Of a stretch of DNA of 64,000 bases, positions 1-64,000 are shown one piece after another. Source of the DNA: Magnetococcales bacterium DCbin2 (GTDB taxonomy: Bacteria; Pseudomonadota; Magnetococcia; Magnetococcales; UBA8363); assembly GCA_002753615.1 (NCBI GenBank), contig PEAO01000002.1, positions 30,261 to 94,260 of the forward strand, written 5' to 3'. Positions within the stretch are counted from its first letter, which is position 1. Every line of letters begins with the position of its first letter. The translations under genes and the position numbers were made by a program. The notes beneath the pieces are model-generated. The model did no database searches. It was given only the letters and a program-made list of their open reading frames with translations, and was not told where the DNA came from.

Positions 1-3000
1 ATTGACGGCAATATTGGGTTGATCGTTGACCGGCCTGACGGTCACCTGGACGGTCGCAACATCGATGCGGCGATCACCGGCATTCAGGGTATAGGTGAAC
101 TGATCACGACCGTTATAGTTGGGATTGGGGATGTAGAGAAATGATTGATTGCCCACATAAACAACCCGACCATGCGCCCCCTGGGTAAAGGCAATAATGG
201 TCAACTTGGGATTGGTGCCCCCTTTAAAATCGGGATCGCGGTCATTGCGGAGAAGATTGATAGTCTGACCCGGTTCGTCTTCATGGGCCACCAGGGTATC
301 ATCACCGGCGTCCAAACCATCCATGACAGGATTGATGATGACGACGGTCGTAAAAGCATATTTCCCCGTCCTATCCGTCACCGTATAGGTGAACTGATCA
401 TATCCCTTGAAGTTGGCATTGGGGGTATAGACAAAACGGCCATTGCCCTGATCGACCAAGGAACCAAACTGCGGTTGGGTAAAACCAGAGATGGTCAACC
501 CCGTCGCATCACCATCATAATCATTGGCCAAAAGCGATGGCCCGACATCGATGACAACCGGCTCATCGGCCACAAAAGGATGGTCCGGCGGTGACATGAT
601 GGCATCCATCCCCGGTAAGGGGGGATCCTCAACAGGCGTCACCTCCAAAACCACCGTTTTTCCGGTCGTCGCTGCGGATACCGTACCATCATTCCCTTGA
701 TCACTGATCAATAGGGCAAGCCTGTCGTACCCGTTATAATCCCAGACCCCCTGATAGTGCAGCCCCATCAAGGCGCGATTGACGATATCAACCGGACCCA
801 CCAAAGTCATGGATGCGGTATGGTTGCGGCCATTTTGAAATTGCAACCCGTCTAATTCCGGGACACTCAAACGCCCATGCTCCACCGACAGACGGACCAA
901 AATCATCCCGGAACCGATATCGGAATCGGAGACCCAGATGCCGCGCAAAGGGGTACTTTCATCCTCCAAAACCGTAAACCATCCAGGGGAGGTCAAAACA
1001 GGTGGCTCGTTGACCGGCGTGATGGTGATGGTAAAAGGGGTCTGCGCCAAACGGCCCCCCTGGCCATCGGAAACGGTAAAGGTAAAACCATCCGTCACGG
1101 TGTCGCTGCCATCGTGGAAATATTCCACCCTTCCGGCCATGAGATCCGCCTGGGAAAATCGTTGCCCAGAATCCAGTGCCACACCATTGAGACGCAATTG
1201 ACCATGAACCGGAATCGTTGACACATCATAAAAAATTTCCCCCGAATGGGACTCCGCATCGGTCACCGACAACCCAGCGGTTGATAACGCCGCCCTCCCC
1301 CCTTCGGCAACCGTCAATCCGGCATTGGTCAACAACCGTGGCGCATCATTCACCGGCGTTACCCGGATAAATATTGGTTGGCTCAACAGATAACCACCCG
1401 CATCGTCGGTGATGGAGACCAAAAATGAATCGTTTGTCGATTCATCACCACCATGGCTATAGACGACACGATGGTTGTCGATGTCGTCCTGACTAAATAG
1501 ACTTCCACGAGAGAGCGAAACACCATGCAACGTCAGGACGCCATGGGTTGGAACCGACGCCACAATAAATTGAATCTGGGACGGCCCTTGTTCTAAATCC
1601 AAAGCTTTGAGCATCGCAGAGGTGAGGGTCACCTGGCCCCCTTCTTCAAGATCCAACCCGGTGTTGGTCACCAGGGAGGGATTGTCATTCGCGGCGGTCA
1701 CGGTCACCACCACCCAGACCGTATCCATCCGTTGATCACCGGCACTCAAGGTGTAGGAAAAATGGTCGTATCCATCAAAATCGGCCTCAGGAACATAGGT
1801 AAAACGGCCATCCCCGTTCCAGGTTAGCGAACCGTGGGCGGCGGCACTGAATCCGATGATGCTCAAGGCAGGGTTGCGGCCATCGGGGAGATAATCGGGA
1901 TCACGATCATTCGCCAACAAGTTGTCCGTCACCACCATACCATCTTCAACAACGGTCACCTGGTCATCCCCAGGACGCAATTGATCCGCCAGGGGATTGA
2001 CCACCACACTCACCGTGGACGATGCCCGGCCACCGTTGCTATTGATGATGGTGTAGGTAAACGAGTCCAAGCCATTATAGTGCGCCGCAGGGGTATAAAT
2101 CAGGTTGGAACCCGATACGGTCACCGTACCGTGAGCCGATTGGGTAACACTCTCCAGTGAAAAAGAGAGGCCGTCGGGATCAAAATCGTTGGCCAGAATA
2201 TCGGAGGCGATATCCAACGTCAGGGCAATATCCTCCGCCGTACTGAAGGCGTCTAACCCCGCGTTGGGATTATCGGCGGTAGCCTGCACGGTAATGCCCA
2301 CGCTACCGATGGCCACCTTCGCCCCACCAACCCCCGATAAACCACCATCATCGGCGACCAAAACCAGTTGATCCGATCCATTAAAATTGGCATTCCCCCG
2401 ATAAACGATATGGTTCAAGGCGGCATTGACGCTGGCTATCGAACCAGAAAATGTCCAGGATCCCGATCCATTGGCCCCGGCACTGCTGGTCAAAGCGGTC
2501 GTCACAGGGAGGGTCACCGTTCCATGGGAAACCGACAGGCTCACATGGATCACCCCAACACCCAGATCGGAATCGGAAATCTGAACGCCGGTGATATCTA
2601 GATTTTGATCCTCATTGCCGCTCCATCCGCCGGGCAAACTCCAGACCGGGGCATCATTGCCGGGAATCACGGTGATCCCCTGGACGGTAACAGGTGTCGC
2701 TCCGCCCTGGGGGTCGGTGACATGAAAGCTAAAACTGTCCCCGGTCGTTTCACTGCCATCATGGACATACACCAAACCACCGGCGTTGACATCGGCCTGG
2801 GTAAAAACGCCCCCACCCAACCCCAGGGTCATACCATGGAATGAAAGGTAGCCATGCACCGGCAACGCATCCAGCACATAGCCCAACGATGCCGCCCCCC
2901 CTTCGGTATCGGTCGCCAAAAGGATGGTACCATCGATCACCCCCTGACCCCCTTCGATCACACTCACCGCCCCCTGGGTCAAAACCGGATTGTCATTGAC

Positions 3001-6000
3001 CGCCGTGACCGTCACACCAAAATTGGTCTCCAACATCGTACCGCCAACGCCATCGGTGGCGGTAAAGCTGAAACTATCGGCGGACGTTTCCGAGCCATCA
3101 TGGCGATAGAGCAATCGCCCCTGCTGCATCATCTCCTGAGTCCAGGTTTGCCCCGGAGACAAGATCGTGCCATCCCGCTCCAAACGCCCATGGACCGGGG
3201 CATTCACCAATGTCACAGTCACCTGCGAGGCCGATTGTTCGGGATCGCTCACCGGGAGCATGGCCGCAGTGATCACGAGGGTTCCCCCCTCCAAAACCGG
3301 ACCACTCGCCGGGGCTGCCATCATGGGGGCATCATTCTGCGGTGTCACGGTGATGGTCACGGTGCCAACGTCAATACGGGCATCCCCCGCATTGAGGGTA
3401 TAGGTCAGGGTATCGGTTCCAAAATAATTGGGGTCCGGGGTATAAACCAACTGGCCATTGCCCAAATGGACCACTTGACCATGGGCGGGATTGGAAAAGC
3501 CGATGACGTTCAGTGCCGGGTTCAGGCCATTGGGGAGAAAATCGGGATCCAGATCATTATCCAAAACCGAAAGGGTGACCGCCGTGTCTTCTCCTGTGCT
3601 GGCACTATCGTTGCCGGCGACAAGGCTGTCGGGGATTGGATTGACAACCACAGTCACCGTCCCCACATCGGTGTTGCCGTGGCCATCTCCTATCGTATAG
3701 GTGAAGGCATCGACCCCGTGATAATCGTTATTGGAAAGATAGCTTAGGGTTCCGTTGCCGTTGTTGACCAGCACACCCTGGGAAGGGTTGGTGAATGAGA
3801 CAAAAGTTAATAGATCCCCGTCCACATCCCCGTCGTTGGCCAGCAAATCCCCGGTGATGGTGATGATTTTGGTGACATCTTCCTGGGCCAAAATGGCGTC
3901 GGCGTTGGCCACAGGGGTATCCTGGACCGGATTGACAGTGATGGCCACCGCTGCGGCGGCAGATTTGGCCCCACCGCTGCCGGACCCTCCTAAATCATTG
4001 GCGACGATGGTGAAACTATCGGCACCAACATAATCGGCATCGGGTTCATAGAACATCCCATTGAGGGCATCGTTGATGGCAGCGAGGGATCCCGAAAAAA
4101 TCATGGTGGCACTGCCATCCGCCCCCAGCGAAAAATGTAAACCAACCGTGGTCCCCAAATCCACGATCCCATGGTTCACCCCCAGCGAAAGTTGGATATC
4201 CCCCGCCCCAAGATCGGCATCGGTCACGTTGATTCCGGCCAAAATCAACATCAAGTCCTCCCCCACAACCCTGGGACCGGAGACGGTCACCACGGGGGGA
4301 TCGTTGACGGCGACGACGCTCATGTTGGAGGAGACCACGGTGCTGGACAATGAACCATCGTGGACGCTGAAACCCACCTGACGCAAAGAGGACTGAGGCG
4401 TATCACCGTTATCATTGACATACCGGACCGAGCGGAGTGCCGTTTGATAATCGGCCACCGAAGCGGAACCCGACAAAGCCATGACCCCGGTAGCCCCATC
4501 CCAACTGCCTGAAATCCCCAACTGGTTGGTAAAAACCAAACGGTCCTCTGCCGCCACATAATTGCTGGAAATCACAACGGTTGCCCCTTGCAACGTCGTG
4601 GAATCGGCATCGCTGAGGGTCAGGTTGGGATCGATAAGGGTTGCGGCATCGTTTTCACTGTAGGTGAACGCGGTACCACCCGCCAACCCCGGACGGTCGT
4701 TGACCGCGACCACAGTGATCAACGATTGACTGGCAGGGCCGGTTCCCGAAGTATCGATCCCTTGCCAGGCCAGGGTACGCATCCCCGCCGTCGGGTTATC
4801 ACCCGCTGCATTGTTGTAGGTAACACTCGCCAAGGCGGTCTGATAATCGGCCATGGAAGCGACACCGCTCAACGTGAGAATTCCCGTTCCGGCATCCCAG
4901 GCACCCAGGATGCTGGCCGTATTGACAATACCCAGAACATCCTCCCCCGTACTGTAACCACCCACAATGGCCACCTGGGCACCGATGAGATGGGTTCCAT
5001 CGGGGTCGCTCACCGTCATGGAAGAAGAAGCCACCAGGGTGGCGTCACCCTCGGTAAACACCAACGCCCCCCCGGCAGTCACCACCAAAGGATCATTCAC
5101 TGGAGTGACCGTGATCACAAAGGGGGTTTCGCCAGAGCTTCCCCCCTGACTGTCGGAAACGGTAAACCGGAATTCATCCGTCAAGGTCTCCCCGCCATCA
5201 TGGAGATAATCAACCTTGGAAGCCGCCAAATCAGCCTGGGTAAACGTCTGCCCCACACTCAATGCCGTACCATTGAGACGTACCTGGCCGTGACTTCCCA
5301 CTGCTGTCAGGCTGTAAACAATGGCGTTATTGCCCGACTCGGCATCGGTCACCGCCAGAGCTGCGGACGTAATCACCCCACTCCCCCCCTCGGCCACCGT
5401 CAACCCGGTATTGACACTCAGTTGCGGGGCATCATTGACCGCCGCCACCGTAACCGCCACCGTTTGGTTCAACAAAAAGCCACCCACCCCATCCATGACC
5501 GTCAGGACAAAAGGGTCGCTGACCGATTCACCGCCATCGTGGGTATAAACAACCCGATGATTATCGATATCGTCCTGACTAAAGATTGCCCCAGCGGCCA
5601 GGGCGGTACCACTCAGGGAGAGAGTGCCGTGGGATGGGGGGGTAGCCAGGATGAATTGCACCTGGGTCGCGGATTGTTCCAAATCCTGGCCTAGAAGCAT
5701 CACGTTGGTGAGGACAACCGAGTCCCCCTCGTTAAGACTCAATCCGGTGTTGATAGGGAGTGTGGGGTCATCATTGAGTGCCGTCACGGTGAAAGTAATA
5801 TCCCCGGTGCCGGTGCGCAGATCCCCCGCACTCAGGGTGTAGGAGATGACCTCGATGCCCGTGAAATCGGCATCGGGGACATAATGAAACTGGCCACCCC
5901 CCAGATACGTGACCGTTCCAAAAGCTGCCGGCGTAAAACCAATGATCGAAAGAGCGGGATTGATCCCATCGGGGAGAAAATCGGGATCACGATCATTGGC

Positions 6001-9000
6001 CAACAGATTACCCGTAGTCACCGAACCATCCTCCAGCAGGCTCACAGCGTCGTCCACCGGGGACAAGGCATTTTCCACCGGGGCGACAGTCATACTGACG
6101 GTGGCGGTGGCACTATCGCCACGGGCGTTGACGATGGTATAGGTGAATGCATCCAAACCGTTGTAAAGGGCAACCGGTGCATACACCAATGTCGCCCCAA
6201 CCGGGGTTACCGTTCCGTGGGTCGGTTGGGTAAAACTTACAAAGGTCAGGACACCCCCATCGGGATCGGTATCGTTGATCATTAAATCATCGGCGATATC
6301 CAGCGTCACACTGGTACTCTCCGCCGTGACAAACCCATCCGCACCGACAATCGGATTATCATTCACCGGCTGCACGGTGATAGACACGTTGGCCACCGCC
6401 ACTTTGGCCCCACCCGCGCCAGAACCACCGCCGTCGCTAACCACCAGGACCAATGAATCAGCACCATTGAAATTGGCCTGTCCCCGATAGAGGATGTGGG
6501 CCAAGGCGGCATTCACATTGGCTGCTGTCCCAGAAACAGTCCATGTTGCCGTCCCATTGCCTCCGGCATCAAAGGTCAAACCCACCGTGGAGGATAACGT
6601 CAAGATTCCATGGGCAACCGTCGCCGTTACCGAGGCATTGCCGCCACCCAAATCGGCATCGGAAAAGCTAATGCCGGTGATGTCCGTATCCACATCCTCG
6701 TTGATGGACTGCGCACCGGGGAGACTCCAAACCGGGGCGTCATTGGCCGCCGTGATGGTAATCGGCAATGCGGTGGTCGCCAACGTCCCCCCCTGGGAAT
6801 CGTTGATATGAAAGCTGAAGCTGTCGGCCAGGGTTTCACTGCCATTGTGGCGATACACCAGATTGCCAGAATCCACATCGACCTGAGTAAACTGCCCCCC
6901 CAACCCCAAAGCGACACCGTTGAGCAGCACACTCCCCTGGGGGGGCAATACATCCAGAACATAGGTCAAATCAGCCGCCGTATCCTCAACATCGGTGGCT
7001 GCAAGGTTGCCATTGCCGATGGTCACATCCCCCCCTTCAGCAACAGTCACCCCATTTTTGACCAAAACCGGGTTGTCATTGGCCGGAATCACCGTCAGAT
7101 TAAAGTTGGTTTCCGTAAGCGAACCGCCCACCCCATCCGCCGCCGTAAAACTGAAATTATCGGCCAGAGTTTCCGACCCACCGTGGGTATACACCAAACG
7201 GTTTTGATTCATGTCATCCTGGGTCCAGGTCTGGCCAGCCACCAGGGCAACACCATTCAACGTCAAGCTGCCATAGTCCGGGGTATTCACCAACGTCAAA
7301 GTCACCTGGGCCGCCGCTTGTTCCACATCTGCTATCTGTAGAAAGACCGGGGTGATCGTCACCGACGCCCCTTCCACCACCGCCGCACCGGTATTGGTGG
7401 CAACCATGGGCATATCGTTGATGTTGTTAACAGTGAGATTTACCGTCCCCACATCGGTTCGGGCATCACCAACACTCAAGGTGTAGGTAAAAGAGTCGGC
7501 TCCCGCATAATCATCATCGGGGGTATAGATAAACTGACCATTCCCCTGGTAGGTCACCTGACCGTGGGCGGGATCGGTAAATCCGATGACCGCACGCGCC
7601 GGGTTCAAACCAAAAGGGAGGAAATCGGGATCACGATCATTGTCCAAAACCCAAAAACTGGTGGCAACCTCCTCATCGGTCGTCGCAGTGTCAGAGTTGG
7701 CTTGCAGGCTGTCGGGAATATCATTGACGACCATCGTGACGACAGACTGGCTGGTGTTACCATGACCATCGCTCACCGTGTAATTAAAAGAATCGTTGCC
7801 ATGATAATTGCTGCTGGAAAGATAGGTCAGGGTACCGTTGCCGTTATCCACCAAGGTGCCATAAGAAGGATTAGTAAAAGAAACCAGCGTGAACAAATCC
7901 CCATCCACGTCGGTATCGTTCGCCAACAGATCGGTGGCGATGGTGATGATCTTTGGAATATCTTCAAACGCGCTGATGGCATCGATGCTAGCGACCGGAG
8001 CATCCTGAACCGCCGTGACGGTGATCCCCAGAGAGGCCGCCGTTGATTGGGCACCACCGCTGCCGGAACCACCCAGATCATTGGCGACGATGGCCAGGGA
8101 TTCGGCACCAAAATAATCACCGTCGGGCTGATAGGTCATCCCGTTCAAGGCGTTGTTCACCTGGGCCACCGTCCCGGAAATCGTCATGGTGGAACTGCCG
8201 TTAGCCCCCGCAATAAAGCTCAAACCCGCCGTCGTTGCTAAATTGATGATGCCGTGGTTCACCGCCAGGGCCAGTTGAATGTTCCCCCCAGCGATATCGA
8301 CATCGGCCACAGAGATACCCGTCAAACTTAAACTTTGATCCTCATTGACTGTCCCTGGAGCCGGAAGGGTGATCACCGGGGGATCATTGACCGCCGACAC
8401 CGTGACATTAACCGACACCGCTACGCTGGCAAGACCACCATCATAGACGCTGAATTGAACCTGGCGGGTGGATGCCTGCGGAGCGGTAGTATTGTCGTTG
8501 ATATACCGCACCGAACGCAGTGCGTTGCGATAGTTGGTCAACGTCGCCGGACCCGAAAGGGTCAACACCCCGGTCGCCCCATCCCAACTGCCGGAAATCC
8601 CCGATTGATTGACAAAGACCAGCCGATCCTCGCCGACGACAAAATTATTGGCGATGGTCACGGTCGCACTTTGCATGGTGGTGTTGTCGGCATCGGCCAC
8701 CGTCACGGTCGCATCCATGACCGTCCCGGCATCGTTCTCCTGATAGTTGAGTGCAGCAGAGGCGGTCATCACCGGGCGATCATTGACCGCCTGCACGGTG
8801 ACGGTGGAGGGACTTGCCGGGCTGGTCCCAAGGGCCGAAGTTACCCTCCAGGCCAGAGTTCGCACCCCGGCGGTGGGATTATCGCCGCCAGCATTGTTGT
8901 AGGTGATGCTCCGCAATGCCGTGAGATAATTGGCCGTCGTCGTGGTGCCCGTCAAAGAGAGTACCCCGGTCCCAGCGTTCCATGTCCCGGTGATGGCCCC

Positions 9001-9190
9001 GGTATTGACAAAATTTAATACATCCTGACCTGCAACATACCCCGCCGTAATGGACACCTGGGCACCCGTCAGATTGGCACCATCTTCATTGGAGACCGTC
9101 AAACCCGCATCGGCGACGGTCGCCGCATTCCCTTCAACAAACGTCAACGCCCCCCCCGCCGTCACCGCCAGGGGGTCATAGACATTATAA
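1..9190 (-). repeat. ~4.08-kb higher-order repeat (about 1361 codons per unit) inside the giant gene, roughly 2.25 copies in the window
   Basis: 4494-4548 aligns to 8577-8631 (45/55 identical by eye, offset 4083). 4921-5080 aligns to 9004-9163. Antisense ORF peptides recur at the same offset (877-1221 vs ~4960-5300; 2368-2844 vs ~6450-6930). Similarity fades near 9190. Confidence 0.7.
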
Positions 9191-12100
9191 ACTGTAATGG
9201 CCACCGTCCCCGCAGCCGTCCCCCCGGTACTGTCGGTCACCCCGATAGCCAAACTGTCGGTGCCATTGAAATTCAAGCTCCCGCGATAGACCAACGCATT
9301 CGTCCCCGCCAGGGTGGCATTCAATTGTGCCAGAGTTCCCACCAGGGTGACCGCCCCAGTCCCATTGCCCGTCACACCCGCAGCCCCCACACCCCCGGCA
9401 ACAGCGGTATCCACTGTCACGGTGCCTTGGGTCACCGCAAGAGTCACTGTGGTATTGCCCGTGGCATCGATGTCGGTGAGTGACAGGCCCGGAATAGCAA
9501 TATTTTGCTCCTCAAGTCCCCAAACACCGTCGGCGGATGTATTCCAGGTTGCCCCGGTGATCGTGCCGTTCTTCGCACCAGCTTGGTCGTTGGCTACGGC
9601 CCCCACCCCCTCGTTCAAAGGCCAATACCCAACCAGACCCGCCTCGGAACCTGTCAGAGTCCGGCTCATGTTGGTCACAATGCTGGCGGACGATTGCGCG
9701 GTGTTCCAAATGCGCACATCGGCAAGACCACCCTTCATATCATTCAAAAGGTTGGACCTGGCTCCCAGGTAAAATCCGGTCTGTGCCTCGTGAACTCCGG
9801 GCTGGCTGACCTGTTTTTCCAACTGCCCGTTGACCATGACGCGGGTGTTGGTGCCATCGAAGGTAAACGCTAGGTGATACCATACCCCTGCGGTCCATGA
9901 AGTGGTGGTGGAGACTGCGGTATCGTAACTGGGACCGCCAATCTTGGTATAAATCCCGATTTCACCACCACCATTCTTGTTAAAACTGATGTGGGGGCGT
10001 CCGGTCGCACCATTACAAAAGAGCAGATCCTGGCGTGCGCTGGCACTGGTCAGGGTGACCGTCGGCTTCCACCACATCTCAATGGTGAATGCGGTCGTCG
10101 GAAAAACAAAGGTAGGGCTAGTAATCGTATCATTATTGCCATCAAAAACCAGTTGATCTCCCGTATCGATCACCACCTGCGGCGCGTCAATCACCTCGGT
10201 AACCGTCAAAGTCGCCGTATCGGTATTGGTGCTGAAAGCGGTGGCACCACCATAACTGGAAACATCGACTTTGTTTCCCGTCGTACCGCTCGTCTGATCC
10301 CAAGCCCGATAGGTCAAACCCACCGATTCTCCGTGCAATCCATCCGGGATATAGCGAATTTGATCGGTATCGCGCAACAACAGGGCGGAAGTTCCCGATA
10401 CCGCCCCCACCGCCGTCCAACCACTACCCGTATCATACTGCCAAGTTCCATAACCGCTGTTCAACGCAGTGATGGCAATCCCCTCCGAAGGGGTAGGCGA
10501 GGTATCGACATCGGTGACCCCAGCCCCGGCGAAAGAGGCGATGGTTTGCCCCGCGTTGGCGGTAGCATCTTCATCGATGGCCGTCAACACTGGAGCCGCT
10601 GCGGTGAGTGTCGGGGCGTCCTGGACCGGTTCCATGGTGATGGAAACCGTTGCCGCACTGGAGTCCAGAGCGGTGCTGTCGGTCACGGTAAAATTCCAGG
10701 TGGCGGTACCATCAAAATCGGCGGCTGGAACAAAAACGACCCGCCTTAACGCATCGCTTGCTGTCGTAATCTGGGCACCCACGGTCAACGGAGTGGTCAA
10801 ATCGCTGGGTACATATAATGTTCCCTCCGTAACGGCATCCGGTATAGAGGTCAGGGTCGCCTGGGTAATCGTATCACCATCCGCATCCGATCCCCCCAAT
10901 GAAACCGTAACACCCGCACTCCCTTCCGTAGGGTAGGTAATCCATTGTGGTTCCCCGGAAGGCGACAAGCTGCCGTTGATGCCATTTTTCGTATCGGTCG
11001 CCACGGTGTCGGCAGAATCGGTAACGCCATCGTCCAACGCATAATAACCGGTCAATCCCGCTTCAGCCCCAGTCAAGGATGTCGTCGTCATATCGGAACG
11101 CGCCCAAGAGAGTGCCGTCGCAGCCGTCGTACTCAAACCGGTGTTCCACAACCGTACCTCGGCAATGGAACCAGGAAAGGTAAAATTTCCCGTATCGGCA
11201 AAGGAACCGATGGAGACTAGGTTGTTGATCGTCGTCGTACTGGTAAAACTGATCCCCCCGGAAAAACTTTCAATATTTTGACCATCCAGGAAAATATCCC
11301 CGACTGGATTATTCCCAACCGTCCTCCAGGTCAAGACGGCGTGATGCCATTGCCCCGATCGGACCACAGCGATGGAGGTCGCATTGAACCCATCCATGCC
11401 ACCAAACAAGTTCCATGTCGGACCTGCGGCATCATTATTTCCGGTGGACTCAACATGCAGGTGAATCAGCTCACTGCCTGCAACCAAACTGCTGGTATTG
11501 GAAAGGATGAATCCATATTTTCCCACAGTCGTGGCATAGCTTTCGTTGATTTTGAACCATAGAGAAATGGTCCCTTCCGTTGGGTTCAGGGGATATTTGG
11601 CCTGGGTTTTATCATCCAGATTGACCCAATCGTTGACACCATCCAGCGTCAGACCATGGTCATTGACCCCTGGAACGGCGATGGGTGCTTCAAGGAGGTC
11701 GTAAAATGAGGAGAAGATCGTCGCATCAAAAGGGCTAGACACGTTCACATCCCCCTGGCGAACTTCCAAATTCCAGTCCCCACCCAAGGTGGCCGCACCC
11801 GTGGCATCGGAAGAGACCGCCACATCGGCACCCGTCAGATGGGACAACGCCTGGACAAAGGCTTCCCCCCGTGATCCGGCCCCCACGTCGCAACCGTAAA
11901 TCAGGATATCCCCATCCTGGGCCAAGGCCGAACCCCAGGTGGCCAAAACCTCCGATTGCCCCTCCAGAGTATCCAGAGTCAACCGTGAGCTACCCAGCAA
12001 AATTTCACCGGCACGCCCGTGGGAGACGATATGGAGGCTCTCAAGTTGCGTTCGCCCGGCCAACAGTTCGGTGATCTGGGCCACCCCATCGCGCTCTGGG

Positions 12101-12426
12101 TCCAGCAGCACCACCTCAGTCCCCTTGGCGACGGCAGCGAGCAACTGTTCCCAACCCGCCACACCGGTATCGATGACCATCAAAGAACCGCCAGAGACGG
12201 CAAGTTGATCCAAGACCGGCGACCAATCTCTATCGGCCCCGTCACCCTGGGCATCCGTATTGGCCACCGTATGGGGAGTGAGATCATCCAGCAGATCCTT
12301 GGTCGTCGCCACCAAGGCACCGTCAAACAGCACCCGTGGTTCCAAAGCCAGCATCATGGCATCCGAAACCACCACGCTGCCCAGAAGAGAGGATAACCGT
12401 TGCCCAGATTGGAGTGTTCGTTTCAT
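1..12426 (-). CDS. Giant repetitive adhesin-like surface protein, N-terminal 4142 codons (3' end lies beyond the left edge of the window)
   Basis: Not in the ORF track because it has no stop in the window. Reverse-complement translation from ATG 12426-12424 (AGGA 6 nt upstream) gives MKRTLQSGQRLSSLLGS. A DUF4347-like module follows (LMVIDTGVAGWEQLL, LHIVSHGRAGEILLG, ILIYGCDVGAG). Two LamG/concanavalin-like modules follow (rc of ~9700-10215 reads WYHLAFTFDGTNTRVMVNG...GGLADVRIWN). Many ~95-100 aa cadherin/Ig-like repeats follow (rc of 1-138 = LYIPNPNYNGRDQFTYTLNAGDRRIDVATVQVTVRPVNDQP). The phase is the same at 138, 10215 and 12426. The + strand ORFs here look like Gly/Arg/Ile-rich antisense shadows. 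Confidence 0.85.
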   Translation of the reverse strand, partial: MKRTLQSGQRLSSLLGSVVVSDAMMLALEPRVLFDGALVATTKDLLDDLTPHTVANTDAQGDGADRDWSPVLDQLAVSGGSLMVIDTGVAGWEQLLAAVAKGTEVVLLDPERDGVAQITELLAGRTQLESLHIVSHGRAGEILLGSSRLTLDTLEGQSEVLATWGSALAQDGDILIYGCDVGAGSRGEAFVQALSHLTGADVAVSSDATGAATLGGDWNLEVRQGDVNVSSPFDATIFSSFYDLLEAPIAVPGVNDHGLTLDGVNDWVNLDDKTQAKYPLNPTEGTISLWFKINESYATTVGKYGFILSNTSSLVAGSELIHLHVESTGNNDAAGPTWNLFGGMDGFNATSIAVVRSGQWHHAVLTWRTVGNNPVGDIFLDGQNIESFSGGISFTSTTTINNLVSIGSFADTGNFTFPGSIAEVRLWNTGLSTTAATALSWARSDMTTTSLTGAEAGLTGYYALDDGVTDSADTVATDTKNGINGSLSPSGEPQWITYPTEGSAGVTVSLGGSDADGDTITQATLTSIPDAVTEGTLYVPSDLTTPLTVGAQITTASDALRRVVFVPAADFDGTATWNFTVTDSTALDSSAATVSITMEPVQDAPTLTAAAPVLTAIDEDATANAGQTIASFAGAGVTDVDTSPTPSEGIAITALNSGYGTWQYDTGSGWTAVGAVSGTSALLLRDTDQIRYIPDGLHGESVGLTYRAWDQTSGTTGNKVDVSSYGGATAFSTNTDTATLTVTEVIDAPQVVIDTGDQLVFDGNNDTITSPTFVFPTTAFTIEMWWKPTVTLTSASARQDLLFCNGATGRPHISFNKNGGGEIGIYTKIGGPSYDTAVSTTTSWTAGVWYHLAFTFDGTNTRVMVNGQLEKQVSQPGVHEAQTGFYLGARSNLLNDMKGGLADVRIWNTAQSSASIVTNMSRTLTGSEAGLVGYWPLNEGVGAVANDQAGAKNGTITGATWNTSADGVWGLEEQNIAIPGLSLTDIDATGNTTVTLAVTQGTVTVDTAVAGGVGAAGVTGNGTGAVTLVGTLAQLNATLAGTNALVYRGSLNFNGTDSLAIGVTDSTGGTAAGTVAITVYNVYDPLAVTAGGALTFVEGNAATVADAGLTVSNEDGANLTGAQVSITAGYVAGQDVLNFVNTGAITGTWNAGTGVLSLTGTTTTANYLTALRSITYNNAGGDNPTAGVRTLAWRVTSALGTSPASPSTVTVQAVNDRPVMTASAALNYQENDAGTVMDATVTVADADNTTMQSATVTIANNFVVGEDRLVFVNQSGISGSWDGATGVLTLSGPATLTNYRNALRSVRYINDNTTAPQASTRQVQFSVYDGGLASVAVSVNVTVSAVNDPPVITLPAPGTVNEDQSLSLTGISVADVDIAGGNIQLALAVNHGIINLATTAGLSFIAGANGSSTMTISGTVAQVNNALNGMTYQPDGDYFGAESLAIVANDLGGSGSGGAQSTAASLGITVTAVQDAPVASIDAISAFEDIPKIITIATDLLANDTDVDGDLFTLVSFTNPSYGTLVDNGNGTLTYLSSSNYHGNDSFNYTVSDGHGNTSQSVVTMVVNDIPDSLQANSDTATTDEEVATSFWVLDNDRDPDFLPFGLNPARAVIGFTDPAHGQVTYQGNGQFIYTPDDDYAGADSFTYTLSVGDARTDVGTVNLTVNNINDMPMVATNTGAAVVEGASVTITPVFLQIADVEQAAAQVTLTLVNTPDYGSLTLNGVALVAGQTWTQDDMNQNRLVYTHGGSETLADNFSFTAADGVGGSLTETNFNLTVIPANDNPVLVKNGVTVAEGGDVTIGNGNLAATDVEDTAADLTYVLDVLPPQGSVLLNGVALGLGGQFTQVDVDSGNLVYRHNGSETLADSFSFHINDSQGGTLATTALPITITAANDAPVWSLPGAQSINEDVDTDITGISFSDADLGGGNASVTATVAHGILTLSSTVGLTFDAGGNGTATWTVSGTAANVNAALAHILYRGQANFNGADSLVLVVSDGGGSGAGGAKVAVANVSITVQPVNDNPIVGADGFVTAESTSVTLDIADDLMINDTDPDGGVLTFVSFTQPTHGTVTPVGATLVYAPVALYNGLDAFTYTIVNARGDSATATVSMTVAPVENALSPVDDAVSLLEDGSVTTGNLLANDRDPDFLPDGINPALSIIGFTPAAFGTVTYLGGGQFHYVPDADFTGIEVISYTLSAGDLRTGTGDITFTVTALNDDPTLPINTGLSLNEGDSVVLTNVMLLGQDLEQSATQVQFILATPPSHGTLSLSGTALAAGAIFSQDDIDNHRVVYTHDGGESVSDPFVLTVMDGVGGFLLNQTVAVTVAAVNDAPQLSVNTGLTVAEGGSGVITSAALAVTDAESGNNAIVYSLTAVGSHGQVRLNGTALSVGQTFTQADLAASKVDYLHDGGETLTDEFRFTVSDSQGGSSGETPFVITVTPVNDPLVVTAGGALVFTEGDATLVASSSMTVSDPDGTHLIGAQVAIVGGYSTGEDVLGIVNTASILGAWDAGTGILTLSGVASMADYQTALASVTYNNAAGDNPTAGMRTLAWQGIDTSGTGPASQSLITVVAVNDRPGLAGGTAFTYSENDAATLIDPNLTLSDADSTTLQGATVVISSNYVAAEDRLVFTNQLGISGSWDGATGVMALSGSASVADYQTALRSVRYVNDNGDTPQSSLRQVGFSVHDGSLSSTVVSSNMSVVAVNDPPVVTVSGPRVVGEDLMLILAGINVTDADLGAGDIQLSLGVNHGIVDLGTTVGLHFSLGADGSATMIFSGSLAAINDALNGMFYEPDADYVGADSFTIVANDLGGSGSGGAKSAAAAVAITVNPVQDTPVANADAILAQEDVTKIITITGDLLANDGDVDGDLLTFVSFTNPSQGVLVNNGNGTLSYLSNNDYHGVDAFTYTIGDGHGNTDVGTVTVVVNPIPDSLVAGNDSASTGEDTAVTLSVLDNDLDPDFLPNGLNPALNVIGFSNPAHGQVVHLGNGQLVYTPDPNYFGTDTLTYTLNAGDARIDVGTVTITVTPQNDAPMMAAPASGPVLEGGTLVITAAMLPVSDPEQSASQVTVTLVNAPVHGRLERDGTILSPGQTWTQEMMQQGRLLYRHDGSETSADSFSFTATDGVGGTMLETNFGVTVTAVNDNPVLTQGAVSVIEGGQGVIDGTILLATDTEGGAASLGYVLDALPVHGYLSFHGMTLGLGGGVFTQADVNAGGLVYVHDGSETTGDSFSFHVTDPQGGATPVTVQGITVIPGNDAPVWSLPGGWSGNEDQNLDITGVQISDSDLGVGVIHVSLSVSHGTVTLPVTTALTSSAGANGSGSWTFSGSIASVNAALNHIVYRGNANFNGSDQLVLVADDGGLSGVGGAKVAIGSVGITVQATADNPNAGLDAFSTAEDIALTLDIASDILANDFDPDGLSFSLESVTQSAHGTVTVSGSNLIYTPAAHYNGLDSFTYTIINSNGGRASSTVSVVVNPLADQLRPGDDQVTVVEDGMVVTDNLLANDRDPDYLPDGRNPALSIIGFSAAAHGSLTWNGDGRFTYVPEADFDGYDHFSYTLSAGDQRMDTVWVVVTVTAANDNPSLVTNTGLDLEEGGQVTLTSAMLKALDLEQGPSQIQFIVASVPTHGVLTLHGVSLSRGSLFSQDDIDNHRVVYSHGGDESTNDSFLVSITDDAGGYLLSQPIFIRVTPVNDAPRLLTNAGLTVAEGGRAALSTAGLSVTDAESHSGEIFYDVSTIPVHGQLRLNGVALDSGQRFSQADLMAGRVEYFHDGSDTVTDGFTFTVSDGQGGRLAQTPFTITITPVNEPPVLTSPGWFTVLEDESTPLRGIWVSDSDIGSGMILVRLSVEHGRLSVPELDGLQFQNGRNHTASMTLVGPVDIVNRALMGLHYQGVWDYNGYDRLALLISDQGNDGTVSAATTGKTVVLEVTPVEDPPLPGMDAIMSPPDHPFVADEPVVIDVGPSLLANDYDGDATGLTISGFTQPQFGSLVDQGNGRFVYTPNANFKGYDQFTYTVTDRTGKYAFTTVVIINPVMDGLDAGDDTLVAHEDEPGQTINLLRNDRDPDFKGGTNPKLTIIAFTQGAHGRVVYVGNQSFLYIPNPNYNGRDQFTYTLNAGDRRIDVATVQVTVRPVNDQPNIAVN

Positions 12427-12625
12427 GGTCGTCCTAATCGGTGAAAAGGTTTTCGTCCATGAAGCCAACCGGCTCCTAAGCCACGAAAAACAGACGCGCC
12501 ATAAAAACCTGTACGCAACAAGCGTACCTTATATTTTATTATTTAATATCAGTATATTATCATGAATCAGTCAGAAATTTTTCCAACTGAATGTGCGGAG
12601 ATGTAAAAAATTATTGACATGTTCG

Positions 12626-12683
12626 CGGTCACATGGCGGGGATGGTGGTGACAAACGCCGGTTGGCTCTCACGGGAGCGATAG
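12626..12683. repeat. 58-bp direct repeat, left copy (orphan copy of the 3' end of the SPOR gene)
   Basis: cggtcacatggcggggatggtggtgaCaaacgccggttggctctcacgggagcgatag matches 13441-13498 at 57/58 positions (C/T difference at 12652 vs 13467). The copies are spaced 815 bp apart. Confidence 0.9.
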
Positions 12684-12694
12684 AAAACTTCGTC

Positions 12695-12722
12695 TTGACA
12701 TAGGACTTATCAGTCCTATAAT
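12695..12722 (+). promoter_or_regulatory. Sigma70-like promoter with embedded palindromic operator upstream of the toxin-antitoxin cassette
   Basis: TTGACA is at 12695-12700 and TATAAT at 12717-12722, with a 16-nt spacer. The spacer is filled by the perfect palindrome TAGGACT-tatc-AGTCCTA (12701-12718), as expected for antitoxin autoregulation. Confidence 0.6.
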
Positions 12723-12730
12723 GATTTTCC

Positions 12731-13097
12731 ATGGAGATTGTATTCTATCGCGAAAAAGATGGCTCATTTCCAGTTCAAGATTTCCTTGATGGGCTTGAAA
12801 ATCAGGGGGCAGCGCGTATCATGCAGTATCTTACCCATCTTGCCGATTCTGGTGGAAGGGCAACAGGTTCAGCCTATTAAGAAACTCCACGGATACCCCC
12901 TGGAAGAGATCAGAGTCAAACAGCCTCGCACTCTCCATCGTGTGATTATCCACGTTCAATTGAGAGATAAAATCTTGGTTCTGCATGGATTCACAAAAGT
13001 TGAGGGACAAGAAACGCCAAAAAAAGAGCTTGAGCAAGCCCTTGCACGCTATCAAGCGATGACTGCCACCCATGGTGAATCGAAACGTCATGAATGA
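12731..13097 (+). pseudogene. Gp49/HigB-like (RelE/ParE superfamily) toxin, disrupted by a 1-nt frameshift
   Basis: ATG 12731 gives MEIVFYREKDGSFPVQDFLDGLENQGAARIMQYLTHLADSGG, then runs into TAA at 12878-12880. The family-like sequence continues in the next frame (track ORF 12738..13097): VQPIKKLHGYPLEEIRVKQPRTLHRVIIHVQLRDKILVLHGFTKVEGQETPKKELEQALARYQ. Removing one G from GGG 12858-12860 restores a single ORF. Confidence 0.75.
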
Positions 13098-13413
13098 TCC
13101 ATTTGATGGTCTCAATCCCGATCATTGTCAGGATGGAAACACTTACCTTCAAGAACGCTTGAAAGATCCACAATTCAAGATTGCCTATGAAGTTGAGGGG
13201 ATAAGGATTCAGATTGCCGAAAAAATCCTTGAAAGACGGAGGATGTTACACCTTACCCAGAAACAGCTTGCCGACCGTGCCATGACCGGGCAAAAAGTGA
13301 TTTCAAGGATTGAAAGAGCGGAGATTTCTGTAGGCGTTGATTTGCTCCAAAGGGTGGTGAAAGCTTTGGGTGGGGAAATTTCTGTCGATATGAATTTCGC
13401 TCATCCCGCTTAG
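13090..13413 (+). CDS. XRE-family HTH antitoxin (HigA-like)
   Basis: Contains LHLTQKQLADRAMTGQKVISRIERAEISVGVDLLQRVVKALGGEISV, a typical XRE HTH. ATG 13090 overlaps the toxin stop (ATGAATGA). An alternative in-frame ATG lies at 13072. Confidence 0.8.
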   Translation: MNDPFDGLNPDHCQDGNTYLQERLKDPQFKIAYEVEGIRIQIAEKILERRRMLHLTQKQLADRAMTGQKVISRIERAEISVGVDLLQRVVKALGGEISVDMNFAHPA

Positions 13414-13440
13414 TTTTCCATGCTTGGGGTTACACCGCAA

Positions 13441-13498
13441 CGGTCACATGGCGGGGATGGTGGTGATAAACGCCGGTTGGCTCTCACGGGAGCGATAG
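13441..13498. repeat. 58-bp direct repeat, right copy (the true 3' end of the SPOR gene)
   Basis: Covers the last 17 codons plus the stop of the 13444..15039 gene (...YRSRESQPAFITTIPAM*). See the left copy at 12626-12683. Confidence 0.9.
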
Positions 13499-15039
13499 TT
13501 GTCCCGCAAACGGCGGGCTTTGGAAAAGCCCTGGAAACGGCCAATCCAGACCATGCGCCACACACGCCCTTTACCGTCCGCCTGTGAAACAATCTGGGGT
13601 CCATATCCCTTGACACGCAACTGATCCACCAAAGCCTGTGCCCGATTTTCATCGGAGAAACTGCCGACCTGAACCGCATACCGCCACGATTGCGGCACCG
13701 TTGCTGGAGCCACGGCTTCCCTCTGAGGGGCCGCCACCTCCAATACGACGCCATCCGCTTTGGGCAAGGGGGCGTTGTCCAACATCCGAATGGAAGAATA
13801 AGCATCCACTGGAGTGACAAAAACCGCCATTCCCTCCTTATCCCGAAAGGCTTTCGCCTCCCCACGGGCTTGACTCAAGTTCCAATAGCGGCCAATCCAA
13901 ACAGAATGCCACACACGATCCGCCGCATCCTTGGATTCCTGGACCGTGGCATCATACCCTTGTCTACGCAGTGTCGCCGCCAAATCCCACCCCTTGGCCG
14001 GAATCAAAAAGCTCCCGACCTGCACCGCATACCGAAACAACACCTTCCGCCCGGTCTGCAACGAGACATGGACCGGCAAAGACTCCTTGATCAAAAACCC
14101 CTTGGCCTGTTCGCGGGCTTCCAAATAACGATCATACAACCCGATCCAAACCCGCCAAGCCAGCACGTCGGTATGCCCCTCAGGAATTCCAGGAATCTCG
14201 GAAATTTCCGGTTCGTATCCACGCTTGCGCAGTTCCTGAACCATTTCCAAGGCATTTTCAATTTTGGCAAAAACCCCCACCTGCAACACATAGCGTTCAT
14301 TTTTGCCATCGACCCCTGGCATCTCAGCCCCCTGAGGTGCCGTTCCAGAGATGGCAAGATCCTCCCTGGCCACCCCATCCCGTTTTTTGGGAAGGGCCTC
14401 AGGAGCGGCATTTGGTTCCACTTCCCATGTTGCTTCCAGGGGGATTTCCTCGTGGACAACCACCGTCACCGGGGCAGGATACTGCAACGCCGGAAGATAA
14501 AATCCATCCCTGCCCAGTACCGGAAAAACAACGGCCCGCCCCGGCAACCCCATTTTTTCGCCAAAGCGGCGCAAAGCCAGATCAACCACCTCCGCCCCCT
14601 GCTCCCCTTCGGTCCAGGGAATACCAAACATCCAAAAAGGAAATCGATCTCCCACCCCGATGACCTCCAAGGTGAAGAATCCCTTGGGCGGGGGCTGATA
14701 ACGGCCCGTCAACAACCATTGCACCCCCAAAGCACGCAACTGCTGCGCCGTCGTTTCGTGAAACAACTGCGTCTCATCCAATATCGTCTGCCCTTTCCAG
14801 GACGCAGCATGATTCATCGGCACAAAGCGGCGAAAATAATTCAGGGTATCGTCGTGTACCGTCATGGCGGGATCTTGGGGACCCCTCAGTGGCAATACCG
14901 CCAAGGTGCCACGGCTAATCCCAACCTTGGGTGGCGGTTCCGAATCAAACCATGCCAACCGTTCCAGAACCGGCTTCAGCGAACAAGCCGCCAGGGAGAA
15001 AGCCACGACGAAGATCAAAAAAATACGGATACCGTTCAT
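13444..15039 (-). CDS. Lipoprotein with three C-terminal SPOR (peptidoglycan-binding) domains
   Basis: Three SPOR-like units are present (RYVLQVGVFAKIENALEMVQELRKRGY..., RYAVQVGSFLIPAKGWDLAATLRRQGY..., RYAVQVGSFSDENRAQALVDQLRVKGY...WIGRF). The likely start MNGIRIFLIFVVAFSLAAC carries a lipobox (LAAC). ATG 15039 overlaps the upstream stop as ATGA. Confidence 0.85.
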   Translation of the reverse strand: MNGIRIFLIFVVAFSLAACSLKPVLERLAWFDSEPPPKVGISRGTLAVLPLRGPQDPAMTVHDDTLNYFRRFVPMNHAASWKGQTILDETQLFHETTAQQLRALGVQWLLTGRYQPPPKGFFTLEVIGVGDRFPFWMFGIPWTEGEQGAEVVDLALRRFGEKMGLPGRAVVFPVLGRDGFYLPALQYPAPVTVVVHEEIPLEATWEVEPNAAPEALPKKRDGVAREDLAISGTAPQGAEMPGVDGKNERYVLQVGVFAKIENALEMVQELRKRGYEPEISEIPGIPEGHTDVLAWRVWIGLYDRYLEAREQAKGFLIKESLPVHVSLQTGRKVLFRYAVQVGSFLIPAKGWDLAATLRRQGYDATVQESKDAADRVWHSVWIGRYWNLSQARGEAKAFRDKEGMAVFVTPVDAYSSIRMLDNAPLPKADGVVLEVAAPQREAVAPATVPQSWRYAVQVGSFSDENRAQALVDQLRVKGYGPQIVSQADGKGRVWRMVWIGRFQGFSKARRLRDNYRSRESQPAFITTIPAM

Positions 15040-15878
15040 GTGGATAAAAACCGTTTGGTTTCCCCTTCCAAGACGAGACACGTCAGCTTGGTCGAATAAT
15101 AGGCACCCGTATCGATTCCAATACGATTAGGCAGTGTCACAGGTCGTTCGGTCACCGTATGACCGTGAACAATCACACGGCCATGATACTGGTACGAATT
15201 TAAAAATGGTTCCCGAATCCACAGGAAATCCACAGGATTCTGTCGCTTTAAAGGGACACCCGGTCGCACCCCGGCATGGACAAAAAAATAATCACCCACT
15301 TCATGGCAATGACGCAATCCAGAAAAAAAATTTTCATGTCCCGCAGGGATAGCCTGCAACAGTCCATCCCGCAAATCGATCATTTTTTCCTCGGCTGAAA
15401 CACGATTGGCCACCCGAACACGATAACTGGCAATGGTTGCCAATCCCCCATGCGCCAACCAACCGTGATCTGGCTGGGGGCGAGCCAGGAAGGAGGCCAT
15501 TTCCGCTTCATGGTTGCCCTGGATAAAGATCGATTCAAAACCGGCCAGGGGATGAAGCAACAAAAAATCGATCACCTCCCGGCTCTGATCACCGCGATCA
15601 ATATAGTCGCCCAACAGTATCAAGATTTTACGTTCCCCAGGCAACAGGGTGCGACTATCAGCATCGATGAGTTCAAATATTTTTTTCAATAGGTCAAGGC
15701 GTCCATGAATATCGCCCACGGCGTATACACGGCACCCTTCGGGGATTTTAGCTGGAGACTCTGGACCTTGAACCGTGGTCAGGTCTAAAGCGACGGGGTT
15801 TCTCCCAGAGAACTTGGAAAAGAGACGTTTGAATAATTCCGACAACACCGTTTCCCCTGGGAGGTGGGTCGTTTGCAA
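15036..15878 (-). CDS. PPP-family metallophosphoesterase (PrpA/ApaH-like Ser/Thr phosphatase)
   Basis: Motifs VGDIHG, LLGDYIDRGDQS and QGNHE are present. The only available start is non-ATG (TTG at 15878). The gene is translationally coupled to the SPOR gene. Confidence 0.85.
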   Translation of the reverse strand: MQTTHLPGETVLSELFKRLFSKFSGRNPVALDLTTVQGPESPAKIPEGCRVYAVGDIHGRLDLLKKIFELIDADSRTLLPGERKILILLGDYIDRGDQSREVIDFLLLHPLAGFESIFIQGNHEAEMASFLARPQPDHGWLAHGGLATIASYRVRVANRVSAEEKMIDLRDGLLQAIPAGHENFFSGLRHCHEVGDYFFVHAGVRPGVPLKRQNPVDFLWIREPFLNSYQYHGRVIVHGHTVTERPVTLPNRIGIDTGAYYSTKLTCLVLEGETKRFLST

Positions 15879-16052
15879 AAGAGGCAGATTTTACCCCTCG
15901 GTAGGATTTTTTTTCCCGCTTTGGTCGCCGACACACTCATTTTTTCGTGTACCACCAATCGATTAAATGATGGCACATAATCTGCTTTCCCTATAGCCAA
16001 CGGCTATCCCAATCACCTCAAGAAAAGCGATTTTATTTCCCAGGAGACTATC

Positions 16053-16391
16053 ATGTTGCACAGCCAACCTGCAAACATCGACACCGCCCTGCACATACTC
16101 GGGAAAGGTCCAGCACACCCCGCTTTTGACGATGCCTGGGAATATCTTGCCATGTCCAAAGATCCCCACATCCAGTATGCCATGCGTTTAGCGGTGGAAG
16201 AGACCTTTGGCCCCTATCCGCAACCCCTAGGCTATGCCGAAAACCAGGAGCCATTCTGGGATATTGATGAGATGTCGCGTTACCTAGGGGTCAGCAAGGA
16301 TGAATTACTCGAAAATGCGCAAGAAATCGAGGAGAAATGGGGTTCCAAGACCGCCATGCGGGATAGTTCGGAGCTGCATTTATTGCACTGA
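16053..16391 (+). CDS. Hypothetical protein (112 aa)
   Basis: ATG with an AGGAG 7 nt upstream. The composition is acidic and protein-like. No family recognised. Confidence 0.55.
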   Translation: MLHSQPANIDTALHILGKGPAHPAFDDAWEYLAMSKDPHIQYAMRLAVEETFGPYPQPLGYAENQEPFWDIDEMSRYLGVSKDELLENAQEIEEKWGSKTAMRDSSELHLLH

Positions 16392-16407
16392 CTTAAAGCC
16401 ACGCGAA

Positions 16408-16435
16408 CGATACCGGGGACCGCCACCCGGTATCG
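16408..16435 (+). terminator. Stem-loop after the 16053..16391 gene
   Basis: CGATACCGGG (16408-16417) pairs with CCCGGTATCG (16426-16435) around an 8-nt loop. No clear T-run follows, so function is uncertain. Confidence 0.35.
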
Positions 16436-16592
16436 GAAATTCCATCCCCTCCCCCGCCTCTCCCGCCATCCCCTGAGGGTCCATCGGACCAAACCTGTCT
16501 TTTCCACCACTGGCATACCGTGTGCTTAGGGATTCATCCGTTGATCACCCAGCGTCAAACATCAATCGCTCTCAACTCTATTCCGGGTACTC

Positions 16593-16817
16593 ATGCGAAA
16601 TTATGCCGATCTTTTCATCCTCCAGCAGGAACTCAAACAACCTCCCCCTGGGCGTACCAATAATCCCATGGATTTAAAATGGTTGGCCTTGGATCGTTTT
16701 GTTGCCTTGTATCAGGCCCCGTCTATGGTCAACGACGCCTGGACCATTCCCCTGTGGAGCGGCGTGGCGGTCGATCGTGGACTGGTGGAAAATATCGAGG
16801 GTGAGGGCAATGGCTGA
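16593..16817 (+). CDS. Hypothetical protein (74 aa)
   Basis: An ORF only, with a weak RBS. No family recognised. Confidence 0.35.
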   Translation: MRNYADLFILQQELKQPPPGRTNNPMDLKWLALDRFVALYQAPSMVNDAWTIPLWSGVAVDRGLVENIEGEGNG

Positions 16818-16943
16818 GACTTTGAATGATTTTTCTTACCAAACCCAAGGGACGAAAGTCGCGTCGTTGTCTTCATCAACGACAGAGTACTCGGTCTACC
16901 CAACAATATAGAATCAATTTTTCAACTTGGGTGCAGTATAAAT

Positions 16944-16977
16944 AAAAAACGGCCACCAAAACGGTGGCCGTTTTTTA
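16944..16977. terminator. Bidirectional intrinsic terminator
   Basis: AAAAAA-CGGCCACC-aaaac-GGTGGCCG-TTTTTT. The 8-bp GC stem is flanked by an A-run and a T-run. It lies immediately 3' of the tRNA fragment on the minus strand. Confidence 0.8.
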
Positions 16978-16984
16978 TTTTATT

Positions 16985-17034
16985 TGGTAGGCCGTCACAG
17001 GATCGAACTGTGGACAAGCTGATTAAGAGTCAGT
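16985..17034 (-). tRNA. 3' fragment of tRNA-Lys(CUU), from the anticodon stem to CCA; putative attL core
   Basis: The minus strand reads ctgaCTCTTAAtcag (anticodon loop, CUU) - cttgtc - CACAG-TTCGATC-CTGTG (T arm) - ACGGCCT-A-CCA. No matching 5' acceptor strand (AGGCCGT) or D arm lies to the right, so the gene is incomplete here. Confidence 0.75.
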
Positions 17035-17173
17035 TGTTCTTTAAAAATCCCTCCTTGATCTTCTTCAAATTTTTCTGCGTCAGACGTTATTTGTTCCATG
17101 TAAATAATTAAGATATAACTGAAAATCAGTATCATGTTGCACCATGTTGTCTCGTCTGGTATCATCCAAAAAT

Positions 17174-17224
17174 CACACCCAAAACCACACCCAGGAGATA
17201 TTTTTCACACCCTAAATCACACCC
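17174..17224 (+). promoter_or_regulatory. Four direct CACACCC repeats (candidate integrase arm-type sites)
   Basis: CACACCC occurs at 17174, 17186, 17206 and 17218 (spacings 12/20/12), between the att core and int. An inverted repeat CCCACT...AGTGGG follows at 17222-17247. Confidence 0.5.
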
Positions 17225-17292
17225 CACTGGGATATGATAGAGTGGGTGAGAGCAACTGGTTTCAAAACGTGAACAAATGATTCGGAGAAAAA

Positions 17293-18501
17293 ATGCTCTT
17301 TACCGACAGGTATCTGAAAAGCCTAAAACCAAAAGAAAAACGCTACGAAGTATTAGAGAGCCTTGGTTTCGGCGTCCGAGTCACACCCCATGGGGGTGTG
17401 ACCTTCATCTACGTATATCAATTTGAGGGCCGTAATCGACGAATGACACTCGGAACATATCCAAGCCTAACCCTGTCTGAGGCCAGAAAGAAACATGCAG
17501 AGGCCAGAGAACTTTTTTTGAAAGGTATTGACCCCGGCGCGATTACGCAAACCGCAAAAGAAGAACGCAAGGCATCTCCAACCGTCGCCGAATTGGCAGA
17601 GGAATACATGGAGAAATGGGCCAAAGCGCGGAAAAAATCATGGAAAGAAGATGAACGGATGTTAAATCACGACGTTATTTCTGCCTGGGGCAGACGCAAA
17701 GCCAAGGACATTACAAGAAGGGACGTTATAATTCTTCTTGACCAGATTGTTGAGAGAGGTTCCCCAATAGCCGCAAATCGCACTCTATGTGTCGTCCGCA
17801 AGATGTTTAACTTCGCCCTGTCGAGGGACATCATACAGACCACCCCTTGTGCAGCCATAGCGAGGCCAGCAGAAGAAAACCGGAGAGATCGGATATTTAC
17901 CACAGACGAGACGAGGATTTTTTGGGATCGGCTTGAAATTGTACGTATGGATATTGGAAGCAAACTCGCGTTAAAACTCCAACTCTTTACGGCTCAACGA
18001 TGCGGGGAAGTGAGTGGTGCCCCCTGGACCGAGTTCGACTTGGTGGAAGGATGGTGGACGATTCCCTCAGAACGGGCAAAAAATAAAATGCCACACCGGG
18101 TGCCATTGTCCAAAATGACCAAGGACTTGCTGGCCGAAATCAAAAAAACTTCTGGTGGTGATTCTCCTTGGTTGTTTCCATCCCCACGAGGAGGAAAGCC
18201 TGTCGGCGAAACTGCCCTGGCGCATGCAGTCAAAAAAAATCTGTCGGTGTTCGGTATTCCACCATTCACGCCCCACGACCTACGGCGCACCGCTGCCAGC
18301 CACATGACATCAATGGGAATACCACGCCTAGTGGTTGCCAAAATTCTTAATCATGCCGAAAGCGGAGTAACAGCAGTCTATGATCGACACAGTTACGACC
18401 AAGAAAAACGGCGAGCCATGGACGCTTGGTCAAAACGGTTACATGAAATCGTGAATGGTAGTACCGAAGAGAATGTGGTGGCGTTCGCGGTTAAATCCTA
18501 A
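17293..18501 (+). CDS. int: Tyrosine integrase (P4-like, DUF4102 arm-binding N-terminus)
   Basis: The N-terminus LKSLKPKEKRYEVLESLGFGVRVTPHGGVTFIYVY is DUF4102-like. Catalytic-region motifs are TAQRCGEV, HDLRRTAASHM and LNHAESGVTAVYDRH. Confidence 0.95.
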   Translation: MLFTDRYLKSLKPKEKRYEVLESLGFGVRVTPHGGVTFIYVYQFEGRNRRMTLGTYPSLTLSEARKKHAEARELFLKGIDPGAITQTAKEERKASPTVAELAEEYMEKWAKARKKSWKEDERMLNHDVISAWGRRKAKDITRRDVIILLDQIVERGSPIAANRTLCVVRKMFNFALSRDIIQTTPCAAIARPAEENRRDRIFTTDETRIFWDRLEIVRMDIGSKLALKLQLFTAQRCGEVSGAPWTEFDLVEGWWTIPSERAKNKMPHRVPLSKMTKDLLAEIKKTSGGDSPWLFPSPRGGKPVGETALAHAVKKNLSVFGIPPFTPHDLRRTAASHMTSMGIPRLVVAKILNHAESGVTAVYDRHSYDQEKRRAMDAWSKRLHEIVNGSTEENVVAFAVKS

Positions 18502-18806
18502 TTCAGCCAGCCGAACCCCTTCACCATCGCGCCGAAAACACAGACAAACCCAAAGATCAGGGAAAAGAGCAGAATGCGAAAATCGGTTCGAGTATTATCG
18601 CGAACATCACGGAATTCGGTTCGGGCATTATCGCGAACATCGCTACGAATCTCCTTCATCTCGCCATGAATGTTGTCCATGTGCTTCTCAATATACCCCA
18701 TACCAGCTTCCAGATTTTGCAATACGTGGTTCCATACCGTCTCCACCGCCGCCATCCTGGCCGGAAAAATCTCCGGCCGCATGAGGTAGCACGACTGTAT
18801 TATCAT
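18498..18806 (-). CDS. Small coiled-coil, C-terminally membrane-anchored protein (DUF1640-like architecture)
   Basis: Contains an internal repeat SDVRDNARTEFRDVRDNTRTDFR followed by the TM segment ILLFSLIFGFVCVFGAMV. The start is uncertain (in-frame ATGs at 18806, 18782 and 18755). Confidence 0.5.
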   Translation of the reverse strand: MIIQSCYLMRPEIFPARMAAVETVWNHVLQNLEAGMGYIEKHMDNIHGEMKEIRSDVRDNARTEFRDVRDNTRTDFRILLFSLIFGFVCVFGAMVKGFGWLN

Positions 18807-18821
18807 TCCTGACCGATGGGT

Positions 18822-19669
18822 TCAATGCCCCTCCTCCTTACCATTACCCAAAGCTTTGATAGTGCCACTGACAGAGAGGAGGGATTGAAGTTGGTGGATG
18901 GCAATTCCGTTGAGTCGGATGAGACGCTCGGCTTGTCCCAGTCCCATGCGGATAAATTCAGCGTTCATACTCTCAATATTGGCTAATACCAACAATTGCT
19001 CGATATTGGCATGGTCACGCATATTGCCTTCAAGGGTAGGATTGGCATGGTGCCATTGTTTGGAAGTCTGGCCGAACAAGGCCACGTTGAGTATGTCAGC
19101 CTCGTTGGCGTAGACAATACCAGCTTGTGTGGAGTTATGGCCACAGGAATGATGTGCGCCTTGATGGCATCCGTGTGAATGCGGTAGTTAATTTTGGCCA
19201 ACGTGCGGTTAAGGTTCCACTCCAACGACAGTCGGCGGTTCTCGTCCTCCTTAAGCCTCTGAAACTCCTTGATAAGATAGAGTTTGAATTCTGGACTAAG
19301 CCAGGAGCCAAACTCAAAAGCCAAGTCCCTGTGCGCATAAGTGCCACCACCGTACCGACACGCACGGGATTGAATACCCATGGCCTGGGTCGCTTCAATC
19401 CATTTTCTTGGGGTCAAATGAAAACTGTTTAGCCCAGCATCTTTTTTAAAGGTCTCGAATTCGCCACCTTTAAAATCAGGATTGTGAATCTTCTCCCATA
19501 TTCCTAGGAATTCCAATTTATTGCGATTGCGCATCCAACCGTAAATCAGCGTATCATCGCCAAATTTTTTAGCCATGTCCGTCAGCGAAATGTAGTCCTC
19601 TTCCTTGTGCAGCAAAACGGTTATAGCCGCACCCTGAACATTAATGGTGGTTTTTTTGTCTTTTGTCAT
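18822..19669 (-). pseudogene. KilA-N domain protein (antirepressor-like), split by a frameshift near 19140
   Basis: The N-terminal ORF (19669..) carries INVQGAAITVLLHKEEDYISLTDMAKKF...WMRNRNKLEFLGIWEKIHNPDF, which is KilA-N-like. After ...HTDAIKAHIIP the family-like sequence continues in another frame (rc from 19136: NSTQAGIVYANEADILNVALFGQTSKQWHHANPTLEGNMRDHANIEQLLVLANIES..., track ORF 18822..19085). Confidence 0.7.
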
Positions 19670-19711
19670 CTGTAACGCTTTTCATTATCGTATAATTTGT
19701 TGGCACAGTAA

Positions 19712-19730
19712 AACGTTCACATGGAACGTT
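19712..19730. promoter_or_regulatory. Palindromic operator-like site upstream of the KilA-N gene
   Basis: AACGTTC-acatg-GAACGTT has perfect 7-bp arms. It lies 43 bp upstream of the KilA-N start, next to a possible TTACTG-N16-GATAAT promoter on the minus strand. Confidence 0.45.
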
Positions 19731-19843
19731 ATTGATTTAAAAAATAGTCTACCCCTCACAACCCCACCTCACCCCGCCTTCTTCCCATCCTCGTTCACCT
19801 TCCGCGATTGCGCCCCCGTACTGGCCAGCCGCTCTAATGCGGC

Positions 19844-20035
19844 CTAGTCTCCCTCGGCGCAATGGCGGTAGTTGTCCACCAAGGCCGCCTCCCGATGGGA
19901 AAGGCTCTCTTTTGAGGGGATAGAGCGAACTCCGGTAATGATGTAACTCACGTCAGCACCGACGGCGGCAATGGCTGAAAGATAGCCAGAACTTGGCTCG
20001 CGTTCACATTTTTCATAATTACCTTGGGACAGCAT
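19844..20035 (-). CDS. Small HTH-like protein (63 aa)
   Basis: GYLSAIAAVGADVSYIITGVRSIP resembles an XRE-type HTH. The start overlaps the upstream stop (TGATG), suggesting translational coupling. Confidence 0.5.
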   Translation of the reverse strand: MLSQGNYEKCEREPSSGYLSAIAAVGADVSYIITGVRSIPSKESLSHREAALVDNYRHCAEGD

Positions 20036-20460
20036 CAGATATCAGGCGTGATAAATGTGTTGCCGCATCTGTGACAATACATCTTGCTTTTCCACTCAGC
20101 AATTGCATCTTCGTGCAATTGCTTATTCCTCTTGAACATTTCAGATCCACGAAATAATAGGAAAACGGCAATTGAAGAAAGAAAAAACACTATGGCTGTA
20201 AAGTTTCCACTGGCTTCTTTTGGTATAAAAAAGAGCAAGCCAACAGGGAAGAGGGAAACTGCACACCCAAGGTTGACATTTTTATTTTCTGGGGGTGCAA
20301 ACATTTTTTGATTTAGTTTTTGCGTGACTCCCACGCCACCAACGACATGTCCTCCTCCGACTCCAACGCCTAAATGAACTTCCTGGGAATTGTGTATTCC
20401 ATCGTATCTTTGAGTATTATCGCTATTACACTTTGGGCAATCATATTTATTATTTGTCAT
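20035..20460 (-). CDS. Membrane protein with a split zinc ribbon (CPKC ... 2 TM ... CHRC)
   Basis: MTNNKYDCPKCNS..., a Gly-rich linker, two hydrophobic segments (LGCAVSLFPVGLLFFI, FTAIVFFLSSIAVFLLF), then ...YCHRCGNTF. The region looks AT-rich. The ORF could extend to 20517. A perfect TATAAT lies just upstream on the minus strand (~20527-20532). Confidence 0.55.
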   Translation of the reverse strand: MTNNKYDCPKCNSDNTQRYDGIHNSQEVHLGVGVGGGHVVGGVGVTQKLNQKMFAPPENKNVNLGCAVSLFPVGLLFFIPKEASGNFTAIVFFLSSIAVFLLFRGSEMFKRNKQLHEDAIAEWKSKMYCHRCGNTFITPDI

Positions 20461-20641
20461 ATACATTTGCCTACATATAAACATTAAGTGAACTATTGGA
20501 TAAATATACACATCCATGATATTGCATTATATTAGGCATTGTCCAGGATGACCGTTTCGTCCCCAGTCAATCTTTCCCCTTGATAAACTCACGTCTTGAC
20601 GCATTTTTACTAAGCGATGTTGTGACCCGGCGTTGATTCCA

Positions 20642-21313
20642 TCACATCCTTCTCCCCGCCCACACTACGCGACCGATGATCCGTAGAGTCTCCAGGTCGG
20701 TATCGTCCGGGGTCAACGGTGGGTGGACCGGATTATCGGATAGGATTTTAAATTGTCCTTTCCCAACACGATGAATGCGCTTGACGAACAACTCCCCGCT
20801 CATATGGAAAACATAAACTGCGTCTTGGGTGAACCTTTCCTCGTCTTTCCGGTCAACGAGGATCCAATCCCCGCTTGACAGCGTCGGTGTCATTGAGTCT
20901 CCGATTACCCGAATCATGGCGGCTTTGTCGGCACGAACCCGCAAATCCCTGATGAAATCCTCCTGAAATGCAAACGCGGCATCCTGGAATTCATACTCCA
21001 CGACAGCCCCTGTCCCTGCTGACGCAACTACCTCACTGTAAGCTGCGACGTACACAAGCCCGTCCTTGTGTGGGACTATCGGCGTTTCAGTTTCCACTCG
21101 CATCGGACCACGGCCAGTCAGAAGCCAATCAAGCGACAATGATTCGCGTTCTGCGAATTCAATTGCCGACGCTGACGGCATATCTCCCCGCTTTTTCCAC
21201 GAACTTACCGTTTGTGGTGCGACCCCAATTTTATCTGCAACAAATTTATTTTCATTATTTTTTAAATAGTCTTCAACCCTGCTCAGGATGGGCGGGGATT
21301 TTTTTGCCTGCAT
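20642..21313 (-). CDS. CI-like repressor (HTH + S24/LexA-type peptidase)
   Basis: The N-terminal HTH reads FVADKIGVAPQTVSSWKKRGDMP. The C-terminal part carries S24 motifs (VIGDSMTPTLSSGDWILVD ... LFVKRI). Confidence 0.9.
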   Translation of the reverse strand: MQAKKSPPILSRVEDYLKNNENKFVADKIGVAPQTVSSWKKRGDMPSASAIEFAERESLSLDWLLTGRGPMRVETETPIVPHKDGLVYVAAYSEVVASAGTGAVVEYEFQDAAFAFQEDFIRDLRVRADKAAMIRVIGDSMTPTLSSGDWILVDRKDEERFTQDAVYVFHMSGELFVKRIHRVGKGQFKILSDNPVHPPLTPDDTDLETLRIIGRVVWAGRRM

Positions 21314-21398
21314 TTTGCGGATTCCTTGTTGACATTATATGCGTATCGCGAATATTTTGACATCCAAGATGTACCCACAACGAACACAAGCAAAGAAG
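21314..21398. promoter_or_regulatory. Divergent cI / cro-like switch region
   Basis: Rightward: TTGACA 21329-21334, N18, TATTTT. A second TTGACA lies at 21357-21362. Leftward: a perfect TATAAT on the minus strand (21334-21339) with a poor -35, resembling an activator-dependent PRM. Confidence 0.5.
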
Positions 21399-21629
21399 AT
21401 GCCAATGAGCAATTTGCAGATAAGAGCAAGACTGATCGAAAAAGGCGAGACCCTGCGAAGCTGGGCACTCCGGAGAGGGTGGAATCCCCGCACCGTGCTG
21501 GCTGCGATTGAACGTCACTCAACTAAGGCCAATACGACTCATCGGAGACGGGGACCTTTTGGCAAGATGACTATTCAAATCCTGGAGGATCTGAACCAGG
21601 ATACGGGGATCAAAGTCGATGAGGAATGA
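21399..21629 (+). CDS. Ner/Cro-like HTH regulator
   Basis: MSNLQIRARLIEKGETLRSWALRRGWNPRTVLAAIERH resembles Mu Ner-type HTH proteins. The gene is divergent from cI. The start is ATG 21399 or 21405. Confidence 0.7.
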   Translation: MPMSNLQIRARLIEKGETLRSWALRRGWNPRTVLAAIERHSTKANTTHRRRGPFGKMTIQILEDLNQDTGIKVDEE

Positions 21630-22066
21630 CAGGTTGGAGATATGATGTGGAAAATATTGACGATTTCAACCGTGGCGTAGGGCTGTTCCTGGGCAGACTG
21701 TACCAGAGTTTTCCCGTGCCTATCCTGTTGAAAATGGAAGACATGGAAGGGTTTGAAGACGTGAGTGGCGATCTCACCCGCAAGGCCCGACGTATGGTGG
21801 TGTATTCGGCCACCATGCATTTCCTCCAGAACGATGGGTTCTTGAGTTTTGGGTCATCCGTCGGCTTCAAAGAGAACGACGCATTTGCCAAGGTCGTCCT
21901 CACCAGCAAGGGTCTGGCGGCACTCAGCAAAACGCCAAGTGCATTATCGACATCAACCAGGGGAAAAACCACTGGCGATGTCTTGGTGGATCTGGGATCG
22001 GACATGCTGAAGAAAGGGGCATGGGAGGGTGTTACGGAAATTGTTCGGATGATGTTGGGCGGATAA
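21626..22066 (+). CDS. Hypothetical early protein (146 aa)
   Basis: ATGA overlap with the upstream gene. No family recognised. Confidence 0.55.
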   Translation: MTGWRYDVENIDDFNRGVGLFLGRLYQSFPVPILLKMEDMEGFEDVSGDLTRKARRMVVYSATMHFLQNDGFLSFGSSVGFKENDAFAKVVLTSKGLAALSKTPSALSTSTRGKTTGDVLVDLGSDMLKKGAWEGVTEIVRMMLGG

Positions 22067-22114
22067 AACAAGCCCAAAAACCGTACCACGCTAAACTTAA
22101 AAAGAGGAAAACAT

Positions 22115-22198
22115 GTCACCCTATAACAAGGCCATCATTTGATCGTGATTACGTGGCGGAGAAAATTGCGTTCCTTGATGGCCTTCTTATAGGGTGAC
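22115..22198. repeat. 23-bp inverted repeat (22/23) separated by 38 nt
   Basis: gtcaccctataacaaggccatca (22115-22137) is the reverse complement of tgatggccttcttatagggtgac (22176-22198), with one mismatch. The element is intergenic. Confidence 0.85.
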
Positions 22199-22255
22199 TA
22201 TTAATTAAAGAGCTTTCGGTAGACGGTCCATTTCCCCAGACAGCAGGAACTACTG

Positions 22256-22564
22256 ATGACATATAACTTCGATGTAACAAGCAACCCCGAAGATCAAGAC
22301 AACGTCATTGTCAATTTCAAATTATCTTTTGGAGCGGCATGCCAAGTTATAGCAACAATTACCAAGCAAATTTGGTCAGCGGCGGTTTCCGATCTTGTTC
22401 CCCATGAACATCCTGGGAATTTAACTCCACCAGTTCCAGTAACATTCAATCTTATCGGGAAACTCAATAATTCTGACTTAATAAAACCTGATTGTACGGA
22501 CATGTTGGTGAATTTCCGTACTTCTAATAGTATTCACTTCTCACCTCTGAAGAGTAGAAAATGA
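22256..22564 (+). CDS. Hypothetical protein (102 aa)
   Basis: AGGA lies 8 nt upstream of the ATG. The region looks AT-rich. No family recognised. Confidence 0.4.
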   Translation: MTYNFDVTSNPEDQDNVIVNFKLSFGAACQVIATITKQIWSAAVSDLVPHEHPGNLTPPVPVTFNLIGKLNNSDLIKPDCTDMLVNFRTSNSIHFSPLKSRK

Positions 22565-22575
22565 CTTATCCAGCA

Positions 22576-22899
22576 TCAGGTTCTATTGATTTCCAGGTTG
22601 ATTGTACGAAAGGCGAACTCGTTGGCAAAGCGATTACGAGCATTGGCGTCGATGTCAATACCGCGATCCCGACACCATCCGGGGAAATCGTTCGGGTTAA
22701 TCTCCGCTTTGATGGCCCGTTTACCGCTGGCAGTGATCTGGTTGACAAGATCCTCGGCCTTTTTCAACCAGGAATCGTAGTCCCTGTAAAGGCTGCTGGC
22801 ATCGGTGAAAATTGAGAGTAATGCAGGGTAGTCCTCTCTGCGATACCAAGCGATGCCAATAGCCTTAATCTCTTGATTGATCATGTGAAGTCCTTTCAT
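22576..22899 (-). CDS. Small conserved hypothetical protein
   Basis: ...AIGIAWYRREDYPALLSIFTDASSLYRDYDSWLKKAEDLVNQITASGKRAIKAEINPNDFPGWCRDRGIDIDANARNRFANEF matches a small-protein pattern I recognise (W.rReqY...D...tYeeW...ae...G.....v.id...f..WC...g...d...R..f). The start is 22899 or 22884 (AAGGA upstream). Confidence 0.55.
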   Translation of the reverse strand: MKGLHMINQEIKAIGIAWYRREDYPALLSIFTDASSLYRDYDSWLKKAEDLVNQITASGKRAIKAEINPNDFPGWCRDRGIDIDANARNRFANEFAFRTINLEINRT

Positions 22900-22964
22900 A
22901 TTGGAAGAAAAGTTACGGCCAAAGATTAAGCAACTAACATGCCATATATCTGCATCAGGAAAAC

Positions 22965-23177
22965 ATGATGAATATTTCAAAGACGATTATAAAGACCAAA
23001 GAATTGTGTCAGAAACTTGGCATCAGTCGGATGACACTTTGGCGGCTCCGACACGAAAACGCATTCCCAGTTCCAGTTAAAATAGGAAGGGGGAAGAATA
23101 TTGGGTGGTGGGAAGACGAAATCAGGGCGTGGCAGGAAGGGCGGGTGCGCGTTTTAATCTGTCGGCAGAAGCAATAA
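22965..23177 (+). CDS. AlpA-family HTH regulator / excisionase-like protein
   Basis: KELCQKLGISRMTLWRLRHENAFPVPVKIGRGKNIGWWEDEIRAWQ is the typical AlpA/MerR-like phage HTH. Confidence 0.8.
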   Translation: MMNISKTIIKTKELCQKLGISRMTLWRLRHENAFPVPVKIGRGKNIGWWEDEIRAWQEGRVRVLICRQKQ

Positions 23178-23188
23178 GGCAAGAAGAT

Positions 23189-23350
23189 ATGAATAACTTG
23201 ATAACTGAACCATCAAAAACAAAGTGCGGTTTTTGTGACATCTTCTCTGGCGTGCTGAAATGGAGTGAAAACGGACTTCCGGTCTGGATATGCGAAGTAT
23301 GTGAAAGCGTGTTCGATGATGTGTACGGAGCCGGACAGCGGATCATGTAA
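23189..23350 (+). CDS. Small zinc-ribbon protein (53 aa)
   Basis: MNNLITEPSKTKCGFCDIFSG...WICEVCESVF carries CxxC...CxxC. Confidence 0.45.
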   Translation: MNNLITEPSKTKCGFCDIFSGVLKWSENGLPVWICEVCESVFDDVYGAGQRIM

Positions 23351-23585
23351 GACCATCATCCTTGATCCGTCGCACTAAACCAGCAAAGGAGATCACCATG
23401 GCAAGACCAAAGAAGACACCACCACAGCCTGAGCCTGATTCAGAATTGGAAGAAGGGGATGGCCGATGGAATCCACTACAAGGAAATTTTCCAACGAGCC
23501 AAGGAAAAAGTCGTCGCATTGTCGTTGGTCGTTGGTCCGTCCTCCCTGGCTCAGATTCCAATGCGAGAAGGAACGGTCCAATGAA

Positions 23586-24035
23586 TCAAAGCAACTTCAC
23601 CAGTGCCGCCACAATCGCTATCGATGCTGCCATCATTCCACCAAGACGCATGGTCAGGTTGTGCGTGAGTCGCAATTCCATTTCTTTCATCTTGGCTTGT
23701 AAGCTGGCATCAAGTTCCTTCATGTCGCGCTTGAGTCCGGTTTCCATTTCCTTCATATCGCGCTTAAGTCCAGTTTCCATTTCCTTCATATCGCGCTTGA
23801 GTCCGGTTTCCATCTCCTTCATGTCACGTCGGACGTTCTCAATGTCGCGCTTGAGACCAGCTTCGATCTCCTTCATGTCACGCCTTACAACATCGATGTC
23901 CAACTTAGTCGCCAGCCGTTCTTCCATCAAATCAACGATGGTTTCGGCCTGGACTTCTGCCTGGGCTTCGGGAACACCAGCGGCTTTAAGTCTCTTGGCA
24001 TACGCCAATGTGTCAAACGCAATCGCGGTACTCAT
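23586..24035 (-). CDS. DUF1640-like coiled-coil protein with C-terminal membrane anchor
   Basis: MSTAIAFDTLAYAKRLKAAGVPEAQAEVQAETIVDL is the characteristic DUF1640 N-terminus. It is followed by repeated TGLKRDMKEME units and the TM segment LGGMMAASIAIVAALVKLL. GGAGA lies upstream of ATG 24035. Confidence 0.8.
   Translation of the reverse strand: MSTAIAFDTLAYAKRLKAAGVPEAQAEVQAETIVDLMEERLATKLDIDVVRRDMKEIEAGLKRDIENVRRDMKEMETGLKRDMKEMETGLKRDMKEMETGLKRDMKELDASLQAKMKEMELRLTHNLTMRLGGMMAASIAIVAALVKLL
23718..23816 (-). repeat. 33-bp tandem repeat x3 (plus degenerate flanking units) inside the DUF1640-like gene
   Basis: The units are 23718-23750, 23751-23783 and 23784-23816 (cttcatRtcgcgcttRagtccRgtttccatYtc). 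Each encodes an 11-aa (T/S)GLKRDMKEME repeat. Confidence 0.9.
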
Positions 24036-24380
24036 GGGAAATTCTCCTTCCAGGGTTACAACTGGGATAAGCGTACCACGAGCCACTATCAGACAACAGA
24101 TAAAATTCCCCCTTGACACCTTCGCCAGCAGGGCAGTAGCATTTCACCCGTCACGTCAAAAAAACGTGACCGGGTTTAGCAGCCCGAATGTGTTCAAGGC
24201 ACGCAAGTGCCGCAATCCCCATGTTGGCACTTTTTTTGCGCCTACATGTCTGGCGGATTGTGTGAGGGATCCTTCGGGATCGCCGGTTTCCTTGAACGCC
24301 GGTACTGCTAACCACACACGATCCGCCATTTCGTTTAGCAGCGAATGGCGGGTTCCAGATTTCAGTTCAAGGAGCCAGTC

Positions 24381-24770
24381 ATGAGCAGCACGCCCCCCAT
24401 TGCCCGCGATCCGGGCAAAGCCGTTCCAATTTCGATTCCAACATCTCAAGTCCTCGTCAGCGACGCCCTGAAAACCCTGCGCGATGCCGCCAGGGAGGGA
24501 CGGATCGACCCGGCTTTTTGCCAAAGTATCGGGACCGAGTTCCTGGCATTTGCAAACCCCTGCTTCAGCCCCAACCTGATCACTGCTGCGCCTGATTTAT
24601 TGACTGCCTTGAATAACTTGATGGACCGGCTGTCTACCATGCGCCAAGCCAGCTATACCGCCAGAGGGTCCGTCAAGGATTTCTTCCGGGAATGGTTGCC
24701 CGGTGGCGCGGATACGATCCTGTCCGATACCTGTGATGCCATCAGTAAAGCGGAAGGGGGTGAATCATGA
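24381..24770 (+). CDS. Paralog family member 1 (AAPDLL-motif protein)
   Basis: AAGGAG RBS. Contains ITAAPDLLTALNNL and the C-terminal DFFREWLPGGADTILSDTCDAISKAEG, shared with 25354..25704. Confidence 0.7.
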   Translation: MSSTPPIARDPGKAVPISIPTSQVLVSDALKTLRDAAREGRIDPAFCQSIGTEFLAFANPCFSPNLITAAPDLLTALNNLMDRLSTMRQASYTARGSVKDFFREWLPGGADTILSDTCDAISKAEGGES

Positions 24771-25057
24771 GCGGGCATACACCAGGGCCATGGAAGTGGC
24801 AGGTATCCCTTGGACGCATGAGGTTAACCCAGGACAATCCTCGCGGTGAGGAGTTGTGGGTAATGTGGACCGAACGCGGGAAATTCGCCTTCAACTCCCC
24901 CAGTGGCCAAGTACGGTTTGACACGACGCACCCTGACGCAATACTTATCGCGACGGCTCCCGAGTTACTCGCGACGTTGGAAGCTCTGGTCGAGGGGCGG
25001 TGCGATCTCGATTCCGCCAAGGCGGCCATCTCCAAAGCGAGAGGAGGCCGCCCATGA
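24767..25057 (+). CDS. Paralog family member 2 (HTPGPW ... ATAPELL)
   Basis: MSGHTPGPWKW...ILIATAPELLATLEAL. ATGA overlap with the upstream gene. Confidence 0.7.
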   Translation: MSGHTPGPWKWQVSLGRMRLTQDNPRGEELWVMWTERGKFAFNSPSGQVRFDTTHPDAILIATAPELLATLEALVEGRCDLDSAKAAISKARGGRP

Positions 25058-25080
25058 AATGTCTCCAACGTTTCACCTCA

Positions 25081-25407
25081 CTACGCAGCAAGATTCAGTT
25101 CGACATGCATTCCGGCTCGCAAGGCAAGGGTCACCAAGGTATCCAGACTGAATCTCTCCCACTTGCCGCGCACCAGATCCGATACACGGGATTGCCTAAC
25201 GCCAAACATCTTGGCAGCCTCCTCCTGGGTCAAGCCTTTGAAGTCAATTTTCCGAAAAGCATGCAGAACGTACACAGCATCATCAAACTTGGCGACATAG
25301 ATCACGCGCCATGCTCCTTCCACATGAATGTTTTCGATGGAAGGAGGTGAGGTATGAGTGCTTCCGGTGTTACACACACCCCCGGTCCATGGACTATCAC
25401 CCGCCAT
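25081..25407 (-). pseudogene. Remnant of a HigB/RelE-type toxin fused in-frame to the HTH half of its HigA-type antitoxin
   Basis: Residues IENIHVEGAWRVIYVAKFDDAVYVLHAFRK match a toxin C-terminal core (~25341-25249). They are joined directly to DFKGLTQEEAAKMFGVRQSRVSDLVRGKWERFSLDTLVTLALRAGMHVELN, an antitoxin HTH (25248-25084). The toxin N-terminus is absent, and the ORF 5' end overlaps the opposite-strand gene at 25354. Confidence 0.65.
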
Positions 25408-25704
25408 AGTGATGGGTCAGGCGGGTTCCTATGTGTTGATCGGGAATGCGTAATTATCGCCGAGACCCATGGATGTGACACTTGGGCGGAAGAGGAAGCA
25501 AATATCACCCTCATCGCGGCTGCACCTGATTTGCTGCGGGCCTTGGAAAATCTGACAGAATGGCTTGGATTCATGTTGCGGGCGGAGACCGCACCCCCAA
25601 AAGCCCAGGATTTTATCCGCAAGTGGTTACCTAGGGAAGGAGGGAGAAATACGATCCTGCCCAATGCTTGGGATGCCATAAGAAAAGCAAAAGGAGTCGG
25701 CTAA
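25354..25704 (+). CDS. Paralog family member 3 (HTPGPW ... AAAPDLL)
   Basis: THTPGPWTI...LIAAAPDLLRALENL...DFIRKWLPREGGRNTILPNAWDAIRKAKG. Confidence 0.7.
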   Translation: MSASGVTHTPGPWTITRHSDGSGGFLCVDRECVIIAETHGCDTWAEEEANITLIAAAPDLLRALENLTEWLGFMLRAETAPPKAQDFIRKWLPREGGRNTILPNAWDAIRKAKGVG

Positions 25705-26597
25705 TGAAATGGTTACAGCATTTTTCCGATTTCCACCGTGAAGAAAACGTTGTCGCTTACCGGGAAGCCGCTGGGCATGACGGTTACGGCTTCATGTGGC
25801 TCTTATTTGAAACCGTTGCCGACAGGATGACCATTAACAGCGGTCCATCTGTCACCTACCCGACTACCTACTGGGCCAAGATCCTCGACTGTCATCCAAA
25901 CCGCCTCACCAAGTTCATGAGTAGTCTGGAGGTACATGGGTTGGTAGTCACCAAGTTCCTTGGGGGTTCCATCAGGGTTGAAATTCCTATCTTATTGAAA
26001 ATGCGTGATAATTATTCGTCACGCTACAAACAAACTACGTCGCAAGAAGTAGATTTAGAAGCAGAAACAGATAAGAACAAACAACCCCCTACCCCCGTTG
26101 TGGTTGTATCTGAAAAATTGGGAAAAGAGCCAAGTCAAAAGCAACCCGAAACCCCTGTCGAATCTGCCAACCTGATTTTCCCTGACGGCATCGGTGCTGA
26201 CATCTGCCATGCCCTTTCGATGCAACTCTGCGGCCATAAGGAGTCGAAGGCCCAACAGTTTCTCGACGAACTCGCCGCCGCCAAGTTGAAAAAAGGCGTT
26301 GAGAATCCTGTGGGCTGGATGCGGTCCGTCATTGCCAGGAACCGACAGGGCACCTTCACTTTCGATGGTGGTGCAGCGGTTGCCAAGGCCAGGGCAGACA
26401 AGACTTTCAGGGAGGATAGGGAGGCCAAAGAAAGGGCTGATGAAGCTGCCGAAGAGGCGGCAAGGAAAGCCAAGTCGCCGGAGGAAACCGCGCTGGAAAT
26501 AGCCGAAAGAAAGGCTGAAATAGCTAAAATGATAGCCCGATTATCGATGCAGGATGACGCGCCAACGCCACGTCGGGCAAGGGCGGTGGAATTATGA
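25704..26597 (+). CDS. Replisome-organiser-like protein (DUF4373-type N-terminus)
   Basis: MKWLQHFSDFHREENVVAYREAAGHDGYGFMWLLFETVADRM resembles the Lin1244/DUF4373 N-terminal domain of phage replication organisers. The C-terminus is charged and Ala/Glu/Lys-rich. TAATG overlap with the upstream gene. Confidence 0.55.
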   Translation: MKWLQHFSDFHREENVVAYREAAGHDGYGFMWLLFETVADRMTINSGPSVTYPTTYWAKILDCHPNRLTKFMSSLEVHGLVVTKFLGGSIRVEIPILLKMRDNYSSRYKQTTSQEVDLEAETDKNKQPPTPVVVVSEKLGKEPSQKQPETPVESANLIFPDGIGADICHALSMQLCGHKESKAQQFLDELAAAKLKKGVENPVGWMRSVIARNRQGTFTFDGGAAVAKARADKTFREDREAKERADEAAEEAARKAKSPEETALEIAERKAEIAKMIARLSMQDDAPTPRRARAVEL

Positions 26598-26714
26598 CGG
26601 TGGATGGCCGTGCGCGACAGTCTGAACTTCGGTTTTCCCATGAAAACCATCCTGACCATGACTGGCTACAAGCACCGTTCAAAACCATCGAACAAGATTG
26701 AGAAGGAAACAGCC

Positions 26715-27002
26715 ATGTCAGCAGTTATTCGGGAAATTGAATCGGTCATCGGCACGACAGAAGAGCAAGAAGGCACCAGTTCAGAGCAATTGGTGCGAAT
26801 TATCGACAGGATTGAGCGGCTGGAAGAAGAGAAAGCCGGTATTTCTTCTGGCATCCGCGATGTTTATGCCGAGGCCAAGAGTCAGGGATTCGACCCGATT
26901 ATCATACGGAAGGTTATCGGTCTGCGTAAAAAAGATCCCAACGAACGGGATGAGGAAGAAGCAGCCCTGCATTTGTACATGCAAGCTTTGGGTATGCAGT
27001 AA
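26715..27002 (+). CDS. GapR-like DNA-binding protein (DUF2312)
   Basis: [69 protein letters not shown] closely follows the GapR/DUF2312 pattern. GAGAAGGA RBS. Confidence 0.85.
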
Positions 27003-27085
27003 ATTGGCGAAGAGGGTCGCTCATTGCTCTTTGTCCGCTATGCTGGCCAAAAACGGAAAATAAACCATCGGATTGGGGATATATC

Positions 27086-27418
27086 GTGAGTGTTCATATT
27101 AAGCCTTCAGAACCGGGTATCGAGAGCCGTGTATTTCAAGGAATAGTCACAGTCACTAGGGACGGAAAAGAGGTGGCATACTGTGCATTTATCGATGAAT
27201 CTTTTAAACGCATCGTTCTGGCGGCTCCCGATCTGCTGGCCGCTTGTGATGCAGTTCTTAAGGCCATTTATGAATTCGATCTTTACGCGGATGCGCGTAA
27301 ATATAATTTGGAAAATTGTCCAGATCTTTCCATAAAAGATCTCGCCCGCCTTATGGCAGAAACCCCACCTACAGTGCTTTGTCTGCCGCGCTGGAAAAAA
27401 TGTTGGAAGTTTGTATGA
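27086..27418 (+). CDS. Paralog family member 4 (LAAPDLL motif)
   Basis: GTG start with a GGGGA RBS. Contains ...KRIVLAAPDLLAACDAVLKAI... Confidence 0.55.
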   Translation: MSVHIKPSEPGIESRVFQGIVTVTRDGKEVAYCAFIDESFKRIVLAAPDLLAACDAVLKAIYEFDLYADARKYNLENCPDLSIKDLARLMAETPPTVLCLPRWKKCWKFV

Positions 27419-27486
27419 AGGCCAAGGGCCAATCGTATCAGGAAGACAACGAATAACCATTTGTTGACCCATCGAAGGGCAAAACC

Positions 27487-27714
27487 ATGAACGTTATGCG
27501 GATAGTCAAAGCACTGAAAAACTGGTGGAACCAATACCAAGAGCGTCGAAAAATCATCTGGGCGGTGGGTGCGGTGCCAGGAATTGGATTTGACGGCGTA
27601 ATGCGGTTGGTGGGAGACAAGCCAGACCGGAATGGACTGCGGGACAATATCGGCTTGCTGATCAAAAGGGATGTCATCGTGAAGGATGACAATGGCCATT
27701 ATTGGCCTCTTTAA
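27487..27714 (+). CDS. Hypothetical protein (75 aa)
   Basis: An ORF in the co-directional early operon. No family recognised. Confidence 0.45.
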   Translation: MNVMRIVKALKNWWNQYQERRKIIWAVGAVPGIGFDGVMRLVGDKPDRNGLRDNIGLLIKRDVIVKDDNGHYWPL

Positions 27715-27727
27715 ACAGAGGATAACC

Positions 27728-28372
27728 ATGAATACGACCGTTGAAGCCATTCCAACAAACCAACCCCCAGCACAACCGTCCGGGTACATGACGGATCCAC
27801 TAGGACGGCTGGTCCCGGACACCATGATATCCGACATGGACCGCCTGCGCGACCAAATCGTGCGGGAGATCGTGAATCGGACCAAAGCCCAATCGAAAGC
27901 ACTGGCACAGACCAAGGCCACCATCATGGCCGATATCTACGCCTTTGTCGATTTGTCGGCAGAACGCTGGGACGCCAAACTGGGTGGCAATAAAGGCAAT
28001 ATCACCCTGACCAGTTATGATGGAAAATTCAAAGTGCAACTGGCCGTCTCCGACCGGATGACCTTCTCCGAGGGGATCAACGCCGCCAAAGCCCTGGTGG
28101 ATGAATGCATCACCCGCTGGGCCGAAGGGAGCCGCAGTGAAATCAAGGTGTTGGTTCAGGATGCCTTCCAGGTGGACAAGGAAGGGACGCTGAACACCCA
28201 CCGTATCCTGAGCCTGTTGCGCTTTTCCATCGAAGATTCCACCTGGATCCGGGCTATGGACGCCATCAAGGACAGCCTGGTTGCCACGGGGTCCAAGAGT
28301 TATATCCGGGTTTATGAGCGGGACAGCATGGGCAAGTATGTACCCATCCCCATGGACATTGCAGCGGTTTAA
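27728..28372 (+). CDS. DUF3164-family phage protein
   Basis: GYMTDPLGRLVP...GGNKGNITLTSYDGKFKVQLAV...AKALVDECITRWAEGS...GSKSYIRVYERDSMGKYVPIPMDIA follows the DUF3164 pattern seen in Mu-like phages. AGAGGA RBS. Confidence 0.8.
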   Translation: MNTTVEAIPTNQPPAQPSGYMTDPLGRLVPDTMISDMDRLRDQIVREIVNRTKAQSKALAQTKATIMADIYAFVDLSAERWDAKLGGNKGNITLTSYDGKFKVQLAVSDRMTFSEGINAAKALVDECITRWAEGSRSEIKVLVQDAFQVDKEGTLNTHRILSLLRFSIEDSTWIRAMDAIKDSLVATGSKSYIRVYERDSMGKYVPIPMDIAAV

Positions 28373-28384
28373 TGGAGTAGGCGC

Positions 28385-28549
28385 ATGGTCAAGACGATTG
28401 GAGAAGGATTGGCGTACCTGTTGTTTCATCCCTTCCTGTGGCTGATCCGCCTGGCCGGACATTGTTGGTCGTGCGTCGCCCACTCTTGGCAAGAAGGAAA
28501 TTATCGAGGAACCGCCTACATGGTCAGACTGTGGGGGGGAAAACCATGA
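28385..28549 (+). CDS. Small hydrophobic protein (54 aa, below the track cutoff)
   Basis: ATG 28385 follows a GGAG. The product is MVKTIGEGLAYLLFHPFLWLIRLAGHCWSCVAHSW... The stop overlaps the next ATG (ATGA). Confidence 0.4.
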   Translation: MVKTIGEGLAYLLFHPFLWLIRLAGHCWSCVAHSWQEGNYRGTAYMVRLWGGKP

Positions 28550-28797
28550 AAACTTGCGAAATTACCGACAGGGATGTGGTTGAGGCCATGATTCAGCTAC
28601 GCTGATGGGTGCGGTATTGCCTTTGCACATTATTGCAGCGAATACCTGCACATTACTTGGCCGAGGCCATGATTCAGGAATTAGAGGACCGCGGCAGGGG
28701 GGTTGATTACAGCTTTTTAACCGGATTGGATTCGGTGTTGTGGCGCGTGATGCGCTTTCAGAATGCCGCACGCGCCATTTCGTTTAGCAGCGAATAG
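28546..28797 (+). pseudogene. Small phage protein interrupted by an in-frame TGA (28603-28605)
   Basis: ATG 28546 gives MKTCEITDRDVVEAMIQLR, then TGA. The same frame continues as WVRYCLCTLLQRIPAHYLAEAMIQELEDRGRGVDYSFLTGLDSVLW... (track ORF 28609..28797 starts at the GTG 2 codons after the stop). Confidence 0.5.
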
Positions 28798-28828
28798 CAG
28801 GTTCCAAGTTCTCAAAAGATGAGTTGCG

Positions 28829-29692
28829 ATGAATGACTACGGAGAGCGCACCATGTTAACCGTCATTGATCTGTTTTCCGGCATCTGCGGGTTCACGCTG
28901 GGTCTTGAGAAGACAGAGGGATTCAAGACGGTGCAGTTTTGCGAGATCAACCAAGCACTCCACTCGCACATCGAGGGACACTATCCAAATGTTCCATTGC
29001 ACGCAGACATCCGGTCGTTGCACCTGCCGCGCGGGTTTGCTGATGTGGTTGTCGGCGGATTTCCGTGCCAGGACATTTCAAACGCAGGATTGGGGAGAGG
29101 ATTGGATGGACCAAAATCCAGCTTGTGGTGGGAGATGTTCCGAGTCATCCGGGATGTCCGCCCATCTTGGATCATCATCGAAAACAGTCCAGTTCTTCGT
29201 AGTCGAGGACTATGCCAGATTCTCCGGGCACTTGATGAGATCGGGTACGATGCGGAATGGCATTGTATCCCGGCTTGCGCCGTTGGTGCGCATCACGAGA
29301 GAGACCGGCTTTTCATTATTGCCCACCCTGACCGCGACGGACGCGAACGGGAGAACGTATCACGGTGGGCCGCGTGGCGGCATCTCTCTCCTGGGGATGA
29401 TACGCCTCTTACCCACGCTCTGCGCAACCGACTGGCGCACTGGATATCGCCTGGACTCGGTGCGGGGGGAAATTCAACGGGCAAAACGCTCCAAACCGTT
29501 GCGGGACATCATCGCCCCTGGTGGCCAACTCAACCCGACGTGGTGTCAATGGTTCATGGGGTTCCCCGACGGCTGGCTGGATGGCGAAAACAGGCTGTGA
29601 TGGCCCTGGGTAACTCCGTGGTGCCGCAAGTGGTGCGGCTTATTGGGGAGGCGATTTTAGAGATCAGTGTACTCGAAGGGAGGCTTTCGTGA
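28829..29692 (+). CDS. DNA (cytosine-5) methyltransferase; middle ~90 codons are out of the ancestral frame
   Basis: Frame 1 carries DLFSGICG (motif I), GGFPCQDIS (IV), IIENSP (VI), AHHERDRLFIIAH (VIII) and ALGNSVVPQVV (X). The typical intervening segment LLPTLTATDANG...LLPTLCATDW...QLNPTWCQWFMGFPDGW is encoded in the other open frame (track ORF 28866..29600). Confidence 0.8.
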   Translation: MNDYGERTMLTVIDLFSGICGFTLGLEKTEGFKTVQFCEINQALHSHIEGHYPNVPLHADIRSLHLPRGFADVVVGGFPCQDISNAGLGRGLDGPKSSLWWEMFRVIRDVRPSWIIIENSPVLRSRGLCQILRALDEIGYDAEWHCIPACAVGAHHERDRLFIIAHPDRDGRERENVSRWAAWRHLSPGDDTPLTHALRNRLAHWISPGLGAGGNSTGKTLQTVAGHHRPWWPTQPDVVSMVHGVPRRLAGWRKQAVMALGNSVVPQVVRLIGEAILEISVLEGRLS

Positions 29693-29759
29693 TGGTGGCA
29701 ACGCCGGTGTGGGTCAGGCGGATGGCGGCAGCGGTATCACTTGCTGCTGGGGAGCTACA

Positions 29760-30686
29760 ATGAACGTCCGCATCACCCCGCTCGACGGAAAGTTGCCGAA
29801 TCTGGCCCTAATGCGCTTGGCCAGTTTCCACAGGGAAAACGGAGACCAAGTAACCGTAACCCGGTCGCTGACACGAGAACTTGGTGAGCCGAAGCCGGAT
29901 GTCGTCTATGGGTCTGCAATTTTCAATTCCTCATTCAGGCAAGTAGAGGATTTCAGGAAGCAGTTCCCGGACGCGATTATTGGAGGCACAGGGTCGGGGA
30001 ACTGGCAGACAGTGGAGGAAATCATCGGCCAAGAGTGGTTGCGCGTCGATTACTCCGACTACCCGAATTGCGACGCCTCCATTGGCTACACCATGCAGGG
30101 GTGTCGGTTCAAGTGTGAATTCTGCATTGTCCCCAAGAAAGAGGGGAAACCCCGCGCTACCAGCACCATCCTGGATATCTGGCGTGGCGGTCTGCACTCC
30201 CGCAAGCTCCTTCTGTTAGACAGCGACTTCTTTGGCCAGCCGGAAGGGGCGTGGCGCAAGCGAATCGACGAAATCCGGACAGGCGGATTCCGTGTCTGTT
30301 TGGAGCAGGGGATCAACATCAGGACCATCACAGATACCCAGGCGGCATCACTGGCATCTATTGAGTACCGATGCACAAAGTTCCAGCGACGCCGCCTTTA
30401 TTGCGCATGGGACCGCCTGCGGGACGAGCGACGGTTTTTCGATGGAGTGGACCGTCTGGATCGGGCCGGGATTCCTCCGCACCACCTGCGGGCCTATATG
30501 CTCATCGGCCATGACCAAGAAGAGACCATCGAGAGCCGGTTGTATCGGTTCAATAGGATGGTCGAGCGCGGGATTGAGCCATATCCGATGCCGATTGACC
30601 GGAAGCAAAAAGACTTGATGGCGTTCTCCCGGTGGGCCGCGACGGGGCTTTATCGGGCGGTGCCGTGGAAGGAGTACAGGGGATGA
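29760..30686 (+). CDS. Radical SAM-type protein (CxxxCxxC) with a B12-binding-like N-terminal region
   Basis: GYTMQGCRFKCEFCIVP carries the CX3CX2C cluster motif. The N-terminus LPNLALMRLASFHRENGDQVTV resembles the Rossmann-like lead-in of class B enzymes. GGGGA RBS before ATG 29760. Confidence 0.65.
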   Translation: MNVRITPLDGKLPNLALMRLASFHRENGDQVTVTRSLTRELGEPKPDVVYGSAIFNSSFRQVEDFRKQFPDAIIGGTGSGNWQTVEEIIGQEWLRVDYSDYPNCDASIGYTMQGCRFKCEFCIVPKKEGKPRATSTILDIWRGGLHSRKLLLLDSDFFGQPEGAWRKRIDEIRTGGFRVCLEQGINIRTITDTQAASLASIEYRCTKFQRRRLYCAWDRLRDERRFFDGVDRLDRAGIPPHHLRAYMLIGHDQEETIESRLYRFNRMVERGIEPYPMPIDRKQKDLMAFSRWAATGLYRAVPWKEYRG

Positions 30687-31453
30687 GCTTCTGGCTCTCA
30701 TACGGCGGCGGGGTCAATTCCACCGCACTGGCGGTCATGTGCATTAACGGCAGTCTCCCGGAATATGGTGAAGTAAAGTTTATATTTAGCGACACCGGCA
30801 ATGAAAAGCCAGAAACGATTAGGTATATCAACAAGACGTTTCTTCCGTATTTGCATGAAAATGGTAGGGATTTAATTACAGTAAGGCCAAAAGAGACGGT
30901 CTTGGAAAGGTGGCAAAGATACGAAGTTACAGGGTCTCGCGTGCGCAGGGACTGTACGGATCATGGAAAAATTCGGCCAATCATGGAGTACATAAAAACA
31001 ATCGACGATAACCCAGAACAATTAATTGGGATCGATGCCGGAGAGTCCCACAGAGCAAAACCAGCCAACAAGAAAAAAAAAGACTTTCCAAAGCACTACC
31101 CATTAGTTTCTCATGGGATTGATCGACGAAAATGCATTGATATTATCAAGTCGGCTGGTATTTGCGTTCCAGTAAAAAGTGGTTGTTGGCATTGCCCTTT
31201 TATGAGGGTTAAGGAGATTTTAGAATTAGCCAAAAACAACCGGAAAATGTTTGACAAAATCGTCCAGTTGGAAAGCGTTAGTAGATCCAGACTGATCAAC
31301 AGTGGTGGCAACATCCAAAACTATTATTACCAATGGCGAGATAGGTCGGCCACCTACTGGCGTGACAGAGCCGAACAAGAGGCAAAACAAATGATATTTA
31401 ATTTAGAATTTGATGATATCGACCCAAATATCCCATGCGACTGTTATGATTGA
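30683..31453 (+). CDS. PAPS-reductase-like PP-loop protein (DndC-like family)
   Basis: MSFWLSYGGGVNSTALAV is a PP-loop variant of SGGxDS. A C-terminal Cys pair is present (SGCWHCPF). ATGA overlap with the radical SAM gene. Looks more AT-rich than its neighbours. Confidence 0.7.
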   Translation: MSFWLSYGGGVNSTALAVMCINGSLPEYGEVKFIFSDTGNEKPETIRYINKTFLPYLHENGRDLITVRPKETVLERWQRYEVTGSRVRRDCTDHGKIRPIMEYIKTIDDNPEQLIGIDAGESHRAKPANKKKKDFPKHYPLVSHGIDRRKCIDIIKSAGICVPVKSGCWHCPFMRVKEILELAKNNRKMFDKIVQLESVSRSRLINSGGNIQNYYYQWRDRSATYWRDRAEQEAKQMIFNLEFDDIDPNIPCDCYD

Positions 31454-31970
31454 GGGGGCGCAAGTGAACGACATTAAATTCTACCGCGCCAGCGACAAGC
31501 CCTATGGGGCGTTCAGCAATCTCTATCGGAGGAAGATCGTTTTCGAGGGGGAAAATTTTCCGACATCGGAACACGCATATCAAGCTGGGAAGCCAAGGAC
31601 GAAAGAGGTTCGTGACTGGCTGATGGCAGCCCCGTCCCCCTCCCTGCTGGCCATGGCCGCACACGGACTCTACTCATGGGACATCGCTCCAAACTGGAGT
31701 AAAATCAAAGTTGACCGGATGCGTAAGGTGCTGTTGGCAAAGTTTACACAGCACCGTGACCTGAAAGCTTTACTCTTGTCTACCGGGGGAGAGCGATTGG
31801 TTGAGTCGGCCACGGTCGATAACGCGGTAAACAGGTTGTGGGGCGAGGTCAATGGAAAGGGGAAAAATATGCTGGGTAATATCCTGATGGAAGTCAGAGA
31901 ACGGATAAAGTTGTCTGAGGGGGAGTTACAACCATTGGATGATGCCACCAGCCAGGGATACTTCCAATAA
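31446..31970 (+). CDS. NADAR (DUF1768/YbiA-like) domain protein
   Basis: IKFYRASDKPYGAFSNLYRRKIVFEGENFPTSEHAYQAGK...KVDRMRKVLLAKFTQHRDLKALLLSTGGERLVESATVDN...WGEVNGKGKNMLGNILMEVR follows the NADAR pattern. It overlaps the upstream gene by 8 nt. Confidence 0.85.
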   Translation: MIEGAQVNDIKFYRASDKPYGAFSNLYRRKIVFEGENFPTSEHAYQAGKPRTKEVRDWLMAAPSPSLLAMAAHGLYSWDIAPNWSKIKVDRMRKVLLAKFTQHRDLKALLLSTGGERLVESATVDNAVNRLWGEVNGKGKNMLGNILMEVRERIKLSEGELQPLDDATSQGYFQ

Positions 31971-32088
31971 AAACTACCTATGACCGGGGCTTGATAACGG
32001 TGAACAATCACATCTTCCGCATAGGAACCAAACGGAGGGGATCCCCGGAGAGGAACGTCCGTATAACCAAACAGGGAGATTTGTTGAA

Positions 32089-32385
32089 ATGAAAAAAATC
32101 GGATGGGTAAATACCTTAGGGAGTAAAAGCCATGTCGTGATGACAGATTGGGGATGGCGGCCATTCCTTGGGTGCGAACGGGACATGGGCATCGCCGGTA
32201 GAACGACCGCTTTTTCAGAAAAGCGTGAAATGAACATCGCCCGTATTACGACCGCTTTTTCAGAAAAGCGTGAAGGTGAAATTTGCCCTGAATGCCTTTC
32301 CTTCCTCAGATACTTGGCGATTGACCACCATAAGGACGTGACTGGGGAGCCAAGCGCGGATGATGTTGATGCTGGGAACGGATGA
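32089..32385 (+). CDS. Doubtful ORF (98 aa) spanning the twin-hairpin repeats
   Basis: ATG with GGGAG upstream, but the ORF content is dominated by the 45-bp-period repeat (TTAFSEKRE twice). It may be non-coding. Confidence 0.25.
   Translation: MKKIGWVNTLGSKSHVVMTDWGWRPFLGCERDMGIAGRTTAFSEKREMNIARITTAFSEKREGEICPECLSFLRYLAIDHHKDVTGEPSADDVDAGNG
32203..32274 (+). repeat. Two perfect 27-bp direct repeats, each containing a 7-bp-stem hairpin
   Basis: acgaccgctttttcagaaaagcgtgaa occurs at 32203-32229 and 32248-32274 (period 45). Each contains CGCTTTT-tcag-AAAAGCG. Confidence 0.9.
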
Positions 32386-32578
32386 GAAAATGGACAATAA
32401 ACGTAAATACAAAAAATGCCAAGATTGCGGGGAAGAATACAGAGTATCAGTCCGAGTCACCGGCAAGAGCAATGCCAACAATGACGCGATGATTACCGCG
32501 ATGCGGGCCAAAGGCTACCACCCCGGCGACGATAACGATGCCGATGCCTTGGCCATACTCCATTGGGCCTTGGTCTAG
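32360..32578 (+). pseudogene. RuvC-like Holliday-junction resolvase, C-terminal portion only
   Basis: VRVTGKSNANNDAMITAMRAKGYHPGDDNDADALAILHWAL matches the RuvC C-terminal pattern (v.G.G.A.K.qv..mv...l......D.ADALAia). No convincing N-terminal catalytic half was found upstream in any frame. Confidence 0.35.
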
Positions 32579-32588
32579 GAGGTGACGC

Positions 32589-33032
32589 ATGGAGGTTGAA
32601 TGGACCCTAAAGATGGTGGCCGACCGCATGGAAGAAGCCGCCAGCACCTTGCGCCGCCTGCCGATGGCCGGGGTGAAACCTAGAGAATACGGTAACTCAT
32701 GGCCATCCGTGATCCACGATGCAAAGGAAGCCTACGGATGGAACGATGCGGTGGTGCGTATTGGTCAGCCGTCTGCCGAGGCCATCACCCGCATGGACGA
32801 GGTGATGGAGTGGCTCCGTTGGTTGAACCAAGAACAGGTCAAACTGGTGTGGCTGCGGGCCACAAGAATTCCGTGGAAACTGATCGAAGTCCGCTTCGCC
32901 TACGACCGCTCCACGGCGTGGCGCAAATGGAATATCGCCCTCAACTGCATTGCCTCCCGCCTTAAAAGCAGACACAATCCAATGTTGCAACAAAAAAGAA
33001 CGCGACAACTGCAACAGAATTTGCTATTTTGA
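32589..33032 (+). CDS. Conserved phage protein (DUF6362-like; possible regulator)
   Basis: WTLKMVADRMEEAASTLRRLP...SWPSVIHDAKEAYGW...PSAEAITRMDEVMEWLRWL...VWLRATRIPWKLIEVRF...STAWRKWNIALNCIASRL. I associate this pattern with alphaproteobacterial prophages. Confidence 0.55.
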   Translation: MEVEWTLKMVADRMEEAASTLRRLPMAGVKPREYGNSWPSVIHDAKEAYGWNDAVVRIGQPSAEAITRMDEVMEWLRWLNQEQVKLVWLRATRIPWKLIEVRFAYDRSTAWRKWNIALNCIASRLKSRHNPMLQQKRTRQLQQNLLF

Positions 33033-33096
33033 GAACTATACTGACGGGATCGCACGCACGGCGACCTATCAAGCCATCACCAAACCACACCATCCC

Positions 33097-33130
33097 AACC
33101 CGCCCGGGGCAACCCGAGGTGGGTTTTTTA
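33097..33130 (+). terminator. Intrinsic terminator candidate
   Basis: AACCCGCC (33097-33104) pairs with GGTGGGTT (33118-33125, one G-U pair). TTTTTTATTTTT follows. Confidence 0.5.
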
Positions 33131-33150
33131 TTTTTAAAAGGACATCTCCA

Positions 33151-33468
33151 ATGGAAGGATTCAAAACAACTGATTGGATTCCTGGGATCTTTGTTCCTGG
33201 ATTCTCGGGTCGGGTATTGGCTGTTCAAGATGCATTCAACTTCGGGGTGGCCAGTTATTGTGATGGGCAATGGCTTTTCCCAACACTGAATGGCTATTCA
33301 ACAATGCGGAAAGTGGAATGGTGGCGGTTATTGCCTGAAGCTTTCCCAGATGAGATGTTACGGAATATCAACCCGGACGGAAGTTATCCAATGTTCCACG
33401 ACATGCATGTCGATAAAAATGGCAACGTTCGTACTATCCATCGGCCTGTTCCCGAAAGTAAAAAATAA
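33151..33468 (+). CDS. Hypothetical protein (DUF551-like pattern)
   Basis: AAGGA RBS. Contains W-I-P...GRVLAV...YCDGQW...KVEWWRLLPEAFP. Confidence 0.5.
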   Translation: MEGFKTTDWIPGIFVPGFSGRVLAVQDAFNFGVASYCDGQWLFPTLNGYSTMRKVEWWRLLPEAFPDEMLRNINPDGSYPMFHDMHVDKNGNVRTIHRPVPESKK

Positions 33469-33766
33469 GCCCTGACAACCCATGTCCGGCAAATCCGATC
33501 AGATCATGATCATTCAATTCAAATTCAATACCAACAATTTGACCGCAGGACGCACGAATTCTTTCGCAGTTCTCCCAAATGTTTGCTTCAGGAAGGCCCA
33601 TTTCCTTACCAATCTCCTGCAACTCTGTCAGCAATAGGCAAATTGTGCCGTATGAATTAAGCCCTGCATCTTCAGGTAGTTTTTTAATATCATAAACCAG
33701 CTTTTCCAATGCGTTAATCCGTAGGGAAGCTCGTTTCAGATTAACTTTATTGACTGCATTGTTCAT
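33434..33766 (-). CDS. Reverse-oriented hypothetical protein (110 aa)
   Basis: ATG 33766 with an AAGGA RBS. The gene looks AT-rich and is convergent with the upstream gene. No family recognised. Confidence 0.5.
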   Translation of the reverse strand: MNNAVNKVNLKRASLRINALEKLVYDIKKLPEDAGLNSYGTICLLLTELQEIGKEMGLPEANIWENCERIRASCGQIVGIEFELNDHDLIGFAGHGLSGLIFYFREQADG

Positions 33767-33839
33767 AACGATCCTTTCTTGAAAGAAATGATTGAAAAGC
33801 AGCAAGCCAAAATACGGGTGACCGACTTTTTCATTGAAT

Positions 33840-34394
33840 ATGTGCCGGACGCCTATGTCAACATACCACATGATCAACCCAACGCCCGCCTCGGATCTTC
33901 CTGATGCGGGCTTTTCTTTCTGGAGACCGCCATTGGGACTCGACCCGGTTCAACTCCGCAAACACATTATTCGTCCAACCCTCCAACGCATTGAACTCTG
34001 GAGCGAGGCTGCCGAGGAACTGGTATTGGGTACTGCTATCCAGGAATCCGGTCTGCGTTACGTCCACCAGATCGGTTCCGGCCCGGCTTGCGGCCTATGG
34101 CAGATGGAACCAGCCACCCATAACGATATTTGGGGAAATTACCTGCAATCCCGGCCCAAGGTCGGCTTGAGCATTCTTGGACCATATTCCAAACCTGACC
34201 ATTCCAGGCTGATGTGGGATCTGGGCTATGCCTGCTCCATGTGCCGCGTCCACTACCTGCGCTCCCCGCAAGGACTCCCGAACGCTGGTGATATTGCTGG
34301 CCAAGCTGGGTACTGGAAGAAATGGTACAACACTCCGCTTGGGAAAGGCACCGTTGAACAATACATGTCGAACTGGAAGCGGATGATCGGTTAA
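33840..34394 (+). CDS. Lytic transglycosylase-like (SLT-type) endolysin
   Basis: LGTAIQESGLRYVHQIGSGPACGLWQMEPATHNDIW carries the catalytic E-S and GLxQ motifs of the SLT fold. The start is uncertain (33834 TTG; 33840, 33855 or 33870 ATG). Confidence 0.7.
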   Translation: MCRTPMSTYHMINPTPASDLPDAGFSFWRPPLGLDPVQLRKHIIRPTLQRIELWSEAAEELVLGTAIQESGLRYVHQIGSGPACGLWQMEPATHNDIWGNYLQSRPKVGLSILGPYSKPDHSRLMWDLGYACSMCRVHYLRSPQGLPNAGDIAGQAGYWKKWYNTPLGKGTVEQYMSNWKRMIG

Positions 34395-34428
34395 ACACCC
34401 CGTCATTACAAAACGATACAGGTGAAGT

Positions 34429-34608
34429 ATGTCTCTTCTTGCCAATGTTATTCGCAGGACTAAGGAACCCAGCACATGGGGAGGAATTGCCCTTCTTTTG
34501 GCATTGTTCGGTCTTTCCCAAGAACAAGCCAAGGCGGTCACTGATCTCTTGGCTGCTGCCGCTGCCCTTGCGTCCATCTTTATGCCGGAAAACGGCAAGC
34601 CAACGTAA
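34429..34608 (+). CDS. Holin-like small membrane protein (59 aa, below the track cutoff)
   Basis: MSLLANVIRRTKEPSTWGGIALLLALFGLSQEQAKAVTDLLAAAAALASIFMPENGKPT. It lies immediately after the lysin. The overlapping track ORF 34439..34723 looks spurious. Confidence 0.55.
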   Translation: MSLLANVIRRTKEPSTWGGIALLLALFGLSQEQAKAVTDLLAAAAALASIFMPENGKPT

Positions 34609-34623
34609 GTCACGTATACCGAC

Positions 34624-34977
34624 ATGGATATCGTATCGACACTGGCTGCAATCACCAACGGTGGACCACAGGCGGTCTTTTTGGTTCTCGCAGGGGCCAT
34701 ATGGTGGATTCATCATTCAATAACTGTGATAAGTCGGAATGTCGATAGGATTGAAAAAGAGTTCAAGGATTTCCAAATATTACATGCGAACGAAAGGGTA
34801 CGCAGGGAAGACCTGGATGAATTGAAAGAGTTGTTGCGCGAGCATAATGCAACGACTAACTCAATTATGGAACGATTAATGGAACGTGTTGATGCGCAAG
34901 CTTCGCGGTGTGGACATGATTGTATCGCTGGGTTTGGATTGTCACGGGAATTACAACGGACGGGGAAAGGTCGGTAA
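34624..34977 (+). CDS. N-terminal TM + coiled-coil protein (spanin/holin-associated candidate)
   Basis: A TM segment (AVFLVLAGAIWWIHHSI) is followed by a charged coiled-coil. It sits in the lysis-cassette position. Confidence 0.5.
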   Translation: MDIVSTLAAITNGGPQAVFLVLAGAIWWIHHSITVISRNVDRIEKEFKDFQILHANERVRREDLDELKELLREHNATTNSIMERLMERVDAQASRCGHDCIAGFGLSRELQRTGKGR

Positions 34978-35020
34978 CTCTATCTGCGGCCATTGCCACT
35001 ATGCCAACAGGAGAAAATGT

Positions 35021-35131
35021 ATGCACATCGATCCAGAAGCGGTCTTTGTAAGCATTATCGTTCTGGTAGCAACCGTCGTTTTTATTGGCCTTCTGGCAGG
35101 CTGGGTCAAATCTGGAAGGGGTTGCTGTTGA
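35021..35131 (+). CDS. Very small membrane protein (36 aa)
   Basis: AGGAGA lies 8 nt upstream of the ATG. The product is MHIDPEAVFVSIIVLVATVVFIGLLAGWVKSGRGCC. Confidence 0.3.
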   Translation: MHIDPEAVFVSIIVLVATVVFIGLLAGWVKSGRGCC

Positions 35132-35823
35132 CAGCCGGGTTCTCCGAATCGGAGGTCAACCGTCTGTTCGCCAATCTGGAAAAGCAGGTTCGGTTTGCCG
35201 CCGCTCAGGCCCTGACCAAGACAGCCCAGGACGCCCAAGCAGAAGTACGGCGACAATTGCCAGAACGCTTCACGACCCGCACCGGCTGGTTGGCCAAAGG
35301 CATCCGGGTTCGTGCTGCCAACAAAACCGACTTGACGGCAACGGTGTCGGTGCTGGACCAGTTCATGGTTTTACAGGAAACCGGCGGGATCAAAGAGAAA
35401 CAAAACCACGCCATGAGTGTCCCCGTTGGTGCGAGGTCATACCCGAAAGAAACCCTTCCCCGTTCCAAGTGGCCCTCTTCCCTGTTGCAAAAGAAGGGAT
35501 ATTTCATTGCACCGATCACGGGCAAATCGCTCACAGCGAGGTCGCAGGTCAAGGGCAATTATCGAAGGCGGATTCATAACAAACCAAACGTTGTTTATCA
35601 TAAAGATTCTGCCCGCATAAAGAGTTCTGATGTTGGAAACATGGCACTCTGGCATCGGCGTGGTCGGAGGCGGTTGCCTATCGATTTAGTCTATGTGTTC
35701 AAGGACAAAGTGTCCGTCGATCCTCGGTTTGATTTTCGGAAGACGGTAATGCAAGTGGCAAGGGAACGGTTTTCCAATCGATTTGTCGAGGCTTTGAAAA
35801 AGGCACTGGCAACGGCGAGGTAA
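35122..35823 (+). CDS. Conserved phage protein of unknown function
   Basis: Track ORF 34993..35823. The first ~40 residues look like junk. The likely TTG start at 35122 follows GGAAGGGG. FAAAQALTKTAQDAQAEVRRQLPERFTTRTGW resembles HK97 gp10-like proteins. Confidence 0.5.
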   Translation: MLLTAGFSESEVNRLFANLEKQVRFAAAQALTKTAQDAQAEVRRQLPERFTTRTGWLAKGIRVRAANKTDLTATVSVLDQFMVLQETGGIKEKQNHAMSVPVGARSYPKETLPRSKWPSSLLQKKGYFIAPITGKSLTARSQVKGNYRRRIHNKPNVVYHKDSARIKSSDVGNMALWHRRGRRRLPIDLVYVFKDKVSVDPRFDFRKTVMQVARERFSNRFVEALKKALATAR

Positions 35824-35885
35824 ACCAACATGGATTCAAATGAAGCAGAGACCGCCCCGTTGCAGAGGCGGTCGTTGGTGGTTGG

Positions 35886-36539
35886 TTATTGAGCGAAGTA
35901 GGTGGTGAACGAGCCGGGTGAACCCTGTTGGTTTGGGCCAACCATTCTCAACCTTTGGGTGGTTATCACCAATCCCATTTTGCTTTTGGCGATGGAGAGA
36001 AACCCGCGAATCGTGTGTCCCTGCCACCCCGTCATTTCAGCGATTTGGGCGGCGGTTGCTCCTTCGGGTCGCTTCATCATCTCGATGACCTTCGCCTTCT
36101 TGGTGTCGTCCCTGACCTTCTTTGGCTTGGTAAAGGACTGTTCTGCGGCTTTGACTTCATCTTCAAAGTCGATGGTAGCGTTGGGAACCTCGTCAGTTTC
36201 CATTGCCGTGGTCGTTTGCGGCTCGTTGGCCTGACCCGGCCAGTCCCAGACCATCCCCTGTTGGGATGCAAATGCCTCTGCATCTTCTTTGGCAATTTGT
36301 GATGATTCGACGCGAGTCATGTGTTGGCCTCGTGCAGACTTGAAGTCAGGGTCAATCACCATCAAGACGTGCATCGCTATCTTGTCCTCGTTGTCAATCA
36401 GTCCCTTGGCTCGGAGGGATGCAAGAACCTTGTTGATTGCTCCGCCCTTGATGTGGGGTGGCATCGGGTAGATAGACCCATCTTCGCGGGTGGTTGCTGC
36501 TACGATGATGGTCTCTTGGGTCTTGGTCAGGTCGTTCAT
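35886..36539 (-). CDS. DUF3489-domain protein (winged-helix-like), reverse-oriented
   Basis: The C-terminus KAKVIEMMKRPEGATAAQIAEMTGWQGHTIRGFLSIAKSKMGLVI is the DUF3489 signature. GGGAG RBS before ATG 36539. Confidence 0.75.
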   Translation of the reverse strand: MNDLTKTQETIIVAATTREDGSIYPMPPHIKGGAINKVLASLRAKGLIDNEDKIAMHVLMVIDPDFKSARGQHMTRVESSQIAKEDAEAFASQQGMVWDWPGQANEPQTTTAMETDEVPNATIDFEDEVKAAEQSFTKPKKVRDDTKKAKVIEMMKRPEGATAAQIAEMTGWQGHTIRGFLSIAKSKMGLVITTQRLRMVGPNQQGSPGSFTTYFAQ

Positions 36540-36679
36540 GGTTTGCGCTCCCGTTGGTGTTTGTTTCTGATGGCCCCATGAAGCCATCATTAGAGCCTCA
36601 CCATCAAGTGTAAAATGAGAATAACTTCATTGTTTTTAAAGATTTATAATTGGGTTCGCACTCGTTTATGGACGGGTTC

Positions 36680-36726
36680 TTGCGATGCATTGCGACGGCT
36701 TTGCGTCTGTCATGACGTGATTGCGT
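36680..36726. promoter_or_regulatory. Four helically phased TTGCG(A/T) repeats
   Basis: TTGCGA occurs at 36680 and 36690, and TTGCGT at 36701 and 36721 (spacings 10/11/20). They lie in the 440-bp gap between the divergent DUF3489 and ParB-methylase genes. Confidence 0.4.
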
Positions 36727-36905
36727 TTCTTCAACAGACGAGATACGGGCGCGGGTAACATCTCTGGCGAGTAAGGCGCATATCCCTCGGCAGGACGCAA
36801 CTCGGTGCGACAGGTTGCCAAGGGTTGGCTTTCTGGTTCCTTCCTGGGCATGGGAGGGGTGGGTACCGCGAGGCCCCGGCATTTGGCTAGGGAGTGGCAC
36901 GTTAA

Positions 36906-36992
36906 CTTACTTGACAAATCGATTGGTTAGGAAAGTTGGAACCAACATAATGGACCGAAATACAATAAGAATTTTTCACAGCTTACTTGACA
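36906..36992 (+). promoter_or_regulatory. Two copies of the 11-bp motif CTTACTTGACA upstream of the ParB-methylase gene
   Basis: The copies are at 36906-36916 and 36982-36992 (76 bp apart). TACAAT occurs at 36961 and 37001, but the spacing does not fit sigma70. Confidence 0.4.
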
Positions 36993-37032
36993 GTTCACTT
37001 TACAATTTTTCCGTCCTTCCCTGGAGTACCAA

Positions 37033-38421
37033 ATGAGTTTGCAGATTGAGGACTGGCCATTGGACCGGTTGATTCCATATGCCAAAAATCCAAGACGCAA
37101 CGATGAAGTGGTGGACCGCATGGTGGGTGCCATCCGGGAGTTCGGCTTCCGCATCCCCATCGTCGCCAAGAGCGATGGACTGGTTGTGGACGGTCACCTG
37201 CGTCTCAAGGCCGCCCGGCGGTTGAATCTGGAAACGGTGCCGGTGGTCCTGGCCGACGACCTCACCGAAGCCCAAGTCAATGCGTTTCGACTGCTGGCCA
37301 ATCAGTCCGCCAATTGGGCCGAGTGGGACGAAGAATTGTTGAAAAACTTACTGGGTGAATTGCGTGACCTCGATTTCGACATGGAGATGACCGGTTTCGA
37401 TATGGAGGAGATTGACCGTTTGTTGTTGGACATGGGAAACGGGACCGAGGGCAATGCTGGTGAAGGTGGCCCCACGGAGGAAGAATCCATCCCTGAACCG
37501 CCAGCCAAGCCAGTCACCCGCACCGGTGATCTCTGGTGCCTGGGCGATCACCGGTTGCTTTGCGGTAGCAGCATCGTCGCAGATGACGTGATCCGGCTGA
37601 TGAAAGGCGAACGGGCGGTACTTTTTGCGACCGATCCGCCATATCTTGTGGATTACGACGGCACCAACCACCCGCCCACCAAGACGATCAATGAGAGGCA
37701 GGAAAAAGCAAAGCTGGCCGCTGAGGGAAAGGTGAAGAAAGGATGGTTGGATGGCAACAAGGACTGGTCTGGCACCTACGGAGTAACATGGGATGACGCC
37801 AACCAGGGACCGGAACTCTACGAGGGGTTCATCAAGAACGCCATTGACCACGCCATTGGCACCCATGCGGCATGGTACTGTTGGCACGCATCCAAACGGC
37901 AAGCAATGTTGGAGGCGGTGTGGGAAAAGTTTGGGGCATTTGTCCACCAGCAGATTATCTGGAACAAGAACTCCCCCGTTCTGACACGGACGCACTATCT
38001 CTGGAAGCACGAACCCTGTTTCTACGGTTGGATTCGTGGCAACAGGCCTGAAAAGATCGAAGGTGCAGAACCAGTTTATTCGGTGTGGGACATCAAGGGA
38101 CTCACCGGGGATGCACGCCCTGACCATCCGACGCCGAAGCCTCTGGATTGTTTCGCCATTCCTATGCGCCAGCATGTGGAACTTGGTGGGCTGTGCTACG
38201 AACCGTTTTCTGGGTCAGGATCGCAGATTATGGCAGGGGAAACGACGGGCCGGAAAGTTTACGCCATGGAGATCAGCCCGGTCTATGTGGATGTGGCGGT
38301 AAAGCGGTTCATCCATGCCACCGGCAAGATCGTCTACCTGGACGGCTCCGGTGGGAAAACGTTTGAGGATGTGGCGGCGGAACGTGGAGTGGGTCTGGCA
38401 GACTCGGGGAACACAGATTGA
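37033..38421 (+). CDS. ParB-like nuclease domain fused to an N6/N4 DNA methyltransferase
   Basis: The N-terminus LIPYAKNPRRNDEVVDRMVGAIREFGFRIPIV...DGHLRLKAARRL is ParB-N-like. The methylase part carries CGSS...LFATDPPY and a C-terminal YEPFSGSGS SAM-binding motif. Confidence 0.9.
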   Translation: MSLQIEDWPLDRLIPYAKNPRRNDEVVDRMVGAIREFGFRIPIVAKSDGLVVDGHLRLKAARRLNLETVPVVLADDLTEAQVNAFRLLANQSANWAEWDEELLKNLLGELRDLDFDMEMTGFDMEEIDRLLLDMGNGTEGNAGEGGPTEEESIPEPPAKPVTRTGDLWCLGDHRLLCGSSIVADDVIRLMKGERAVLFATDPPYLVDYDGTNHPPTKTINERQEKAKLAAEGKVKKGWLDGNKDWSGTYGVTWDDANQGPELYEGFIKNAIDHAIGTHAAWYCWHASKRQAMLEAVWEKFGAFVHQQIIWNKNSPVLTRTHYLWKHEPCFYGWIRGNRPEKIEGAEPVYSVWDIKGLTGDARPDHPTPKPLDCFAIPMRQHVELGGLCYEPFSGSGSQIMAGETTGRKVYAMEISPVYVDVAVKRFIHATGKIVYLDGSGGKTFEDVAAERGVGLADSGNTD

Positions 38422-38471
38422 CAGGATTTCGTTTATTAATGGGGGCCACACTTCTCTCCAGGAATACCACC

Positions 38472-38747
38472 ATGACTTTGAATGAACTGAAAGAAAATGT
38501 CGCTGAATCCACCGGTATGAGTAAAACCGATACCGAAAAGGTATTGAGGGCTGGATTCGCAGCGATCACCAATGCATTAAAAAGTGGTGATGATGTGAAT
38601 GTTCCGGGTTTCGGATCATTCTCCACCAGGGAACGTGCCTCCCGGATGGGCCACAATCCACGCACCGGGGAGAAGATCCAAATCCCGGCGTCCCGGTTGG
38701 TAAAATTTAAGGCTGGCAAAAGGTTGAAGGATGCTATTAACGGGTAA
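38472..38747 (+). CDS. HU/IHF-family DNA-bending protein
   Basis: MTLNELKENVAESTGMSKTDTEKVL...VNVPGFGSFSTRERASRMGHNPRTGEKIQIPASRLVKFKAGKRLKD. Confidence 0.9.
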   Translation: MTLNELKENVAESTGMSKTDTEKVLRAGFAAITNALKSGDDVNVPGFGSFSTRERASRMGHNPRTGEKIQIPASRLVKFKAGKRLKDAING

Positions 38748-38966
38748 TCCCGTCCAACCGAGAGACCTGGTTCAATGCCGGGTCGCCTCTGGTGAATCCA
38801 ACCATGTGGTTGAATAGGCCCAACCGGGAGAGAATCAGCGGCTACAAGGGTCCGTTGGGTCTGTGTGAGTTTGCTCATTTGATTTCTCCGAAATTTTCTC
38901 ATCTTATCGGCATGCATCCGGGCGTCAGGATGATGTGGGCCGACACACTTTACCGGAATCGATATC

Positions 38967-39539
38967 ATGCTTGTCAGGCAGTCAGAATGGGCGCGACGGC
39001 AAGGATTCTCTCGTCAGTACGTTAGTGAACTGATCAAAAAAGGCGTCATCAAACTGGTTGACGGAAGAATTGATGAAGCACAGGCAAAAAGAGGGTTGGA
39101 CTCGATTCGAGACCCGGCCAGGGGGCCGAAGAGAAAATTAACACCCACACAGCCAGTTCCACCAGTTTCACCAAGTCCACCAGTTCCACCAGCATCAACG
39201 ATGTCTTTGGACATTCCAAGCGCACCACCTGGAGATTTGCCAACCAAGCTTCTTATTGCCCGAATCCGCACTGAGGTCAAAAAGGGCGGATTGCTGGACA
39301 TAAAAGAAAAAAAAGAACTTGAGACGCTCCTGGATGCACAGGAGGTCCGCAAAGAGGCTTTGGCACGAGGGCGAGAATTCCGCGCATTGTTGGAAAACTG
39401 GGCATCTGGCGTGTATCGCGCAATGGCGGCTGAATTGGAAGTTGACGAACGAAAAATGCGCATTGTTTTGGAACGGTTTGTCCGCGAGTTGCTGACCGAG
39501 ATTGCCGGAAGCCAATCATCAGAGGATGGTGATGGATAA
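38967..39539 (+). CDS. Terminase small subunit (HTH N-terminus)
   Basis: SEWARRQGFSRQYVSELIKKGVIKL forms an HTH. A Pro-rich linker follows. The gene overlaps the terminase large-subunit start (ATGGATAA). Confidence 0.65.
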   Translation: MLVRQSEWARRQGFSRQYVSELIKKGVIKLVDGRIDEAQAKRGLDSIRDPARGPKRKLTPTQPVPPVSPSPPVPPASTMSLDIPSAPPGDLPTKLLIARIRTEVKKGGLLDIKEKKELETLLDAQEVRKEALARGREFRALLENWASGVYRAMAAELEVDERKMRIVLERFVRELLTEIAGSQSSEDGDG

Positions 39540-41565
39540 AAATACCTCATTAGATTGGGGACAGTTGGAAAAGGAAATATGCACGTTTGAATTGGACGCT
39601 GGTCCCGTACACGACATGGTAGAGGAGAAGAATGACGTGGCCGCAGGGATGTCTGCTGAAAAAATATATGCCAAGGCATTTTTCGATGGATTGCGACCAG
39701 ACCCGACGACCACGGTCAGTGATTGGGCTGATCGGCATCGGATTCTGACGACCACATCTTCGAGCGCACCCGGCCCTTGGCGTACCAGTCGGACTCCTTA
39801 TCTGAAAGAGGTCATGGATTGCCTTTCCCCATCGTCTCCGGTGGAGACAGTGGTATTGATGAAAGGTGCGCAAACAGGTGGATCTGAGGCGGGGAACAAC
39901 TGGATTGGATTTACCATCCATTTGACCCCTGGACCAATCCTCATGGTTCAGCCGACCACAAATGCAGGGGAGGCATATTCCAAGCAGCGAATCGATAAAA
40001 TGATAGAGGCATCCGAAGTCTTGCGAGATCGGGTGCATCCTCCTCGATCCAGAGACAGCGGAAACACCCTGCTTTTGAAGGATTTTCCTGGAGGATTTTT
40101 AAAGATCACAGGTGCGGAGTCAGCCACAGGGTTGCGGTCCACGCCAATTCGGTTCCTGTTTTTGGATGAGGTTGATAACTATACCCATGATGCGGATGGC
40201 GAGGGCGATCCTGTTGATCTGGCGATTGAGCGTACCGCCAATTTTCCGAACCGGAAAATTTTCATGGTTTCGACTCCGCTTATCAAAGGTTTTTCGAGGA
40301 TTGAAAAAGCCTACGAAGAAAGCGACCAGCGTCGATATGATGTCCCATGCCCACATTGCTTGGTGAAACAACCTCTCCTCTGGAAACAAATAAAATTCCT
40401 GAAAGGTAAAAGGGATCAGGCTTGGTATGAGTGTTTGCAATGTGGCGAAGTCATCCCAGAACACAAGAAAATGTGGATGCTGGCCAATGGGGAGTGGTTT
40501 GCCCAAAACCCAGGCAATGGATTGATCGCCGGTTTTCATCTTTCCAGCCTCTACTCCCCATGGACATCGTGGGCGAAAATCGCGGTTGAACATGGCAAAG
40601 TTTATAAGGATCCGGCCCGCCTTAAAGTGTGGGTCAACACCAAACTAGGCGAGACTTGGGAGGAATCCTTCGAGAAACTGGACAGCGAAGGGTTTATGGC
40701 GCGACGGGAGGATTTTGGAATACTTCTGCCACCAGGCGTCGTTTTCTTGACCATGGGTGTGGACGTTCAACGAGACCGACTGGAATTGGAAATTGTGGGA
40801 TGGGGCAGAGACGAAGAATCCTGGTCAATCAAATATATCGTCATCCCTGGCGACCCGACCGGGCGAGCAGTGTGGGAGGATCTGGATCGCGTTATCCACA
40901 TGACATTTCCGCATTCCCGGCAGGTCGATGATCTCCCCATTTTTGCTACGGCAATCGACACCGGCGGTTCTAATACCCAACAGGCATATCAGTTCTGCCA
41001 AGGCAAAATTGAAGAACGGGTTTGGGGCATTAAGGGCATGGGCGGAATGGGCAGACCAATTTGGCCTCTCCGCGCCAGCCGCAACACCACCCGTGGGGTT
41101 CCGATTTTCATCATCGGTGTGGATGCAGCTAAAGAATCGATCTACGCAAGGCTTCGCATCAGTGAACCTGGCCAAGGGTACTGCCATTTTCCTTTAGATA
41201 GTGATGCAGAATATTTTCGCCAGTTGACCGTGGAAAGGGTGGCCACGACTTACAGGAAAGGTCGCCCGGTCAGGACGTGGGTTAAACCAGATCGCGCACG
41301 CAACGAAGCACTGGACTGTCGAGTTTATGCCATGGCAGCGGCCCATGGTGTTTATGCCAGAGGATTCAACTTGGGGGATGAATCGGATTGGATTGAATCA
41401 TTTCCGTTGAAAGAAGGTGTCGAACAAGAGGATCAAACGCAGGGCAACACAATAACGAATCCAAAAATACCAATGCGCCAAATTGTTCAGGGAAAAGCTG
41501 TAGAAACAAAAAGGTCTAAATGGCTTGGTGGATCTAAGCCAAAATGGTTGGAGCCAAGGCGATGA
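39532..41565 (+). CDS. Terminase large subunit (lambda GpA family)
   Basis: WADRHRILTTTSSSAPGPWRTSRTPYLKEVMDCLSP...VVLMKGAQTGGSEAGNNWIG...FLFLDEVD, together with CPHC...CLQCG, are typical of GpA-type terminases. Confidence 0.9.
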   Translation: MDKNTSLDWGQLEKEICTFELDAGPVHDMVEEKNDVAAGMSAEKIYAKAFFDGLRPDPTTTVSDWADRHRILTTTSSSAPGPWRTSRTPYLKEVMDCLSPSSPVETVVLMKGAQTGGSEAGNNWIGFTIHLTPGPILMVQPTTNAGEAYSKQRIDKMIEASEVLRDRVHPPRSRDSGNTLLLKDFPGGFLKITGAESATGLRSTPIRFLFLDEVDNYTHDADGEGDPVDLAIERTANFPNRKIFMVSTPLIKGFSRIEKAYEESDQRRYDVPCPHCLVKQPLLWKQIKFLKGKRDQAWYECLQCGEVIPEHKKMWMLANGEWFAQNPGNGLIAGFHLSSLYSPWTSWAKIAVEHGKVYKDPARLKVWVNTKLGETWEESFEKLDSEGFMARREDFGILLPPGVVFLTMGVDVQRDRLELEIVGWGRDEESWSIKYIVIPGDPTGRAVWEDLDRVIHMTFPHSRQVDDLPIFATAIDTGGSNTQQAYQFCQGKIEERVWGIKGMGGMGRPIWPLRASRNTTRGVPIFIIGVDAAKESIYARLRISEPGQGYCHFPLDSDAEYFRQLTVERVATTYRKGRPVRTWVKPDRARNEALDCRVYAMAAAHGVYARGFNLGDESDWIESFPLKEGVEQEDQTQGNTITNPKIPMRQIVQGKAVETKRSKWLGGSKPKWLEPRR

Positions 41566-41774
41566 GTTTTACACAAACAGAACTTGATGTACTCAGAAAA
41601 GCCTATGCATCAGGCGCACTTCGGATCGTTCACGAAGGCAAAACGGTTGAATACGGGTCGGAGGCTGACTTGTTGCGAAGAATACGGATGATCGAACAGG
41701 AAATAAGACAGACATCGACGGGTTCTTCATCTTCGATCCAGAATTTCTCATTTGGCAGTTTTCGTCGAGGGTGA
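41562..41774 (+). CDS. gpW-like head-tail joining protein
   Basis: MSFTQTELDVLRKAYASGALRIVHEGKTVEYGSEADLLRRIRMIEQEI. ATGA overlap with the terminase gene. Confidence 0.75.
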   Translation: MSFTQTELDVLRKAYASGALRIVHEGKTVEYGSEADLLRRIRMIEQEIRQTSTGSSSSIQNFSFGSFRRG

Positions 41775-41777
41775 TTT

Positions 41778-43220
41778 ATGAACTTTTTAGAAAAAGTCAT
41801 CTCTGCGATTTCGCCTGAAAGGGGATTAAGGAGGGCGCAAGCGAGGAATGCAACGTCTTTGCTCCTGCGGAGTTATGAAGGCGCGAAAACTGGACGCCGC
41901 ACCGACGGGTGGATTGCCACAGGGTTAGACGCCAATTCCGAGATCGGAAACCAAACAATAATTCTCAGGAATCGCGCCAGGGATCTTGTCAGGAACAATC
42001 CATTTGCAGCAAAGGCAGTCGCCACATATGCGTCGAGTTTGGTTGGGACTGGCATCACGCCGAGGCTCGCCGCCAGTTCGGCAAGGAGCGACGACATCAC
42101 ATCTCTTTGGGATGAGTTCTCTGGCAATTGTGACGCCGATGGCAGGTCCGATTTTAACGGTCTCCAAACATTGATGGCAACATCTATGGTGGAAAGTGGT
42201 GAGTGCCTCCTCCAGATGATTAACATGCCTTCCGACTCCAACATGAAGGTTCCTTTACTTTTGAGGGTGCTGGAGGCTGATCATTTGGATAACAGCCTCG
42301 AAAAATCCTTCGATGATGGAGGCTACATTCAACAAGGGATCGAATTCGACATTTTTGGTAACCGGGTGGCATATCATCTCTATCCGACACATCCTGGGTC
42401 GTCGTCCTTGGCCAGAAGAGCGAGTTTTAAAAGCATTCGGGTTCCTGCGACGGATATCCTCCATATCTATAACCGAACACGGCCTGGGCAACATCGTGGT
42501 GTGACATGGTTCGCACCTGCTCTCCTTCGGATGCAGGACTTGGATGATTACGATGATGCGGAATTACTCCGCAAGAAAATGGAATCCTGTTTCGTCGCGT
42601 TTGTGGTAAATGCTTCACCGACCGATGCACTTGGGATCAAAAAAGGGGATCCATCAGGACCGATGAGGGAACAATTTGAACCAGGCATGATTGAATATCT
42701 ACCTCCTGGGAAAGACATCAGGTTCGGTTCTCCTGCACAAACCTCTGGATATGTCGAATACATGCGTTGGCATTACCACGCTGTTTCGGCGGCATTGGGA
42801 CTGACTTACGAACTTTTGACGGGGGATCTTTCCCAGGTCAACTATTCGTCTTTGCGTGCCGGGCTTATCGAATTTCGGCGTCGGATTGAAGCCACTCAGC
42901 ATCAATTGTTGATCCCACAGCTTTGCAATCCGATTGGAAGGCGGTTTTTCAATGTTGTCCAGGCCAAAGGACTTCTTAAAACAGGCAATTATTCATTCCA
43001 GTGGACGCCTCCCAGGTTTGAGGCGGTTGATCCGCAGCGAGACACAATGGGTGAGATCCTGTTGGTTCGTGCGGGATTGATGACGTTGTCCGAGGCAATC
43101 GCACGCCAAGGTTATGACCCTGAGACGGTTTTGGCCGAAATCGCAAGAACGAACCAACAATTGGACAACCTCAATCTGAAACTCACGACAGATCCTCGAT
43201 ATACCGTCTCTGGACGATAA
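41778..43220 (+). CDS. Portal protein, lambda family
   Basis: LLRSYEGAKTGRRTDGWIATGLDANSEI...LRNRARDLVRNNPFAAKAV...LVGTGITPR. Confidence 0.9.
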   Translation: MNFLEKVISAISPERGLRRAQARNATSLLLRSYEGAKTGRRTDGWIATGLDANSEIGNQTIILRNRARDLVRNNPFAAKAVATYASSLVGTGITPRLAASSARSDDITSLWDEFSGNCDADGRSDFNGLQTLMATSMVESGECLLQMINMPSDSNMKVPLLLRVLEADHLDNSLEKSFDDGGYIQQGIEFDIFGNRVAYHLYPTHPGSSSLARRASFKSIRVPATDILHIYNRTRPGQHRGVTWFAPALLRMQDLDDYDDAELLRKKMESCFVAFVVNASPTDALGIKKGDPSGPMREQFEPGMIEYLPPGKDIRFGSPAQTSGYVEYMRWHYHAVSAALGLTYELLTGDLSQVNYSSLRAGLIEFRRRIEATQHQLLIPQLCNPIGRRFFNVVQAKGLLKTGNYSFQWTPPRFEAVDPQRDTMGEILLVRAGLMTLSEAIARQGYDPETVLAEIARTNQQLDNLNLKLTTDPRYTVSGR

Positions 43221-43242
43221 CCACGCCCCACAGGAGTATCAA

Positions 43243-45279
43243 ATGGCCAAAGTGATTGACCTGCCCATGCAGGTCCGAATGGCGAGTTTTGCCCCCGATA
43301 CGATGAACGCCGAGGCAAGGACCGTGAACGTGGTCTGGTCAACAGGTGCAGCAGTTCGACGAACCGACTGGATGAGAGACAAGGTTTACGACGAAACGCT
43401 CTCGTTAGCACCGGAACACGTCCACCTGGAAGCCCTTAACGCTGGCGCACCGCTTTTAGCGAACCATGATCGGAGTAACTTGGAAAGCATTATTGGTGTT
43501 GTCGAAAGGGCATGGATTGCTAACGGGCCATTGGGTTTTGAGGGCCATGCCACGGTGCGGTTTTCAACTCGTGAAGATGTGAATGCGATCCTCAATGATG
43601 TGAAGGATGGGATCATCCGCAACATCTCGGTCGGTTATACGATTGCCAGGGTTGAAGTAACTGAGGAGCGCGGCAAAATCCCACAGTGGAAGGCGGTGGA
43701 TTGGACGCCGAAAGAAATATCGATTGTCCCGGTCGGTGCCGACATGGGTGCGGGGTTTCGCGCAGTTGATGGACAAACAATTTACCAATGCAGTCTTGAA
43801 AATAGAGGAACAGTCATGAGCAAAACGATAGACGAAGGACAGTTGCCGGGGGATCAGGTTCCAGCAGAATCCAACCGAAGCGAACCCGTAGTGGCCCCAC
43901 CAGTCGCCGACGCGCAAACACGTTCAACGGCCACTGAAATGACAGAGCCAACTTTGACTGTCAGAACTGAACCAGGGAAAATTGATGTCGAAAAGATGAT
44001 CCAGAAGGCTCAATCCGATGAAAGATCACGCACTGCGGCGATCTATGACACTCAGGTCAAGTTGGGGTTAGACCGTGGTTTGGCCGACAAATTGGTGAGT
44101 TCCGGCGCGGCAGTCGATGTTGCCAGGGCTGCATTGATTGACGTTGCGGCACAAAGGTCTGCGGCAACGATGGTCACGCACGGCGTTGTGGCCACTGCTG
44201 GTGGTCAAGATGAAAAAATGACCCGCAATGCCGCCGTGGAAAACGCCCTGCTGCATCGGTTTTCCCCTACCACCCACAAGATTACGGATGCTGGGAGAGA
44301 ATGGTCGGGGATGACCCTTTTGGAAATGTCCAGATCATTTTTGGCTGCTGAAAACGTCAGCTTAAAGGGAATGAGCCGCGATCAGGTCGCCACCAGGGCA
44401 TTGCACACTGGATCTGATTTTCCGATCTTGCTGGCCAACGTCGCACAGAAAACCTTGCGAAGTGCGTATGAAGTCGCGCAGAGGACGTTTCAATCTTTCT
44501 GCCGCCAAGTCACCGCCAGCGATTTTAAGTCCGTATCGCGGGTACAATTGGGTGAAGCCCCTAGCCTTGAGAAGGTCGCGGAAGGTGGGGAATACAAGCG
44601 TGGATCGTTGGGTGAAACTGCGGAATCCTACCGCATTGAAACCTTCGGCAAGATCATTTCCATTTCGCGTCAGGTGATCATCAATGATGACCTCCAAGCT
44701 TTCACCCGAATCCCCCAATTGTTCGGTGCCGCTGCGGCGAATTTGGAAAATGAGATTGTTTGGGGCATCTTCACCGCCAATCCGAAGATGGCCGACAATA
44801 CTGCGTTATTTCATGCCAACCATAAAAACCTCCTGGCAACCGGGACAGGATTGTCCGTTGCGTCGCTTGGAGTGTGTCGGAAAAACATGGGCCTTCAAAC
44901 AGGGATCGACGGCAAAACCATCCTCAACATTCGCCCCTCCTTCTTGATTGTCCCTGCCGCATTGGAAGTGGTAGCAGAACAACTCTTGGCTCAAAATCTG
45001 GCACCAGCGAAACCCGATGACGTGGTTCCGACCTCCATGCGATCCCTATCCGTGATCACCGAGCCACGCCTGGACACGAACAGCACGACAGCATGGTATT
45101 TGGCGGCATCGCCAGCGGCTTTGGACACCATTGAGTATGCGTATCTTGAAGGCCAGCAAGGCGTCTACATCGAGACCAAAGTTGGGTTTGATGTGGATGG
45201 GATTGAAATCAAAGCCCGGTTGGATTTTGGTGCCAAAGCCATTGATTGGCGTGGTTTCCACAAAAACCCCGGCGCATAA
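43243..45279 (+). CDS. Prohead protease (S78/HK97-type) - scaffold linker - major capsid protein fusion
   Basis: The N-terminus reads PLLANHDRSNLESIIGVV...IRNISVGY, with the protease His/Ser context. An Ala/Glu-rich middle follows. The C-terminal ~330 aa are MCP-like (EGGEYKRGSLGETAESYRIETFGKIISISRQVIINDDLQAF...). Confidence 0.8.
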   Translation: MAKVIDLPMQVRMASFAPDTMNAEARTVNVVWSTGAAVRRTDWMRDKVYDETLSLAPEHVHLEALNAGAPLLANHDRSNLESIIGVVERAWIANGPLGFEGHATVRFSTREDVNAILNDVKDGIIRNISVGYTIARVEVTEERGKIPQWKAVDWTPKEISIVPVGADMGAGFRAVDGQTIYQCSLENRGTVMSKTIDEGQLPGDQVPAESNRSEPVVAPPVADAQTRSTATEMTEPTLTVRTEPGKIDVEKMIQKAQSDERSRTAAIYDTQVKLGLDRGLADKLVSSGAAVDVARAALIDVAAQRSAATMVTHGVVATAGGQDEKMTRNAAVENALLHRFSPTTHKITDAGREWSGMTLLEMSRSFLAAENVSLKGMSRDQVATRALHTGSDFPILLANVAQKTLRSAYEVAQRTFQSFCRQVTASDFKSVSRVQLGEAPSLEKVAEGGEYKRGSLGETAESYRIETFGKIISISRQVIINDDLQAFTRIPQLFGAAAANLENEIVWGIFTANPKMADNTALFHANHKNLLATGTGLSVASLGVCRKNMGLQTGIDGKTILNIRPSFLIVPAALEVVAEQLLAQNLAPAKPDDVVPTSMRSLSVITEPRLDTNSTTAWYLAASPAALDTIEYAYLEGQQGVYIETKVGFDVDGIEIKARLDFGAKAIDWRGFHKNPGA

Positions 45280-45324
45280 GTTGTCCACCGCACCGTTTTT
45301 GGTGCCATTTAGAAGGAAACACCA

Positions 45325-45651
45325 ATGAAAAATTGGATTCAATCTGGCGACACAGTGTCTGTTGTCGCCCCTGCTGACGTTGCCAGTGGGAATGGAGTCA
45401 TTGTCGGGTCACTCTTCGGCTTGGCAGTGTCCGATGCCGTCTCTGGTGACGACGTTGAGATTGTTACGGTCGGTGTCGCAGACATCACCAAGGCTGCTGG
45501 GGCCATCACCCAGGGCGCGAAGGTTTATTGGGACAACACCGCAAAAAACGTCACCACCACTGTTGGCACCAACACTTTGATTGGTTGTGCCGTCATGGCC
45601 GCCGCCAATGGTGATGCAACCGTTCGGGTGAGACTGAACGGAGTGGTGTGA
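45325..45651 (+). CDS. DUF2190-family head protein (decoration/cement-like)
   Basis: GNGVIVGSLFGLAVSDAVSGDDVEIVTVGVADITKAAGAITQGAKVYWD...ATVRVRLNG. Confidence 0.8.
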   Translation: MKNWIQSGDTVSVVAPADVASGNGVIVGSLFGLAVSDAVSGDDVEIVTVGVADITKAAGAITQGAKVYWDNTAKNVTTTVGTNTLIGCAVMAAANGDATVRVRLNGVV

Positions 45652-46013
45652 TGAGTCAGTGGAGCAATCTGGTTGGATTGGTTAACCAAAATTGCTTGGC
45701 CACATTCGGGATCCCCGTGGTCTACACCCCATCCATGGAGACCAGGATGGAGTTGAGTGGGACACCTGTCGAACTGGATGGGATCTTCGATGAAAAGCAC
45801 GAAGTTGTTTCTCTCATGGGGGGGGACGGGATGGATGCCATCGTTCCCAGATTGGTGCTGGAGATTCGGTTGTCCGACTTGGGATTCCCACCCATGACTG
45901 GAGACTCTGTGGCGATTTACGGGATCACCTATAACATCCTGGAGGTGCGATCCACAGGGAATGGGGTGGCAGTCATGATTCTCAACAGGCAACAGGATCA
46001 CTTCGGATTCTAA
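45648..46013 (+). CDS. Head-tail connector/adaptor candidate
   Basis: The call rests on position and on the pattern V.Y.P...GIFD...GD.V...G..Y.I. ATGA overlap with the upstream gene. Confidence 0.5.
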   Translation: MMSQWSNLVGLVNQNCLATFGIPVVYTPSMETRMELSGTPVELDGIFDEKHEVVSLMGGDGMDAIVPRLVLEIRLSDLGFPPMTGDSVAIYGITYNILEVRSTGNGVAVMILNRQQDHFGF

Positions 46014-46049
46014 TAGGGTGCGCAAAATGCGCATTCTTTGTCTTTACTG

Positions 46050-46070
46050 ACGCGCCGCAGGGCGCGTTTT
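46050..46070 (+). terminator. Weak stem-loop between head and neck genes
   Basis: ACGCGCC-gcag-GGCGCGT is followed by TTTT only. Confidence 0.3.
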
Positions 46071-46088
46071 CCTATATTGGAGTCATCA

Positions 46089-46463
46089 ATGTCGCACCGA
46101 GACAACATGCATGATTTCAGGTTGTTTTGTGGCGACACTAAAGCTTTTCCATTTGGGTTTGAAAATGCAGATGGTTCATTACTCGACATTACCGGTCATG
46201 AGTTGTGGTTGACCATCAAACGTCTGCCGGATGATCTGGATGCCGATGCGGTATTCCAAAGGAGAATCGTGTTTCAACCGCCCGACTCGGTCAAGGGGGA
46301 AGGGATGTTCGTCCTTGATTCCAACGAGACGGGGATGATTAACCCTGGAGTTTACTTCTACGACTTTCAGTGGGTTGCCATGGGAGATCCCCCCGTGGTG
46401 TTTACCCTCCTGGCCGGACGGATCTACTTTAATCGTGACATCACCCGCCGAAACCGGATGTAA
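46089..46463 (+). CDS. Neck/virion protein, unknown function
   Basis: GGAG RBS before ATG 46089 (track ORF 46038..46463). Confidence 0.5.
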   Translation: MSHRDNMHDFRLFCGDTKAFPFGFENADGSLLDITGHELWLTIKRLPDDLDADAVFQRRIVFQPPDSVKGEGMFVLDSNETGMINPGVYFYDFQWVAMGDPPVVFTLLAGRIYFNRDITRRNRM

Positions 46464-46465
46464 CC

Positions 46466-46909
46466 ATGTCCGAAATAAAGCGCATCCGGGTCACTGTCGG
46501 TCAACAACCCATCCAGGTGACCGTCAAGGAAGAATCCATCAAGGTGACCTCTCCTGTGGGGTTATCTGGTGGTTGGCCTTTTGGTGAAAACCCGAAACGG
46601 GTGGAGGGGATCATTCAAAATGTCCCCACAATCTTGGATCGGCTAGAAATGCCCGGTAATTACAGGGTCGTTAAATGGTTATTGCTACTTGCAGATGACG
46701 CCAACGGCGTGGGTGTTGGCAGCGAGATCAATGCGTTTATTCGGGGCGGTGTCGTTGAATTTACAGAGTATGCCATTCTCGGCGATTACCAAGTCATCAA
46801 CTATGATTTGGACCTCGTCATCGATGGCAATTTTGTGCAGTTGTTGGTCACGTCCCAATACAGCGGGACGTTGGAAGCAAAGACGGTGAAAATCGGTATT
46901 TTTTCGTAG
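46466..46909 (+). CDS. Neck/virion protein, unknown function
   Basis: A co-directional ORF starting 2 nt after the upstream stop. Confidence 0.5.
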   Translation: MSEIKRIRVTVGQQPIQVTVKEESIKVTSPVGLSGGWPFGENPKRVEGIIQNVPTILDRLEMPGNYRVVKWLLLLADDANGVGVGSEINAFIRGGVVEFTEYAILGDYQVINYDLDLVIDGNFVQLLVTSQYSGTLEAKTVKIGIFS

Positions 46910-46938
46910 GTTCACAACATCAAAGGAGTTTCATCATT

Positions 46939-48774
46939 ATGGGGAGTCCCATGCCTTTTCGTATCAATGGTGGTTTGGCTTTTGGCAAAGACACTATCAG
47001 GTTCGACGTTTTGGATACAGCCCCGGCCACTGGCGATGGTAAGTCGGACGCCATGGGTCTCGGCTCCATTGTCATTGCCCGTGACAGTGGAAAGATGTAC
47101 CGCAAAACCACCCTGGGTGCTGGTTTTGACAAATGGTCCGTAATGGCAGATGCCACTGACAAGGTGGGTGCTGTTCATTGGAAACACCCGGTCCGGGTTG
47201 TGGATACGCAAGTCAAAACCCAGGCTCAGTTTGAAACCTTTATGAATCAGTTCGGCATGCTTGGTGGTGAAACTGTCCCTTCAAATATCGGGGATACCGA
47301 TTGGGAATCCACCCAAAAGAATGCGTCCGTACTTTTGCCGAATCTCACTGGCGGCTTCAATAGGGGTCGCTACATCGCAACTGCTGGCTACGCGATGATT
47401 GACATCTCTGATGGCGGTCAGAGCCATTATCTGGTGGCCACCGAGCAAGGATCTGCCGGAAATGACATCACCCTGGCCATGATCAACAATGCCGACAACA
47501 ATCCGACAACCTCGGCCACCTTCATCGGCAACAACATCGTCGTGACCTTGGCCAACGACGGCACGAATCCCATTGGCGACATGCGGGACGTGGTTTCCGC
47601 AATCGAAGCAGTAGATACCACGAACCGGGTGGTCGTTCGCCATGTTTGGCAGATGGAGGCCAATGCTACCCTTGGGGTGACTCCATACGCACTGGCTCAG
47701 ACGAATTTGTCTGGTGGTGGTGCAGGGTCTACCAATGCTGTGAATGCTTCCGGTCTGATTGGGACCGTGGCTGTTGATCAATTCACGTTGTCGGCACAAT
47801 CAGGCGGCTCTGGTTGGAATGCAACGACCGTTGTGTTGACTCACAACTCATTCAATGGTGCGTCCACCACCACGTCTGTCTACAACTTTGCTACCAACAC
47901 CCTTACGGTCAGCTTGAAAAACAACGGTTCGGCCATCACTTCGACCATTCGCAACGTGGCAGATTCTTTTGAGAATCTGGTTCCAGAAGGGCGGGATGAG
48001 CAAGGTCGCATGTTCTATGATCGCATGTTTGGCATCAGCACCGATGGTATTTCTCTCGATGCTGTTATCCAAGCAGAATATTCGGGAACTCCGATGAGTG
48101 GTGGTGTTGATGGTGATTACCACCTGATGCCGGGTTGGGGAATCCACTCGGTGGAAATTGGCTGGCGTCCTGATCAGGGTGACACGTTCTATGTTGAGCG
48201 TGGTCAAGATTGGGGTTCCTTGTGGATCTACAATGACGAGAATCAATTCGTCAAACAGGGTGCTGCTGATGCGACAGAGGCCAATTTCATTTCTGCCTAC
48301 ATTGGCAAGCTTTCGGTCGGCAACTCCATGCCTTCCTACTCCAGCACCAAAGTGGTGACTGGCGGCACCAGTCTGACCGATGCCATCGGCGCATTGGATG
48401 CTCGCCTTGGGGACAATCTGAAAGAGAGCAAATCTGCGGCTGTGACTGCGGCCACCACCGTTGATTCCGTGATCATGGAACAAAATCTGGCCGTGAACTG
48501 GATGGTCCATGTTCGTGAAGTGGCCAATCCTCAAAACATCTACACCGTGAACGTATTTGCATCCCACAATGCCAATACCGGATTGGCTGCGACCCGTGCC
48601 GACTATAACGAGGCAGGGATTTTGCAGTTTGGCAAAAACATTGGTGGTCTGGACATCGGTGTTGATGTTGAAACCTCTGGTGCGCTCAGTGCGCGTCTCA
48701 TGCGTTTGCGGATCGCTTCCACTGATTCCGTTTGTGTTACCGTCCAGAAAAACCCGTTGCGCCGGGTTGTATAA
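46939..48774 (+). CDS. Large virion-associated protein of unknown function (611 aa)
   Basis: AAGGAG RBS. The protein is Asn/Thr/Gly/Ala-rich with internal repeats (NNIVVTLANDGTNPIGDMRDVVSAIE vs NTLTVSLKNNGSAITSTIRNVADSFE). Confidence 0.6.
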   Translation: MGSPMPFRINGGLAFGKDTIRFDVLDTAPATGDGKSDAMGLGSIVIARDSGKMYRKTTLGAGFDKWSVMADATDKVGAVHWKHPVRVVDTQVKTQAQFETFMNQFGMLGGETVPSNIGDTDWESTQKNASVLLPNLTGGFNRGRYIATAGYAMIDISDGGQSHYLVATEQGSAGNDITLAMINNADNNPTTSATFIGNNIVVTLANDGTNPIGDMRDVVSAIEAVDTTNRVVVRHVWQMEANATLGVTPYALAQTNLSGGGAGSTNAVNASGLIGTVAVDQFTLSAQSGGSGWNATTVVLTHNSFNGASTTTSVYNFATNTLTVSLKNNGSAITSTIRNVADSFENLVPEGRDEQGRMFYDRMFGISTDGISLDAVIQAEYSGTPMSGGVDGDYHLMPGWGIHSVEIGWRPDQGDTFYVERGQDWGSLWIYNDENQFVKQGAADATEANFISAYIGKLSVGNSMPSYSSTKVVTGGTSLTDAIGALDARLGDNLKESKSAAVTAATTVDSVIMEQNLAVNWMVHVREVANPQNIYTVNVFASHNANTGLAATRADYNEAGILQFGKNIGGLDIGVDVETSGALSARLMRLRIASTDSVCVTVQKNPLRRVV

Positions 48775-48800
48775 CCCTTTCCGAGTTCTGATGATATTTC

Positions 48801-48836
48801 ATACGGGGGCTGTAATAGCCCCCCGTATTCTTTCTT
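48801..48836 (+). terminator. Intrinsic terminator after the 611-aa gene
   Basis: ATACGGGGGCT-gtaat-AGCCCCCCGTAT (one bulge) is followed by TCTTTCTT. Confidence 0.65.
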
Positions 48837-49093
48837 GGAATTAAAATGTTGGCAGATCAATCCAAAGAACCAGCCAGCGCGTTCTTCCCGCAACGTTTCC
48901 TCTGAAACTTCGAGAATAAACATGAATAAAGCATCATCGCATGACGTGGCCAGGATTATGATTGCCATGTATCGGAAACAGCACCGGAAAGGAGCCATCT
49001 ACCGCCATGGCAAACTGTTCTTTTGCGAAGGGGCGGGTCTGTTCCAAACGATCAGGTTATTCCTTGGCGCACTGATGCTGCCCAGAGATGCCG

Positions 49094-50188
49094 TTATTCT
49101 GCCGGAGGTGGCGGAATCAACGCCAACAGGTCCTTTTCTCCAAATTTTTCACGATGATGAAAAACTTGTTCCGGGAACTGCCTGGCCAGCATTGGAAAAT
49201 TGGAGTCTTCAGGAAACTCGGGACAGATTGCATGCACCTGCAACTTTGGCCGAAGTGTGAGACTGGTTGCAATCAAGGAATTGATGAGTTCGTCGCGATA
49301 GGCAAAACCGATGGAAATCAGGCGTTTGTGAACAGCAAGCCGGTTGAAGAAATGTCGGTGCAGATCGGAGAAGGGATGATCCACCGGGATGCCTTTGTAT
49401 CCGGGATAGATCAATGCCGGGCCGTTCAAGTCTTCGGGCATGCGTGGTGCGCCGGTGATGCAAACACCATCATGGAAATCCCAGGTCAACGAACCGTGAA
49501 GTTTGAAATACCCAACCTCATGGGCAGCGGGCCGGTTTGCGTCCAGGTTACGGGTGTGAACGAGACTGGAGCCACGGCATTCAAAACCATTGTAGATTTC
49601 GTGAATTCCAAGGTCTTCCCAATGTTTTTTTAATCCTGACTCCCGGTTAACGTCCTCGAAAACGGATTCCAGCACTAAATCGTAATTGGTCGTAAAGATC
49701 GTCAGGCTGTCCTGTCTTTGCAACAAAGGGGAAAACAGGCCGGAAAAGAGTTCAAATGCTTTTTGCCGGTCGTGTTTGAGGCTGTCCCACAGGAACCGTT
49801 TTAATTCCCGATCCAGGACGATTGCCATGCTGTAAAGATCGCCCAGGAAATATTTGGCAGAGGCTGAATAATTTCTTTTGCTATCAAACCCGGATTTCAT
49901 TTCTGGAGAAGTACTGTCCCCCATTTTCTTGCGATACGTCTCCTCAAATAGCGTTGCCGTATTGATATAGGTCTTATGATTTTTGATTAAATTTTCCAGA
50001 ACGAAAAAAATCCGTTCGATGTCCAGGCGGCTTTTGTCGTTGTCGGCCAACTGTGCGAGTAGGACATCGAACAGGAGCCGGGTGTCGGGAGATGGATTGA
50101 AGCTGGTCATGAATCCTTGCGTGGTAGATAGACCCAGGGGAACACAGGCTCCCGCTCCGATGAGAAACATATCCATGACAGGAATCAT
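49094..50188 (-). CDS. Stand-alone SIR2-like (SIR2_2 family) protein, reverse-oriented moron
   Basis: FLIGAGACVPLGL (GAG NAD-binding loop), IFTTNYDLVLE, YFKLHGSLTW and LISIGFAYRDELIN. The domain fills the whole 364-aa protein. Confidence 0.8.
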   Translation of the reverse strand: MIPVMDMFLIGAGACVPLGLSTTQGFMTSFNPSPDTRLLFDVLLAQLADNDKSRLDIERIFFVLENLIKNHKTYINTATLFEETYRKKMGDSTSPEMKSGFDSKRNYSASAKYFLGDLYSMAIVLDRELKRFLWDSLKHDRQKAFELFSGLFSPLLQRQDSLTIFTTNYDLVLESVFEDVNRESGLKKHWEDLGIHEIYNGFECRGSSLVHTRNLDANRPAAHEVGYFKLHGSLTWDFHDGVCITGAPRMPEDLNGPALIYPGYKGIPVDHPFSDLHRHFFNRLAVHKRLISIGFAYRDELINSLIATSLTLRPKLQVHAICPEFPEDSNFPMLARQFPEQVFHHREKFGEKDLLALIPPPPAE

Positions 50189-50247
50189 CGAATGAATGAA
50201 ATAAATGTTGATGACAGGTCAGGCATCATACCAGAGGTTACGTGATT

Positions 50248-50664
50248 ATGAAGGATTATCTCGCCGCCGAGCCGTTGATTATTGCCCGGCTTGAAGATCA
50301 GATCGCCAACATTACCGTTAAATCAACCTGGGGGATGCCCAAGATCCTTGAAACGATCAACCTTCCTCCGGCGGTTTTGGTGTTTTTGGAAAAAGACAAA
50401 TCGGGGGAGGTCCATCTGAGCAACCATATGGTTGAGCAAACCTGGCTTTGCCTGGTTGTGGTCCAGGATGCCAAGAACGATGCTGGACCGTTGATCAGCC
50501 AGGTCATCAAGGCCATGCATGGGTGGCGGCCCGAAGACAGAAAATTTTCCACATTCAAACGTGTGCAATCGAGTTTTGCACACGAATATTCGCCCACGGG
50601 AGTGCTTTATTTTCCGTTGGCGTTCACAACCGAGTTTGTATTCAACAGCCAAACAAAGGATTAA
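50248..50664 (+). CDS. Tail terminator/completion candidate (Gp37/DUF1834-like)
   Basis: The call rests on position immediately upstream of the major tail protein. AGAGG RBS before ATG 50248 (the track starts at GTG 50242). Confidence 0.45.
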   Translation: MKDYLAAEPLIIARLEDQIANITVKSTWGMPKILETINLPPAVLVFLEKDKSGEVHLSNHMVEQTWLCLVVVQDAKNDAGPLISQVIKAMHGWRPEDRKFSTFKRVQSSFAHEYSPTGVLYFPLAFTTEFVFNSQTKD

Positions 50665-50667
50665 GAC

Positions 50668-51576
50668 ATGGCATCCAGTCAGTGGAGTCTTGTTGGTGAA
50701 GGAGAAATTTTCATTGGCCCGCGTTCCGGTGGTCCATTGCGGGCGGTCGGACAGGTCAAGGAGTTCAAGATTGACGTATCTGAAGAAACCAAGGAGATGA
50801 AGAACTACCAGGGCGGCGGCGGGCTGGCCGATCAGGTGAGTTGGATCTCCAAGATTGACGCCTCTCTCAATTTTTTGTCGTTGTCGGCCAAGAACCTTGC
50901 CATGGCGATGCGAGGTGAAATCACGGCTTTGGTGGCGGGAGCCGTTACCAAAGCACACACCGCCTATGCCGGTGGATTTTTGCCCTTGGAAGGGATCGGG
51001 CCGAGAGCGGTGACGGTCACCGTCGATCCTCCGGCCTGGAGCGACACCACGGCCAAGGTCATCGGCGATATCGTCAAGCCAACAGCAGGCACCCATTTTT
51101 ACAAGGCCACGGCGGCTGGAAACACGGGTGGGACGGAACCGGCATCATGGCCCACCGACGGATCTACTGTAACGGATGGCACAGTCACATGGATGGATAT
51201 GGGGACCATGCTTCTTGTCGCAGGTAACTTTGAAACCAAGAGTGCCGGGATCTTTATCCCCGAAGATTCCGCAAAAATCGCAGTCACCGGCACTCCGGTC
51301 GAAGTGAGCTATACCAAGACGGCGGGGACCATCATCCAAGCTCTGGTCAACGCCGCAGGAGAATACCGGGTGTTTTTTTCCGGGACCAATCTTGCCCGTG
51401 AAGGACAACCGTTAGCTGTGGATCTTTATCGGGTCAAATTTTCCCCGCCCAAGGATCTGTCGTTCATTGGTGACGATTTTGCCGGACTGACCCTCACCGG
51501 ATCTGTCCTTAAGGACGATACCCGGTCAGGATTCAAGATCAGTTCTTTTTGTGCAATCAAGATGGCGGAGGAATAA
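50668..51576 (+). CDS. Major tail (tube) protein with an inserted decoration-like domain
   Basis: The call rests on position (before the chaperone and tape measure). The N-terminal pattern is GEGEIFIGP...VGQVKEFKIDVSEETKEM...LSAKNLAMAMRG. The insert is FYKATAAGNTGGTEPASWPTDGSTVTDGTVTW. Confidence 0.65.
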   Translation: MASSQWSLVGEGEIFIGPRSGGPLRAVGQVKEFKIDVSEETKEMKNYQGGGGLADQVSWISKIDASLNFLSLSAKNLAMAMRGEITALVAGAVTKAHTAYAGGFLPLEGIGPRAVTVTVDPPAWSDTTAKVIGDIVKPTAGTHFYKATAAGNTGGTEPASWPTDGSTVTDGTVTWMDMGTMLLVAGNFETKSAGIFIPEDSAKIAVTGTPVEVSYTKTAGTIIQALVNAAGEYRVFFSGTNLAREGQPLAVDLYRVKFSPPKDLSFIGDDFAGLTLTGSVLKDDTRSGFKISSFCAIKMAEE

Positions 51577-51578
51577 CC

Positions 51579-51905
51579 ATGAAGAGGATGAAAGAAATCT
51601 CGATTGGCGACAGGGTAGTCACGGTCCGGGAATTAACTGTGAGTGAGGTGCGTGCTTGGTTTAAAGATTTGAGCGGAATGCGGGATAATAGCATCGATCT
51701 AGTCAACGAAGCTCTCATGGCCGATGCTTCCCTGGGAGATATGGTCCGCATGAGTAATATCACGATGGACGATTTGGACAATTTAACCCCATCACAGATC
51801 GAGACTTTGCTTGCAGTCTGCCGAGAAGTTAACCCCCATTTTTTTCAGTTGCGGCATCGCCTGTCCGAAGCGGCACGAGTGATGCCCTCAGCCGTGAACA
51901 TTTGA
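51579..51905 (+). CDS. Tail assembly chaperone (gpG-like)
   Basis: GGAGGA RBS. It lies directly before the tape measure module and has a slippery site near its 3' end. Confidence 0.75.
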   Translation: MKRMKEISIGDRVVTVRELTVSEVRAWFKDLSGMRDNSIDLVNEALMADASLGDMVRMSNITMDDLDNLTPSQIETLLAVCREVNPHFFQLRHRLSEAARVMPSAVNI

Positions 51906-52024
51906 AACGGTTGGAATATTCTGCATGTGCCTTGATACGGTTTGGACATTCGCAGATTTGGAACTACCCCTGGGATCTCTTCCTGGTGGCGATTGAAAAT
52001 ATCACGGAAACAAAACGATCGTAG
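51579..52024 (+). CDS. Tail assembly chaperone G-T fusion product (via -1 frameshift at 51839-51845)
   Basis: The -1 frame continues ...NPHFF/SVAASPVRSGTSDALSREHLKRLEYSACALIRFGHSQIWNYPWDLFLVAIENITETKRS*. Confidence 0.65.
51839..51845 (+). promoter_or_regulatory. Programmed -1 ribosomal frameshift slippery heptamer T TTT TTT
   Basis: The zero frame reads CAT TTT TTT CAG. The -1 frame stays open for 60 codons to TAG 52022-52024. Confidence 0.75.
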
Positions 52025-52251
52025 AAAAATCGTAAAAGAGGACCAAAACATATCAGCAGGATAGTTGCAAAAAACCATCCGATGAACAGTTGAATGAACC
52101 ATGGGCAGGAACTGGCAACGGGAATGGTGACCAAAAAACCGATGCCAGTTGCCTTGCCAAGCATCATCCAGGTTTCTGTAATGTAATAAAGCGATGGTTC
52201 TGTCCGGTTTTTGAGTGTTTTTAAGGTTTTCATGAGTCCACTGTAAATCAT
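51964..52251 (-). CDS. Reverse-oriented small two-TM membrane protein
   Basis: TM segments GIGFLVTIPVASSCPWFI and LFIGWFFATILLICFGPLL. The ~280-bp stretch looks AT-rich and fills the gap between the GT chaperone and the tape measure. Starts are at 52269 (TTG), 52251 or 52233. Confidence 0.5.
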   Translation of the reverse strand: MIYSGLMKTLKTLKNRTEPSLYYITETWMMLGKATGIGFLVTIPVASSCPWFIQLFIGWFFATILLICFGPLLRFFYDRFVSVIFSIATRKRSQG

Positions 52252-52304
52252 GACGTTGGACCTGGGCAAAAGAAAAATTTCAAGCGTTGGAGAAATATTC
52301 GGTC

Positions 52305-55300
52305 ATGGAAAATAAACTGCAATTTTCACTTGGCGTGGGTGTTCAAGATCTAGCCGTCGGTATGGCACGGGCCAAGGCGACCATGATTTCCGGTTTGCGA
52401 CGGATGAGTGAGGCCGCACGTCAGGAATCGGGGCGGATTAGTCAGGCCATGGCAGACATCAAGGGATTCGGATCCCTGTCGGAGCAAAGCGGTCAGTTGA
52501 AAAAGGAATTATCCAGCTTACGCACGGAGGCAGAACGGTTGGGTAATGCCTGGCGACTGTCAACATTGGAAACGGATCGCATGGTTGGATCCATTGAACA
52601 GGTCAAACGGCGCATTGGTGAATTAAAATCCGTTCCGAAAAAAGATTTGACCCTGGATCAAAAAACCGAACTTGAACAACTTGGGAAACGCTATGCCAAC
52701 CTCAATGAACAATTAAAGGGTCTCCAGGAGCAGACACGGGTCTTTGGCAAGGATCAGAAGAACGCAAATCATGCTGTTTTGGCGGCATCCGAGGCTGTGG
52801 GAAAAAATGCCACGGCACTGGAAGCGATGCGCAACCGCATGCGCTTGGCCGGGGTTGACACACATCAATTGGTCGAAGAGCAAAAACGGTTGCAAACGGC
52901 GATGGCGGGTGTCATGGCCAAGGCGCGTGATACAAGCCGGATTCAGTCGGCGCGTGAAATCCTTGGCGTAGTGGATCACCGGAGCATTGAGCGAGAGATT
53001 CAGAGAGTCGAAGCCGCTTATGAACGGTTGCGGAAATCGGGAAAAGCAACACCGGCGGAAATGGCTCAGGCCCATCTACGCCTGATCGAAAATACCAACA
53101 ATTTACGGGAGTCCACCAATGGTTGGGCCGCTGCCATTTCCCGAGCCAGGGAACAATTTGCCAAACTGGCGGTCACTGTAGCGGGAATGGGTCTGGCTGC
53201 ACGAGAAGCCATTCAATTTGAAAGTGCCATGGCGAATGTCAGTAAGGTGGTCGATTTTCCAACGCCCAAGGCATTCAAGGAATTGACAGCCGACATCAAG
53301 TCCATGTCTCGCGAAATTCCCCTGACGCTGGTGGAATTGGCAAAAATTGCCGAAGCGGGTGGGCAGATGGGAATCGCCTCCAAGGACATCCGTGAGTTCA
53401 CTGATGTCGTTGCCAAGATGTCCACAGCCTTCAAAATGCCCGCTGATGAAGCCGGGACTTCCGTGGGACGTTTAATGAACGTTTTTGCCTTGACCGTCCC
53501 CCAGACACGTCTGCTAGCCGACGCCATCAACCACCTGGGCAACAACACCAATGCGGTGGAAGAGGACATCGTTGAGGTAATGAACCGCACCGGTGGCATG
53601 GCGCGAGTATTCGGGCTAGCCAACACCGAGACGGCGGCCTTGGCGGCGACATTCCTTTCCATGGGGTTGGGACCGGAGCGGGCTTCCACCGCCATCAACG
53701 CCCTGACCCGCGAGTTGATGAACGCCCCGCAGCAAACAGACAAATTCAAGGCTGCCCTCCAGAGAGTCGGCCTGACCAGCGAGGAAATGTCTACCAAAAT
53801 CCGTCAGGGACCGCAAAAAGCCATCATGGATCTGTTGCAAGCTCTCTCTGGGCTGGACGATCAGACCAAGTTAGAGACCCTAGTTGGGCTGTTCGGGGAT
53901 GAATTTTCCGACGATATCGTCCAGGTGGTCAACAATCTGGATAAGTACAAGGAGATCCTCGGTCTGGTGGGGAAAGAGTCCGGCTATGCCGGGTCGATGC
54001 AAAAGGAGTTCGGCGAGCGGATCAAGACCACCGAGGCCCAGTTGCAGTTGGCCAAGAATGCCATTTCTGAAGCCGCCGTCAACCTGGGCAATGTCTTCCT
54101 ACCTGCGATTGTCGCCGTAGCCAAAGCTGTGGCCTCCTTGATGCACGGCATGGCTGCGGTTATCGAAAAATTTCCGCAACTTTCTGCCGCTGCGGTTACG
54201 GCGTTGACCGCTTTTGCGGGATTTGTTGCTTTGCGGTTGGTGTGGAGTGCCTTGCGGGCGGGGGTGACCGCCATGGTCGCTCCCCTTGCTACATTAGGGA
54301 CTGCGGTACGTGGTCTGATGTTTACGCCGTTGGGTGCGGTACTCACCGCCGCCGGGATCGCAGCCTACGCATTCTCCAAAGCCACTGCGTCCAGCGTTCC
54401 GTCGTTGTTGGAAAACGCAGAGGTATTGGGTAAAAGCCGAGAGGCGACGGTGGCAAAGATCAAGGCACTGGAAGAGTTAAAGAAAACCCTGGAGACCACC
54501 CAACCCGGCACCAAGGCGCATACCGATGCCGAGGAAAAACTGGCGGCCATCCTGCCCAACGCCAATCAATCCTTGGACGAGCAAGGCCGGGTTCTGGCTC
54601 GCGTCGGTAACGCCGCCAGCGACAACGCAGGAAAGATCAATGCCTACCTTGATCTGTTAAAAAAGGATGACAGCCAAACTCTGGCCCTGCAACTGGAGGC
54701 CCAGACCCGCGCCTTCGGGGAAGCCAAAAAGGAAATGGCTTCCTACGTTGAAGATCTGCGCAACACGTATGGGATCGGCACGGGAGAGGCAGCAACTGGA
54801 ACTCAAAAATTTTGGTTGACGCTCAATAAGTTGACCGGCACCTACGACGACAACATTGCCAAGGGGGCAGAACTGCGCCGCCAGTTGGGGGATACCCAGG
54901 GCGGATTGAAAGCCCTGTTGGAGGAAGCCCTCAAGGCTGGACTGTCTGTGGAGGATTTGGGCCGAGCCATGGACGGGATCCATGCCGACCCGGCGGTCAA
55001 GGATCAAGCTATTGCCCTTTACCGCGACATGGCGGGTGCAGCGGAAATGGCCGCAGGTAAAACCGCCAGTCTTGCCGAGCAGTTCAAACAATTTTCCGAT
55101 GCCTTGGCTGGACCCGCAACTGCCGCCAAGAAGATCATCGTGGACGCCATTGGTGTCGCCGATCAGCAACTAGGCAAATACAACGAAGCCTTGGGGCAAC
55201 ATCGGGAAAAACTCAGACAGGCGGTGGACGACGAGTCTAAATCCTGGAAAACGATGGCCGACATTTCCAGCAGAGCATTTGAGACGACCACCCAGGAGAT

Positions 55301-57104
55301 AGAAGATAGTTACGCGCAACGCCGGGTGATGTTGCAGGATGAGGTGGACGCCTATCGGGGAGCCGAACGCAAAAAATCGGAATTCGCATCGGATCGGGCT
55401 AGATTTGAGATCGAAGAAAAGAAATTTTCCCAACAGGCGATTCTGCAAACGACCAATGACCTGGTCATCAATGAACACAACAGCAAGTTGTCTCGCGCCC
55501 AGCGTTATCTGACGGAAGCCTTGACTTTGTCGGAGAGAGAATATCGGGGCCGGATTGATAATGCCAAAAGGCTCGGTGTTGAAGCGGGAAGGATCGACGA
55601 AGAACGTTTGTCGTCCCAAAAAAACATTTTAATGCGGGTCGAGGAGGCGTATCGGCAAAACATCGACAAGTTGATTGAGGAGGAAAAACGCCATCGGGAT
55701 GCGGCAAAGCAACTGGCTGAGGAACGCAAAAGTTTCAATGAATCCATTGCCGACCGCATCATGAACGTGAAGGAAAAAGGGATGGATCCCGCAGAGGTTG
55801 ATGCCTCTCGGCAAAAACGGATTGTCCAGGAGCAGATCCTGGCCCAAGAGGCACTGCGGGCGGGGAATTACGAACTTGCCAGGAAACATGCAGAAAGGAT
55901 GATCTCCCTGGCAGAGCAGACTTCCGATGCGGTACAGGTCGGAGATCGAACGGTGATCGACTCAAAAGCGGCGGCGGCCCGTGCCATCGAGCAGATGCAA
56001 AAGGCTGCGGAAATCGAAAACCAGGCATTCAAGGGAGAAAGCGAAGCCCACAAACAAGCAGCGAACAGCCTGAAAGAACAATCAAATTCTGCCACCGAAT
56101 CTTTGGCAAAGATCAGAGATGCGATCAAGAGTGTGGATGAGGATCTGGCCTGGGAACACGTTTTGCTGGTCGATGCCAATATTGAAAAAGTTCATGCTGC
56201 CGGAAAAGAAATCGATGCACTTTTGGAGAAGAAAGAGCGGGTAATTTCCATCAAGGCAGAACTCCAGGGCGGGGCTACGGCGTTGGAATCGGTTGTTAAT
56301 GATGTCCTCCATGGGGCCACAAGCAAAGCTCAGGCCAGCATTGATGAGGTTTCGCTGATTTTTTCCCGTTTCAAGACCGAATTTGCATCTTTTACCCCGG
56401 AAGTCAAAGCCAACTTCGATATTGCCTCGGCCACCGGGGCAATCGATGGACTTGTGACCAAGTTCAATGAGTTCAAAGCGGCTGTTTCCCCGGAAGCTAA
56501 GGTGCTGTTCATTGGGGATGCAAGCCAAGCCATGGGCGAGATCGACGGCCTGATCACAAGGATCAATGCCATTCCTCTCGAAAAGACAATCATCGTAAAT
56601 TATGTGGAAAAACAAACCGAGGCCAAAGCGAATGGTGGCCCTGTTGGTTTTGCCCGTGGTGGCTTTCTCCCTGGCTGGGGATCAAAGGATGACGTACCCG
56701 CCCTGTTGCAAAGGGGCGAATTCGTCCTGCGCAAAGAGGCCGTCCAGCGTTATGGCCTGGGTTTGATCCAGTCCATGAACCAGATGCGGATCCGGCCTGG
56801 AACTATTCCAGGGTTTGCATATGGTGGCCTGGTGCGGGCGATCCACAATTTGACCGATCTGCATTCCAGTGGAACGAGGGATATCCCCCATTTTGCATCG
56901 GGTGGTTTGCTGCGCAATCTGGTGATCCCGGAGTTGCCAAGAATGGCGTTTGCCGGTGGTGGATCGGTATCCCCACAGGTCACAGAAGTGGTGCGGCTCG
57001 ACATATTCAACAACAACCGCCCGTCTACATCCATTACCGCCCCACGGGATCAGGTCCGCGACCTTGTGCGGACATTGCAAGATCTGACACGGGGGGCGAT
57101 GTAG
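52305..57104 (+). CDS. Tail tape measure protein (1599 aa)
   Basis: The TP901-type core reads FESAMANVSKVVDFPT...ELAKIAEAGGQMGIASKDIREFTDVVAKMSTAFKMPADEAGTSVGRLMNVF. Hydrophobic segments and long coiled-coils follow. The track ORF starts at TTG 52287. Confidence 0.9.
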   Translation: MENKLQFSLGVGVQDLAVGMARAKATMISGLRRMSEAARQESGRISQAMADIKGFGSLSEQSGQLKKELSSLRTEAERLGNAWRLSTLETDRMVGSIEQVKRRIGELKSVPKKDLTLDQKTELEQLGKRYANLNEQLKGLQEQTRVFGKDQKNANHAVLAASEAVGKNATALEAMRNRMRLAGVDTHQLVEEQKRLQTAMAGVMAKARDTSRIQSAREILGVVDHRSIEREIQRVEAAYERLRKSGKATPAEMAQAHLRLIENTNNLRESTNGWAAAISRAREQFAKLAVTVAGMGLAAREAIQFESAMANVSKVVDFPTPKAFKELTADIKSMSREIPLTLVELAKIAEAGGQMGIASKDIREFTDVVAKMSTAFKMPADEAGTSVGRLMNVFALTVPQTRLLADAINHLGNNTNAVEEDIVEVMNRTGGMARVFGLANTETAALAATFLSMGLGPERASTAINALTRELMNAPQQTDKFKAALQRVGLTSEEMSTKIRQGPQKAIMDLLQALSGLDDQTKLETLVGLFGDEFSDDIVQVVNNLDKYKEILGLVGKESGYAGSMQKEFGERIKTTEAQLQLAKNAISEAAVNLGNVFLPAIVAVAKAVASLMHGMAAVIEKFPQLSAAAVTALTAFAGFVALRLVWSALRAGVTAMVAPLATLGTAVRGLMFTPLGAVLTAAGIAAYAFSKATASSVPSLLENAEVLGKSREATVAKIKALEELKKTLETTQPGTKAHTDAEEKLAAILPNANQSLDEQGRVLARVGNAASDNAGKINAYLDLLKKDDSQTLALQLEAQTRAFGEAKKEMASYVEDLRNTYGIGTGEAATGTQKFWLTLNKLTGTYDDNIAKGAELRRQLGDTQGGLKALLEEALKAGLSVEDLGRAMDGIHADPAVKDQAIALYRDMAGAAEMAAGKTASLAEQFKQFSDALAGPATAAKKIIVDAIGVADQQLGKYNEALGQHREKLRQAVDDESKSWKTMADISSRAFETTTQEIEDSYAQRRVMLQDEVDAYRGAERKKSEFASDRARFEIEEKKFSQQAILQTTNDLVINEHNSKLSRAQRYLTEALTLSEREYRGRIDNAKRLGVEAGRIDEERLSSQKNILMRVEEAYRQNIDKLIEEEKRHRDAAKQLAEERKSFNESIADRIMNVKEKGMDPAEVDASRQKRIVQEQILAQEALRAGNYELARKHAERMISLAEQTSDAVQVGDRTVIDSKAAAARAIEQMQKAAEIENQAFKGESEAHKQAANSLKEQSNSATESLAKIRDAIKSVDEDLAWEHVLLVDANIEKVHAAGKEIDALLEKKERVISIKAELQGGATALESVVNDVLHGATSKAQASIDEVSLIFSRFKTEFASFTPEVKANFDIASATGAIDGLVTKFNEFKAAVSPEAKVLFIGDASQAMGEIDGLITRINAIPLEKTIIVNYVEKQTEAKANGGPVGFARGGFLPGWGSKDDVPALLQRGEFVLRKEAVQRYGLGLIQSMNQMRIRPGTIPGFAYGGLVRAIHNLTDLHSSGTRDIPHFASGGLLRNLVIPELPRMAFAGGGSVSPQVTEVVRLDIFNNNRPSTSITAPRDQVRDLVRTLQDLTRGAM

Positions 57105-57187
57105 CCTAATCCTATCTGGCCTGGCGGTCATGCTGCCGCGCAACAGTTAACGACACGATCATTGATGTATTTGACAGGGAGGCAACC

Positions 57188-57553
57188 ATGAAACGCCTCG
57201 GAGATCTTCTTTTACCCGACGCCATGGAATGGAAAAACCGTTACGAGTGGGCACCCGTTGCACAAGAAACAGGACGGACTCTGGGTGGCAATCTCATGGT
57301 CTGGCATTCCCCAATGACCGGAGGTCGGCCCATCGACCTGGCTGCGGAAGGGGAAGTCTGCTGGCTTTCCACCGACCATGTATCGGCACTGTATGCCATG
57401 TCCACACAGCCGGGCGCGGTGTTCGATCTGGAATGGGATGGGGAAACCTTCCAGGTAATGTTCCGGCACCAAGATTCACCGGCCATGGAGGCCAATCCCA
57501 TCCTTCCCCATTCGGGGTGGTATAACGGTTCCATCAAACTCATGCAGGTATAA
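57188..57553 (+). CDS. Tail-tip module protein (121 aa)
   Basis: First ORF after the tape measure. No family recognised. Confidence 0.55.
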   Translation: MKRLGDLLLPDAMEWKNRYEWAPVAQETGRTLGGNLMVWHSPMTGGRPIDLAAEGEVCWLSTDHVSALYAMSTQPGAVFDLEWDGETFQVMFRHQDSPAMEANPILPHSGWYNGSIKLMQV

Positions 57554-57554
57554 T

Positions 57555-58601
57555 ATGCCCATTGAACAATCCCACGTAAAGTTTATGAAACCTCTTGTCA
57601 TCAGCGACTCTGGAAGCAACGGCGGGCGTATGTCCAATGTTGAGGCCGCCACCGGGGTCAAAAACAACGTCTGGCCAGATGTCCCAGGATCTGAAAGAAC
57701 AAACGGGTCCACCAAATACCGAAAGATTTTTGTCAAAATCGCAAACCCAGACAATCTAAAAATGATCGACGCTTGTATTTTCGTCGAGACTCCAACGCCT
57801 GGTGGAGATCGTGTTGGGATTTTCCCAGGGACGCAAACGGACACCCAAACAGACATCACGGGGGCATCCCATGGTTATTGGGGATCTGGTTCATTGAACG
57901 CCAACGTTAGCCAGGGGGCATCTGTCCTGACGGTGAATGTGGAAGACCCAACCGACGTTCAATTCATTCAGGGCCGGTTGATCCGAATCTCCAACAAGAC
58001 ATCGATTGATGATTTGAACGGCGTGGAAGAATTTGTGCGGATCAAAAACGATCCATCGGGAGTCAGTTGGAATGGCAACCTTGCGACACTGACATTGGAG
58101 GACGGCAAAACCTTGGACAACGCCTATTTGGCATCCGACACCAAAGTGGCATCGGTGATCGAGGCTGGAGATATTTGGGCAAAGACCGACACATGGGCGA
58201 TTTCTTCCGCTAGTGGCACATTGGATGGGTGGGATGGATCAGGTGCAGCACCCGATACACTGACCAATGCGCGAATGGTGGATTTTATCGCCGGGATTGA
58301 ACAAACGTGGACGCTCACATTCACCAACGCCACCACGTTCACCTGCGTGGGGGACACCCTTGGTTCGGTTGGCAGTGGAACAATTGCTGGTGATTTTGCG
58401 CCAAACAATGCCACCTATTCCAGGCCATATTTTACTCTTCTGGCTTCATTGTGGGGCGGTTCCTGGTCCACAGGTAACGTCGTGACATTCAAAACCCATC
58501 CAGCAGCATTTCCAGTATGGGAGATGCGAATCATTCCACCAAACACCGGATCATTGTCTGGCGACAAGGTGATTATCGGCGTCTCCGGTGAGAGTGAATA
58601 A
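57555..58601 (+). CDS. Tail-tip module protein (348 aa)
   Basis: Co-directional and tightly packed. The N-terminal pattern SGSNGGRMSNVEAATGV...NVWPDVPGSERTNGSTKYRKIFVKIAN recalls a virion-protein family that I cannot name. Confidence 0.55.
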   Translation: MPIEQSHVKFMKPLVISDSGSNGGRMSNVEAATGVKNNVWPDVPGSERTNGSTKYRKIFVKIANPDNLKMIDACIFVETPTPGGDRVGIFPGTQTDTQTDITGASHGYWGSGSLNANVSQGASVLTVNVEDPTDVQFIQGRLIRISNKTSIDDLNGVEEFVRIKNDPSGVSWNGNLATLTLEDGKTLDNAYLASDTKVASVIEAGDIWAKTDTWAISSASGTLDGWDGSGAAPDTLTNARMVDFIAGIEQTWTLTFTNATTFTCVGDTLGSVGSGTIAGDFAPNNATYSRPYFTLLASLWGGSWSTGNVVTFKTHPAAFPVWEMRIIPPNTGSLSGDKVIIGVSGESE

Positions 58602-58603
58602 AA

Positions 58604-59689
58604 ATGAGCGATTTGTCGGCGGATATCCAGGTTAACTTCCAATCGTTCGCTGAGGACACCCCCTTTGAACTGGTCGTGGAAGATACCGACCAGGATGGCA
58701 AGAAACCGGTGCAGGTAGAATTCAACCTGTTCAGTTTCAAGTTCACAATCATTCACACCTGGGGCATCGCCACGTCCAAGGGTAAAGGAGCAGGGATCGA
58801 TTCGGATATATTGGAAAAAATGCTTGTCCCTGGAGAAAAGCGGATCAAAGTTTATTGCTCCCAAGCAGACGCTTTGTCCGTCAAGTTGATCGTGGACAAC
58901 GGAGAAAAGACGTTTGAATATTCGGATTACCAATGGGAAACCAGCAAAATATCCGCATTGGGAACCAGTTGTTGTGGCAGCGTCAAACCTGATCAATACC
59001 AGCAGACCTGGAAAGAAATCAAACGGACGGTCAAAGCAAACACAGCCATCTTCCTGGGGCGGCGATATGATCCTATCGTTGAGGCTTTGACATGGTCGGG
59101 AGAAGTAACCAAACGCTTGAGGTATTTTTACGACAACCCCCAGGTCGAGATCATGCAGAAAACCGTTTTCCGGGACAGGAAAGGAAACATCTTGCCCGAT
59201 CCGGTTTACAATCCGCAAAGGGGGACGTTTTCCACCAATGGGGAGGCCATTGGCGCAATCGTGGTGCGATACAAACCCGGATATTCTTTGTACCGGATTG
59301 TGTATGACACAGGCAAAGACGTGGCTTCGCCAGAATTGTGGGCAGAGATGAAAATGGCCTGGATCTTTGGCGACATCCACAAGGCAGAGGTTCCACCCGT
59401 GCGGTTGATTGCTATGTCCGACAAGGCAGCAGTGACTGGATCATTCCAACGTGATTATTTCCCATCTGGATACCCAAGGGTCACATTCGCAAGCAACACA
59501 AGCGATGAAGAAGTTGATGAGTGGGTGGAAGTCGCAGGGACGAGAGAAACCGTTACAACACGATTGCAACTCGATGAAGATGATCCCGATGCCTACGCTG
59601 ATATAGAAAAAATAACGTACATTGAAGGAATGGACGATGATGGAAGAACCTTTAAATTAAGGATGCTAAACGATGACGCTAAAGCTTAA
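58604..59689 (+). CDS. Tail-tip module protein (361 aa)
   Basis: Co-directional and tightly packed. Confidence 0.55.
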   Translation: MSDLSADIQVNFQSFAEDTPFELVVEDTDQDGKKPVQVEFNLFSFKFTIIHTWGIATSKGKGAGIDSDILEKMLVPGEKRIKVYCSQADALSVKLIVDNGEKTFEYSDYQWETSKISALGTSCCGSVKPDQYQQTWKEIKRTVKANTAIFLGRRYDPIVEALTWSGEVTKRLRYFYDNPQVEIMQKTVFRDRKGNILPDPVYNPQRGTFSTNGEAIGAIVVRYKPGYSLYRIVYDTGKDVASPELWAEMKMAWIFGDIHKAEVPPVRLIAMSDKAAVTGSFQRDYFPSGYPRVTFASNTSDEEVDEWVEVAGTRETVTTRLQLDEDDPDAYADIEKITYIEGMDDDGRTFKLRMLNDDAKA

Positions 59690-61457
59690 TCTTGGTCCGT
59701 TTCAGTCGATTAAGAAGCTATCGTTGCCAAAAAAAGAAATTCCTGGTTATTTTTGTCTGGGACTCACCTTCTTTTATACGCATGGTGATGGAAATGCAAA
59801 TTTTCCACCTGGGCTGATGGTTCAAGGATTGCCATTCTTTATGACCGAAAAAGATGGACCGTTGCCAGCGGGGTTTACTAACAAACATTCGAGCGAATCG
59901 CCCAATCAACCACACATGCTATATCTGGAAAATGAATTCCGAGATCCTTATGTCTCAAGTGACCCGAAGAAAAAAGAAATATATAAAAGACCGCGCATCG
60001 CACAAATGCCGATTGGCCATACTTACGCCGACGGTTATTATATATCTGATGGGCCACGGCGCGAGCATCTCTTAAATGTGAATGATCCAAGACTTAATTG
60101 GTTCAACGGTGAATATCATAGTGCTTATGCCAGGGTTGAATCAGAAATATATGATGAAGCCTTCCGGCCAGTCAGTGGAACATATAAAGCGATTGTCGGG
60201 TTTGTTGGAACGGTTGACGAGCATTTTTGCCATAATATTGATGGGCTTATTGATTTTTTTGTTCAACATGCAACTTTTCCAACGGATGATCCTTCGCATC
60301 CCAGAAGGTATATGATTAATTCAACAGTAGTCCCTTTTTCAAGGTTTTTTTGCGGACACATTGAAGCCGGGACGCTTGAAAGAACAATCGCTGCCATTCC
60401 TGGTTTAACAACGCCACTCGGACTAAGGGTGATTGGACTTGGAGAAAATTTAGTTGATAGAGGTGTTTTTAGATGCTCCCCACATGGCGCATTCCTTGGC
60501 GTAGAAAAAGACCAAGATGATCTGGCCTATCTGAACCGATATGACGTAAACCCTTATAAGCACATGTATCTCTACAGTCAAAAGCCTCCTGGGATGCCGG
60601 GGGGTAGGCCACACTTTCTTGATGATTCATGGTATAGGCGTCGCGCTTGCTTCCTTGGAGAGAAAGGAAGAGCAACCATTCGCATCATACCTTTTCTCAC
60701 TGGTAAATTGATTGTGCGGCCTATGCAATCAGAAAGAGGACTTAATGCACCTGTCGTTTACCCATACGTTTTTAATCCATCAGACAATGTACCCAATAGA
60801 CCTACAGTAAGATTTATTCCCGATAAAAAATTTTATAAGCCGATGATTGAATTTATTCATTTGACTAAGGGGATTGCTTGTTTTAATTCTATTAATTACT
60901 CGGCTGTTAGGGTGCAATATGATGAAGTTTGGGAAGCTTTTATAAAGCTCTACAATGGTGAATGGTTATCTGGAGTGCGGTCAAACCCAGGAATGAGCGG
61001 ATTTTCACCTTTCCTTATTGGCACTGTTGGAACAGATGGAGTAAAACGCATCATTGGTTACGCTGCTCCAGCCAAGGCGGATAATGCTTATTTCTCGCGA
61101 GTACAATTCTTGATGTCGTTTTTCGATCCTATCTCATTTTCTGAAATGTATGCATTGGATGGTGTTAAAGTAAATCTATATTTCCCAGAAAATGAATTAT
61201 GGTACGACAAACATTTTACCGATGGCAGTAGCAAAATAAGCGGTGTATATCCTGGAGAAGAACTCTTTCCAGAAGGTTTTGTCACCGCTCAGGGTGGAAA
61301 CGCGAGGGCTGAGGATGCAATCTTCCTGGACTCGGCATCTGAACAAATTTTCAACGCTGACGAATCTTTTGTGGATTGGAGAAATGCTTTAGTCGCAGAA
61401 TGGTATCTTGATGCGAATGGGAATCCTGTTGATGGGAATGGGTATCCTATAGATTAA
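59673..61457 (+). CDS. Large tail-module protein, visibly AT-rich (594 aa)
   Basis: Overlaps the upstream gene by 17 nt. No family recognised. Confidence 0.55.
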   Translation: MTLKLNLGPFQSIKKLSLPKKEIPGYFCLGLTFFYTHGDGNANFPPGLMVQGLPFFMTEKDGPLPAGFTNKHSSESPNQPHMLYLENEFRDPYVSSDPKKKEIYKRPRIAQMPIGHTYADGYYISDGPRREHLLNVNDPRLNWFNGEYHSAYARVESEIYDEAFRPVSGTYKAIVGFVGTVDEHFCHNIDGLIDFFVQHATFPTDDPSHPRRYMINSTVVPFSRFFCGHIEAGTLERTIAAIPGLTTPLGLRVIGLGENLVDRGVFRCSPHGAFLGVEKDQDDLAYLNRYDVNPYKHMYLYSQKPPGMPGGRPHFLDDSWYRRRACFLGEKGRATIRIIPFLTGKLIVRPMQSERGLNAPVVYPYVFNPSDNVPNRPTVRFIPDKKFYKPMIEFIHLTKGIACFNSINYSAVRVQYDEVWEAFIKLYNGEWLSGVRSNPGMSGFSPFLIGTVGTDGVKRIIGYAAPAKADNAYFSRVQFLMSFFDPISFSEMYALDGVKVNLYFPENELWYDKHFTDGSSKISGVYPGEELFPEGFVTAQGGNARAEDAIFLDSASEQIFNADESFVDWRNALVAEWYLDANGNPVDGNGYPID

Positions 61458-61480
61458 TTATCCATGTGGAGATGTTATAA

Positions 61481-62413
61481 ATGTATTCCAAATATACCTA
61501 TTCAGCCGGGGCAACGGCAGTAAACATCCTTGCCGATCTTGTGGCCATCCTAACCGGGGAAACCAACGTCGCCAACCTGTCTGCATCCTGCGACAAGCTC
61601 AACACCAGCATTCTTTCGACTATTGCTGCCGGGTGGGTGCTGCACGATGCTACTGCCGGAACAAATGCAAAGTGCATCAAAGCCCCACTCGCCGATGACC
61701 CAAACGCCTACAAGTTCGTAGTCTTGGATCTCAATACTGCCGGGTTCATTTTGCAGAAAACCTATGAGGCATGGGACGCGACAGCCCACACCGGGACGAA
61801 CCTATGCAACCTATCTGCCACCACAACCGCCGCACAACAATTTTCAACGTCCGTGACAGGCACCGTTCACATTTTTGCAACGGCGCGGTTTGTCTTGATA
61901 TTTTCAACGGTTTCTGCGGCTTGGGGAAGCTCGTCCAATGCAGGTGCAAGCGGGTGCGTGGAAAGGACAAGGGTTTGTCCATGGGATACGCCTGTTGCCG
62001 GGTGGCCCCCATTTGCGTACACAAACCTGGGCGATATGGCGACAAACAGTGGCGGCACCTATCCCCCACGAATCTTGACAAAGGTTGGGACGACGCTCCT
62101 CACGACGCAAACCCTCATGACAGCCAACGCTGGCACGCAGGGCGCGGTCCACACCATGATGTCCACGTTTGCGTCGATTGACCAGAAAGTTCCTGACGGT
62201 TCTGGCGGCTCAGTCATCCCGTTTTTCCCAATTGCATGGATGAACACGGGCAACATGCCCGCACCCTATGGTGAAATATCCTCGCTGTGTGGGATCTTTG
62301 CTTTGCCAGCGAACATCGCAACAAACCTTGATGTCATTGTGAAAGATGGACTTGATTTCATCTGTCTTCAAGCTGCCGGTTCGACAAAAATGTTCGCTGT
62401 ACGGAAGGGGTAA
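61481..62413 (+). CDS. Tail fibre/baseplate-region protein (310 aa)
   Basis: Called by position. Ala/Thr/Gly-rich. Confidence 0.5.
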   Translation: MYSKYTYSAGATAVNILADLVAILTGETNVANLSASCDKLNTSILSTIAAGWVLHDATAGTNAKCIKAPLADDPNAYKFVVLDLNTAGFILQKTYEAWDATAHTGTNLCNLSATTTAAQQFSTSVTGTVHIFATARFVLIFSTVSAAWGSSSNAGASGCVERTRVCPWDTPVAGWPPFAYTNLGDMATNSGGTYPPRILTKVGTTLLTTQTLMTANAGTQGAVHTMMSTFASIDQKVPDGSGGSVIPFFPIAWMNTGNMPAPYGEISSLCGIFALPANIATNLDVIVKDGLDFICLQAAGSTKMFAVRKG

Positions 62414-62416
62414 ACG

Positions 62417-62617
62417 ATGACTATCGCTCATGAGGTCATTATTCAGCCTACAGAATATGGCGTCCCGATACTTTACGGGGTGGATGCAGTCGGCTTCCCG
62501 CAATTCTCATTCGGCGTGAACGTAACACCAAAGATTGGATTTTTCGCCGATATAACATCGAACGAAAGCCCACCAGCGGGGACAACAGAATCTTATCAAA
62601 TCTGGAGTGATTCATGA
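62417..62617 (+). CDS. Small tail-region protein (66 aa)
   Basis: ATGA overlap with the next gene. Confidence 0.45.
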   Translation: MTIAHEVIIQPTEYGVPILYGVDAVGFPQFSFGVNVTPKIGFFADITSNESPPAGTTESYQIWSDS

Positions 62618-63585
62618 TTCGATACGCCGACAGGGTTCAACAATTCGCCACAGTATCCGGGACAGCGAGTTATGTGCTTGGTGTGGCTGTTCTTGGTTTT
62701 CGCGGGGTATTTTCCGTTTTTAACGCCGGAGAGCAGTTCTCATATTTGGCCCAACGAGGGGACACATGGGAGGTGGGGATTGGCACCGTGAATGGTGTTG
62801 GTGGGAGCGTTGATCGCACGAAGATCCTGTCGTCGTCAAACAGCAATGCCGCAGTTTCCTGGGCGAACGCATCGGTCGTTACAATCTCCTGTGTGCATGT
62901 CGCAGAACAAATTGAAGAAACGTCCAAGCAATCAACAACAATCCAAACGGTTGGACCTCTCAAAGTCCTGACAGGGCAAAATAGATGGTATCCACCGAGT
63001 GACGTAACCTTCACCAAAATGTCGGTCTGGGTCGGCGTTGCATCTTCGGGGAACATCGAATTTGTTCTCAAGAAAAACGGCATTCCTGCAATCACAGGGG
63101 CTTTAGCCGCAGGATTAAACCGCGTTGAAGCCATTTTACCAGATGCGCATGCTTATGCGTTTATCAGTTCCCCAAGCTCCCCTGACGACGTTCTTCCTGA
63201 CATCAACGACAATAATTTTTTTGATAATGTGGTTGTTTTTGTCGGTGAGCGAATTTTTCTGGACGGGGATCTTGGTAATGGTTGGCAACCAGGAGTGTTT
63301 ATCGTTGGGGGGACTCCGAATAATTACACTCTTACACCTGACACCCCACCTATGGTCGGCCAGTTAATCTACATGGCCGGGGGTGGAACTGTTGGGGTGT
63401 GGAGGAAATGGACCGGGACGCTATGGCAATGGTGGGATCTCCCACCAATCACCGATGAGATTATCAATGCGGATTCGTTCACAATCAATCTGCCGCTGAC
63501 TCACCGTGATTATTTGACCCTGGACATTACACAAGTCGGATCGCCACAACCGGGTGCCAATTTATCCGTTCGACTGATGGAATGA
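62614..63585 (+). CDS. Tail fibre/baseplate-region protein (323 aa)
   Basis: Called by position. Confidence 0.5.
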   Translation: MIRYADRVQQFATVSGTASYVLGVAVLGFRGVFSVFNAGEQFSYLAQRGDTWEVGIGTVNGVGGSVDRTKILSSSNSNAAVSWANASVVTISCVHVAEQIEETSKQSTTIQTVGPLKVLTGQNRWYPPSDVTFTKMSVWVGVASSGNIEFVLKKNGIPAITGALAAGLNRVEAILPDAHAYAFISSPSSPDDVLPDINDNNFFDNVVVFVGERIFLDGDLGNGWQPGVFIVGGTPNNYTLTPDTPPMVGQLIYMAGGGTVGVWRKWTGTLWQWWDLPPITDEIINADSFTINLPLTHRDYLTLDITQVGSPQPGANLSVRLME

Positions 63586-63589
63586 TCCA

Positions 63590-64000
63590 ATGTCCATTGC
63601 ATCCTCCGCTATCGCTACGGCTCCCATTTCCAGCGTTTTAAAAACGGGACGAGTTGTTGCTTCATGCGTTTCCGAATACGGGAATACTTGGGTTAGGTGT
63701 TCTTCTTCCCAATCCTACTCGATCCGGTTGGACGCAGCATCTGTGCAGAAATATGGCAAACCGATTGTCGTGGCGCAGGTCGTTCAATCCTATGGTCCAT
63801 TGATGGTGTCGAGCATAAACGAACATCGGTGGGAACCATGCGTAGTCGTTCAATCGTCACTGGCTGAAAGGTATGCAGACCTCTTAATCCAGGCCCAGGC
63901 ATCGTTTCCATACAGCAACGCGCCAGTTCAATATCAGCACGAACAACCCATCAATTTCAGCGTTTCAGCCTCATTGGAATCAAGTTGGTCGATCCTATCT
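63590..64000 (+). CDS. Partial ORF running off the right edge (>=137 codons)
   Basis: ATG 63590 gives MSIASSAIATAPISSVLKTGRVVASCVSEYGNTW... I found no stop to the end of the window. It is not in the track because it is incomplete. Confidence 0.5.
   Translation, partial: MSIASSAIATAPISSVLKTGRVVASCVSEYGNTWVRCSSSQSYSIRLDAASVQKYGKPIVVAQVVQSYGPLMVSSINEHRWEPCVVVQSSLAERYADLLIQAQASFPYSNAPVQYQHEQPINFSVSASLESSWSILS

Follow-up and report, generated by a model that had tools for sequence, protein, structure and literature searches.

A HigBA-like toxin-antitoxin cassette probably acquired by a single Campbell-type integration at the 3' end of a SPOR-domain gene in Magnetococcales

Mobile elements that integrate at the 3' end of a gene and supply it with a replacement end include the prophages e14 and 21 in the icd gene of Escherichia coli, the P4-type islands of tRNA genes, and ICESt1/3 in fda. 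In such systems, two directly oriented copies of the gene end are found, the gene itself remains whole, and the displaced copy lies on the old downstream flank. The block of identity ends at the gene end and the empty site holds one copy. The cassette described here displays all of these features, and its type of integration is thus already familiar. However, it differs from the known integrators in comprising only 757 bp, without integrase, excisionase, replication or transfer function. CIMEs represent decayed ICEs or IMEs which keep attL and attR and have lost the genes for integration and transfer (PMC5704250). Chromosomal type II toxin-antitoxin (TA) islets, such as ccdO157 and other TAs of E. 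coli, are described in passages of a review as horizontally acquired and decaying in place (PMC7167474). The movement of stand-alone chromosomal TA operons is poorly documented, as their junctions are usually erased.

The cassette resides in a window of 64,000 nucleotides (the whole stretch of DNA that was analysed) from a Magnetococcales MAG, representing a magnetotactic coccus. All genomes compared with it are MAGs or metagenome contigs. The target gene (13444..15039, minus strand) codes for a cell-wall-binding lipoprotein of 531 aa with the lipobox LAAC and three SPOR domains (Pfam SPOR, E 5e-24), hereafter SPOR. It runs from 15039 down to its stop codon at 13444-13446. The functional 58-mer (13441..13498, minus strand) takes in the last 17 codons of SPOR with 1 nt more, the stop, and a further 3 nt. 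An orphan 58-mer (12626..12683, minus strand) forms a displaced, att-like copy of the same 3' end, which is still joined to the ancestral downstream flank. Nine codons upstream of the orphan, a TAA interrupts the SPOR frame, with no start codon in between. The identity block of the two 58-mers stops 3 nt past the SPOR stop codon, as expected for an element having to restore the gene end. A sequence-only reading of this DNA had already described a direct repeat with a genuine SPOR end on the right and an orphan on the left. The analysis bears out each of these points, including the identity of 57/58 between 12626-12683 and 13441-13498. That reading had also named a dispersed repeat as the finding that would speak against a cassette boundary, which does not apply here. 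At up to 3 mismatches, the 58-mer occurs twice in the 64-kb window (0 expected from 100 shuffles), and short-word BLAST with each copy plus 40-nt flanks gave no further copies in the 64 kb. Additionally, the 58-mer was not found in IMG/VR. It has no significant internal symmetry or fold, with a fold z of about -0.3, not different from shuffles.

The inserted cassette (12684..13440, plus strand; 757 bp) carries a promoter, an operator, a toxin gene and an antitoxin gene. It is tightly trimmed, with only 11 nt to spare ahead of the -35 box and 27 nt past the antitoxin stop, and its GC content is 44.9% compared with 54% for SPOR and the next gene. The sequence-only reading had reported a near-consensus promoter with a palindromic operator in its spacer; the promoter is of the sigma-70 type (TTGACA-16-TATAAT, 12695..12722, plus strand) and scores 12/12. 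The 8-4-8 palindrome ATAGGACT-tatc-AGTCCTAT (ATAGGACTtatcAGTCCTAT) spans 12700..12719 and is the probable antitoxin operator. The promoter is invariant in the window's organism (W) and in the sister lineages L003 and L012, and is conserved in the approximately 70%-identical homologues L010 and L006. The palindrome is likewise kept in L003 and L012 and occurs in imperfect form in L010 and L006.

The two genes of the operon belong to recognisable TA families. The toxin gene (12731..13097, plus strand) matches Pfam Gp49 (PF05973) at 7.6e-9, above the gathering score, and the nearest solved relative of its product is Streptococcus pneumoniae HigB (6af3_A, E 4e-5). Directly downstream in the same operon, and overlapping it by 8 nt, follows an intact antitoxin gene (13090..13413, plus strand) coding for a HigA-like XRE/HTH protein of 107 aa. 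This product matches Pfam HTH_3 at 1e-9 and HigA (6af3_B) at E 9e-4. The cassette resembles HigBA of S. pneumoniae (PDB 6af3) in its toxin-first order, overlapping ORFs and palindrome within the promoter, and both chains of that complex are matched by its proteins, with weak similarity. However, the toxin gene is a pseudogene in the window. Its ORF is split, with frame 1 running from 12731 to a TAA at 12878-12880 and the Gp49 match lying in another frame (12738-13097). An alignment with four homologues places an extra T at 12877/12878 in the window's sequence only, and this +1 frameshift creates the TAA. The same frameshift is present in L001 and L002, two other assemblies of the window's organism, in which the antitoxin product is recorded exactly, whereas the toxin is intact at 121 aa in L003 and L012. 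Thus, the Gp49/HigB and XRE families proposed by the sequence-only reading hold, but not its complete toxin-antitoxin system, since the frameshift had been overlooked. What is left in the window's organism is a gene for a putative autorepressor or antitoxin.

The flank of the orphan reveals what stood beside SPOR before the insertion. The sequence at 12427..12625 also forms the upstream region of a giant adhesin gene. In the empty sites of L015 (Magnetococcus sp. THC-1_WYH), L014 and L005, its aligned counterpart follows the SPOR stop codon immediately. The alignment includes a TGTAAA..TTTACA palindrome and the GTACGCTTGTTGCGTAC hairpin, and the cassette now parts this sequence from SPOR. A search of 12400-17300 against Rfam gave only sub-threshold matches, on a terminator. 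The L015 site is exactly empty: its one 58-mer runs straight into the orphan-side flank, and the attB-like junction reads SPOR-58-mer-CGAACATG. A single-copy site of this kind is what the sequence-only reading had suggested looking for in related genomes. The more distant relatives L014 and L005 lack the cassette as well. Since L015 carries an exact empty site, and its SPOR gene is 99.2% identical to that of the cassette carrier L003, the unit has really been gained or lost there. Collapse of the repeat during assembly is an unlikely cause, because it would need identical copies and the longest exact match between the two L003 copies is 30 nt.

The cassette itself is found with the same boundaries in L003 and L012, sister lineages with about 90-92% nucleotide identity, and the cassette and its 58-nt boundaries are identical in placement across the three lineages. 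Its dS values (0.11-0.20) fall within those of neighbouring genes (0.04-0.27; 0.14-0.22 for the two longest, SPOR and metallophos), which fits one old insertion followed by vertical inheritance. All carriers trace to a single insertion event, and site specificity is therefore not demonstrable by recurrence. Homologues of the cassette with about 70% amino acid identity and the same promoter and operator occupy unrelated contexts, and their DNA similarity begins 5-10 nt before the -35 box, i.e. at the cassette edge. No flanking gene-end repeats occur in the TA-subfamily members L006, L010, L016 and L019. Regarding a source, only relatives below 41% identity were found on known plasmids and phages, and none in IMG/VR. 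A metagenome scan with the SPOR alignment returned only a duplicate of L005.

The bases that separate the repeat copies locate the exchange. The single 58-mer of L015 agrees with the L003 orphan at all three sites separating the L003 copies (G31, T43 and C57), G31 being a change which turns an otherwise invariant Phe into Leu. Thus, the crossover lies in repeat positions 1-30, and the pattern is incompatible with a simple target duplication. Positions 1-10 are identical between the two copies in every lineage. Position 10 is C/C, G/G and T/T in the three lineages, and such lineage-specific bases shared by both copies indicate sequence exchange between them. Position 32 is G in 3/3 orphans and A in 2/3 functional copies and the nearest outgroup; this would mean either that the copies were unlike when the cassette arrived or that the orphan mutated ahead of the divergence of the three lineages. 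Additionally, the orphan copy has decayed to 51/58 in L012. Some 45 nt past the orphan, the divergence between L003 and L015 leaps to about 7%, against 0.8% before that point, which points to general homologous exchange active at the site around the hypervariable adhesin gene (dS 0.69).

These observations are probably best explained by a single Campbell-type integration of a horizontally acquired 757-bp TA operon, likely site-specific and followed by vertical inheritance. In the ancestor of a small clade within the Magnetococcales, the HigB/Gp49 plus HigA-type operon would have entered the SPOR 3' end once. The donor DNA would have combined the cassette with its own version of the final 58 nt of the SPOR region. 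Recombination with the chromosomal copy would then have left SPOR with its 3' end complete, and the remaining copy as an orphan on the old downstream flank. Such a topology makes the 58-mers attL/attR-like hybrids rather than a target-site duplication. The original event was most likely site-specific. It was probably catalysed either by an integrase supplied in trans or by the integrase of a larger element, of which only the addiction module has survived decay, in the manner of a CIME. The cassette would then have been inherited vertically while the repeats exchanged sequence. Through the 58-mers, the cassette would also have been cleanly lost or regained in recent times within a single lineage of species rank. 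In the window's organism, the frameshift has inactivated the toxin. The insertion of a circular or cassette-like element by recombination at the 58-mer, as the sequence-only reading proposed, gains support from the L015 empty site; the circular form of the donor and the recombinase are presumed.

Recombination of a purely homologous kind, in which the duplication arose and was later spread or lost via RecA and no dedicated recombinase took part, is possible but rather unlikely as the full account. The routes would be a single crossover of a circular fragment with the SPOR end beside the TA genes, or double crossovers during allelic exchange of the adhesin. The sharp L003/L015 breakpoint about 45 nt from the orphan and the hypervariable adhesin gene speak for it, and the joint change of position 10 in both copies fits gene conversion. 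Moreover, an integrase stands at the site in none of the genomes examined, and the 58-mer lacks recombinase-like symmetry. RecA-dependent recombination could indeed account for the recent gain or loss and for the sequence exchange between the repeats. However, it leaves unexplained how a donor came to contain precisely the final 52 coding nt of SPOR with the stop and 3 nt more, beside a TA operon that has only 11 and 27 nt to spare at its ends. A stretch of 58 bp is a poor substrate for RecA, and an identity block that stops with the gene is the hallmark of elements under selection to restore their target. An active minimal mobile cassette appears improbable. Here, the TA unit and one 58-mer would cycle as an 815-bp circle with the attP-like junction ..GCTTGGGGTTACACCGCAA-58-mer-AAAACTTCGTCTTGACA.., entering and leaving the SPOR 3' end repeatedly by means of a chromosomal or island-borne recombinase acting in trans. 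The compactness of the unit, its presence and absence within a lineage almost identical in SPOR, the exact empty site, the crossover limited to positions 1-30, and the agreement of both copies over positions 1-10 in every lineage would suit such a cycle. Against it, the cassette is as diverged as its neighbours, and recent spread between the sampled lineages is therefore not needed. The eroded L012 orphan and the broken toxin gene of W are equally unfavourable, and neither a second insertion site, a circular contig nor a viral copy was found in the searches of the window and IMG/VR.

The remaining accounts treat the 58-mer as the product of another kind of insertion. A true long target-site duplication, with ligation into a break with 58-nt staggered ends and fill-in copying of the target by a transposase-like, casposase-like or end-joining event, is very improbable. 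It would explain direct repeats made of host sequence immediately flanking the insert, and the lineage-specific base at position 10 in both copies. However, three bases set the functional copy of L003 apart from the L015-type host sequence, and at two of them an exact return to the ancestral base would be required; position 32 also suggests copies that were unlike from the start. A transposase is absent, and terminal inverted repeats are lacking: the longest pairing of the cassette ends is 6 nt, a length that 200/1000 shuffles also attained. At 58 nt, the repeat is several times the length of any known target duplication. The view of the sequence-only reading that the repeat is not of the transposase type is thus backed by the SNP pattern. 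The possibility of an integron-type gene cassette with the 58-mer as attC is negligible. TA operons with their own promoters are common as integron cassettes and 58 nt is within the attC size range; in addition, the L006 and L010 homologues sit within arrays in which palindromic repeats recur every 950 bp or so. Nevertheless, the 58-mer is the native, conserved SPOR coding end in relatives without the cassette, and this orthology with SPOR gene ends effectively refutes the attC reading. Furthermore, the 58-mer forms no hairpin, R''/R' core motifs are absent by eye, and the only integrase of the window is P4-like with an Arm-DNA-binding domain, beside a tRNA fragment. Two other candidates were rejected. 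A transposon or MITE would have terminal inverted repeats, and the L003/L015 SNPs are incompatible with both copies coming from the host target. For a diversity-generating retroelement, no reverse transcriptase lies between or beside the repeats, and the mismatches (G/A, T/G, C/T and others) are not adenine-specific.

At 16985-18501, the same window offers a textbook parallel to the duplicated gene end. A tRNA-Lys gene has a displaced 3' part at 16985-17035, next to a P4-type integrase gene (17293-18501) and a variable island. This integrase was considered as the recombinase of the cassette and judged unlikely, as it has a tRNA-fragment att site of its own and the 58-mer is unlike that region. 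A 34-nt repeat at 24324/28773 was also considered as a second gene-end duplication and rejected; it contains a hairpin, lies in prophage DNA and has no credible gene end.

With the preferred reading of one Campbell-type integration in mind, the cassette can be set against its closest described counterparts. Like a CIME (PMC5704250), it is without recombination genes, and its 757 bp hold a promoter and two ORFs only, with no integrase or transfer gene of its own; an addiction module would plausibly survive decay. However, a CIME is defined through its relation to a known ICE or IME sharing its att site, and through mobilisation via accretion, and neither is seen for the cassette in the relatives examined. 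No integrase, larger element or autonomous integrase-bearing element sharing the att site was found at the SPOR 3' end in the very thin sampling of L004, L005, L014, L015 and L022, or in IMG/VR. At this end, L004 and L022 carry a radical-SAM gene, and L005, L014 and L015 carry nothing. Neither an autonomous relative of the cassette using the SPOR 3' site nor a cognate recombinase for the 58-mer was found in the relatives examined. The host is also one of the Magnetococcales and not a streptococcus, and the content is a single operon. The TA islets treated in the passages of PMC7167474 are similar in that a stand-alone, putatively autoregulated operon lies between conserved genes, is variably present among close relatives, and has its toxin mutationally inactivated in some lineages. 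However, the cassette differs in preserving its junctions and an exact empty site. Long direct repeats duplicating the end of a neighbouring gene are described for none of the TA islets in those passages or in the literature search.

At this locus, both junctions survive together with an exact empty site, the latter in a relative 99%-identical for the target gene. The lineages represent different stages of decay, being intact, with an eroded orphan repeat, or with a frameshifted toxin. Hence, the locus provides a rare clean snapshot of Campbell-type acquisition, sequence exchange between repeats, and loss. If a trans-acting recombinase is responsible, TA operons would be cargo of minimal att-flanked cassettes outside integrons; otherwise, this uncultivated, magnetotactic coccus would simply carry a genomic islet of the usual kind. 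Should the 815-bp circle prove true, no kind of site-specific integrative element would be smaller than this unit, in which the TA operon would be both the only cargo and the stabiliser.

The direct repeat of 58 nt (12626-12683 and 13441-13498) that brackets the toxin-antitoxin (TA) cassette has 57/58 identity, as the sequence-only reading had described. The SPOR lipoprotein gene runs on the minus strand from 15039 to 13444 and encodes 531 aa with three SPOR domains. Its stop codon (13444-13446, minus strand) bears out the claim that the right copy is the genuine gene end, comprising the final 17 codons and one more base, the stop, and 3 nt after it. The left copy was rightly taken for an orphan: it lies outside any credible ORF, and a TAA nine codons upstream interrupts the SPOR frame. 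Allowing up to 3 mismatches, the 58-mer occurs twice in the window, where shuffled sequences lead one to expect no copy, and when each copy was run together with its flanks through a short-word BLAST, no further one turned up in the 64 kb. With two copies in the window and none on viral contigs, the 58-mer is excluded as a dispersed repeat.

The SPOR protein and the antitoxin served as queries to gather the comparison loci, all of them metagenome-derived. The window's organism is represented by two further assemblies, L001 (an 80-kb contig of the Magnetococcales MAG GCA_015234035.1) and L002 (a JGI metagenome contig), each with one mismatch to the window. The cassette is present between two 58-mers, with boundaries identical to those in the window, in Magnetococcales nWRX3bin6 (L003; SPOR 91.6% nt identity to the window) and Logan SRR22388047 (L012; 89.6% nt). 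The site is empty in Magnetococcus sp. THC-1_WYH (L015; SPOR 91.7% nt to the window and 99.2% to L003), Logan SRR25935587 (L014; 69% aa) and Magnetococcales C5_bin.1 (L005, identical with L013; 58% aa). The search for an empty site with a single 58-mer was answered by L015, in which the one copy is followed directly by CGAACATGTAAATAATTTTTTACATC..., the orphan's flank in the window and L003; in L014 and L005 the post-stop sequence is orthologous to that flank. A collapse of the repeat in assembly is an unlikely source of the L015 empty site, as L003-type copies share no exact match of more than 30 nt. Since the empty-site junctions match the orphan's flank, it is the orphan that occupies the ancestral place, and the cassette and the functional gene end were added upstream of it. 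Such a topology would be expected if a circle carrying the cassette and a 58-mer recombined with the chromosomal 58-mer, and together with the exact empty site it agrees with the insertion by recombination at this sequence that had been proposed. In Magnetococcales DCbin4 (L004; SPOR 56% aa; 11784-13361) and Magnetococcales GCA_015228815.1 (L022; 52% aa; 7625-9202), the interval from SPOR to the adhesin gene is taken up by a B12-binding radical-SAM gene, and neither a repeat nor an integrase is present there. As this gene is missing from that interval in L005, L014 and the window's clade, the intergenic content has changed more than once.

The 757-bp interval has a GC content of 44.9%, against 54% for the two genes to its right. 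It holds a sigma-70 consensus promoter (12695-12722; score 12/12), whose spacer contains the palindrome ATAGGACT-tatc-AGTCCTAT, then an ORF of the Gp49/HigB family and an XRE/HTH ORF. By family, the operon can be assigned to the HigBA type: the toxin gene comes first, the ORFs overlap, the toxin matches Pfam Gp49, and toxin and antitoxin each show a weak match to one chain of S. pneumoniae HigBA (6af3). The notion of a self-contained TA unit holds for the promoter, the palindrome and the two ORFs, but the toxin gene is broken. Its N-terminal 49 codons (12731-12880) run into a TAA, and it is in another frame (12738-13097) that Pfam Gp49 is matched. A DNA alignment with four homologues places a single extra T, in the window only, at 12877/12878; without it the gene would encode 121 aa, collinear with the intact L003 and L012 toxins. 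The frameshift recurs in L001 and L002, and the HigB-type toxin gene is a pseudogene in the window's organism through this +1 frameshift (12877-12880). The antitoxin gene (13090-13413) remains intact, as do promoter and palindrome. The palindrome in its perfect promoter is invariant among the three carriers (the window, L003 and L012), and both are kept in homologues of ~70% aa identity from unrelated contexts; with these the similarity in DNA sets in at the edge of the cassette, 5-10 nt ahead of the -35 box. On the strength of a review (PMC7167474), autorepression by the antitoxin would be expected. The TA operon and SPOR are convergent; with 30 nt between their stop codons and no terminator detected there, mutual read-through is possible, though speculative.

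The closest TA homologues outside Magnetococcales (~70% aa; L010 and L006) stand in arrays of single genes or TA pairs. The separators are ~30-nt palindromic repeats (GTTTCGCTTTTgtaaAAAGCGAAAC; L010 5478-5507, 6457-6486 and 7397-7426; L006 6426-6469 and 7419-7462) at a spacing of about 940-990 bp. The arrangement looks cassette-like, and no integron attC core motifs were seen in these repeats by eye.

Among the three carriers, dS of the two cassette genes is 0.11-0.20, comparable to that of the neighbours (SPOR 0.21-0.22, metallophosphoesterase 0.14-0.21, orf112 0.09-0.13, orf74 0.04-0.27). The cassette thus dates back about as far as the three-lineage split, and one ancestral insertion is enough. 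Between L003 and L015, dS on the SPOR side is so low (0.00-0.03) that their presence/absence difference must be recent. With 58-mer positions numbered in coding orientation, the two copies in L003 disagree at positions 31, 43 and 57, and each time the lone copy of L015 has the base of the L003 orphan. G31 changes a Phe, invariant in five other aligned orthologues, to Leu, and the L015 SPOR C-terminus (9548-9605) ends ..QPALVTTIPAM with this Leu. Because the same base change is found in the non-coding L003 orphan, a substitution born in the orphan copy may have returned to the SPOR gene by recombination. Either L015 derives from a carrier via repeat-repeat recombination, or L003 derives from an L015-like chromosome via Campbell-type or double-crossover gain; under both histories the crossover fell within positions 1-30. 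Position 32 is G in all three orphans and A in two functional copies and the nearest outgroup, so either the copies were unlike from the start or the orphan changed before the lineage split. At the four-fold degenerate position 10, the two copies read C/C in the window, G/G in L003 and T/T in L012, the L015 copy has G and the outgroups have C. Matching parallel changes there have an estimated chance of ~1e-3 (given three and seven changes in two orphans), so the copies have exchanged sequence. The L012 orphan has drifted to 51/58.

The same giant DUF4347/cadherin adhesin gene follows SPOR in all the relatives compared (window 1-12426, minus strand, starting at 12426; 4516 aa in the L001 gene call; L003 from 12618, L015 from 9805). 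It is hypervariable: N-terminal dS is 0.69 between the window and L003, and 0.20 between L003 and L015, whose other genes have dS <= 0.03. Moreover, L003-L015 divergence jumps from 0.8% on the SPOR side to ~7% in a stretch that starts ~45 nt past the orphan and runs into the adhesin gene. Homologous exchange adjoining the site is therefore evidently frequent, and it could have carried the cassette in or out.

Also in the window is a tRNA-Lys(CUU) gene fragment, identified by eye, that retains the 3' portion with anticodon arm, T arm, acceptor and CCA (16985-17035, minus strand); ARAGORN called no tRNA on this stretch. It is preceded by a bidirectional terminator (16944-16978) and adjoined by a P4-type integrase gene (17293-18501). 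Island genes extend past the fragment to about 23200 and beyond; besides this integrase they include a gene for a CI/S24-like repressor and one that is AlpA-like. L003 and L015 conserve the 95-bp block 16944-17038 at 96% and carry different mobile DNA beyond it (an inovirus-type Phage_CRI replication gene, a BrnT/BrnA pair). The locus resembles a hot spot of integration where a tRNA end has been displaced; neither an intact tRNA nor the island's other end was found in the window. Other repeats include a 33-nt tandem pair just past the integrase gene (18577-18641), a 45-nt tandem pair (32179-32268), and a 33-bp tandem repeat (23644-23882) within a coiled-coil ORF (23586-24119, minus strand) in whose product the motif RDMKEMETGLK recurs. 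Additionally, a 34-nt direct repeat (24324-24357 and 28773-28806; 94% identical, 4.4 kb apart) in prophage-like DNA contains the hairpin CGCCATT..AATGGCG; it is not at a credible gene end and may be a regulatory or terminator element.

An integrated cassette of integrase-type origin is favoured as the somewhat more probable history. The identity block begins within the ORF and ends 3 nt after the stop, an extent that counts for site-specific origin because an element of that kind needs it to rebuild the gene it enters. Outside its functional parts the cassette keeps just 11 and 27 nt, and the tRNA-Lys fragment with its P4-type integrase is a classic case of the same topology. Against such an origin, no integrase-bearing element was seen at the SPOR end in any genome, no viral contig was found with the 58-mer or the TA genes, known plasmids and phages carry distant TA relatives only, and other members of the TA subfamily have no such flanking repeats. 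A history driven purely by RecA would draw on the homologous exchange so frequent beside the site, and is judged rather unlikely. A minimal cassette still active and mobilised in trans, as an 815-bp TA-only integrative circle, finds little in its favour and is quite improbable.

All remaining readings together deserve very little credence. An integron cassette is rejected as genomes that lack the cassette conserve the 58-mer as part of the SPOR coding sequence, and attC folding as the single-stranded 58-mer folds no better than shuffles. Neither terminal inverted repeats nor a transposase are present to support a transposon or MITE, and the L003/L015 SNP pattern speaks against it. The same pattern agrees with the sequence-only view that this is no transposase target-site duplication, which would need three changes in the L003 functional copy, two of them exact reversions. 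A DGR is discarded, with no reverse transcriptase and mismatches that are not adenine-specific.

The cassette behaves like islands that sit in a gene's 3' end, examples being phage 21 and e14 in icd as well as islands in tRNA genes. It is also similar to decayed integrative elements retaining attL and attR, termed CIMEs in PMC5704250, and is at most a candidate for that class, as neither a parent element nor a recombinase was found for it. Unusual are its minimal size, its single-operon content and the retention of both junctions plus an exact empty site. An active 815-bp TA-only circle, if true, would be considerably more interesting. With the toxin dead in the window's organism, the locus is a decaying remnant, and the cassette fits the picture, drawn in PMC7167474, of horizontally acquired, decaying chromosomal TA islets.

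Follow-up and report, generated by a model that had tools for sequence, protein, structure and literature searches.

ORF1, the gene directly 3' of the cI-type repressor in this prophage, is a stand-alone gene of foreign composition in the lysogeny module, and the protein it encodes falls into a family of membrane proteins that is uncharacterised and has no curated model. The short reading frame that overlaps its end, ORF2, is best read, from its alignments, as the 3' part left of an XRE regulator gene that has lost its first 30 or so codons. A foreign stand-alone gene set against a truncated regulator remnant is, in our judgement, the probable explanation of the locus as a whole. The window (the whole stretch of DNA analysed, 64,000 nucleotides) holds what is apparently a complete prophage, with the integrase as its left end and genes for terminase, portal, head protease/MCP and tape measure to the right. 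The locus sequence is 100% identical in three independent assemblies. A sequence-only reading of the same DNA had described cI followed on the same strand by ORF1 and ORF2, the latter two joined by a TGATG overlap (20037-20033), and had treated the pair as a two-gene operon; the layout holds, whereas the functional pairing does not. The repressor itself is well supported by matches to Phage_CI_repr (E=5e-10) and Peptidase_S24 (E=4e-20) in Pfam and to PHROG 4, transcriptional repressor (E=3e-41). Features of the locus are collected in Table 1.

Table 1. Features of the interval from the integrase to cI, with positions counted along the window.
Feature	Position	Strand	Remarks
Tyrosine integrase	17293..18501	+	Pfam Phage_integrase, Arm-DNA-bind_3, Phage_int_M
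KilA-N / PDC-S22-like gene, frameshift-split	18822..19669	-	parts 18983-19669 and 18822-19085
Perfect 7-5-7 palindrome AACGTTC-ACATG-GAACGTT	19712..19730		between ORF2 and KilA-N promoter-like site
Candidate former continuation of the XRE gene past the ORF2 TAG stop, AALERLASTGAQSRKVNEDGKKAG	19772..19843	-	weak tblastn basis
ORF2, 63 aa, 5'-truncated XRE regulator remnant (best reading)	19844..20035	-	homology to BcepMu gp17 / phiE255 gp46 / JBD67 type
ORF1, 141 aa, membrane hairpin and predicted split zinc ribbon	20035..20460	-	AT-rich, moron-like
C-terminal zinc knuckle CHRC, residues 129-132	20065..20076	-	invariant, inside W-x5-C-x-R-C-G-x-x-F motif
Hydrophobic helical hairpin, residues about 61-106	20143..20280	-	Kyte-Doolittle scan and AF2
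Gly-rich linker LGVGVGGGHVVGGVGV, residues about 30-45	20326..20373	-	family consensus, low AF2 confidence
N-terminal zinc knuckle CPKC, residues 8-11	20428..20439	-	invariant in 116/116 homologues
AT-rich spacer between cI and ORF1	20461..20641	-	38.7% GC, sigma-70-like hexamers
cI-type repressor, 223 aa	20642..21313	-	CI HTH and S24 peptidase domains

Base composition sets ORF1 apart from its surroundings. The gene has 39.9% GC (GC3 35.9%) and the spacer upstream of it 38.7%, with a core at 20405-20534 of 25%, against 51.3% for cI, 53.6% for ORF2 and 50.9% for the whole prophage; cI, ORF2 and the cro-side genes lie at 51-54% GC, with GC3 of 54-62%. The earlier description of an AT-rich pair thus applies to ORF1 and its spacer, but not to ORF2, which is composed like cI. 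Ahead of ORF1, the perfect TATAAT that had been remarked on is present at 20531-20526 on the minus strand as a match to the consensus, and a consensus scan gave a promoter-like TGGACA-18-TATCAT at 20545-20516 on the same strand; these hexamers make up a sigma-70-like candidate promoter. As the upstream neighbour, cI is also a possible origin of read-through transcription into ORF1.

Morons are defined by a GC content unlike that of their neighbours together with a promoter and a terminator of their own, HK97 gp15 being an example (PMC3594210). Because ORF1 is AT-rich relative to its neighbours and has promoter-like hexamers upstream, it is moron-like; the one terminator candidate is the weak palindrome listed in Table 1, which could serve as a weak terminator or as an operator. 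No minus-strand terminator-like site was predicted between cI and ORF1 or 3' of ORF1 or ORF2, and a terminator after ORF2 is unsupported by the RNA fold of 19690-19860, which is not more stable than its shuffles (z=-0.33). ORF1 was apparently imported, and it is intact, with every conserved residue kept. The genes around it are decaying (a frameshifted KilA-N gene and a truncated XRE gene), and given such neighbours ORF1 could be on its way out. The locus shows neatly how an immunity region turns over in mosaic fashion, with a foreign cassette set against an older regulator stump beside a frameshifted PDC-S22-like candidate defence gene.

The maximal reading frame of ORF1 spans 20035-20517 on the minus strand and encodes 160 aa from an ATG at 20517. 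The 141-aa form starting from the ATG at 20460 is favoured, because homologues start 2-12 residues ahead of CPxC, because the two promoter-like -10 boxes fall at the 160-aa ATG or past it, and because the NCBI and JGI gene calls adopt the shorter form.

All of the elements that the sequence-only reading had picked out in ORF1, namely CPKC, a Gly-rich stretch, two hydrophobic segments and CHRC, are present. Kyte-Doolittle analysis places the hydrophobic segments at residues 61-81 and 83-106, giving a hairpin in which TM1 (about 62-80) and TM2 (about 87-106) are joined by a loop of about 5 residues; a conserved Q..L....APP.K motif lies after the Gly-rich linker, just ahead of TM1. AlphaFold modelling (AlphaFold2, AF2), put forward earlier as a check, returned a confident model (pLDDT 82.9, pTM 0.67). 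Confidence peaks at both ends, with pLDDT of 90-96 for residues 1-20 and of 93-96 for strands at 126-129 and 135-137; helices are modelled at 65-78 and 87-125. Values are 91 for residues 51-60 and 57-62 in the Gly-rich linker, a predicted coil that is not part of the hydrophobic hairpin. Both termini are predicted to be cytosolic, a placement drawn from the charge distribution and the AF2 model, and the two CxxC knuckles, one at each end, would there pair into a single zinc ribbon, as the sequence-only reading had proposed.

ORF1 homologues comprise 204 cluster representatives at E<=1e-3, or ~200 clusters at 50% identity, with members of about 140-160 aa. In 116/116 aligned members there are precisely two CxxC motifs, one N-terminal and the other C-terminal, on either side of a hydrophobic hairpin of 40-50 residues; C8, C11, C129 and C132 are invariant, and S13, P56, P57 and W123 are nearly so. 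Since all four cysteines are invariant, the split CxxC...CxxC arrangement is not a chance occurrence. The family consensus reads GxGxG...GxG...QxxLAxxxAPPxK, with CPxC at the N-terminal knuckle and CxRCG at the C-terminal one. The hairpin loop averages 3 residues (range 0-10), and K+R number about 5.9 per flank against 0.5 in the loop, a distribution that fits an N-in/C-in topology. Conservation is restricted to the cytosolic parts, and the hairpin is kept in hydrophobicity alone, so it would act like a membrane anchor. With so short a loop and unconserved TM sequences, ORF1 would have little periplasmic surface with which to contact a phage tail or DNA channel, which counts against an exclusion role.

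The sequence-only reading had recognised no described exclusion system in ORF1, and profile searches bear this out. Pfam, NCBIfam, PHROG and PADLOC gave no family match, PADLOC even at E<=1 and PHROG with only sub-significant matches to the CxxC stretch. A Foldseek search with the AF2 model found no match in PDB or BFVD at E<=0.001, and a profile search of PDB sequences returned noise only. Named zinc-ribbon families, including Zn_ribbon_8, all fell below their curated cut-offs, with Zn_ribbon_PaaD at 19.5 bits (cut-off 27) and YnfU / ECs_2282 at 17-18 bits (cut-offs 36-37), in each of these cases over the N-terminal knuckle only. Longer relatives are fused to GYF_2, SHOCT, extra zinc ribbons (DZR) or an L12 C-terminal domain, all of them generic modules of the cytosol that do not hint at defence. 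A full-text literature search found no zinc-ribbon membrane protein in an exclusion or anti-phage context.

A parallel for the architecture is found in the LITAF/SIMPLE-like domain (PF10601), where two Cys knuckles around a membrane-inserted segment form one cytosolic zinc ribbon with both termini cytosolic, the insert being one hydrophobic anchor that lies in the plane of the membrane without crossing it (PMC5142333). ORF1 matches this plan in its invariant knuckles, charge distribution and AF2 model, with the zinc ribbon predicted. It differs in placing about 115 residues, including the Gly-rich linker and two full TM helices, between the knuckles in lieu of the in-plane anchor; the LITAF insert is about 25 residues long. 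Homology was rejected, as hhalign gave a probability of 2.6% against human LITAF and no LITAF/SIMPLE-like or other family match appeared when ORF1 and 41 of its homologues were searched against Pfam.

The position of ORF1 between cI and int, directly 3' of cI and on the same strand, is equivalent to the rexAB/sie slot, as had been noted earlier. ORF1 shares with lambda rexA/rexB this placement, a size roughly that of RexB and a membrane-embedded product. RexB, however, crosses the membrane four times and depends on RexA, whereas ORF1 is a 2-TM hairpin with no RexA-like partner and no PADLOC homology at E<=1, and the second ORF here is a regulator fragment and not a sensor. Of the RexAB hallmarks (a rexA sensor and a 4-TM rexB in the cI-adjacent position), position alone fits. 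The superinfection-exclusion proteins HK97 gp15, P22 SieA, T4 Imm, Sie2009 and Ltp are small and reside in the inner membrane; ORF1 is likewise a small membrane protein, and it resembles prophage morons in its deviant GC content, promoter-like signal, stand-alone state and location in the lysogeny module beside the repressor. General background, along with PMC3952083, places the lactococcal Sie2009 and S. thermophilus Ltp genes between int and the repressor. ORF1 nevertheless has no sequence or fold similarity to gp15, SieA, Imm, Sie2009 or Ltp (PHROG, PADLOC and BFVD negative), and differs from exclusion morons in its predicted cytosolic zinc ribbon, its almost complete lack of periplasmic exposure, the lack of a detected terminator and an exclusion activity that is only predicted.

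The family is sporadic across phyla, occurring in Bacillota, Cyanobacteria and the phylum of the source MAG; most members come from cellular genomes or metagenomes, and they are rare on plasmids. Two different queries found none in 50,697 phage genomes, and a single-protein locus search with ORF1 gave no match in IMG/VR. A degenerate DNA pattern for W-x5-C-x-R-C-G-N-x-F retrieved 37 IMG/VR loci with 0 family members, the sole HMM match among them being an off-frame artefact. Given this lack of the family in the phage genomes and the IMG/VR motif scan, ORF1 does not belong among the typical exclusion genes of phages.

Plasmid, integrase, TA or defence markers are present in about 7/12 homologue contexts. 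One homologue (WP_274436671) lies within a T4SS cluster on a plasmid of Alicyclobacillus sp. ALC3, and the conjugative plasmid pANACY.02 of Anabaena cylindrica PCC 7122 carries another (WP_015364300). Elsewhere, homologues adjoin an IetA-like AAA ATPase, a divergent XRE gene with BrnT, a divergent XRE gene with PDC-S31 and HipA, or a DUF4011 helicase, and a decayed copy sits in an integrase/AlpA island. Further contexts are devoid of mobile-element or defence genes, with the homologue beside HxsD/radical SAM genes or an OmpA-like protein. No conserved neighbour or partner gene was found across the 12 contexts; small ORFs upstream of three homologues (L056, L057 and L060), considered as partners, are mutually unrelated, spurious-looking and not HTH. 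F TraS and SXT/R391 Eex are small inner-membrane proteins encoded in transfer regions, with cytoplasmic specificity determinants. The two plasmid-borne homologues, in a T4SS cluster and on a conjugative plasmid, resemble them in setting, whereas most ORF1 family members lie outside transfer regions.

Position and context make an exclusion or defence role plausible. Transcripts of ORF1 would arise in the lysogen at a sigma-70-like promoter of its own, through read-through out of cI, or by both routes; the protein would insert into the inner membrane and, as a single component, would act at the cytoplasmic face against incoming mobile DNA. Such an action would be comparable to the superinfection exclusion of HK97 gp15, P22 SieA or T4 Imm, or to the entry exclusion of the plasmid proteins TraS and Eex. 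We put forward such lysogen-expressed exclusion tentatively, as a possibility with prospects well short of even. That the family at large makes up a kind of single-gene exclusion or defence determinant not described before, carried on mobile elements, in which a split ribbon on a TM hairpin would block entry or establishment of phage or plasmid DNA from the cytoplasmic face, convergently with LITAF, seems to us rather unlikely. Should ORF1 prove to be active in lysogens and to exclude incoming DNA, it would represent a structurally new single-protein family among prophage and plasmid exclusion determinants, and a bacterial equivalent of the split zinc-ribbon membrane anchor seen in LITAF. The family is small, compact and readily testable.

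ORF1 could alternatively be a membrane-tethered zinc-ribbon adaptor that is unrelated to exclusion, serving in stress, envelope or regulatory functions and hitch-hiking on the prophage as a lysogenic-conversion gene or neutral passenger. The mainly cellular and metagenomic provenance of the family, its absence from the sequenced phages searched and its rarity on plasmids all suit such a role, as do fusions typical of generic bacterial membrane-tethered proteins and the contexts free of mobile-element or defence genes. The strongly deviant composition of ORF1 and its placement in an immunity region argue instead for selection as prophage cargo, and the mobile-element, TA or defence markers in over half of the contexts also weigh against an adaptor, to which we grant only a modest chance.

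Membrane depolarisation is the mode of action of lambda RexB and of 2TM effectors, and ORF1 might by analogy be an abortive-infection or toxin-like effector, with ribbon and Gly-rich loop sensing infection, hairpins oligomerising to depolarise the membrane, and XRE repressors keeping the gene off. In favour are its small size, its two-TM hairpin and its rexB-like position; three homologue loci have a divergent or nearby XRE gene along with BrnT, HipA, PDC-S31 or the IetA-like ATPase; and GxGxG segments are typical of tightly packing membrane peptides. JGI auto-annotates one family member as an ATP synthase c-subunit, which points the same way. However, the Gly-rich segment is predicted to be coil outside the hairpin, and pore-formers usually keep packing motifs, whereas the TM sequences here are unconserved. 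Moreover, ORF1 has neither a RexA-like sensor partner nor a PADLOC match, and its constitutive-looking promoter is hard to square with a toxic product. A toxin-like role is therefore doubtful.

ORF1, ORF2 and the KilA-N gene might also form a leftward early, PL-like operon, repressed by cI and active in the lytic cycle or on induction, with host takeover or the timing of lysis as conceivable roles. All three genes face away from cI towards int, as in the lambdoid PL operon; KilA-N proteins are typically early or anti-repressor-type; and a promoter-like site lies just 3' of cI. Yet cI operators upstream of ORF1 were not detectable: sequence shared by the cI/cro intergenic region and the ORF1 spacer was not beyond chance (67/100 shuffles equal), and no palindrome was found within the spacer. 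The operon would further consist of one intact, one truncated and one frameshifted gene, and the foreign composition of ORF1 marks it as a recent add-on and not a core early gene. We regard a PL-like operon as distinctly improbable.

The XRE-like HTH claimed for ORF2 stands as homology to XRE regulators but not as an HTH. By tblastn, ORF2 matches 208 phage records with identities of 46-52%; its similarity to the BcepMu gp17, phiE255 gp46 and JBD67 type extends over about 55 residues, and it aligns to residues 32-86 of BcepMu gp17, one of a group of XRE regulators of roughly 138 aa. Because the HTH_3 domain of gp17 spans residues 8-54 and the alignment starts at 32, ORF2 begins inside helix 3, at about HTH_3 profile position 25. 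Missing are positions 1-24, which cover helix 1, helix 2, the turn and the first, larger part of recognition helix 3, so that ORF2 falls short of a complete five-helix HTH_3 domain. What it has in common with gp17-type proteins is the end of helix 3, helices 4-5 and an L-x-x-E-x-x-L-(V/L)-x-x-YR tail; the motif GYLSAIAAVGADVSYIITG, which had been taken for the HTH, corresponds to helices 4-5. Full-length proteins of this type have 138-177 aa and a complete HTH_3/HTH_31 domain, and ORF2 lacks their first 30 or so and last 50 or so residues. An in-frame TGA lies two codons upstream of ORF2, and no Pfam HTH match was obtained even at E<=0.1. Judged by what its alignment covers, ORF2 cannot bind DNA in the manner of a conventional HTH protein.

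Homology breaks off and composition shifts at one and the same point, the ORF1/ORF2 junction. No XRE N-terminal remnant was found in any frame of 19400-20700, and a simple insertion that displaced the N-terminal HTH half upstream of ORF1 was rejected, as it left no trace in that interval. At the other end, the tblastn alignments of gp17 and Komp_PAO1_1 CDS53 continue through the ORF2 stop, and the homology beyond the TAG is suggestive only of a former continuation of the gene. ORF2 may be translated by way of the TGATG overlap, which would permit translational coupling. ORF1 and ORF2 are not a two-gene system: despite that overlap and the clear homology of ORF2 to phage regulators, a functional pairing of membrane protein and small HTH regulator is very improbable, because ORF2 is truncated, has no HTH motif, is unlike ORF1 in base composition and has no counterpart downstream of ORF1 homologues (0/12 other contexts). 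The locus warns against taking overlapping ORFs for 'operons' or 'systems'.

Close kin of the prophage were not found in viral or genome collections. A single-protein locus search with cI gave no match in IMG/VR or the genome collection, and in the metagenome collection it returned one locus only, with a cI identity of 28%. On the minus strand of the window, the two ORFs of the frameshift-split KilA-N gene match PADLOC PDC-S22 in succession, the first with E=8e-85 (residues 5-182, profile positions 3-182) and the second with E=2e-26 (profile positions 196-273); the gene is uncalled in the NCBI record.

ORF1, the gene for a membrane protein 3′ of the prophage cI, represents a real but uncharacterised protein family, new and structurally distinctive. 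A word-indexed search of 5.8 billion proteins returned ORF1 itself and one weak relative only; when all 1.84 billion cluster representatives were scanned with HMMER (E≤1e-3), 204 family proteins were recovered, nearly all 130–165 aa long and aligning end to end. The CPKC and CHRC knuckles, the Gly-rich stretch and the two hydrophobic segments described in a sequence-only reading are all present in ORF1. Every family member contains exactly two CxxC motifs, one at either end, and the only invariant columns in a 116-sequence alignment are C8, C11, C129 and C132 (141-aa form of ORF1), while S13, P56, P57 and W123 reach at least 90% conservation. In the consensus, the hydrophobic hairpin is preceded by CPxCxSxNTQ...Y..GTS...GxGxG...GxG...QxxLAxxxAPPxK and followed by NxxxYPxxxxxWxxxxxCxRCGxxF. 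In each member the hydrophobic span covers 40–50 residues, interrupted by a very short loop (3 residues on average), and Lys and Arg average 5.9 on each hairpin flank versus 0.5 in the loop, the positive-inside signature of an N-in/C-in hairpin. ORF1 is a membrane hairpin tethering a conserved cytosolic module made up of both termini and the Gly-rich loop; because the transmembrane sequences are unconserved, the hairpin acts as an anchor.

With the family alignment, AlphaFold2 gave a mean pLDDT of 82.9 and a pTM of 0.67, with confidence of 90–96 at both ORF1 termini, short strands at residues 16–18, 126–129 and 135–137, and helices at 65–78 and 87–125; the Gly-rich loop is modelled at low confidence. 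That the two knuckles meet is suggested by the topology, by the high confidence at the termini and by the four invariant Cys residues. No curated family exists for ORF1: Pfam and NCBIfam yielded only sub-threshold matches of the N-terminal knuckle to generic zinc ribbons, and PHROG and PADLOC returned nothing significant, in keeping with the earlier reading, which recognised no described exclusion system in it. Foldseek found no match for the model in the PDB or BFVD, and a profile search of PDB sequences returned noise. By architecture, ORF1 comes closest to the eukaryotic LITAF domain, in which two Cys knuckles around a membrane-inserted hydrophobic segment form one cytosolic zinc ribbon (PMC5142333). 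The insert between the knuckles is far longer in ORF1 than in LITAF and forms a true two-helix hairpin; homology to LITAF was tested and none was found.

The prophage starts at its left with a tyrosine integrase gene and continues rightward through early genes, DNA methyltransferases, large terminase, portal, a head protease/major capsid fusion and a 1605-aa tape-measure protein. The region is 100% identical to JADFWV010000002.1 (MAG GCA_015234035.1, NCBI label 'Nitrospirae bacterium'), to a JGI metagenome contig and to the Logan assembly of ERR711863, which excludes assembly error as the source of the gene order. The whole window is free of tRNA genes, so a tRNA is not the attachment site. 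The methyltransferase genes may be anti-restriction or DNA-modification cargo.

Features of the prophage and its immunity region (window positions)
Feature	Position	Strand	Remarks
AT-rich stretch	16900-17300		37–39% GC; just left of integrase
Tyrosine integrase gene (int)	17293-18501	+	
102-aa ORF	18498-18806	-	overlaps int stop by four bases (18498-18501), opposite strand to int
KilA-N gene	18983-19669	-	
Palindrome	19712-19730		AACGTTC-ACATG-GAACGTT, perfect 7-5-7
ORF2	19844-20035	-	63 aa
TGATG overlap	20037-20033	-	
ORF1	20035-20460	-	141 aa; maximal ORF to 20517, 160 aa
AT-rich core	20405-20534		25% GC
cI-ORF1 spacer	20461-20641	-	181 bp
TATAAT	20531-20526	-	perfect
cI	20642-21313	-	CI-type HTH + S24 peptidase
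Inverted repeat	21337-21355		ATATGCG-N5-CGAATAT
cro-like ORF	21339-21629	+	
177-aa ORF	23586-24119	-	
33-bp tandem repeat	23715-23900		3.3 copies, 92% matches
Methyltransferase locus	28829-30686	+	DNA methyltransferase, then radical-SAM gene
Methyltransferase locus	37033-38421	+	ParB-like/DNA methyltransferase fusion

ORF1 has the look of a moron. Its GC content is 39.9% (GC3 35.9%) and that of the upstream spacer 38.7%, compared with 51.3% for cI, 53.6% for ORF2, 50–52% for the cro-side genes and 50.9% for the whole prophage; the AT-richness formerly ascribed to both genes of the pair thus applies to ORF1 and not to ORF2, which is backbone-like. The spacer contains promoter-like hexamers, TGGACA-18-TATCAT, overlapped by the perfect TATAAT noted previously. 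Both -10 boxes lie at or past the ATG of the 160-aa form, which favours the 141-aa start, as do the alignment of homologues and the gene calls made by NCBI and JGI. There is no terminator-like site between cI and ORF1, so that read-through from the cI promoter may also occur, and none that convinces after the cassette, for which reason the classical moron definition (PMC3594210) applies only in part. The palindrome, which separates ORF2 from the promoter-like site of the KilA-N gene, may serve as a weak terminator of the ORF1 transcript or as a regulator-binding site.

ORF2, the 63-aa ORF that does overlap ORF1 by TGATG, had been taken for a small XRE-like HTH protein completing a two-gene operon; it proves to be a regulator fragment, and gene decay accounts for the apparent operon. 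In tblastn against 50,697 phage genomes, ORF2 matched 208 records from Ralstonia, Burkholderia and Pseudomonas phages at 46–52% identity over ~90% of its length. The matched genes encode 138–177-aa regulators (BcepMu gp17, phiE255 gp46, Komp_PAO1_1 CDS53), and gp17-type XRE regulators are its closest relatives. Residues 3–60 align to gp17 residues 32–86; since the gp17 HTH_3 domain occupies residues 8–54 (Pfam), ORF2 enters the profile near position 25, partway through recognition helix 3. Helices 1 and 2 are missing along with the turn, and the supposed HTH motif, GYLSAIAAVGADVSYIITG, corresponds to helices 4–5. Judged by this alignment, ORF2 cannot bind DNA as a conventional HTH protein does. 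Two codons 5′ of its ATG there is an in-frame TGA, and tblastn with the three full-length regulators over 19400–20700 detected the missing N-terminus in none of the frames, indicating that the 5′ part was deleted or replaced, not displaced. Regulator alignments continue weakly past the TAG stop into AALERLASTGAQ, a thin hint of a second lesion there. The homology break and the composition change coincide at the ORF1 stop. In the simplest history, an AT-rich cassette of promoter and ORF1 would have recombined into the immunity region at the cost of the 5′ end of an XRE gene resident there; what is left of that gene may still be translated through coupling. In the retrieved loci of BcepMu (1408-2603) and phiE255 (1411-2612), gp17 and gp46 are followed directly, with a 4-bp overlap, by a gene for a 260-aa 'membrane protein'.

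Decay is evident beside ORF2 too, in the KilA-N gene. Spread over two frames (18822-19669, minus strand), it resembles PDC-S22, a candidate single-gene defence family in PADLOC, with profile positions 3–182 in 18983-19669 (E=8e-85) and 196–273 in 18822-19085. The split sequence is identical in three assemblies and uncalled in the NCBI record; the frameshifted gene is probably a pseudogene.

Twelve further genomic contexts of ORF1 homologues were retrieved. On an Alicyclobacillus plasmid the homologue lies inside a T4SS cluster with two other small membrane proteins flanking it, and on the Anabaena cylindrica conjugative plasmid pANACY.02 it lies between a giant DEAD/DEAH helicase and DUF4351/ParM. 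Others are found 3′ of a double-AAA ATPase matching the Iet defence ATPase IetA (E=8e-61), 3′ of a DUF4011/AAA_11/AAA_12 helicase, with a divergent XRE gene and BrnT toxin on a Schwartzia contig, on a contig with a divergent XRE gene, PDC-S31, an Xre-ParS antitoxin domain and HipA, in an integrase/AlpA island, and in a string of small genes containing a resolvase. Homologues with no obvious mobile-element markers adjoin HxsD/radical SAM, an OmpA-like protein, DUF6301 genes, or unannotated genes near metal-transport genes. Among the twelve contexts no neighbour is conserved, and none has an ORF2-like gene 3′ of the homologue. Neither of two different family queries retrieved a member from the GenBank phage collection, nor did a motif scan of IMG/VR; plasmid searches gave three family records only, one an unannotated fragment. 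Across the genomes compared, the family is a sporadic cross-phylum accessory gene that tends to occur on mobile elements and in defence/TA islands; phages do not typically carry it, and the prophage here is an unusual carrier. The unannotated stretch 8284-8466 of Serpentinimonas maccroryi plasmid NZ_AP014570.1 covers only the C-terminal 41% of a family member (59% identity to P0159) and is probably another gene fragment. In the integrase/AlpA-adjacent metagenomic relative, a deletion fused the N-terminal ~45 residues of the family gene to the C-terminal part of its downstream neighbour (L012 1692-2030 versus L004 6001-6785), showing that the gene is lost or decays in some lineages.

The sequence-only reading is confirmed in part as an observation and supported in part as an interpretation, and the object of interest becomes ORF1 alone, a new family in the classical moron/exclusion slot with a putative function. 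By position and gene style it is closest to prophage morons for small inner-membrane exclusion proteins (HK97 gp15, P22 SieA, T4 Imm, Sie2009, Ltp) and to lambda rexB, with no sequence or fold relationship to any of them. In the lysogen, ORF1 would be transcribed from its own promoter and/or by cI read-through, and its product would work on the cytoplasmic side of the inner membrane. Tentatively, we propose that ORF1 on its own excludes incoming mobile DNA, whether by superinfection exclusion of phages or by entry exclusion of plasmids; this proposal draws on its rexAB/sie-type position, on its moron features and on the plasmid/T4SS and defence-island settings of homologues. A Sie-type role is opposed chiefly by the minimal exposure of the protein to the periplasm and by the lack of family members among sequenced phages. 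Longer relatives bear generic cytosolic modules (extra zinc ribbons, GYF_2, SHOCT, L12 C-terminal domain). That ORF1 is a non-defence membrane adaptor, a passenger in the prophage, seems doubtful. An Abi-type depolarising effector is unlikely. Distinctly unlikely is a cI-repressed early-left gene: the spacer and the cI/cro intergenic region share no 14-mer with fewer than three mismatches, a match that 67 of 100 shuffles equalled or beat, and the spacer lacks a palindrome, whereas the cI/cro region has one. This negative evidence would speak against a cI-controlled PL-type promoter in the spacer. Joint action of ORF1 and ORF2 as two components is highly improbable. The locus does not fit the two-gene definition of lambda RexAB.

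The divergent cI/cro region contains overlapping promoter-like sites, and its inverted repeat may act as an operator. A start at 21405 (74 aa) is probable for the cro-like ORF, its PHROG match beginning at residue 23 of the long ORF, where JGI and Logan call a 74-aa gene. Amid the plus-strand early genes, the minus-strand 177-aa ORF encodes a CCDC90-like/DUF1640-type coiled-coil protein with a hydrophobic C-terminal tail, a core of tandemly repeated RDMKEMETGLK units and weak, sub-threshold PADLOC similarity to ZorA and LeoC.

Follow-up and report, generated by a model that had tools for sequence, protein, structure and literature searches.

SIR2 NADases rank among the commonest anti-phage effectors, and for every characterised system the question is how a lethal enzyme is restrained and released. 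The question is posed here by a gene of the SIR2_2 family, predicted to encode an NAD+-consuming effector, that lies backwards (49094..50188, - strand; 364 aa from the ATG at 50188) in a 64-kb stretch of DNA, the whole of which we analysed and refer to as the window. The gene had been noticed earlier from the letters alone, in what we call the sequence-only reading, and we recovered its open reading frame with all four of the motifs quoted for it. The N-terminus of its homologues, and of the NCBI record P0001 (360 aa, annotated as 'SIR2 family protein' and 100% identical to the window SIR2), is MD[ML]FLIGAG, which points to M5 (ATG at 50176) as the probable true start and to a length of 360 aa.

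Pfam SIR2_2 (PF13289) matched residues 163-321 with 32.3 bits, above its gathering cut-off of 24.5 (E=1.3e-7), and the SIR2 models of PADLOC matched the protein down to E=1e-19, the top model being the Argonaute-associated Aga_SIR2. The equivalog model NCBIfam NF042942 ('SIR2 family anti-phage-associated protein') gave 42.3 bits, under its cut-off of 500. The AF2 model (pLDDT 84.9, pTM 0.84) consists of a single SIR2 domain with a helical insertion, and in Foldseek its best PDB matches were the SIR2 subunits of SIR2-HerA (8uae_B, E=5e-15, TM ~0.6, probability 1.0), with classical sirtuins also matched at E about 1e-3. A profile search of the PDB returned 8yhx and 8j4u, again the SIR2 of SIR2-HerA, at E~1e-23. 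The NAD-binding glycine motif of the Rossmann fold, GAG at residues 11-13 (50150..50158, - strand, from the family alignment), is near-invariant across 28 homologues (G11-A12-G13) and invariant in the close clade. The catalytic residues predicted from sequence and alignment, Asn168 and Asp170 of TTNYD (residues 166-170; 49679..49693, - strand) and His231 of KLHGS (codon 49496..49498, - strand), are invariant in 28/28 family members. These results establish the SIR2 fold and its motifs. The sequence-only reading had proposed a SIR2/ThsA-type NAD-binding fold filling the whole protein: the SIR2 fold was borne out by Pfam, PADLOC, AF2 and Foldseek, and its extent by Pfam and the AF2 model, but the nearest kin by sequence and fold are the SIR2 proteins of SIR2-HerA defence complexes, not ThsA.

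The window SIR2 is predicted to be an NADase, and defence is its most plausible role. SIR2 domains can alternatively be ADP-ribosyltransferases, and viral sirtuins with RNA-repair or ADP-ribosylation contexts have been described (PMC9503650). These precedents, and the fact that activity cannot be told from sequence, favour a reading in which the enzyme serves the phage, as an ADP-ribosyltransferase or deacylase acting on host or phage macromolecules or as an RNA-repair type of sirtuin. We consider this highly improbable, however: the closest relatives are defence SIR2s and not the RNA-repair clade, homologues occur in defence islands and integrative elements, there are no 2H, Nudix, ligase or Macro neighbours, and the reversed placement of the gene hints that it is expressed at times other than the lytic cycle.

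Described SIR2 defence systems offer several partners or sensors that could trigger or restrain such an enzyme, and the sequence-only reading had taken them to be absent here. Thoeris ThsA, DSR1/DSR2 and SIR2-APAZ-pAgo (SPARSA) share with the window protein a SIR2_2-type domain and NAD+ depletion as the expected output. For Thoeris, we obtained weak ThsA model matches of ~35 residues (E about 0.005-0.01); Pfam found SIR2_2 alone, with no SLOG/STALD domain, and the neighbours are phage structural genes with no TIR ThsB among them. The >1000-aa sensor extension of DSR1/DSR2 is missing from this protein of 360-364 aa, which is SIR2 alone. For SPARSA, there is no APAZ domain and no pAgo in the flanks, which hold a 611-aa orphan, a small ORF and tail genes. 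An iterated HerA profile found no match anywhere in the 64 kb of the window, nor at any locus of the close clade; its positive control came from more distant SIR2 loci, beside which it detected 98 HerA genes. When the neighbouring ORFs were compared all against all, no conventional partner emerged, only a DUF4145-like ORF at two loci. With no HerA, no DSR-type extension and none of the described partners (pAgo, TIR or STAND) among the neighbours, the known SIR2 partners are absent here, as had been claimed.

The ~260 bp downstream of the SIR2 gene had been said to hold no convincing ORF, and in this the sequence-only reading was mistaken. A small ORF of 112 aa (sORF; 48922..49260, + strand; ATG at 48922, stop at 49260), conserved across lineages as a partner gene, lies there on the strand of the late operon. 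It runs convergent to SIR2 and covers its 3' end by 167 nt (49094..49260, both strands, from the gene coordinates), with sORF codon position 2 coinciding with SIR2 codon position 3; in other lineages the overlap is 104-260 nt. A homologous ORF was found at the same position and on the same strand at loci L001/L045, L044, L046/L207, L004/L013, L204, L206 and L011, and the sORF recurs, at 30-61% identity, across eight or nine SIR2 lineages. Its family is ~90-125 aa long, with a conserved domain of ~60 aa and the motif ..IF....GF...RL.L....LP.E., in which R45, L53 and P54 vary little or not at all. From the alignments, the conserved core of the window protein is residues 30-56, GKLFFCEGAGLFQTIRLFLGALMLPRD (49009..49089, + strand). 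Searches of the sORF against Pfam, PHROGs and PADLOC returned nothing significant, and its structure model, built from four sequences, reached a pLDDT of 43, too low to use, so the model lends no support to SIR2 binding.

An open frame opposite a conserved gene could be a mirror of SIR2 conservation, or could be kept open for translation of the operon across the insertion, in which case the locus would be a single-gene SIR2 defence. In some lineages the entire SIR2 antisense strand is free of stops, which means that openness by itself can be selected on that strand; a codon-usage comparison placed no such long stop-free antisense ORF in this window. Amino-acid motifs are conserved beyond mere openness, however, and they are kept in DNA outside SIR2 or beneath non-conserved SIR2 tails. 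In another prophage, with another insertion site, the sORF is conserved from the common ATG, and conservation ends there; the sORF has an ATG with a Shine-Dalgarno sequence in 5/6 lineages. Outside the overlap, sORF substitutions by codon position follow the coding-type order 3>1>2, and all three changes between L004 and L013 are synonymous (3/3). Inside the overlap, most pairs have their substitution peak at position 2 of the sORF codons, as would fit a constraint from SIR2. We also built leave-one-lineage-out profiles with conserved SIR2 masked, and these were significant in 7/8 lineages, with E=1.3e-7 for the window against best background matches at E~0.6-2. Under the harshest mask, in which the whole of SIR2 was removed, the window sORF was not significant (E=1.1); this result and the apparently solitary SIR2 genes of a sister clade count in favour of a single gene. 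Against it stand the motifs, the common ATG as the limit of conservation, the Shine-Dalgarno sequences and the coding-type substitutions, and we give the single-gene explanation very little credence. By these comparisons, the sORF can be taken as a real, conserved gene of an undescribed protein family.

We placed the SIR2 proteins in an NJ tree, in which those accompanied by the sORF form one clade. The sORF was found in every close-clade locus and in L011, and on this sequence evidence it is co-inherited with SIR2. The description of the SIR2 gene as stand-alone, with nothing to trigger or restrain it, was therefore overturned by a conserved, overlapping gene on the opposite strand that co-inherits with the SIR2 clade. 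It had also been proposed that consistent co-occurrence elsewhere with a partner gene absent here would mark the gene as an orphan remnant; a partner does co-occur consistently elsewhere, but it is present here too, making this a two-gene cassette and no remnant. A metagenome scan for further close-clade loci gave matches that, among those listed, were all at <=31% identity.

The loci with the sORF share a layout. SIR2 is reversed amid co-directional phage genes in the window and in L001, L004, L013, L011, L204 and L206, and gene calls in the L046/L207 lineage agree with the reversed layout, SIR2 itself being uncalled there. Where both flanks are readable, SIR2 runs against the direction of a surrounding phage operon and the sORF runs with it. 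The contexts include a siphovirus late operon, Mu-like early regions, a position behind a tail fibre gene and a Cro/CI region, and five sORF lineages sit in clearly different phage contexts. For sister-clade SIR2s that lack the sORF, the surroundings are a conjugative element, integrase islands and a defence island. The neighbours in L044, L204 and L206 had no hits in PHROG annotation and are unclassifiable, so the correlation of the sORF with phages alone rests on five lineages.

We then considered the operon around the cassette. The organisms concerned are uncultured and represented by MAGs. The element in the window is a prophage in a Magnetococcales-type MAG, with an integrase, KilA-N and a CI/S24 repressor and with a host flank of higher GC. 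Its late operon runs through TerL, portal, protease-MCP and Hc1, and then through major tail protein, chaperone and tape measure protein, and the SIR2 gene is reversed within this otherwise co-directional operon. Upstream of the embedded cassette is the 611-aa late-operon gene, of no known family (46939..48774, + strand); downstream are the late-operon genes for a 140-aa phrog_209 protein and the major tail protein (50242..51576, + strand), which transcription from the head genes can reach only by passing through the sORF and then through SIR2 in antisense. The SIR2 ATG (50188) and the GTG (50242) of the next + strand gene are 53 bp apart, close to the ~55 bp given earlier for the distance to the divergent tail gene, and a sigma-70-like SIR2 promoter candidate, TTCATA-16-TATGAT with an upstream TG (50225..50252, - strand), is proposed from its consensus match. 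The earlier proposal of a moron set in reverse among the late genes of a prophage agrees with the integrase, CI and structural-gene context. A moron would be an autonomous transcription unit, with its own promoter and terminator, placed between phage operon genes at different sites in different phages; here the gene is reversed and has a promoter-like site, and the same cassette occurs at no fewer than four positions in different phages (>=4), so that it is a candidate moron. Behind the 611-aa gene, where the sequence-only reading had placed an intrinsic terminator, we likewise found a terminator-like hairpin, GGGGGCTGTAATAGCCCCC, with a T-rich tail (48805..48836, + strand; stem 48805-48823), which ends 85 nt ahead of the sORF start. 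Terminator-like sites in the region do not exceed in number the expectation from shuffling, so the support for this hairpin is its position. Rfam gave no known RNA in 48500-50500.

Searches of GenBank phages with DNA and with protein gave no match, and in IMG/VR neither the 611-aa gene nor the major tail protein had relatives. The sole related phage found, L208, has the head module alone in common with it. No close relative of the tail region, and no empty-site relative of this phage, was found in the searched collections.

This arrangement led us to a model that we put at slightly less than an even chance: a temperate-phage cassette in which SIR2 would protect the lysogen and a small protein, with antisense transcription, would switch it off during the phage's own lytic cycle. 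The compact SIR2_2 enzyme would be made in the lysogen from its own promoter-like site and would act against superinfecting phages by depleting NAD+, in the manner of abortive infection. The sORF would be expressed when the resident prophage itself turns lytic, because it shares its strand with the operon and, in L011, L206 and L207, begins within or directly next to the operon gene ahead of it. Operon transcription through the sORF would necessarily traverse SIR2 in antisense as well; the small protein, for which we infer an inhibitory role, would neutralise SIR2 while convergent, antisense transcription lowered its expression. As a result, the prophage would be spared from aborting its own replication. 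More specifically, and more tentatively, the sORF may be an anti-SIR2 self-immunity factor encoded by the phage operon and reinforced by obligatory antisense, in a portable design of cargo plus off-switch; we regard this narrower form as possible, though rather doubtful. The backwards, 3'-overlapping layout would wire cargo and off-switch to whichever operon receives the cassette.

A different account of the same pair is an abortive-infection system resembling a toxin-antitoxin module. SIR2 would be its toxin, countered by the small protein as a labile antitoxin that the lysogen produces all the time from a promoter belonging to the sORF. Type-I-like antisense control would come in addition from the convergent overlap at the 3' end, and an infecting phage that stops host transcription would let the antitoxin decay and SIR2 deplete NAD+. 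The tight linkage and co-inheritance of the two genes fit this account, as does the C-terminal half of the sORF, which is predicted to be disordered, is poorly conserved and so resembles many labile antitoxins. The terminator ahead of the window sORF could imply an independent transcript, and Sirtuin-Macro toxin-antitoxin pairs are known in phages (PMC9503650). However, the window yielded no + strand promoter that could serve the sORF, the small gene is coupled in the three lineages named above to an upstream phage operon gene, and a convergent layout is atypical of type II pairs. The partnerless SIR2s of the sister clade further argue that the family has no general need of an antitoxin. We consider this toxin-antitoxin account unlikely. 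In the window, expression of the sORF would need read-through or an unrecognised promoter, since it has a weak ribosome-binding site (GAGA), the terminator-like hairpin ahead of it and no promoter found.

Comparison with SIR2-HerA (Nezha/GAO_19) raises the opposite possibility, that the small protein activates. The SIR2 of that system is of similar size, has the same catalytic motifs, is nearest by profile and fold, and likewise occurs on phages and mobile elements; the window SIR2 differs in belonging to a separate, HerA-less clade of the tree, and a co-directional ATPase of ~580 aa is replaced by a convergent, overlapping partner of ~110 aa with no recognised fold. HerA activates SIR2 in the closest solved relatives, the nearest solved SIR2 subunits needing a partner for allosteric activation (PMC11514289). 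The clade has lost HerA and carries a different partner at the 3' end, which would fit a small protein that binds an autoinhibited SIR2 oligomer and triggers the NADase on a phage cue. An activator on the operon strand of the resident phage would abort the prophage's own lytic cycle, however, and a hexameric translocase is poorly replaced by a conserved domain of ~60 aa in which neither a fold nor an ATPase is detectable. Sister-clade SIR2s also manage without either partner, and we find an activator or sensor improbable.

The off-switch model has precedents that differ from it in instructive ways. In the type I toxin-antitoxin systems bsrG/SR4 and txpA/RatA of Bacillus prophage regions, the two transcripts are convergent and overlap at their 3' ends. 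Like these, the pair described here is prophage-located and convergent, with the regulator transcript overlapping the 3' end of the toxic gene; unlike them, in which the antitoxins are non-coding RNAs and the toxins small membrane peptides, it comprises, as judged from the genes alone, a conserved protein and a 360-aa enzyme. BstA/aba is a precedent for prophage defence with cognate self-immunity (PMC8585504), and shares with the locus a prophage defence gene to which an element is tightly linked that, it is proposed, spares the carrier phage when it turns lytic. BstA is not a SIR2, however, and aba is a stretch of DNA within bstA itself, whereas the candidate here is a translated small gene plus antisense transcription, with a putative self-immunity function. 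The Sirtuin-Macro pairs of actinophages are likewise two-gene sirtuin phage modules, predicted to act in superinfection conflicts (PMC9503650); the sORF differs in having no Macro or other known domain and in being convergent and overlapping.

Taken together, the comparisons suggest that the SIR2 and sORF locus is a previously undescribed variant of SIR2 defence, in which a HerA-less branch of the SIR2-HerA lineage appears to have a small partner on the opposite strand that had gone unnoticed. If the off-switch model is true, it offers a testable answer to how prophages escape their own abortive-infection cargo, and a natural protein inhibitor of a SIR2 NADase. Small genes overlapping in antisense may conceal regulators of defence systems more generally. 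Gene callers usually miss the sORF, so defence discovery based on gene neighbourhoods would class such loci as single-gene or ignore them. The sORF was nevertheless called in at least four records, and a called protein in public data, P0083, is 100% identical to that of the window. In one record, the callers gave the sORF and a spurious antisense ORF in place of SIR2.

In a purely computational analysis we examined the minus-strand SIR2 gene of the window at 49094..50188(-) and confirmed that it encodes 364 aa with all four of the motifs previously taken as hallmarks of the fold. The true start is probably the ATG at 50176, because SIR2 homologues and the public annotation of P0001 begin with MD[ML]FLIGAG; P0001 is a 360-aa protein from a Magnetococcales/'Nitrospirae' MAG and is identical to the window SIR2 protein. 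The public protein P0002 (338 aa; 9935-11017 of L001, a Mu-like Magnetococcales prophage) is a truncated annotation, and an upstream ATG gives 360 aa including the GAG motif. The window protein scored above the gathering score of Pfam SIR2_2 and matched numerous PADLOC SIR2 models, with Argonaute-associated SIR2 at the top (E=1e-19). Against the NCBIfam 'SIR2 anti-phage-associated' equivalog it fell far short (42 bits vs a cut-off of 500). In an alignment of ~28 recovered proteins of 330-385 aa, the Asn and Asp of TTNYD and the His of KLHGS were invariant and GAG was nearly so, and D56, E58, YPGYK, H277 and GFxxRD were invariant positions specific to the family.

The AlphaFold model of SIR2 was confident (pLDDT 84.9, pTM 0.84), and its top Foldseek matches were SIR2 chains from SIR2-HerA complexes, that of E. 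coli and others (E=5e-15, TM ~0.6). A sequence-profile search of the PDB agreed (8yhx and 8j4u, E~1e-23), and classical sirtuins reached only E~1e-3 in Foldseek. The proposed SIR2 fold was thus confirmed by profile and structure searches alike. The nearest known relatives are SIR2-HerA effectors, not ThsA. Judged by sequence, the gene has an intact SIR2 catalytic core, kinship with defence NADases and a mobile-element distribution. We consider it probable that SIR2 is a defence-type effector, and quite improbable that it is a non-defence sirtuin serving the phage.

The reported absence of known partners was borne out. When an iterated HerA profile was applied to SIR2 loci drawn from viral, genome and metagenome collections, HerA adjoined SIR2 in 98 of those more distantly related; no close-clade locus had one, nor did any part of the 64-kb window. 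The SIR2 protein is too short for SLOG, APAZ or DSR-type extensions, its neighbors are structural phage genes, and a comparison of all ORFs around SIR2 homologues in ten contexts returned no conventional partner. We rejected membership in SIR2-HerA, Thoeris, DSR and SPARSA, as the window locus failed their defining tests, although its effector is of the same kind. A DUF4145-like ORF was present near SIR2 in two sister-clade loci, L008 8215-8832(+) and L011 5845-6516(+), with 33% identity over 132 aa, and the L011 copy overlaps a gene called on the opposite strand.

The sequence-only reading had described SIR2 as stand-alone, with no convincing ORF in the ~260 bp downstream, and neither statement was supported. 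In the all-ORF comparison, a plus-strand ORF across this 'empty' stretch matched the equivalent region of L001, where a 59-61%-identical SIR2 lies between the tail fibre gene and pRha. Although the two contexts are otherwise unrelated, they share conserved DNA 3' of the SIR2 stop, up to a common opposite-strand ATG where the conservation ends. The ORF, here termed sORF, spans 48922-49260(+), encodes 112 aa and shares 167 nt with the 3' end of SIR2. Every close-clade locus that we inspected (L001/L045, L044, L046/L207, L004/L013, L204 and L206), and also the sister-clade locus L011, has a homologous sORF in the corresponding position and on the corresponding strand. Among called public proteins, P0083 is identical to the window sORF product, and P0084-P0089 and P0091 also belong to the family. 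Only six true members, all of 106-122 aa, emerged when 1.84 billion representatives were searched exhaustively with HMMER, and the family is absent from Pfam, PHROGs and PADLOC. The gene caller for L207 (493-2377) called sORF and a 513-aa ORF antisense to SIR2, not SIR2 itself, and these calls are chained by 4-11-nt overlaps with a 74-aa gene and a Mu-transposase-like gene; in other records sORF was left uncalled. A non-significant sORF-profile match (E=3.2) on the opposite strand just 3' of a very distant SIR2, at L144 4206-4319(-), is probably due to chance.

Several observations support sORF as a coding gene. It starts with ATG, and a Shine-Dalgarno sequence precedes it in 5/6 lineages (GAGGAGG in L004; weak in the window itself). 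Outside the overlap, substitutions between the window and L001 followed the order 3>1>2 by codon position (33/26/18), and all three differences between the L004 and L013 sORFs were synonymous. A six-lineage profile retrieved the held-out L206 (E=1e-27) and L204 (3e-6) sORFs and matched nothing in ~190 other SIR2 loci. Since sORF partly mirrors conserved SIR2 codons, we ran two masking controls. The first masked the whole SIR2 CDS, leaving only non-overlapping sORF segments of 34-57 aa in a leave-one-lineage-out design; only L206, L046 and L001 reached significance, and the window did not (E=1.1). The second masked only the conserved part of SIR2, because SIR2 C-terminal tails are unalignable across lineages. 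Here the held-out sORF ranked first after the training set in 8/8 lineages and was significant in seven (window 1.3e-7, L004 2e-9, L206 2.5e-13, L001 4e-6, L046 1e-5, L044 2e-4, L011 2e-3), the exception being L204 (E=1.1); the top background matches had E~0.6-2. The conserved core, ..IF....GF...RL.L....LP.E.., follows a basic helix. The C-terminal half varies, and its predicted disorder comes from a model too poor to use (pLDDT 43). We conclude that sORF is very likely a real gene functionally linked to SIR2, and consider it most unlikely that SIR2 is truly solitary with sORF a by-product ORF.

In a neighbor-joining tree of 163 SIR2 sequences, the sORF-bearing SIR2s formed one clade and the HerA-linked SIR2s clustered separately; L011 apart, the sister clade and several others lack both HerA and sORF. 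At all loci with both flanks readable, the phage genes on either side of SIR2 run in one direction, SIR2 opposes them and sORF shares the operon strand. The setting is a late operon in the window, the interval between early genes and a Mu-type transposase in L004 and L013 (and apparently in L046/L207, from the L207 gene calls), and the interval between a Cro/Ner-like gene and an HTH/replication block in L011. L204 and L206 have minus-strand genes on both sides, and these two contexts and that of L044 are unclassifiable. In L011, L206 and L207 the sORF start abuts or overlaps the preceding operon gene. With this layout, operon transcription must cross sORF and then SIR2 in antisense to reach the downstream operon genes. 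Sister-clade SIR2s without sORF occur in a conjugative element, integrase-bounded islands and a defence island. Two SIR2 systems of different type share the Bacteroidia defence island L007 (1-8083): a canonical SIR2-HerA pair and, at a distance of 5 kb and adjacent to an integrase, a SIR2 of the sister clade that stands alone.

In several lineages no stop interrupts the codon-aligned antisense frame across nearly all of SIR2, giving ORFs of 316-514 aa at L046 89-1633(-), L004 7953-9026(-), L206 1143-2093(-) and L011 6959-7912(-); the window equivalent, 49088-49633(+), has only 181 aa. TTA, CTA and TCA were far rarer in SIR2 than in neighboring genes in L004 (p=5e-4), L011 (p=0.002) and L046 (p=0.006), and this avoidance was absent from the window, L001 and L044 SIR2 genes. 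It may be that the operon strand is maintained in a translatable state throughout the SIR2 insertion.

Taken together, the comparisons of sequence show a co-inherited small coding partner in an embedded convergent layout. We propose that SIR2 would be expressed in the lysogen from its own promoter and act as an NAD+-depleting defence, like its SIR2-HerA relatives. Expressed along with the lytic operon of the resident phage, sORF would, with antisense transcription, switch SIR2 off and spare the prophage from aborting its own cycle. We hold this full chain tentatively, at somewhat less than an even chance. BstA/aba would be a functional analogue of such an off-switch that spares the carrier prophage (PMC8585504). 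The main local weaknesses of the proposal are the weak ribosome-binding site of the window sORF and the terminator upstream of it, a hairpin with a T-rich tail at 48805-48836, 3' of the 611-aa gene. That hairpin and the candidate SIR2 promoter, a sigma-70-like site at 50252..50225 5' of SIR2, are consensus matches only, and the count of terminator-like sites in the region was not above shuffle expectation. It is doubtful that sORF is instead a constitutive, labile antitoxin. SaSir2 requires HerA for allosteric activation (PMC11514289), which would favor sORF as an activator replacing HerA; we rate this unlikely. No arrangement like SIR2 with sORF is listed in a published survey of NAD+/ADPr systems in viruses, which does cover phage-borne sirtuin-Macro toxin-antitoxin pairs and SIR2-HerA pairs as well as an RNA-repair clade of phage sirtuins (PMC9503650). 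In full-text literature searches no paper described a SIR2 whose partner is small, convergent and overlapping; the sORF-bearing clade is rare, and its sources are uncultured organisms.

SIR2 is carried by a prophage, with genes for a tyrosine integrase (17293-18501), a KilA-N protein and a CI/S24 repressor upstream and, to the left, a flank of higher GC that encodes SPOR and metallophosphoesterase proteins. Within this host flank (1-13000), several plus-strand ORFs of 230-370 aa match nothing in Pfam, and GC skew is negative over its full length. Searches of the collections found no empty-site relative of the prophage. As had been claimed, SIR2 is opposite in strand to the surrounding head and tail genes of a siphovirus-like late operon: on its operon 5' side lie large terminase, portal, a protease-capsid fusion, a head closure protein, two small genes and a 611-aa orphan, and on the 3' side a 140-aa phrog_209 protein, the major tail protein, a chaperone and a 1605-aa tape measure protein. 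The 611-aa protein (46939-48774(+)), whose gene separates those for head closure and tail, belongs to no Pfam or PHROG family and lacks relatives in IMG/VR. A single 678-aa ORF (43243-45279(+); phrog_4523) combines the head maturation protease with the major capsid protein; it has a 60%-identity relative on the IMG/VR contig L208, whose tail module is unrelated. A second reverse-oriented prophage gene, 35886-36590(-), encodes a DUF3489 protein just upstream of a ParB-N/N6_N4 DNA methylase fusion (37033-38421) and may be a second moron.
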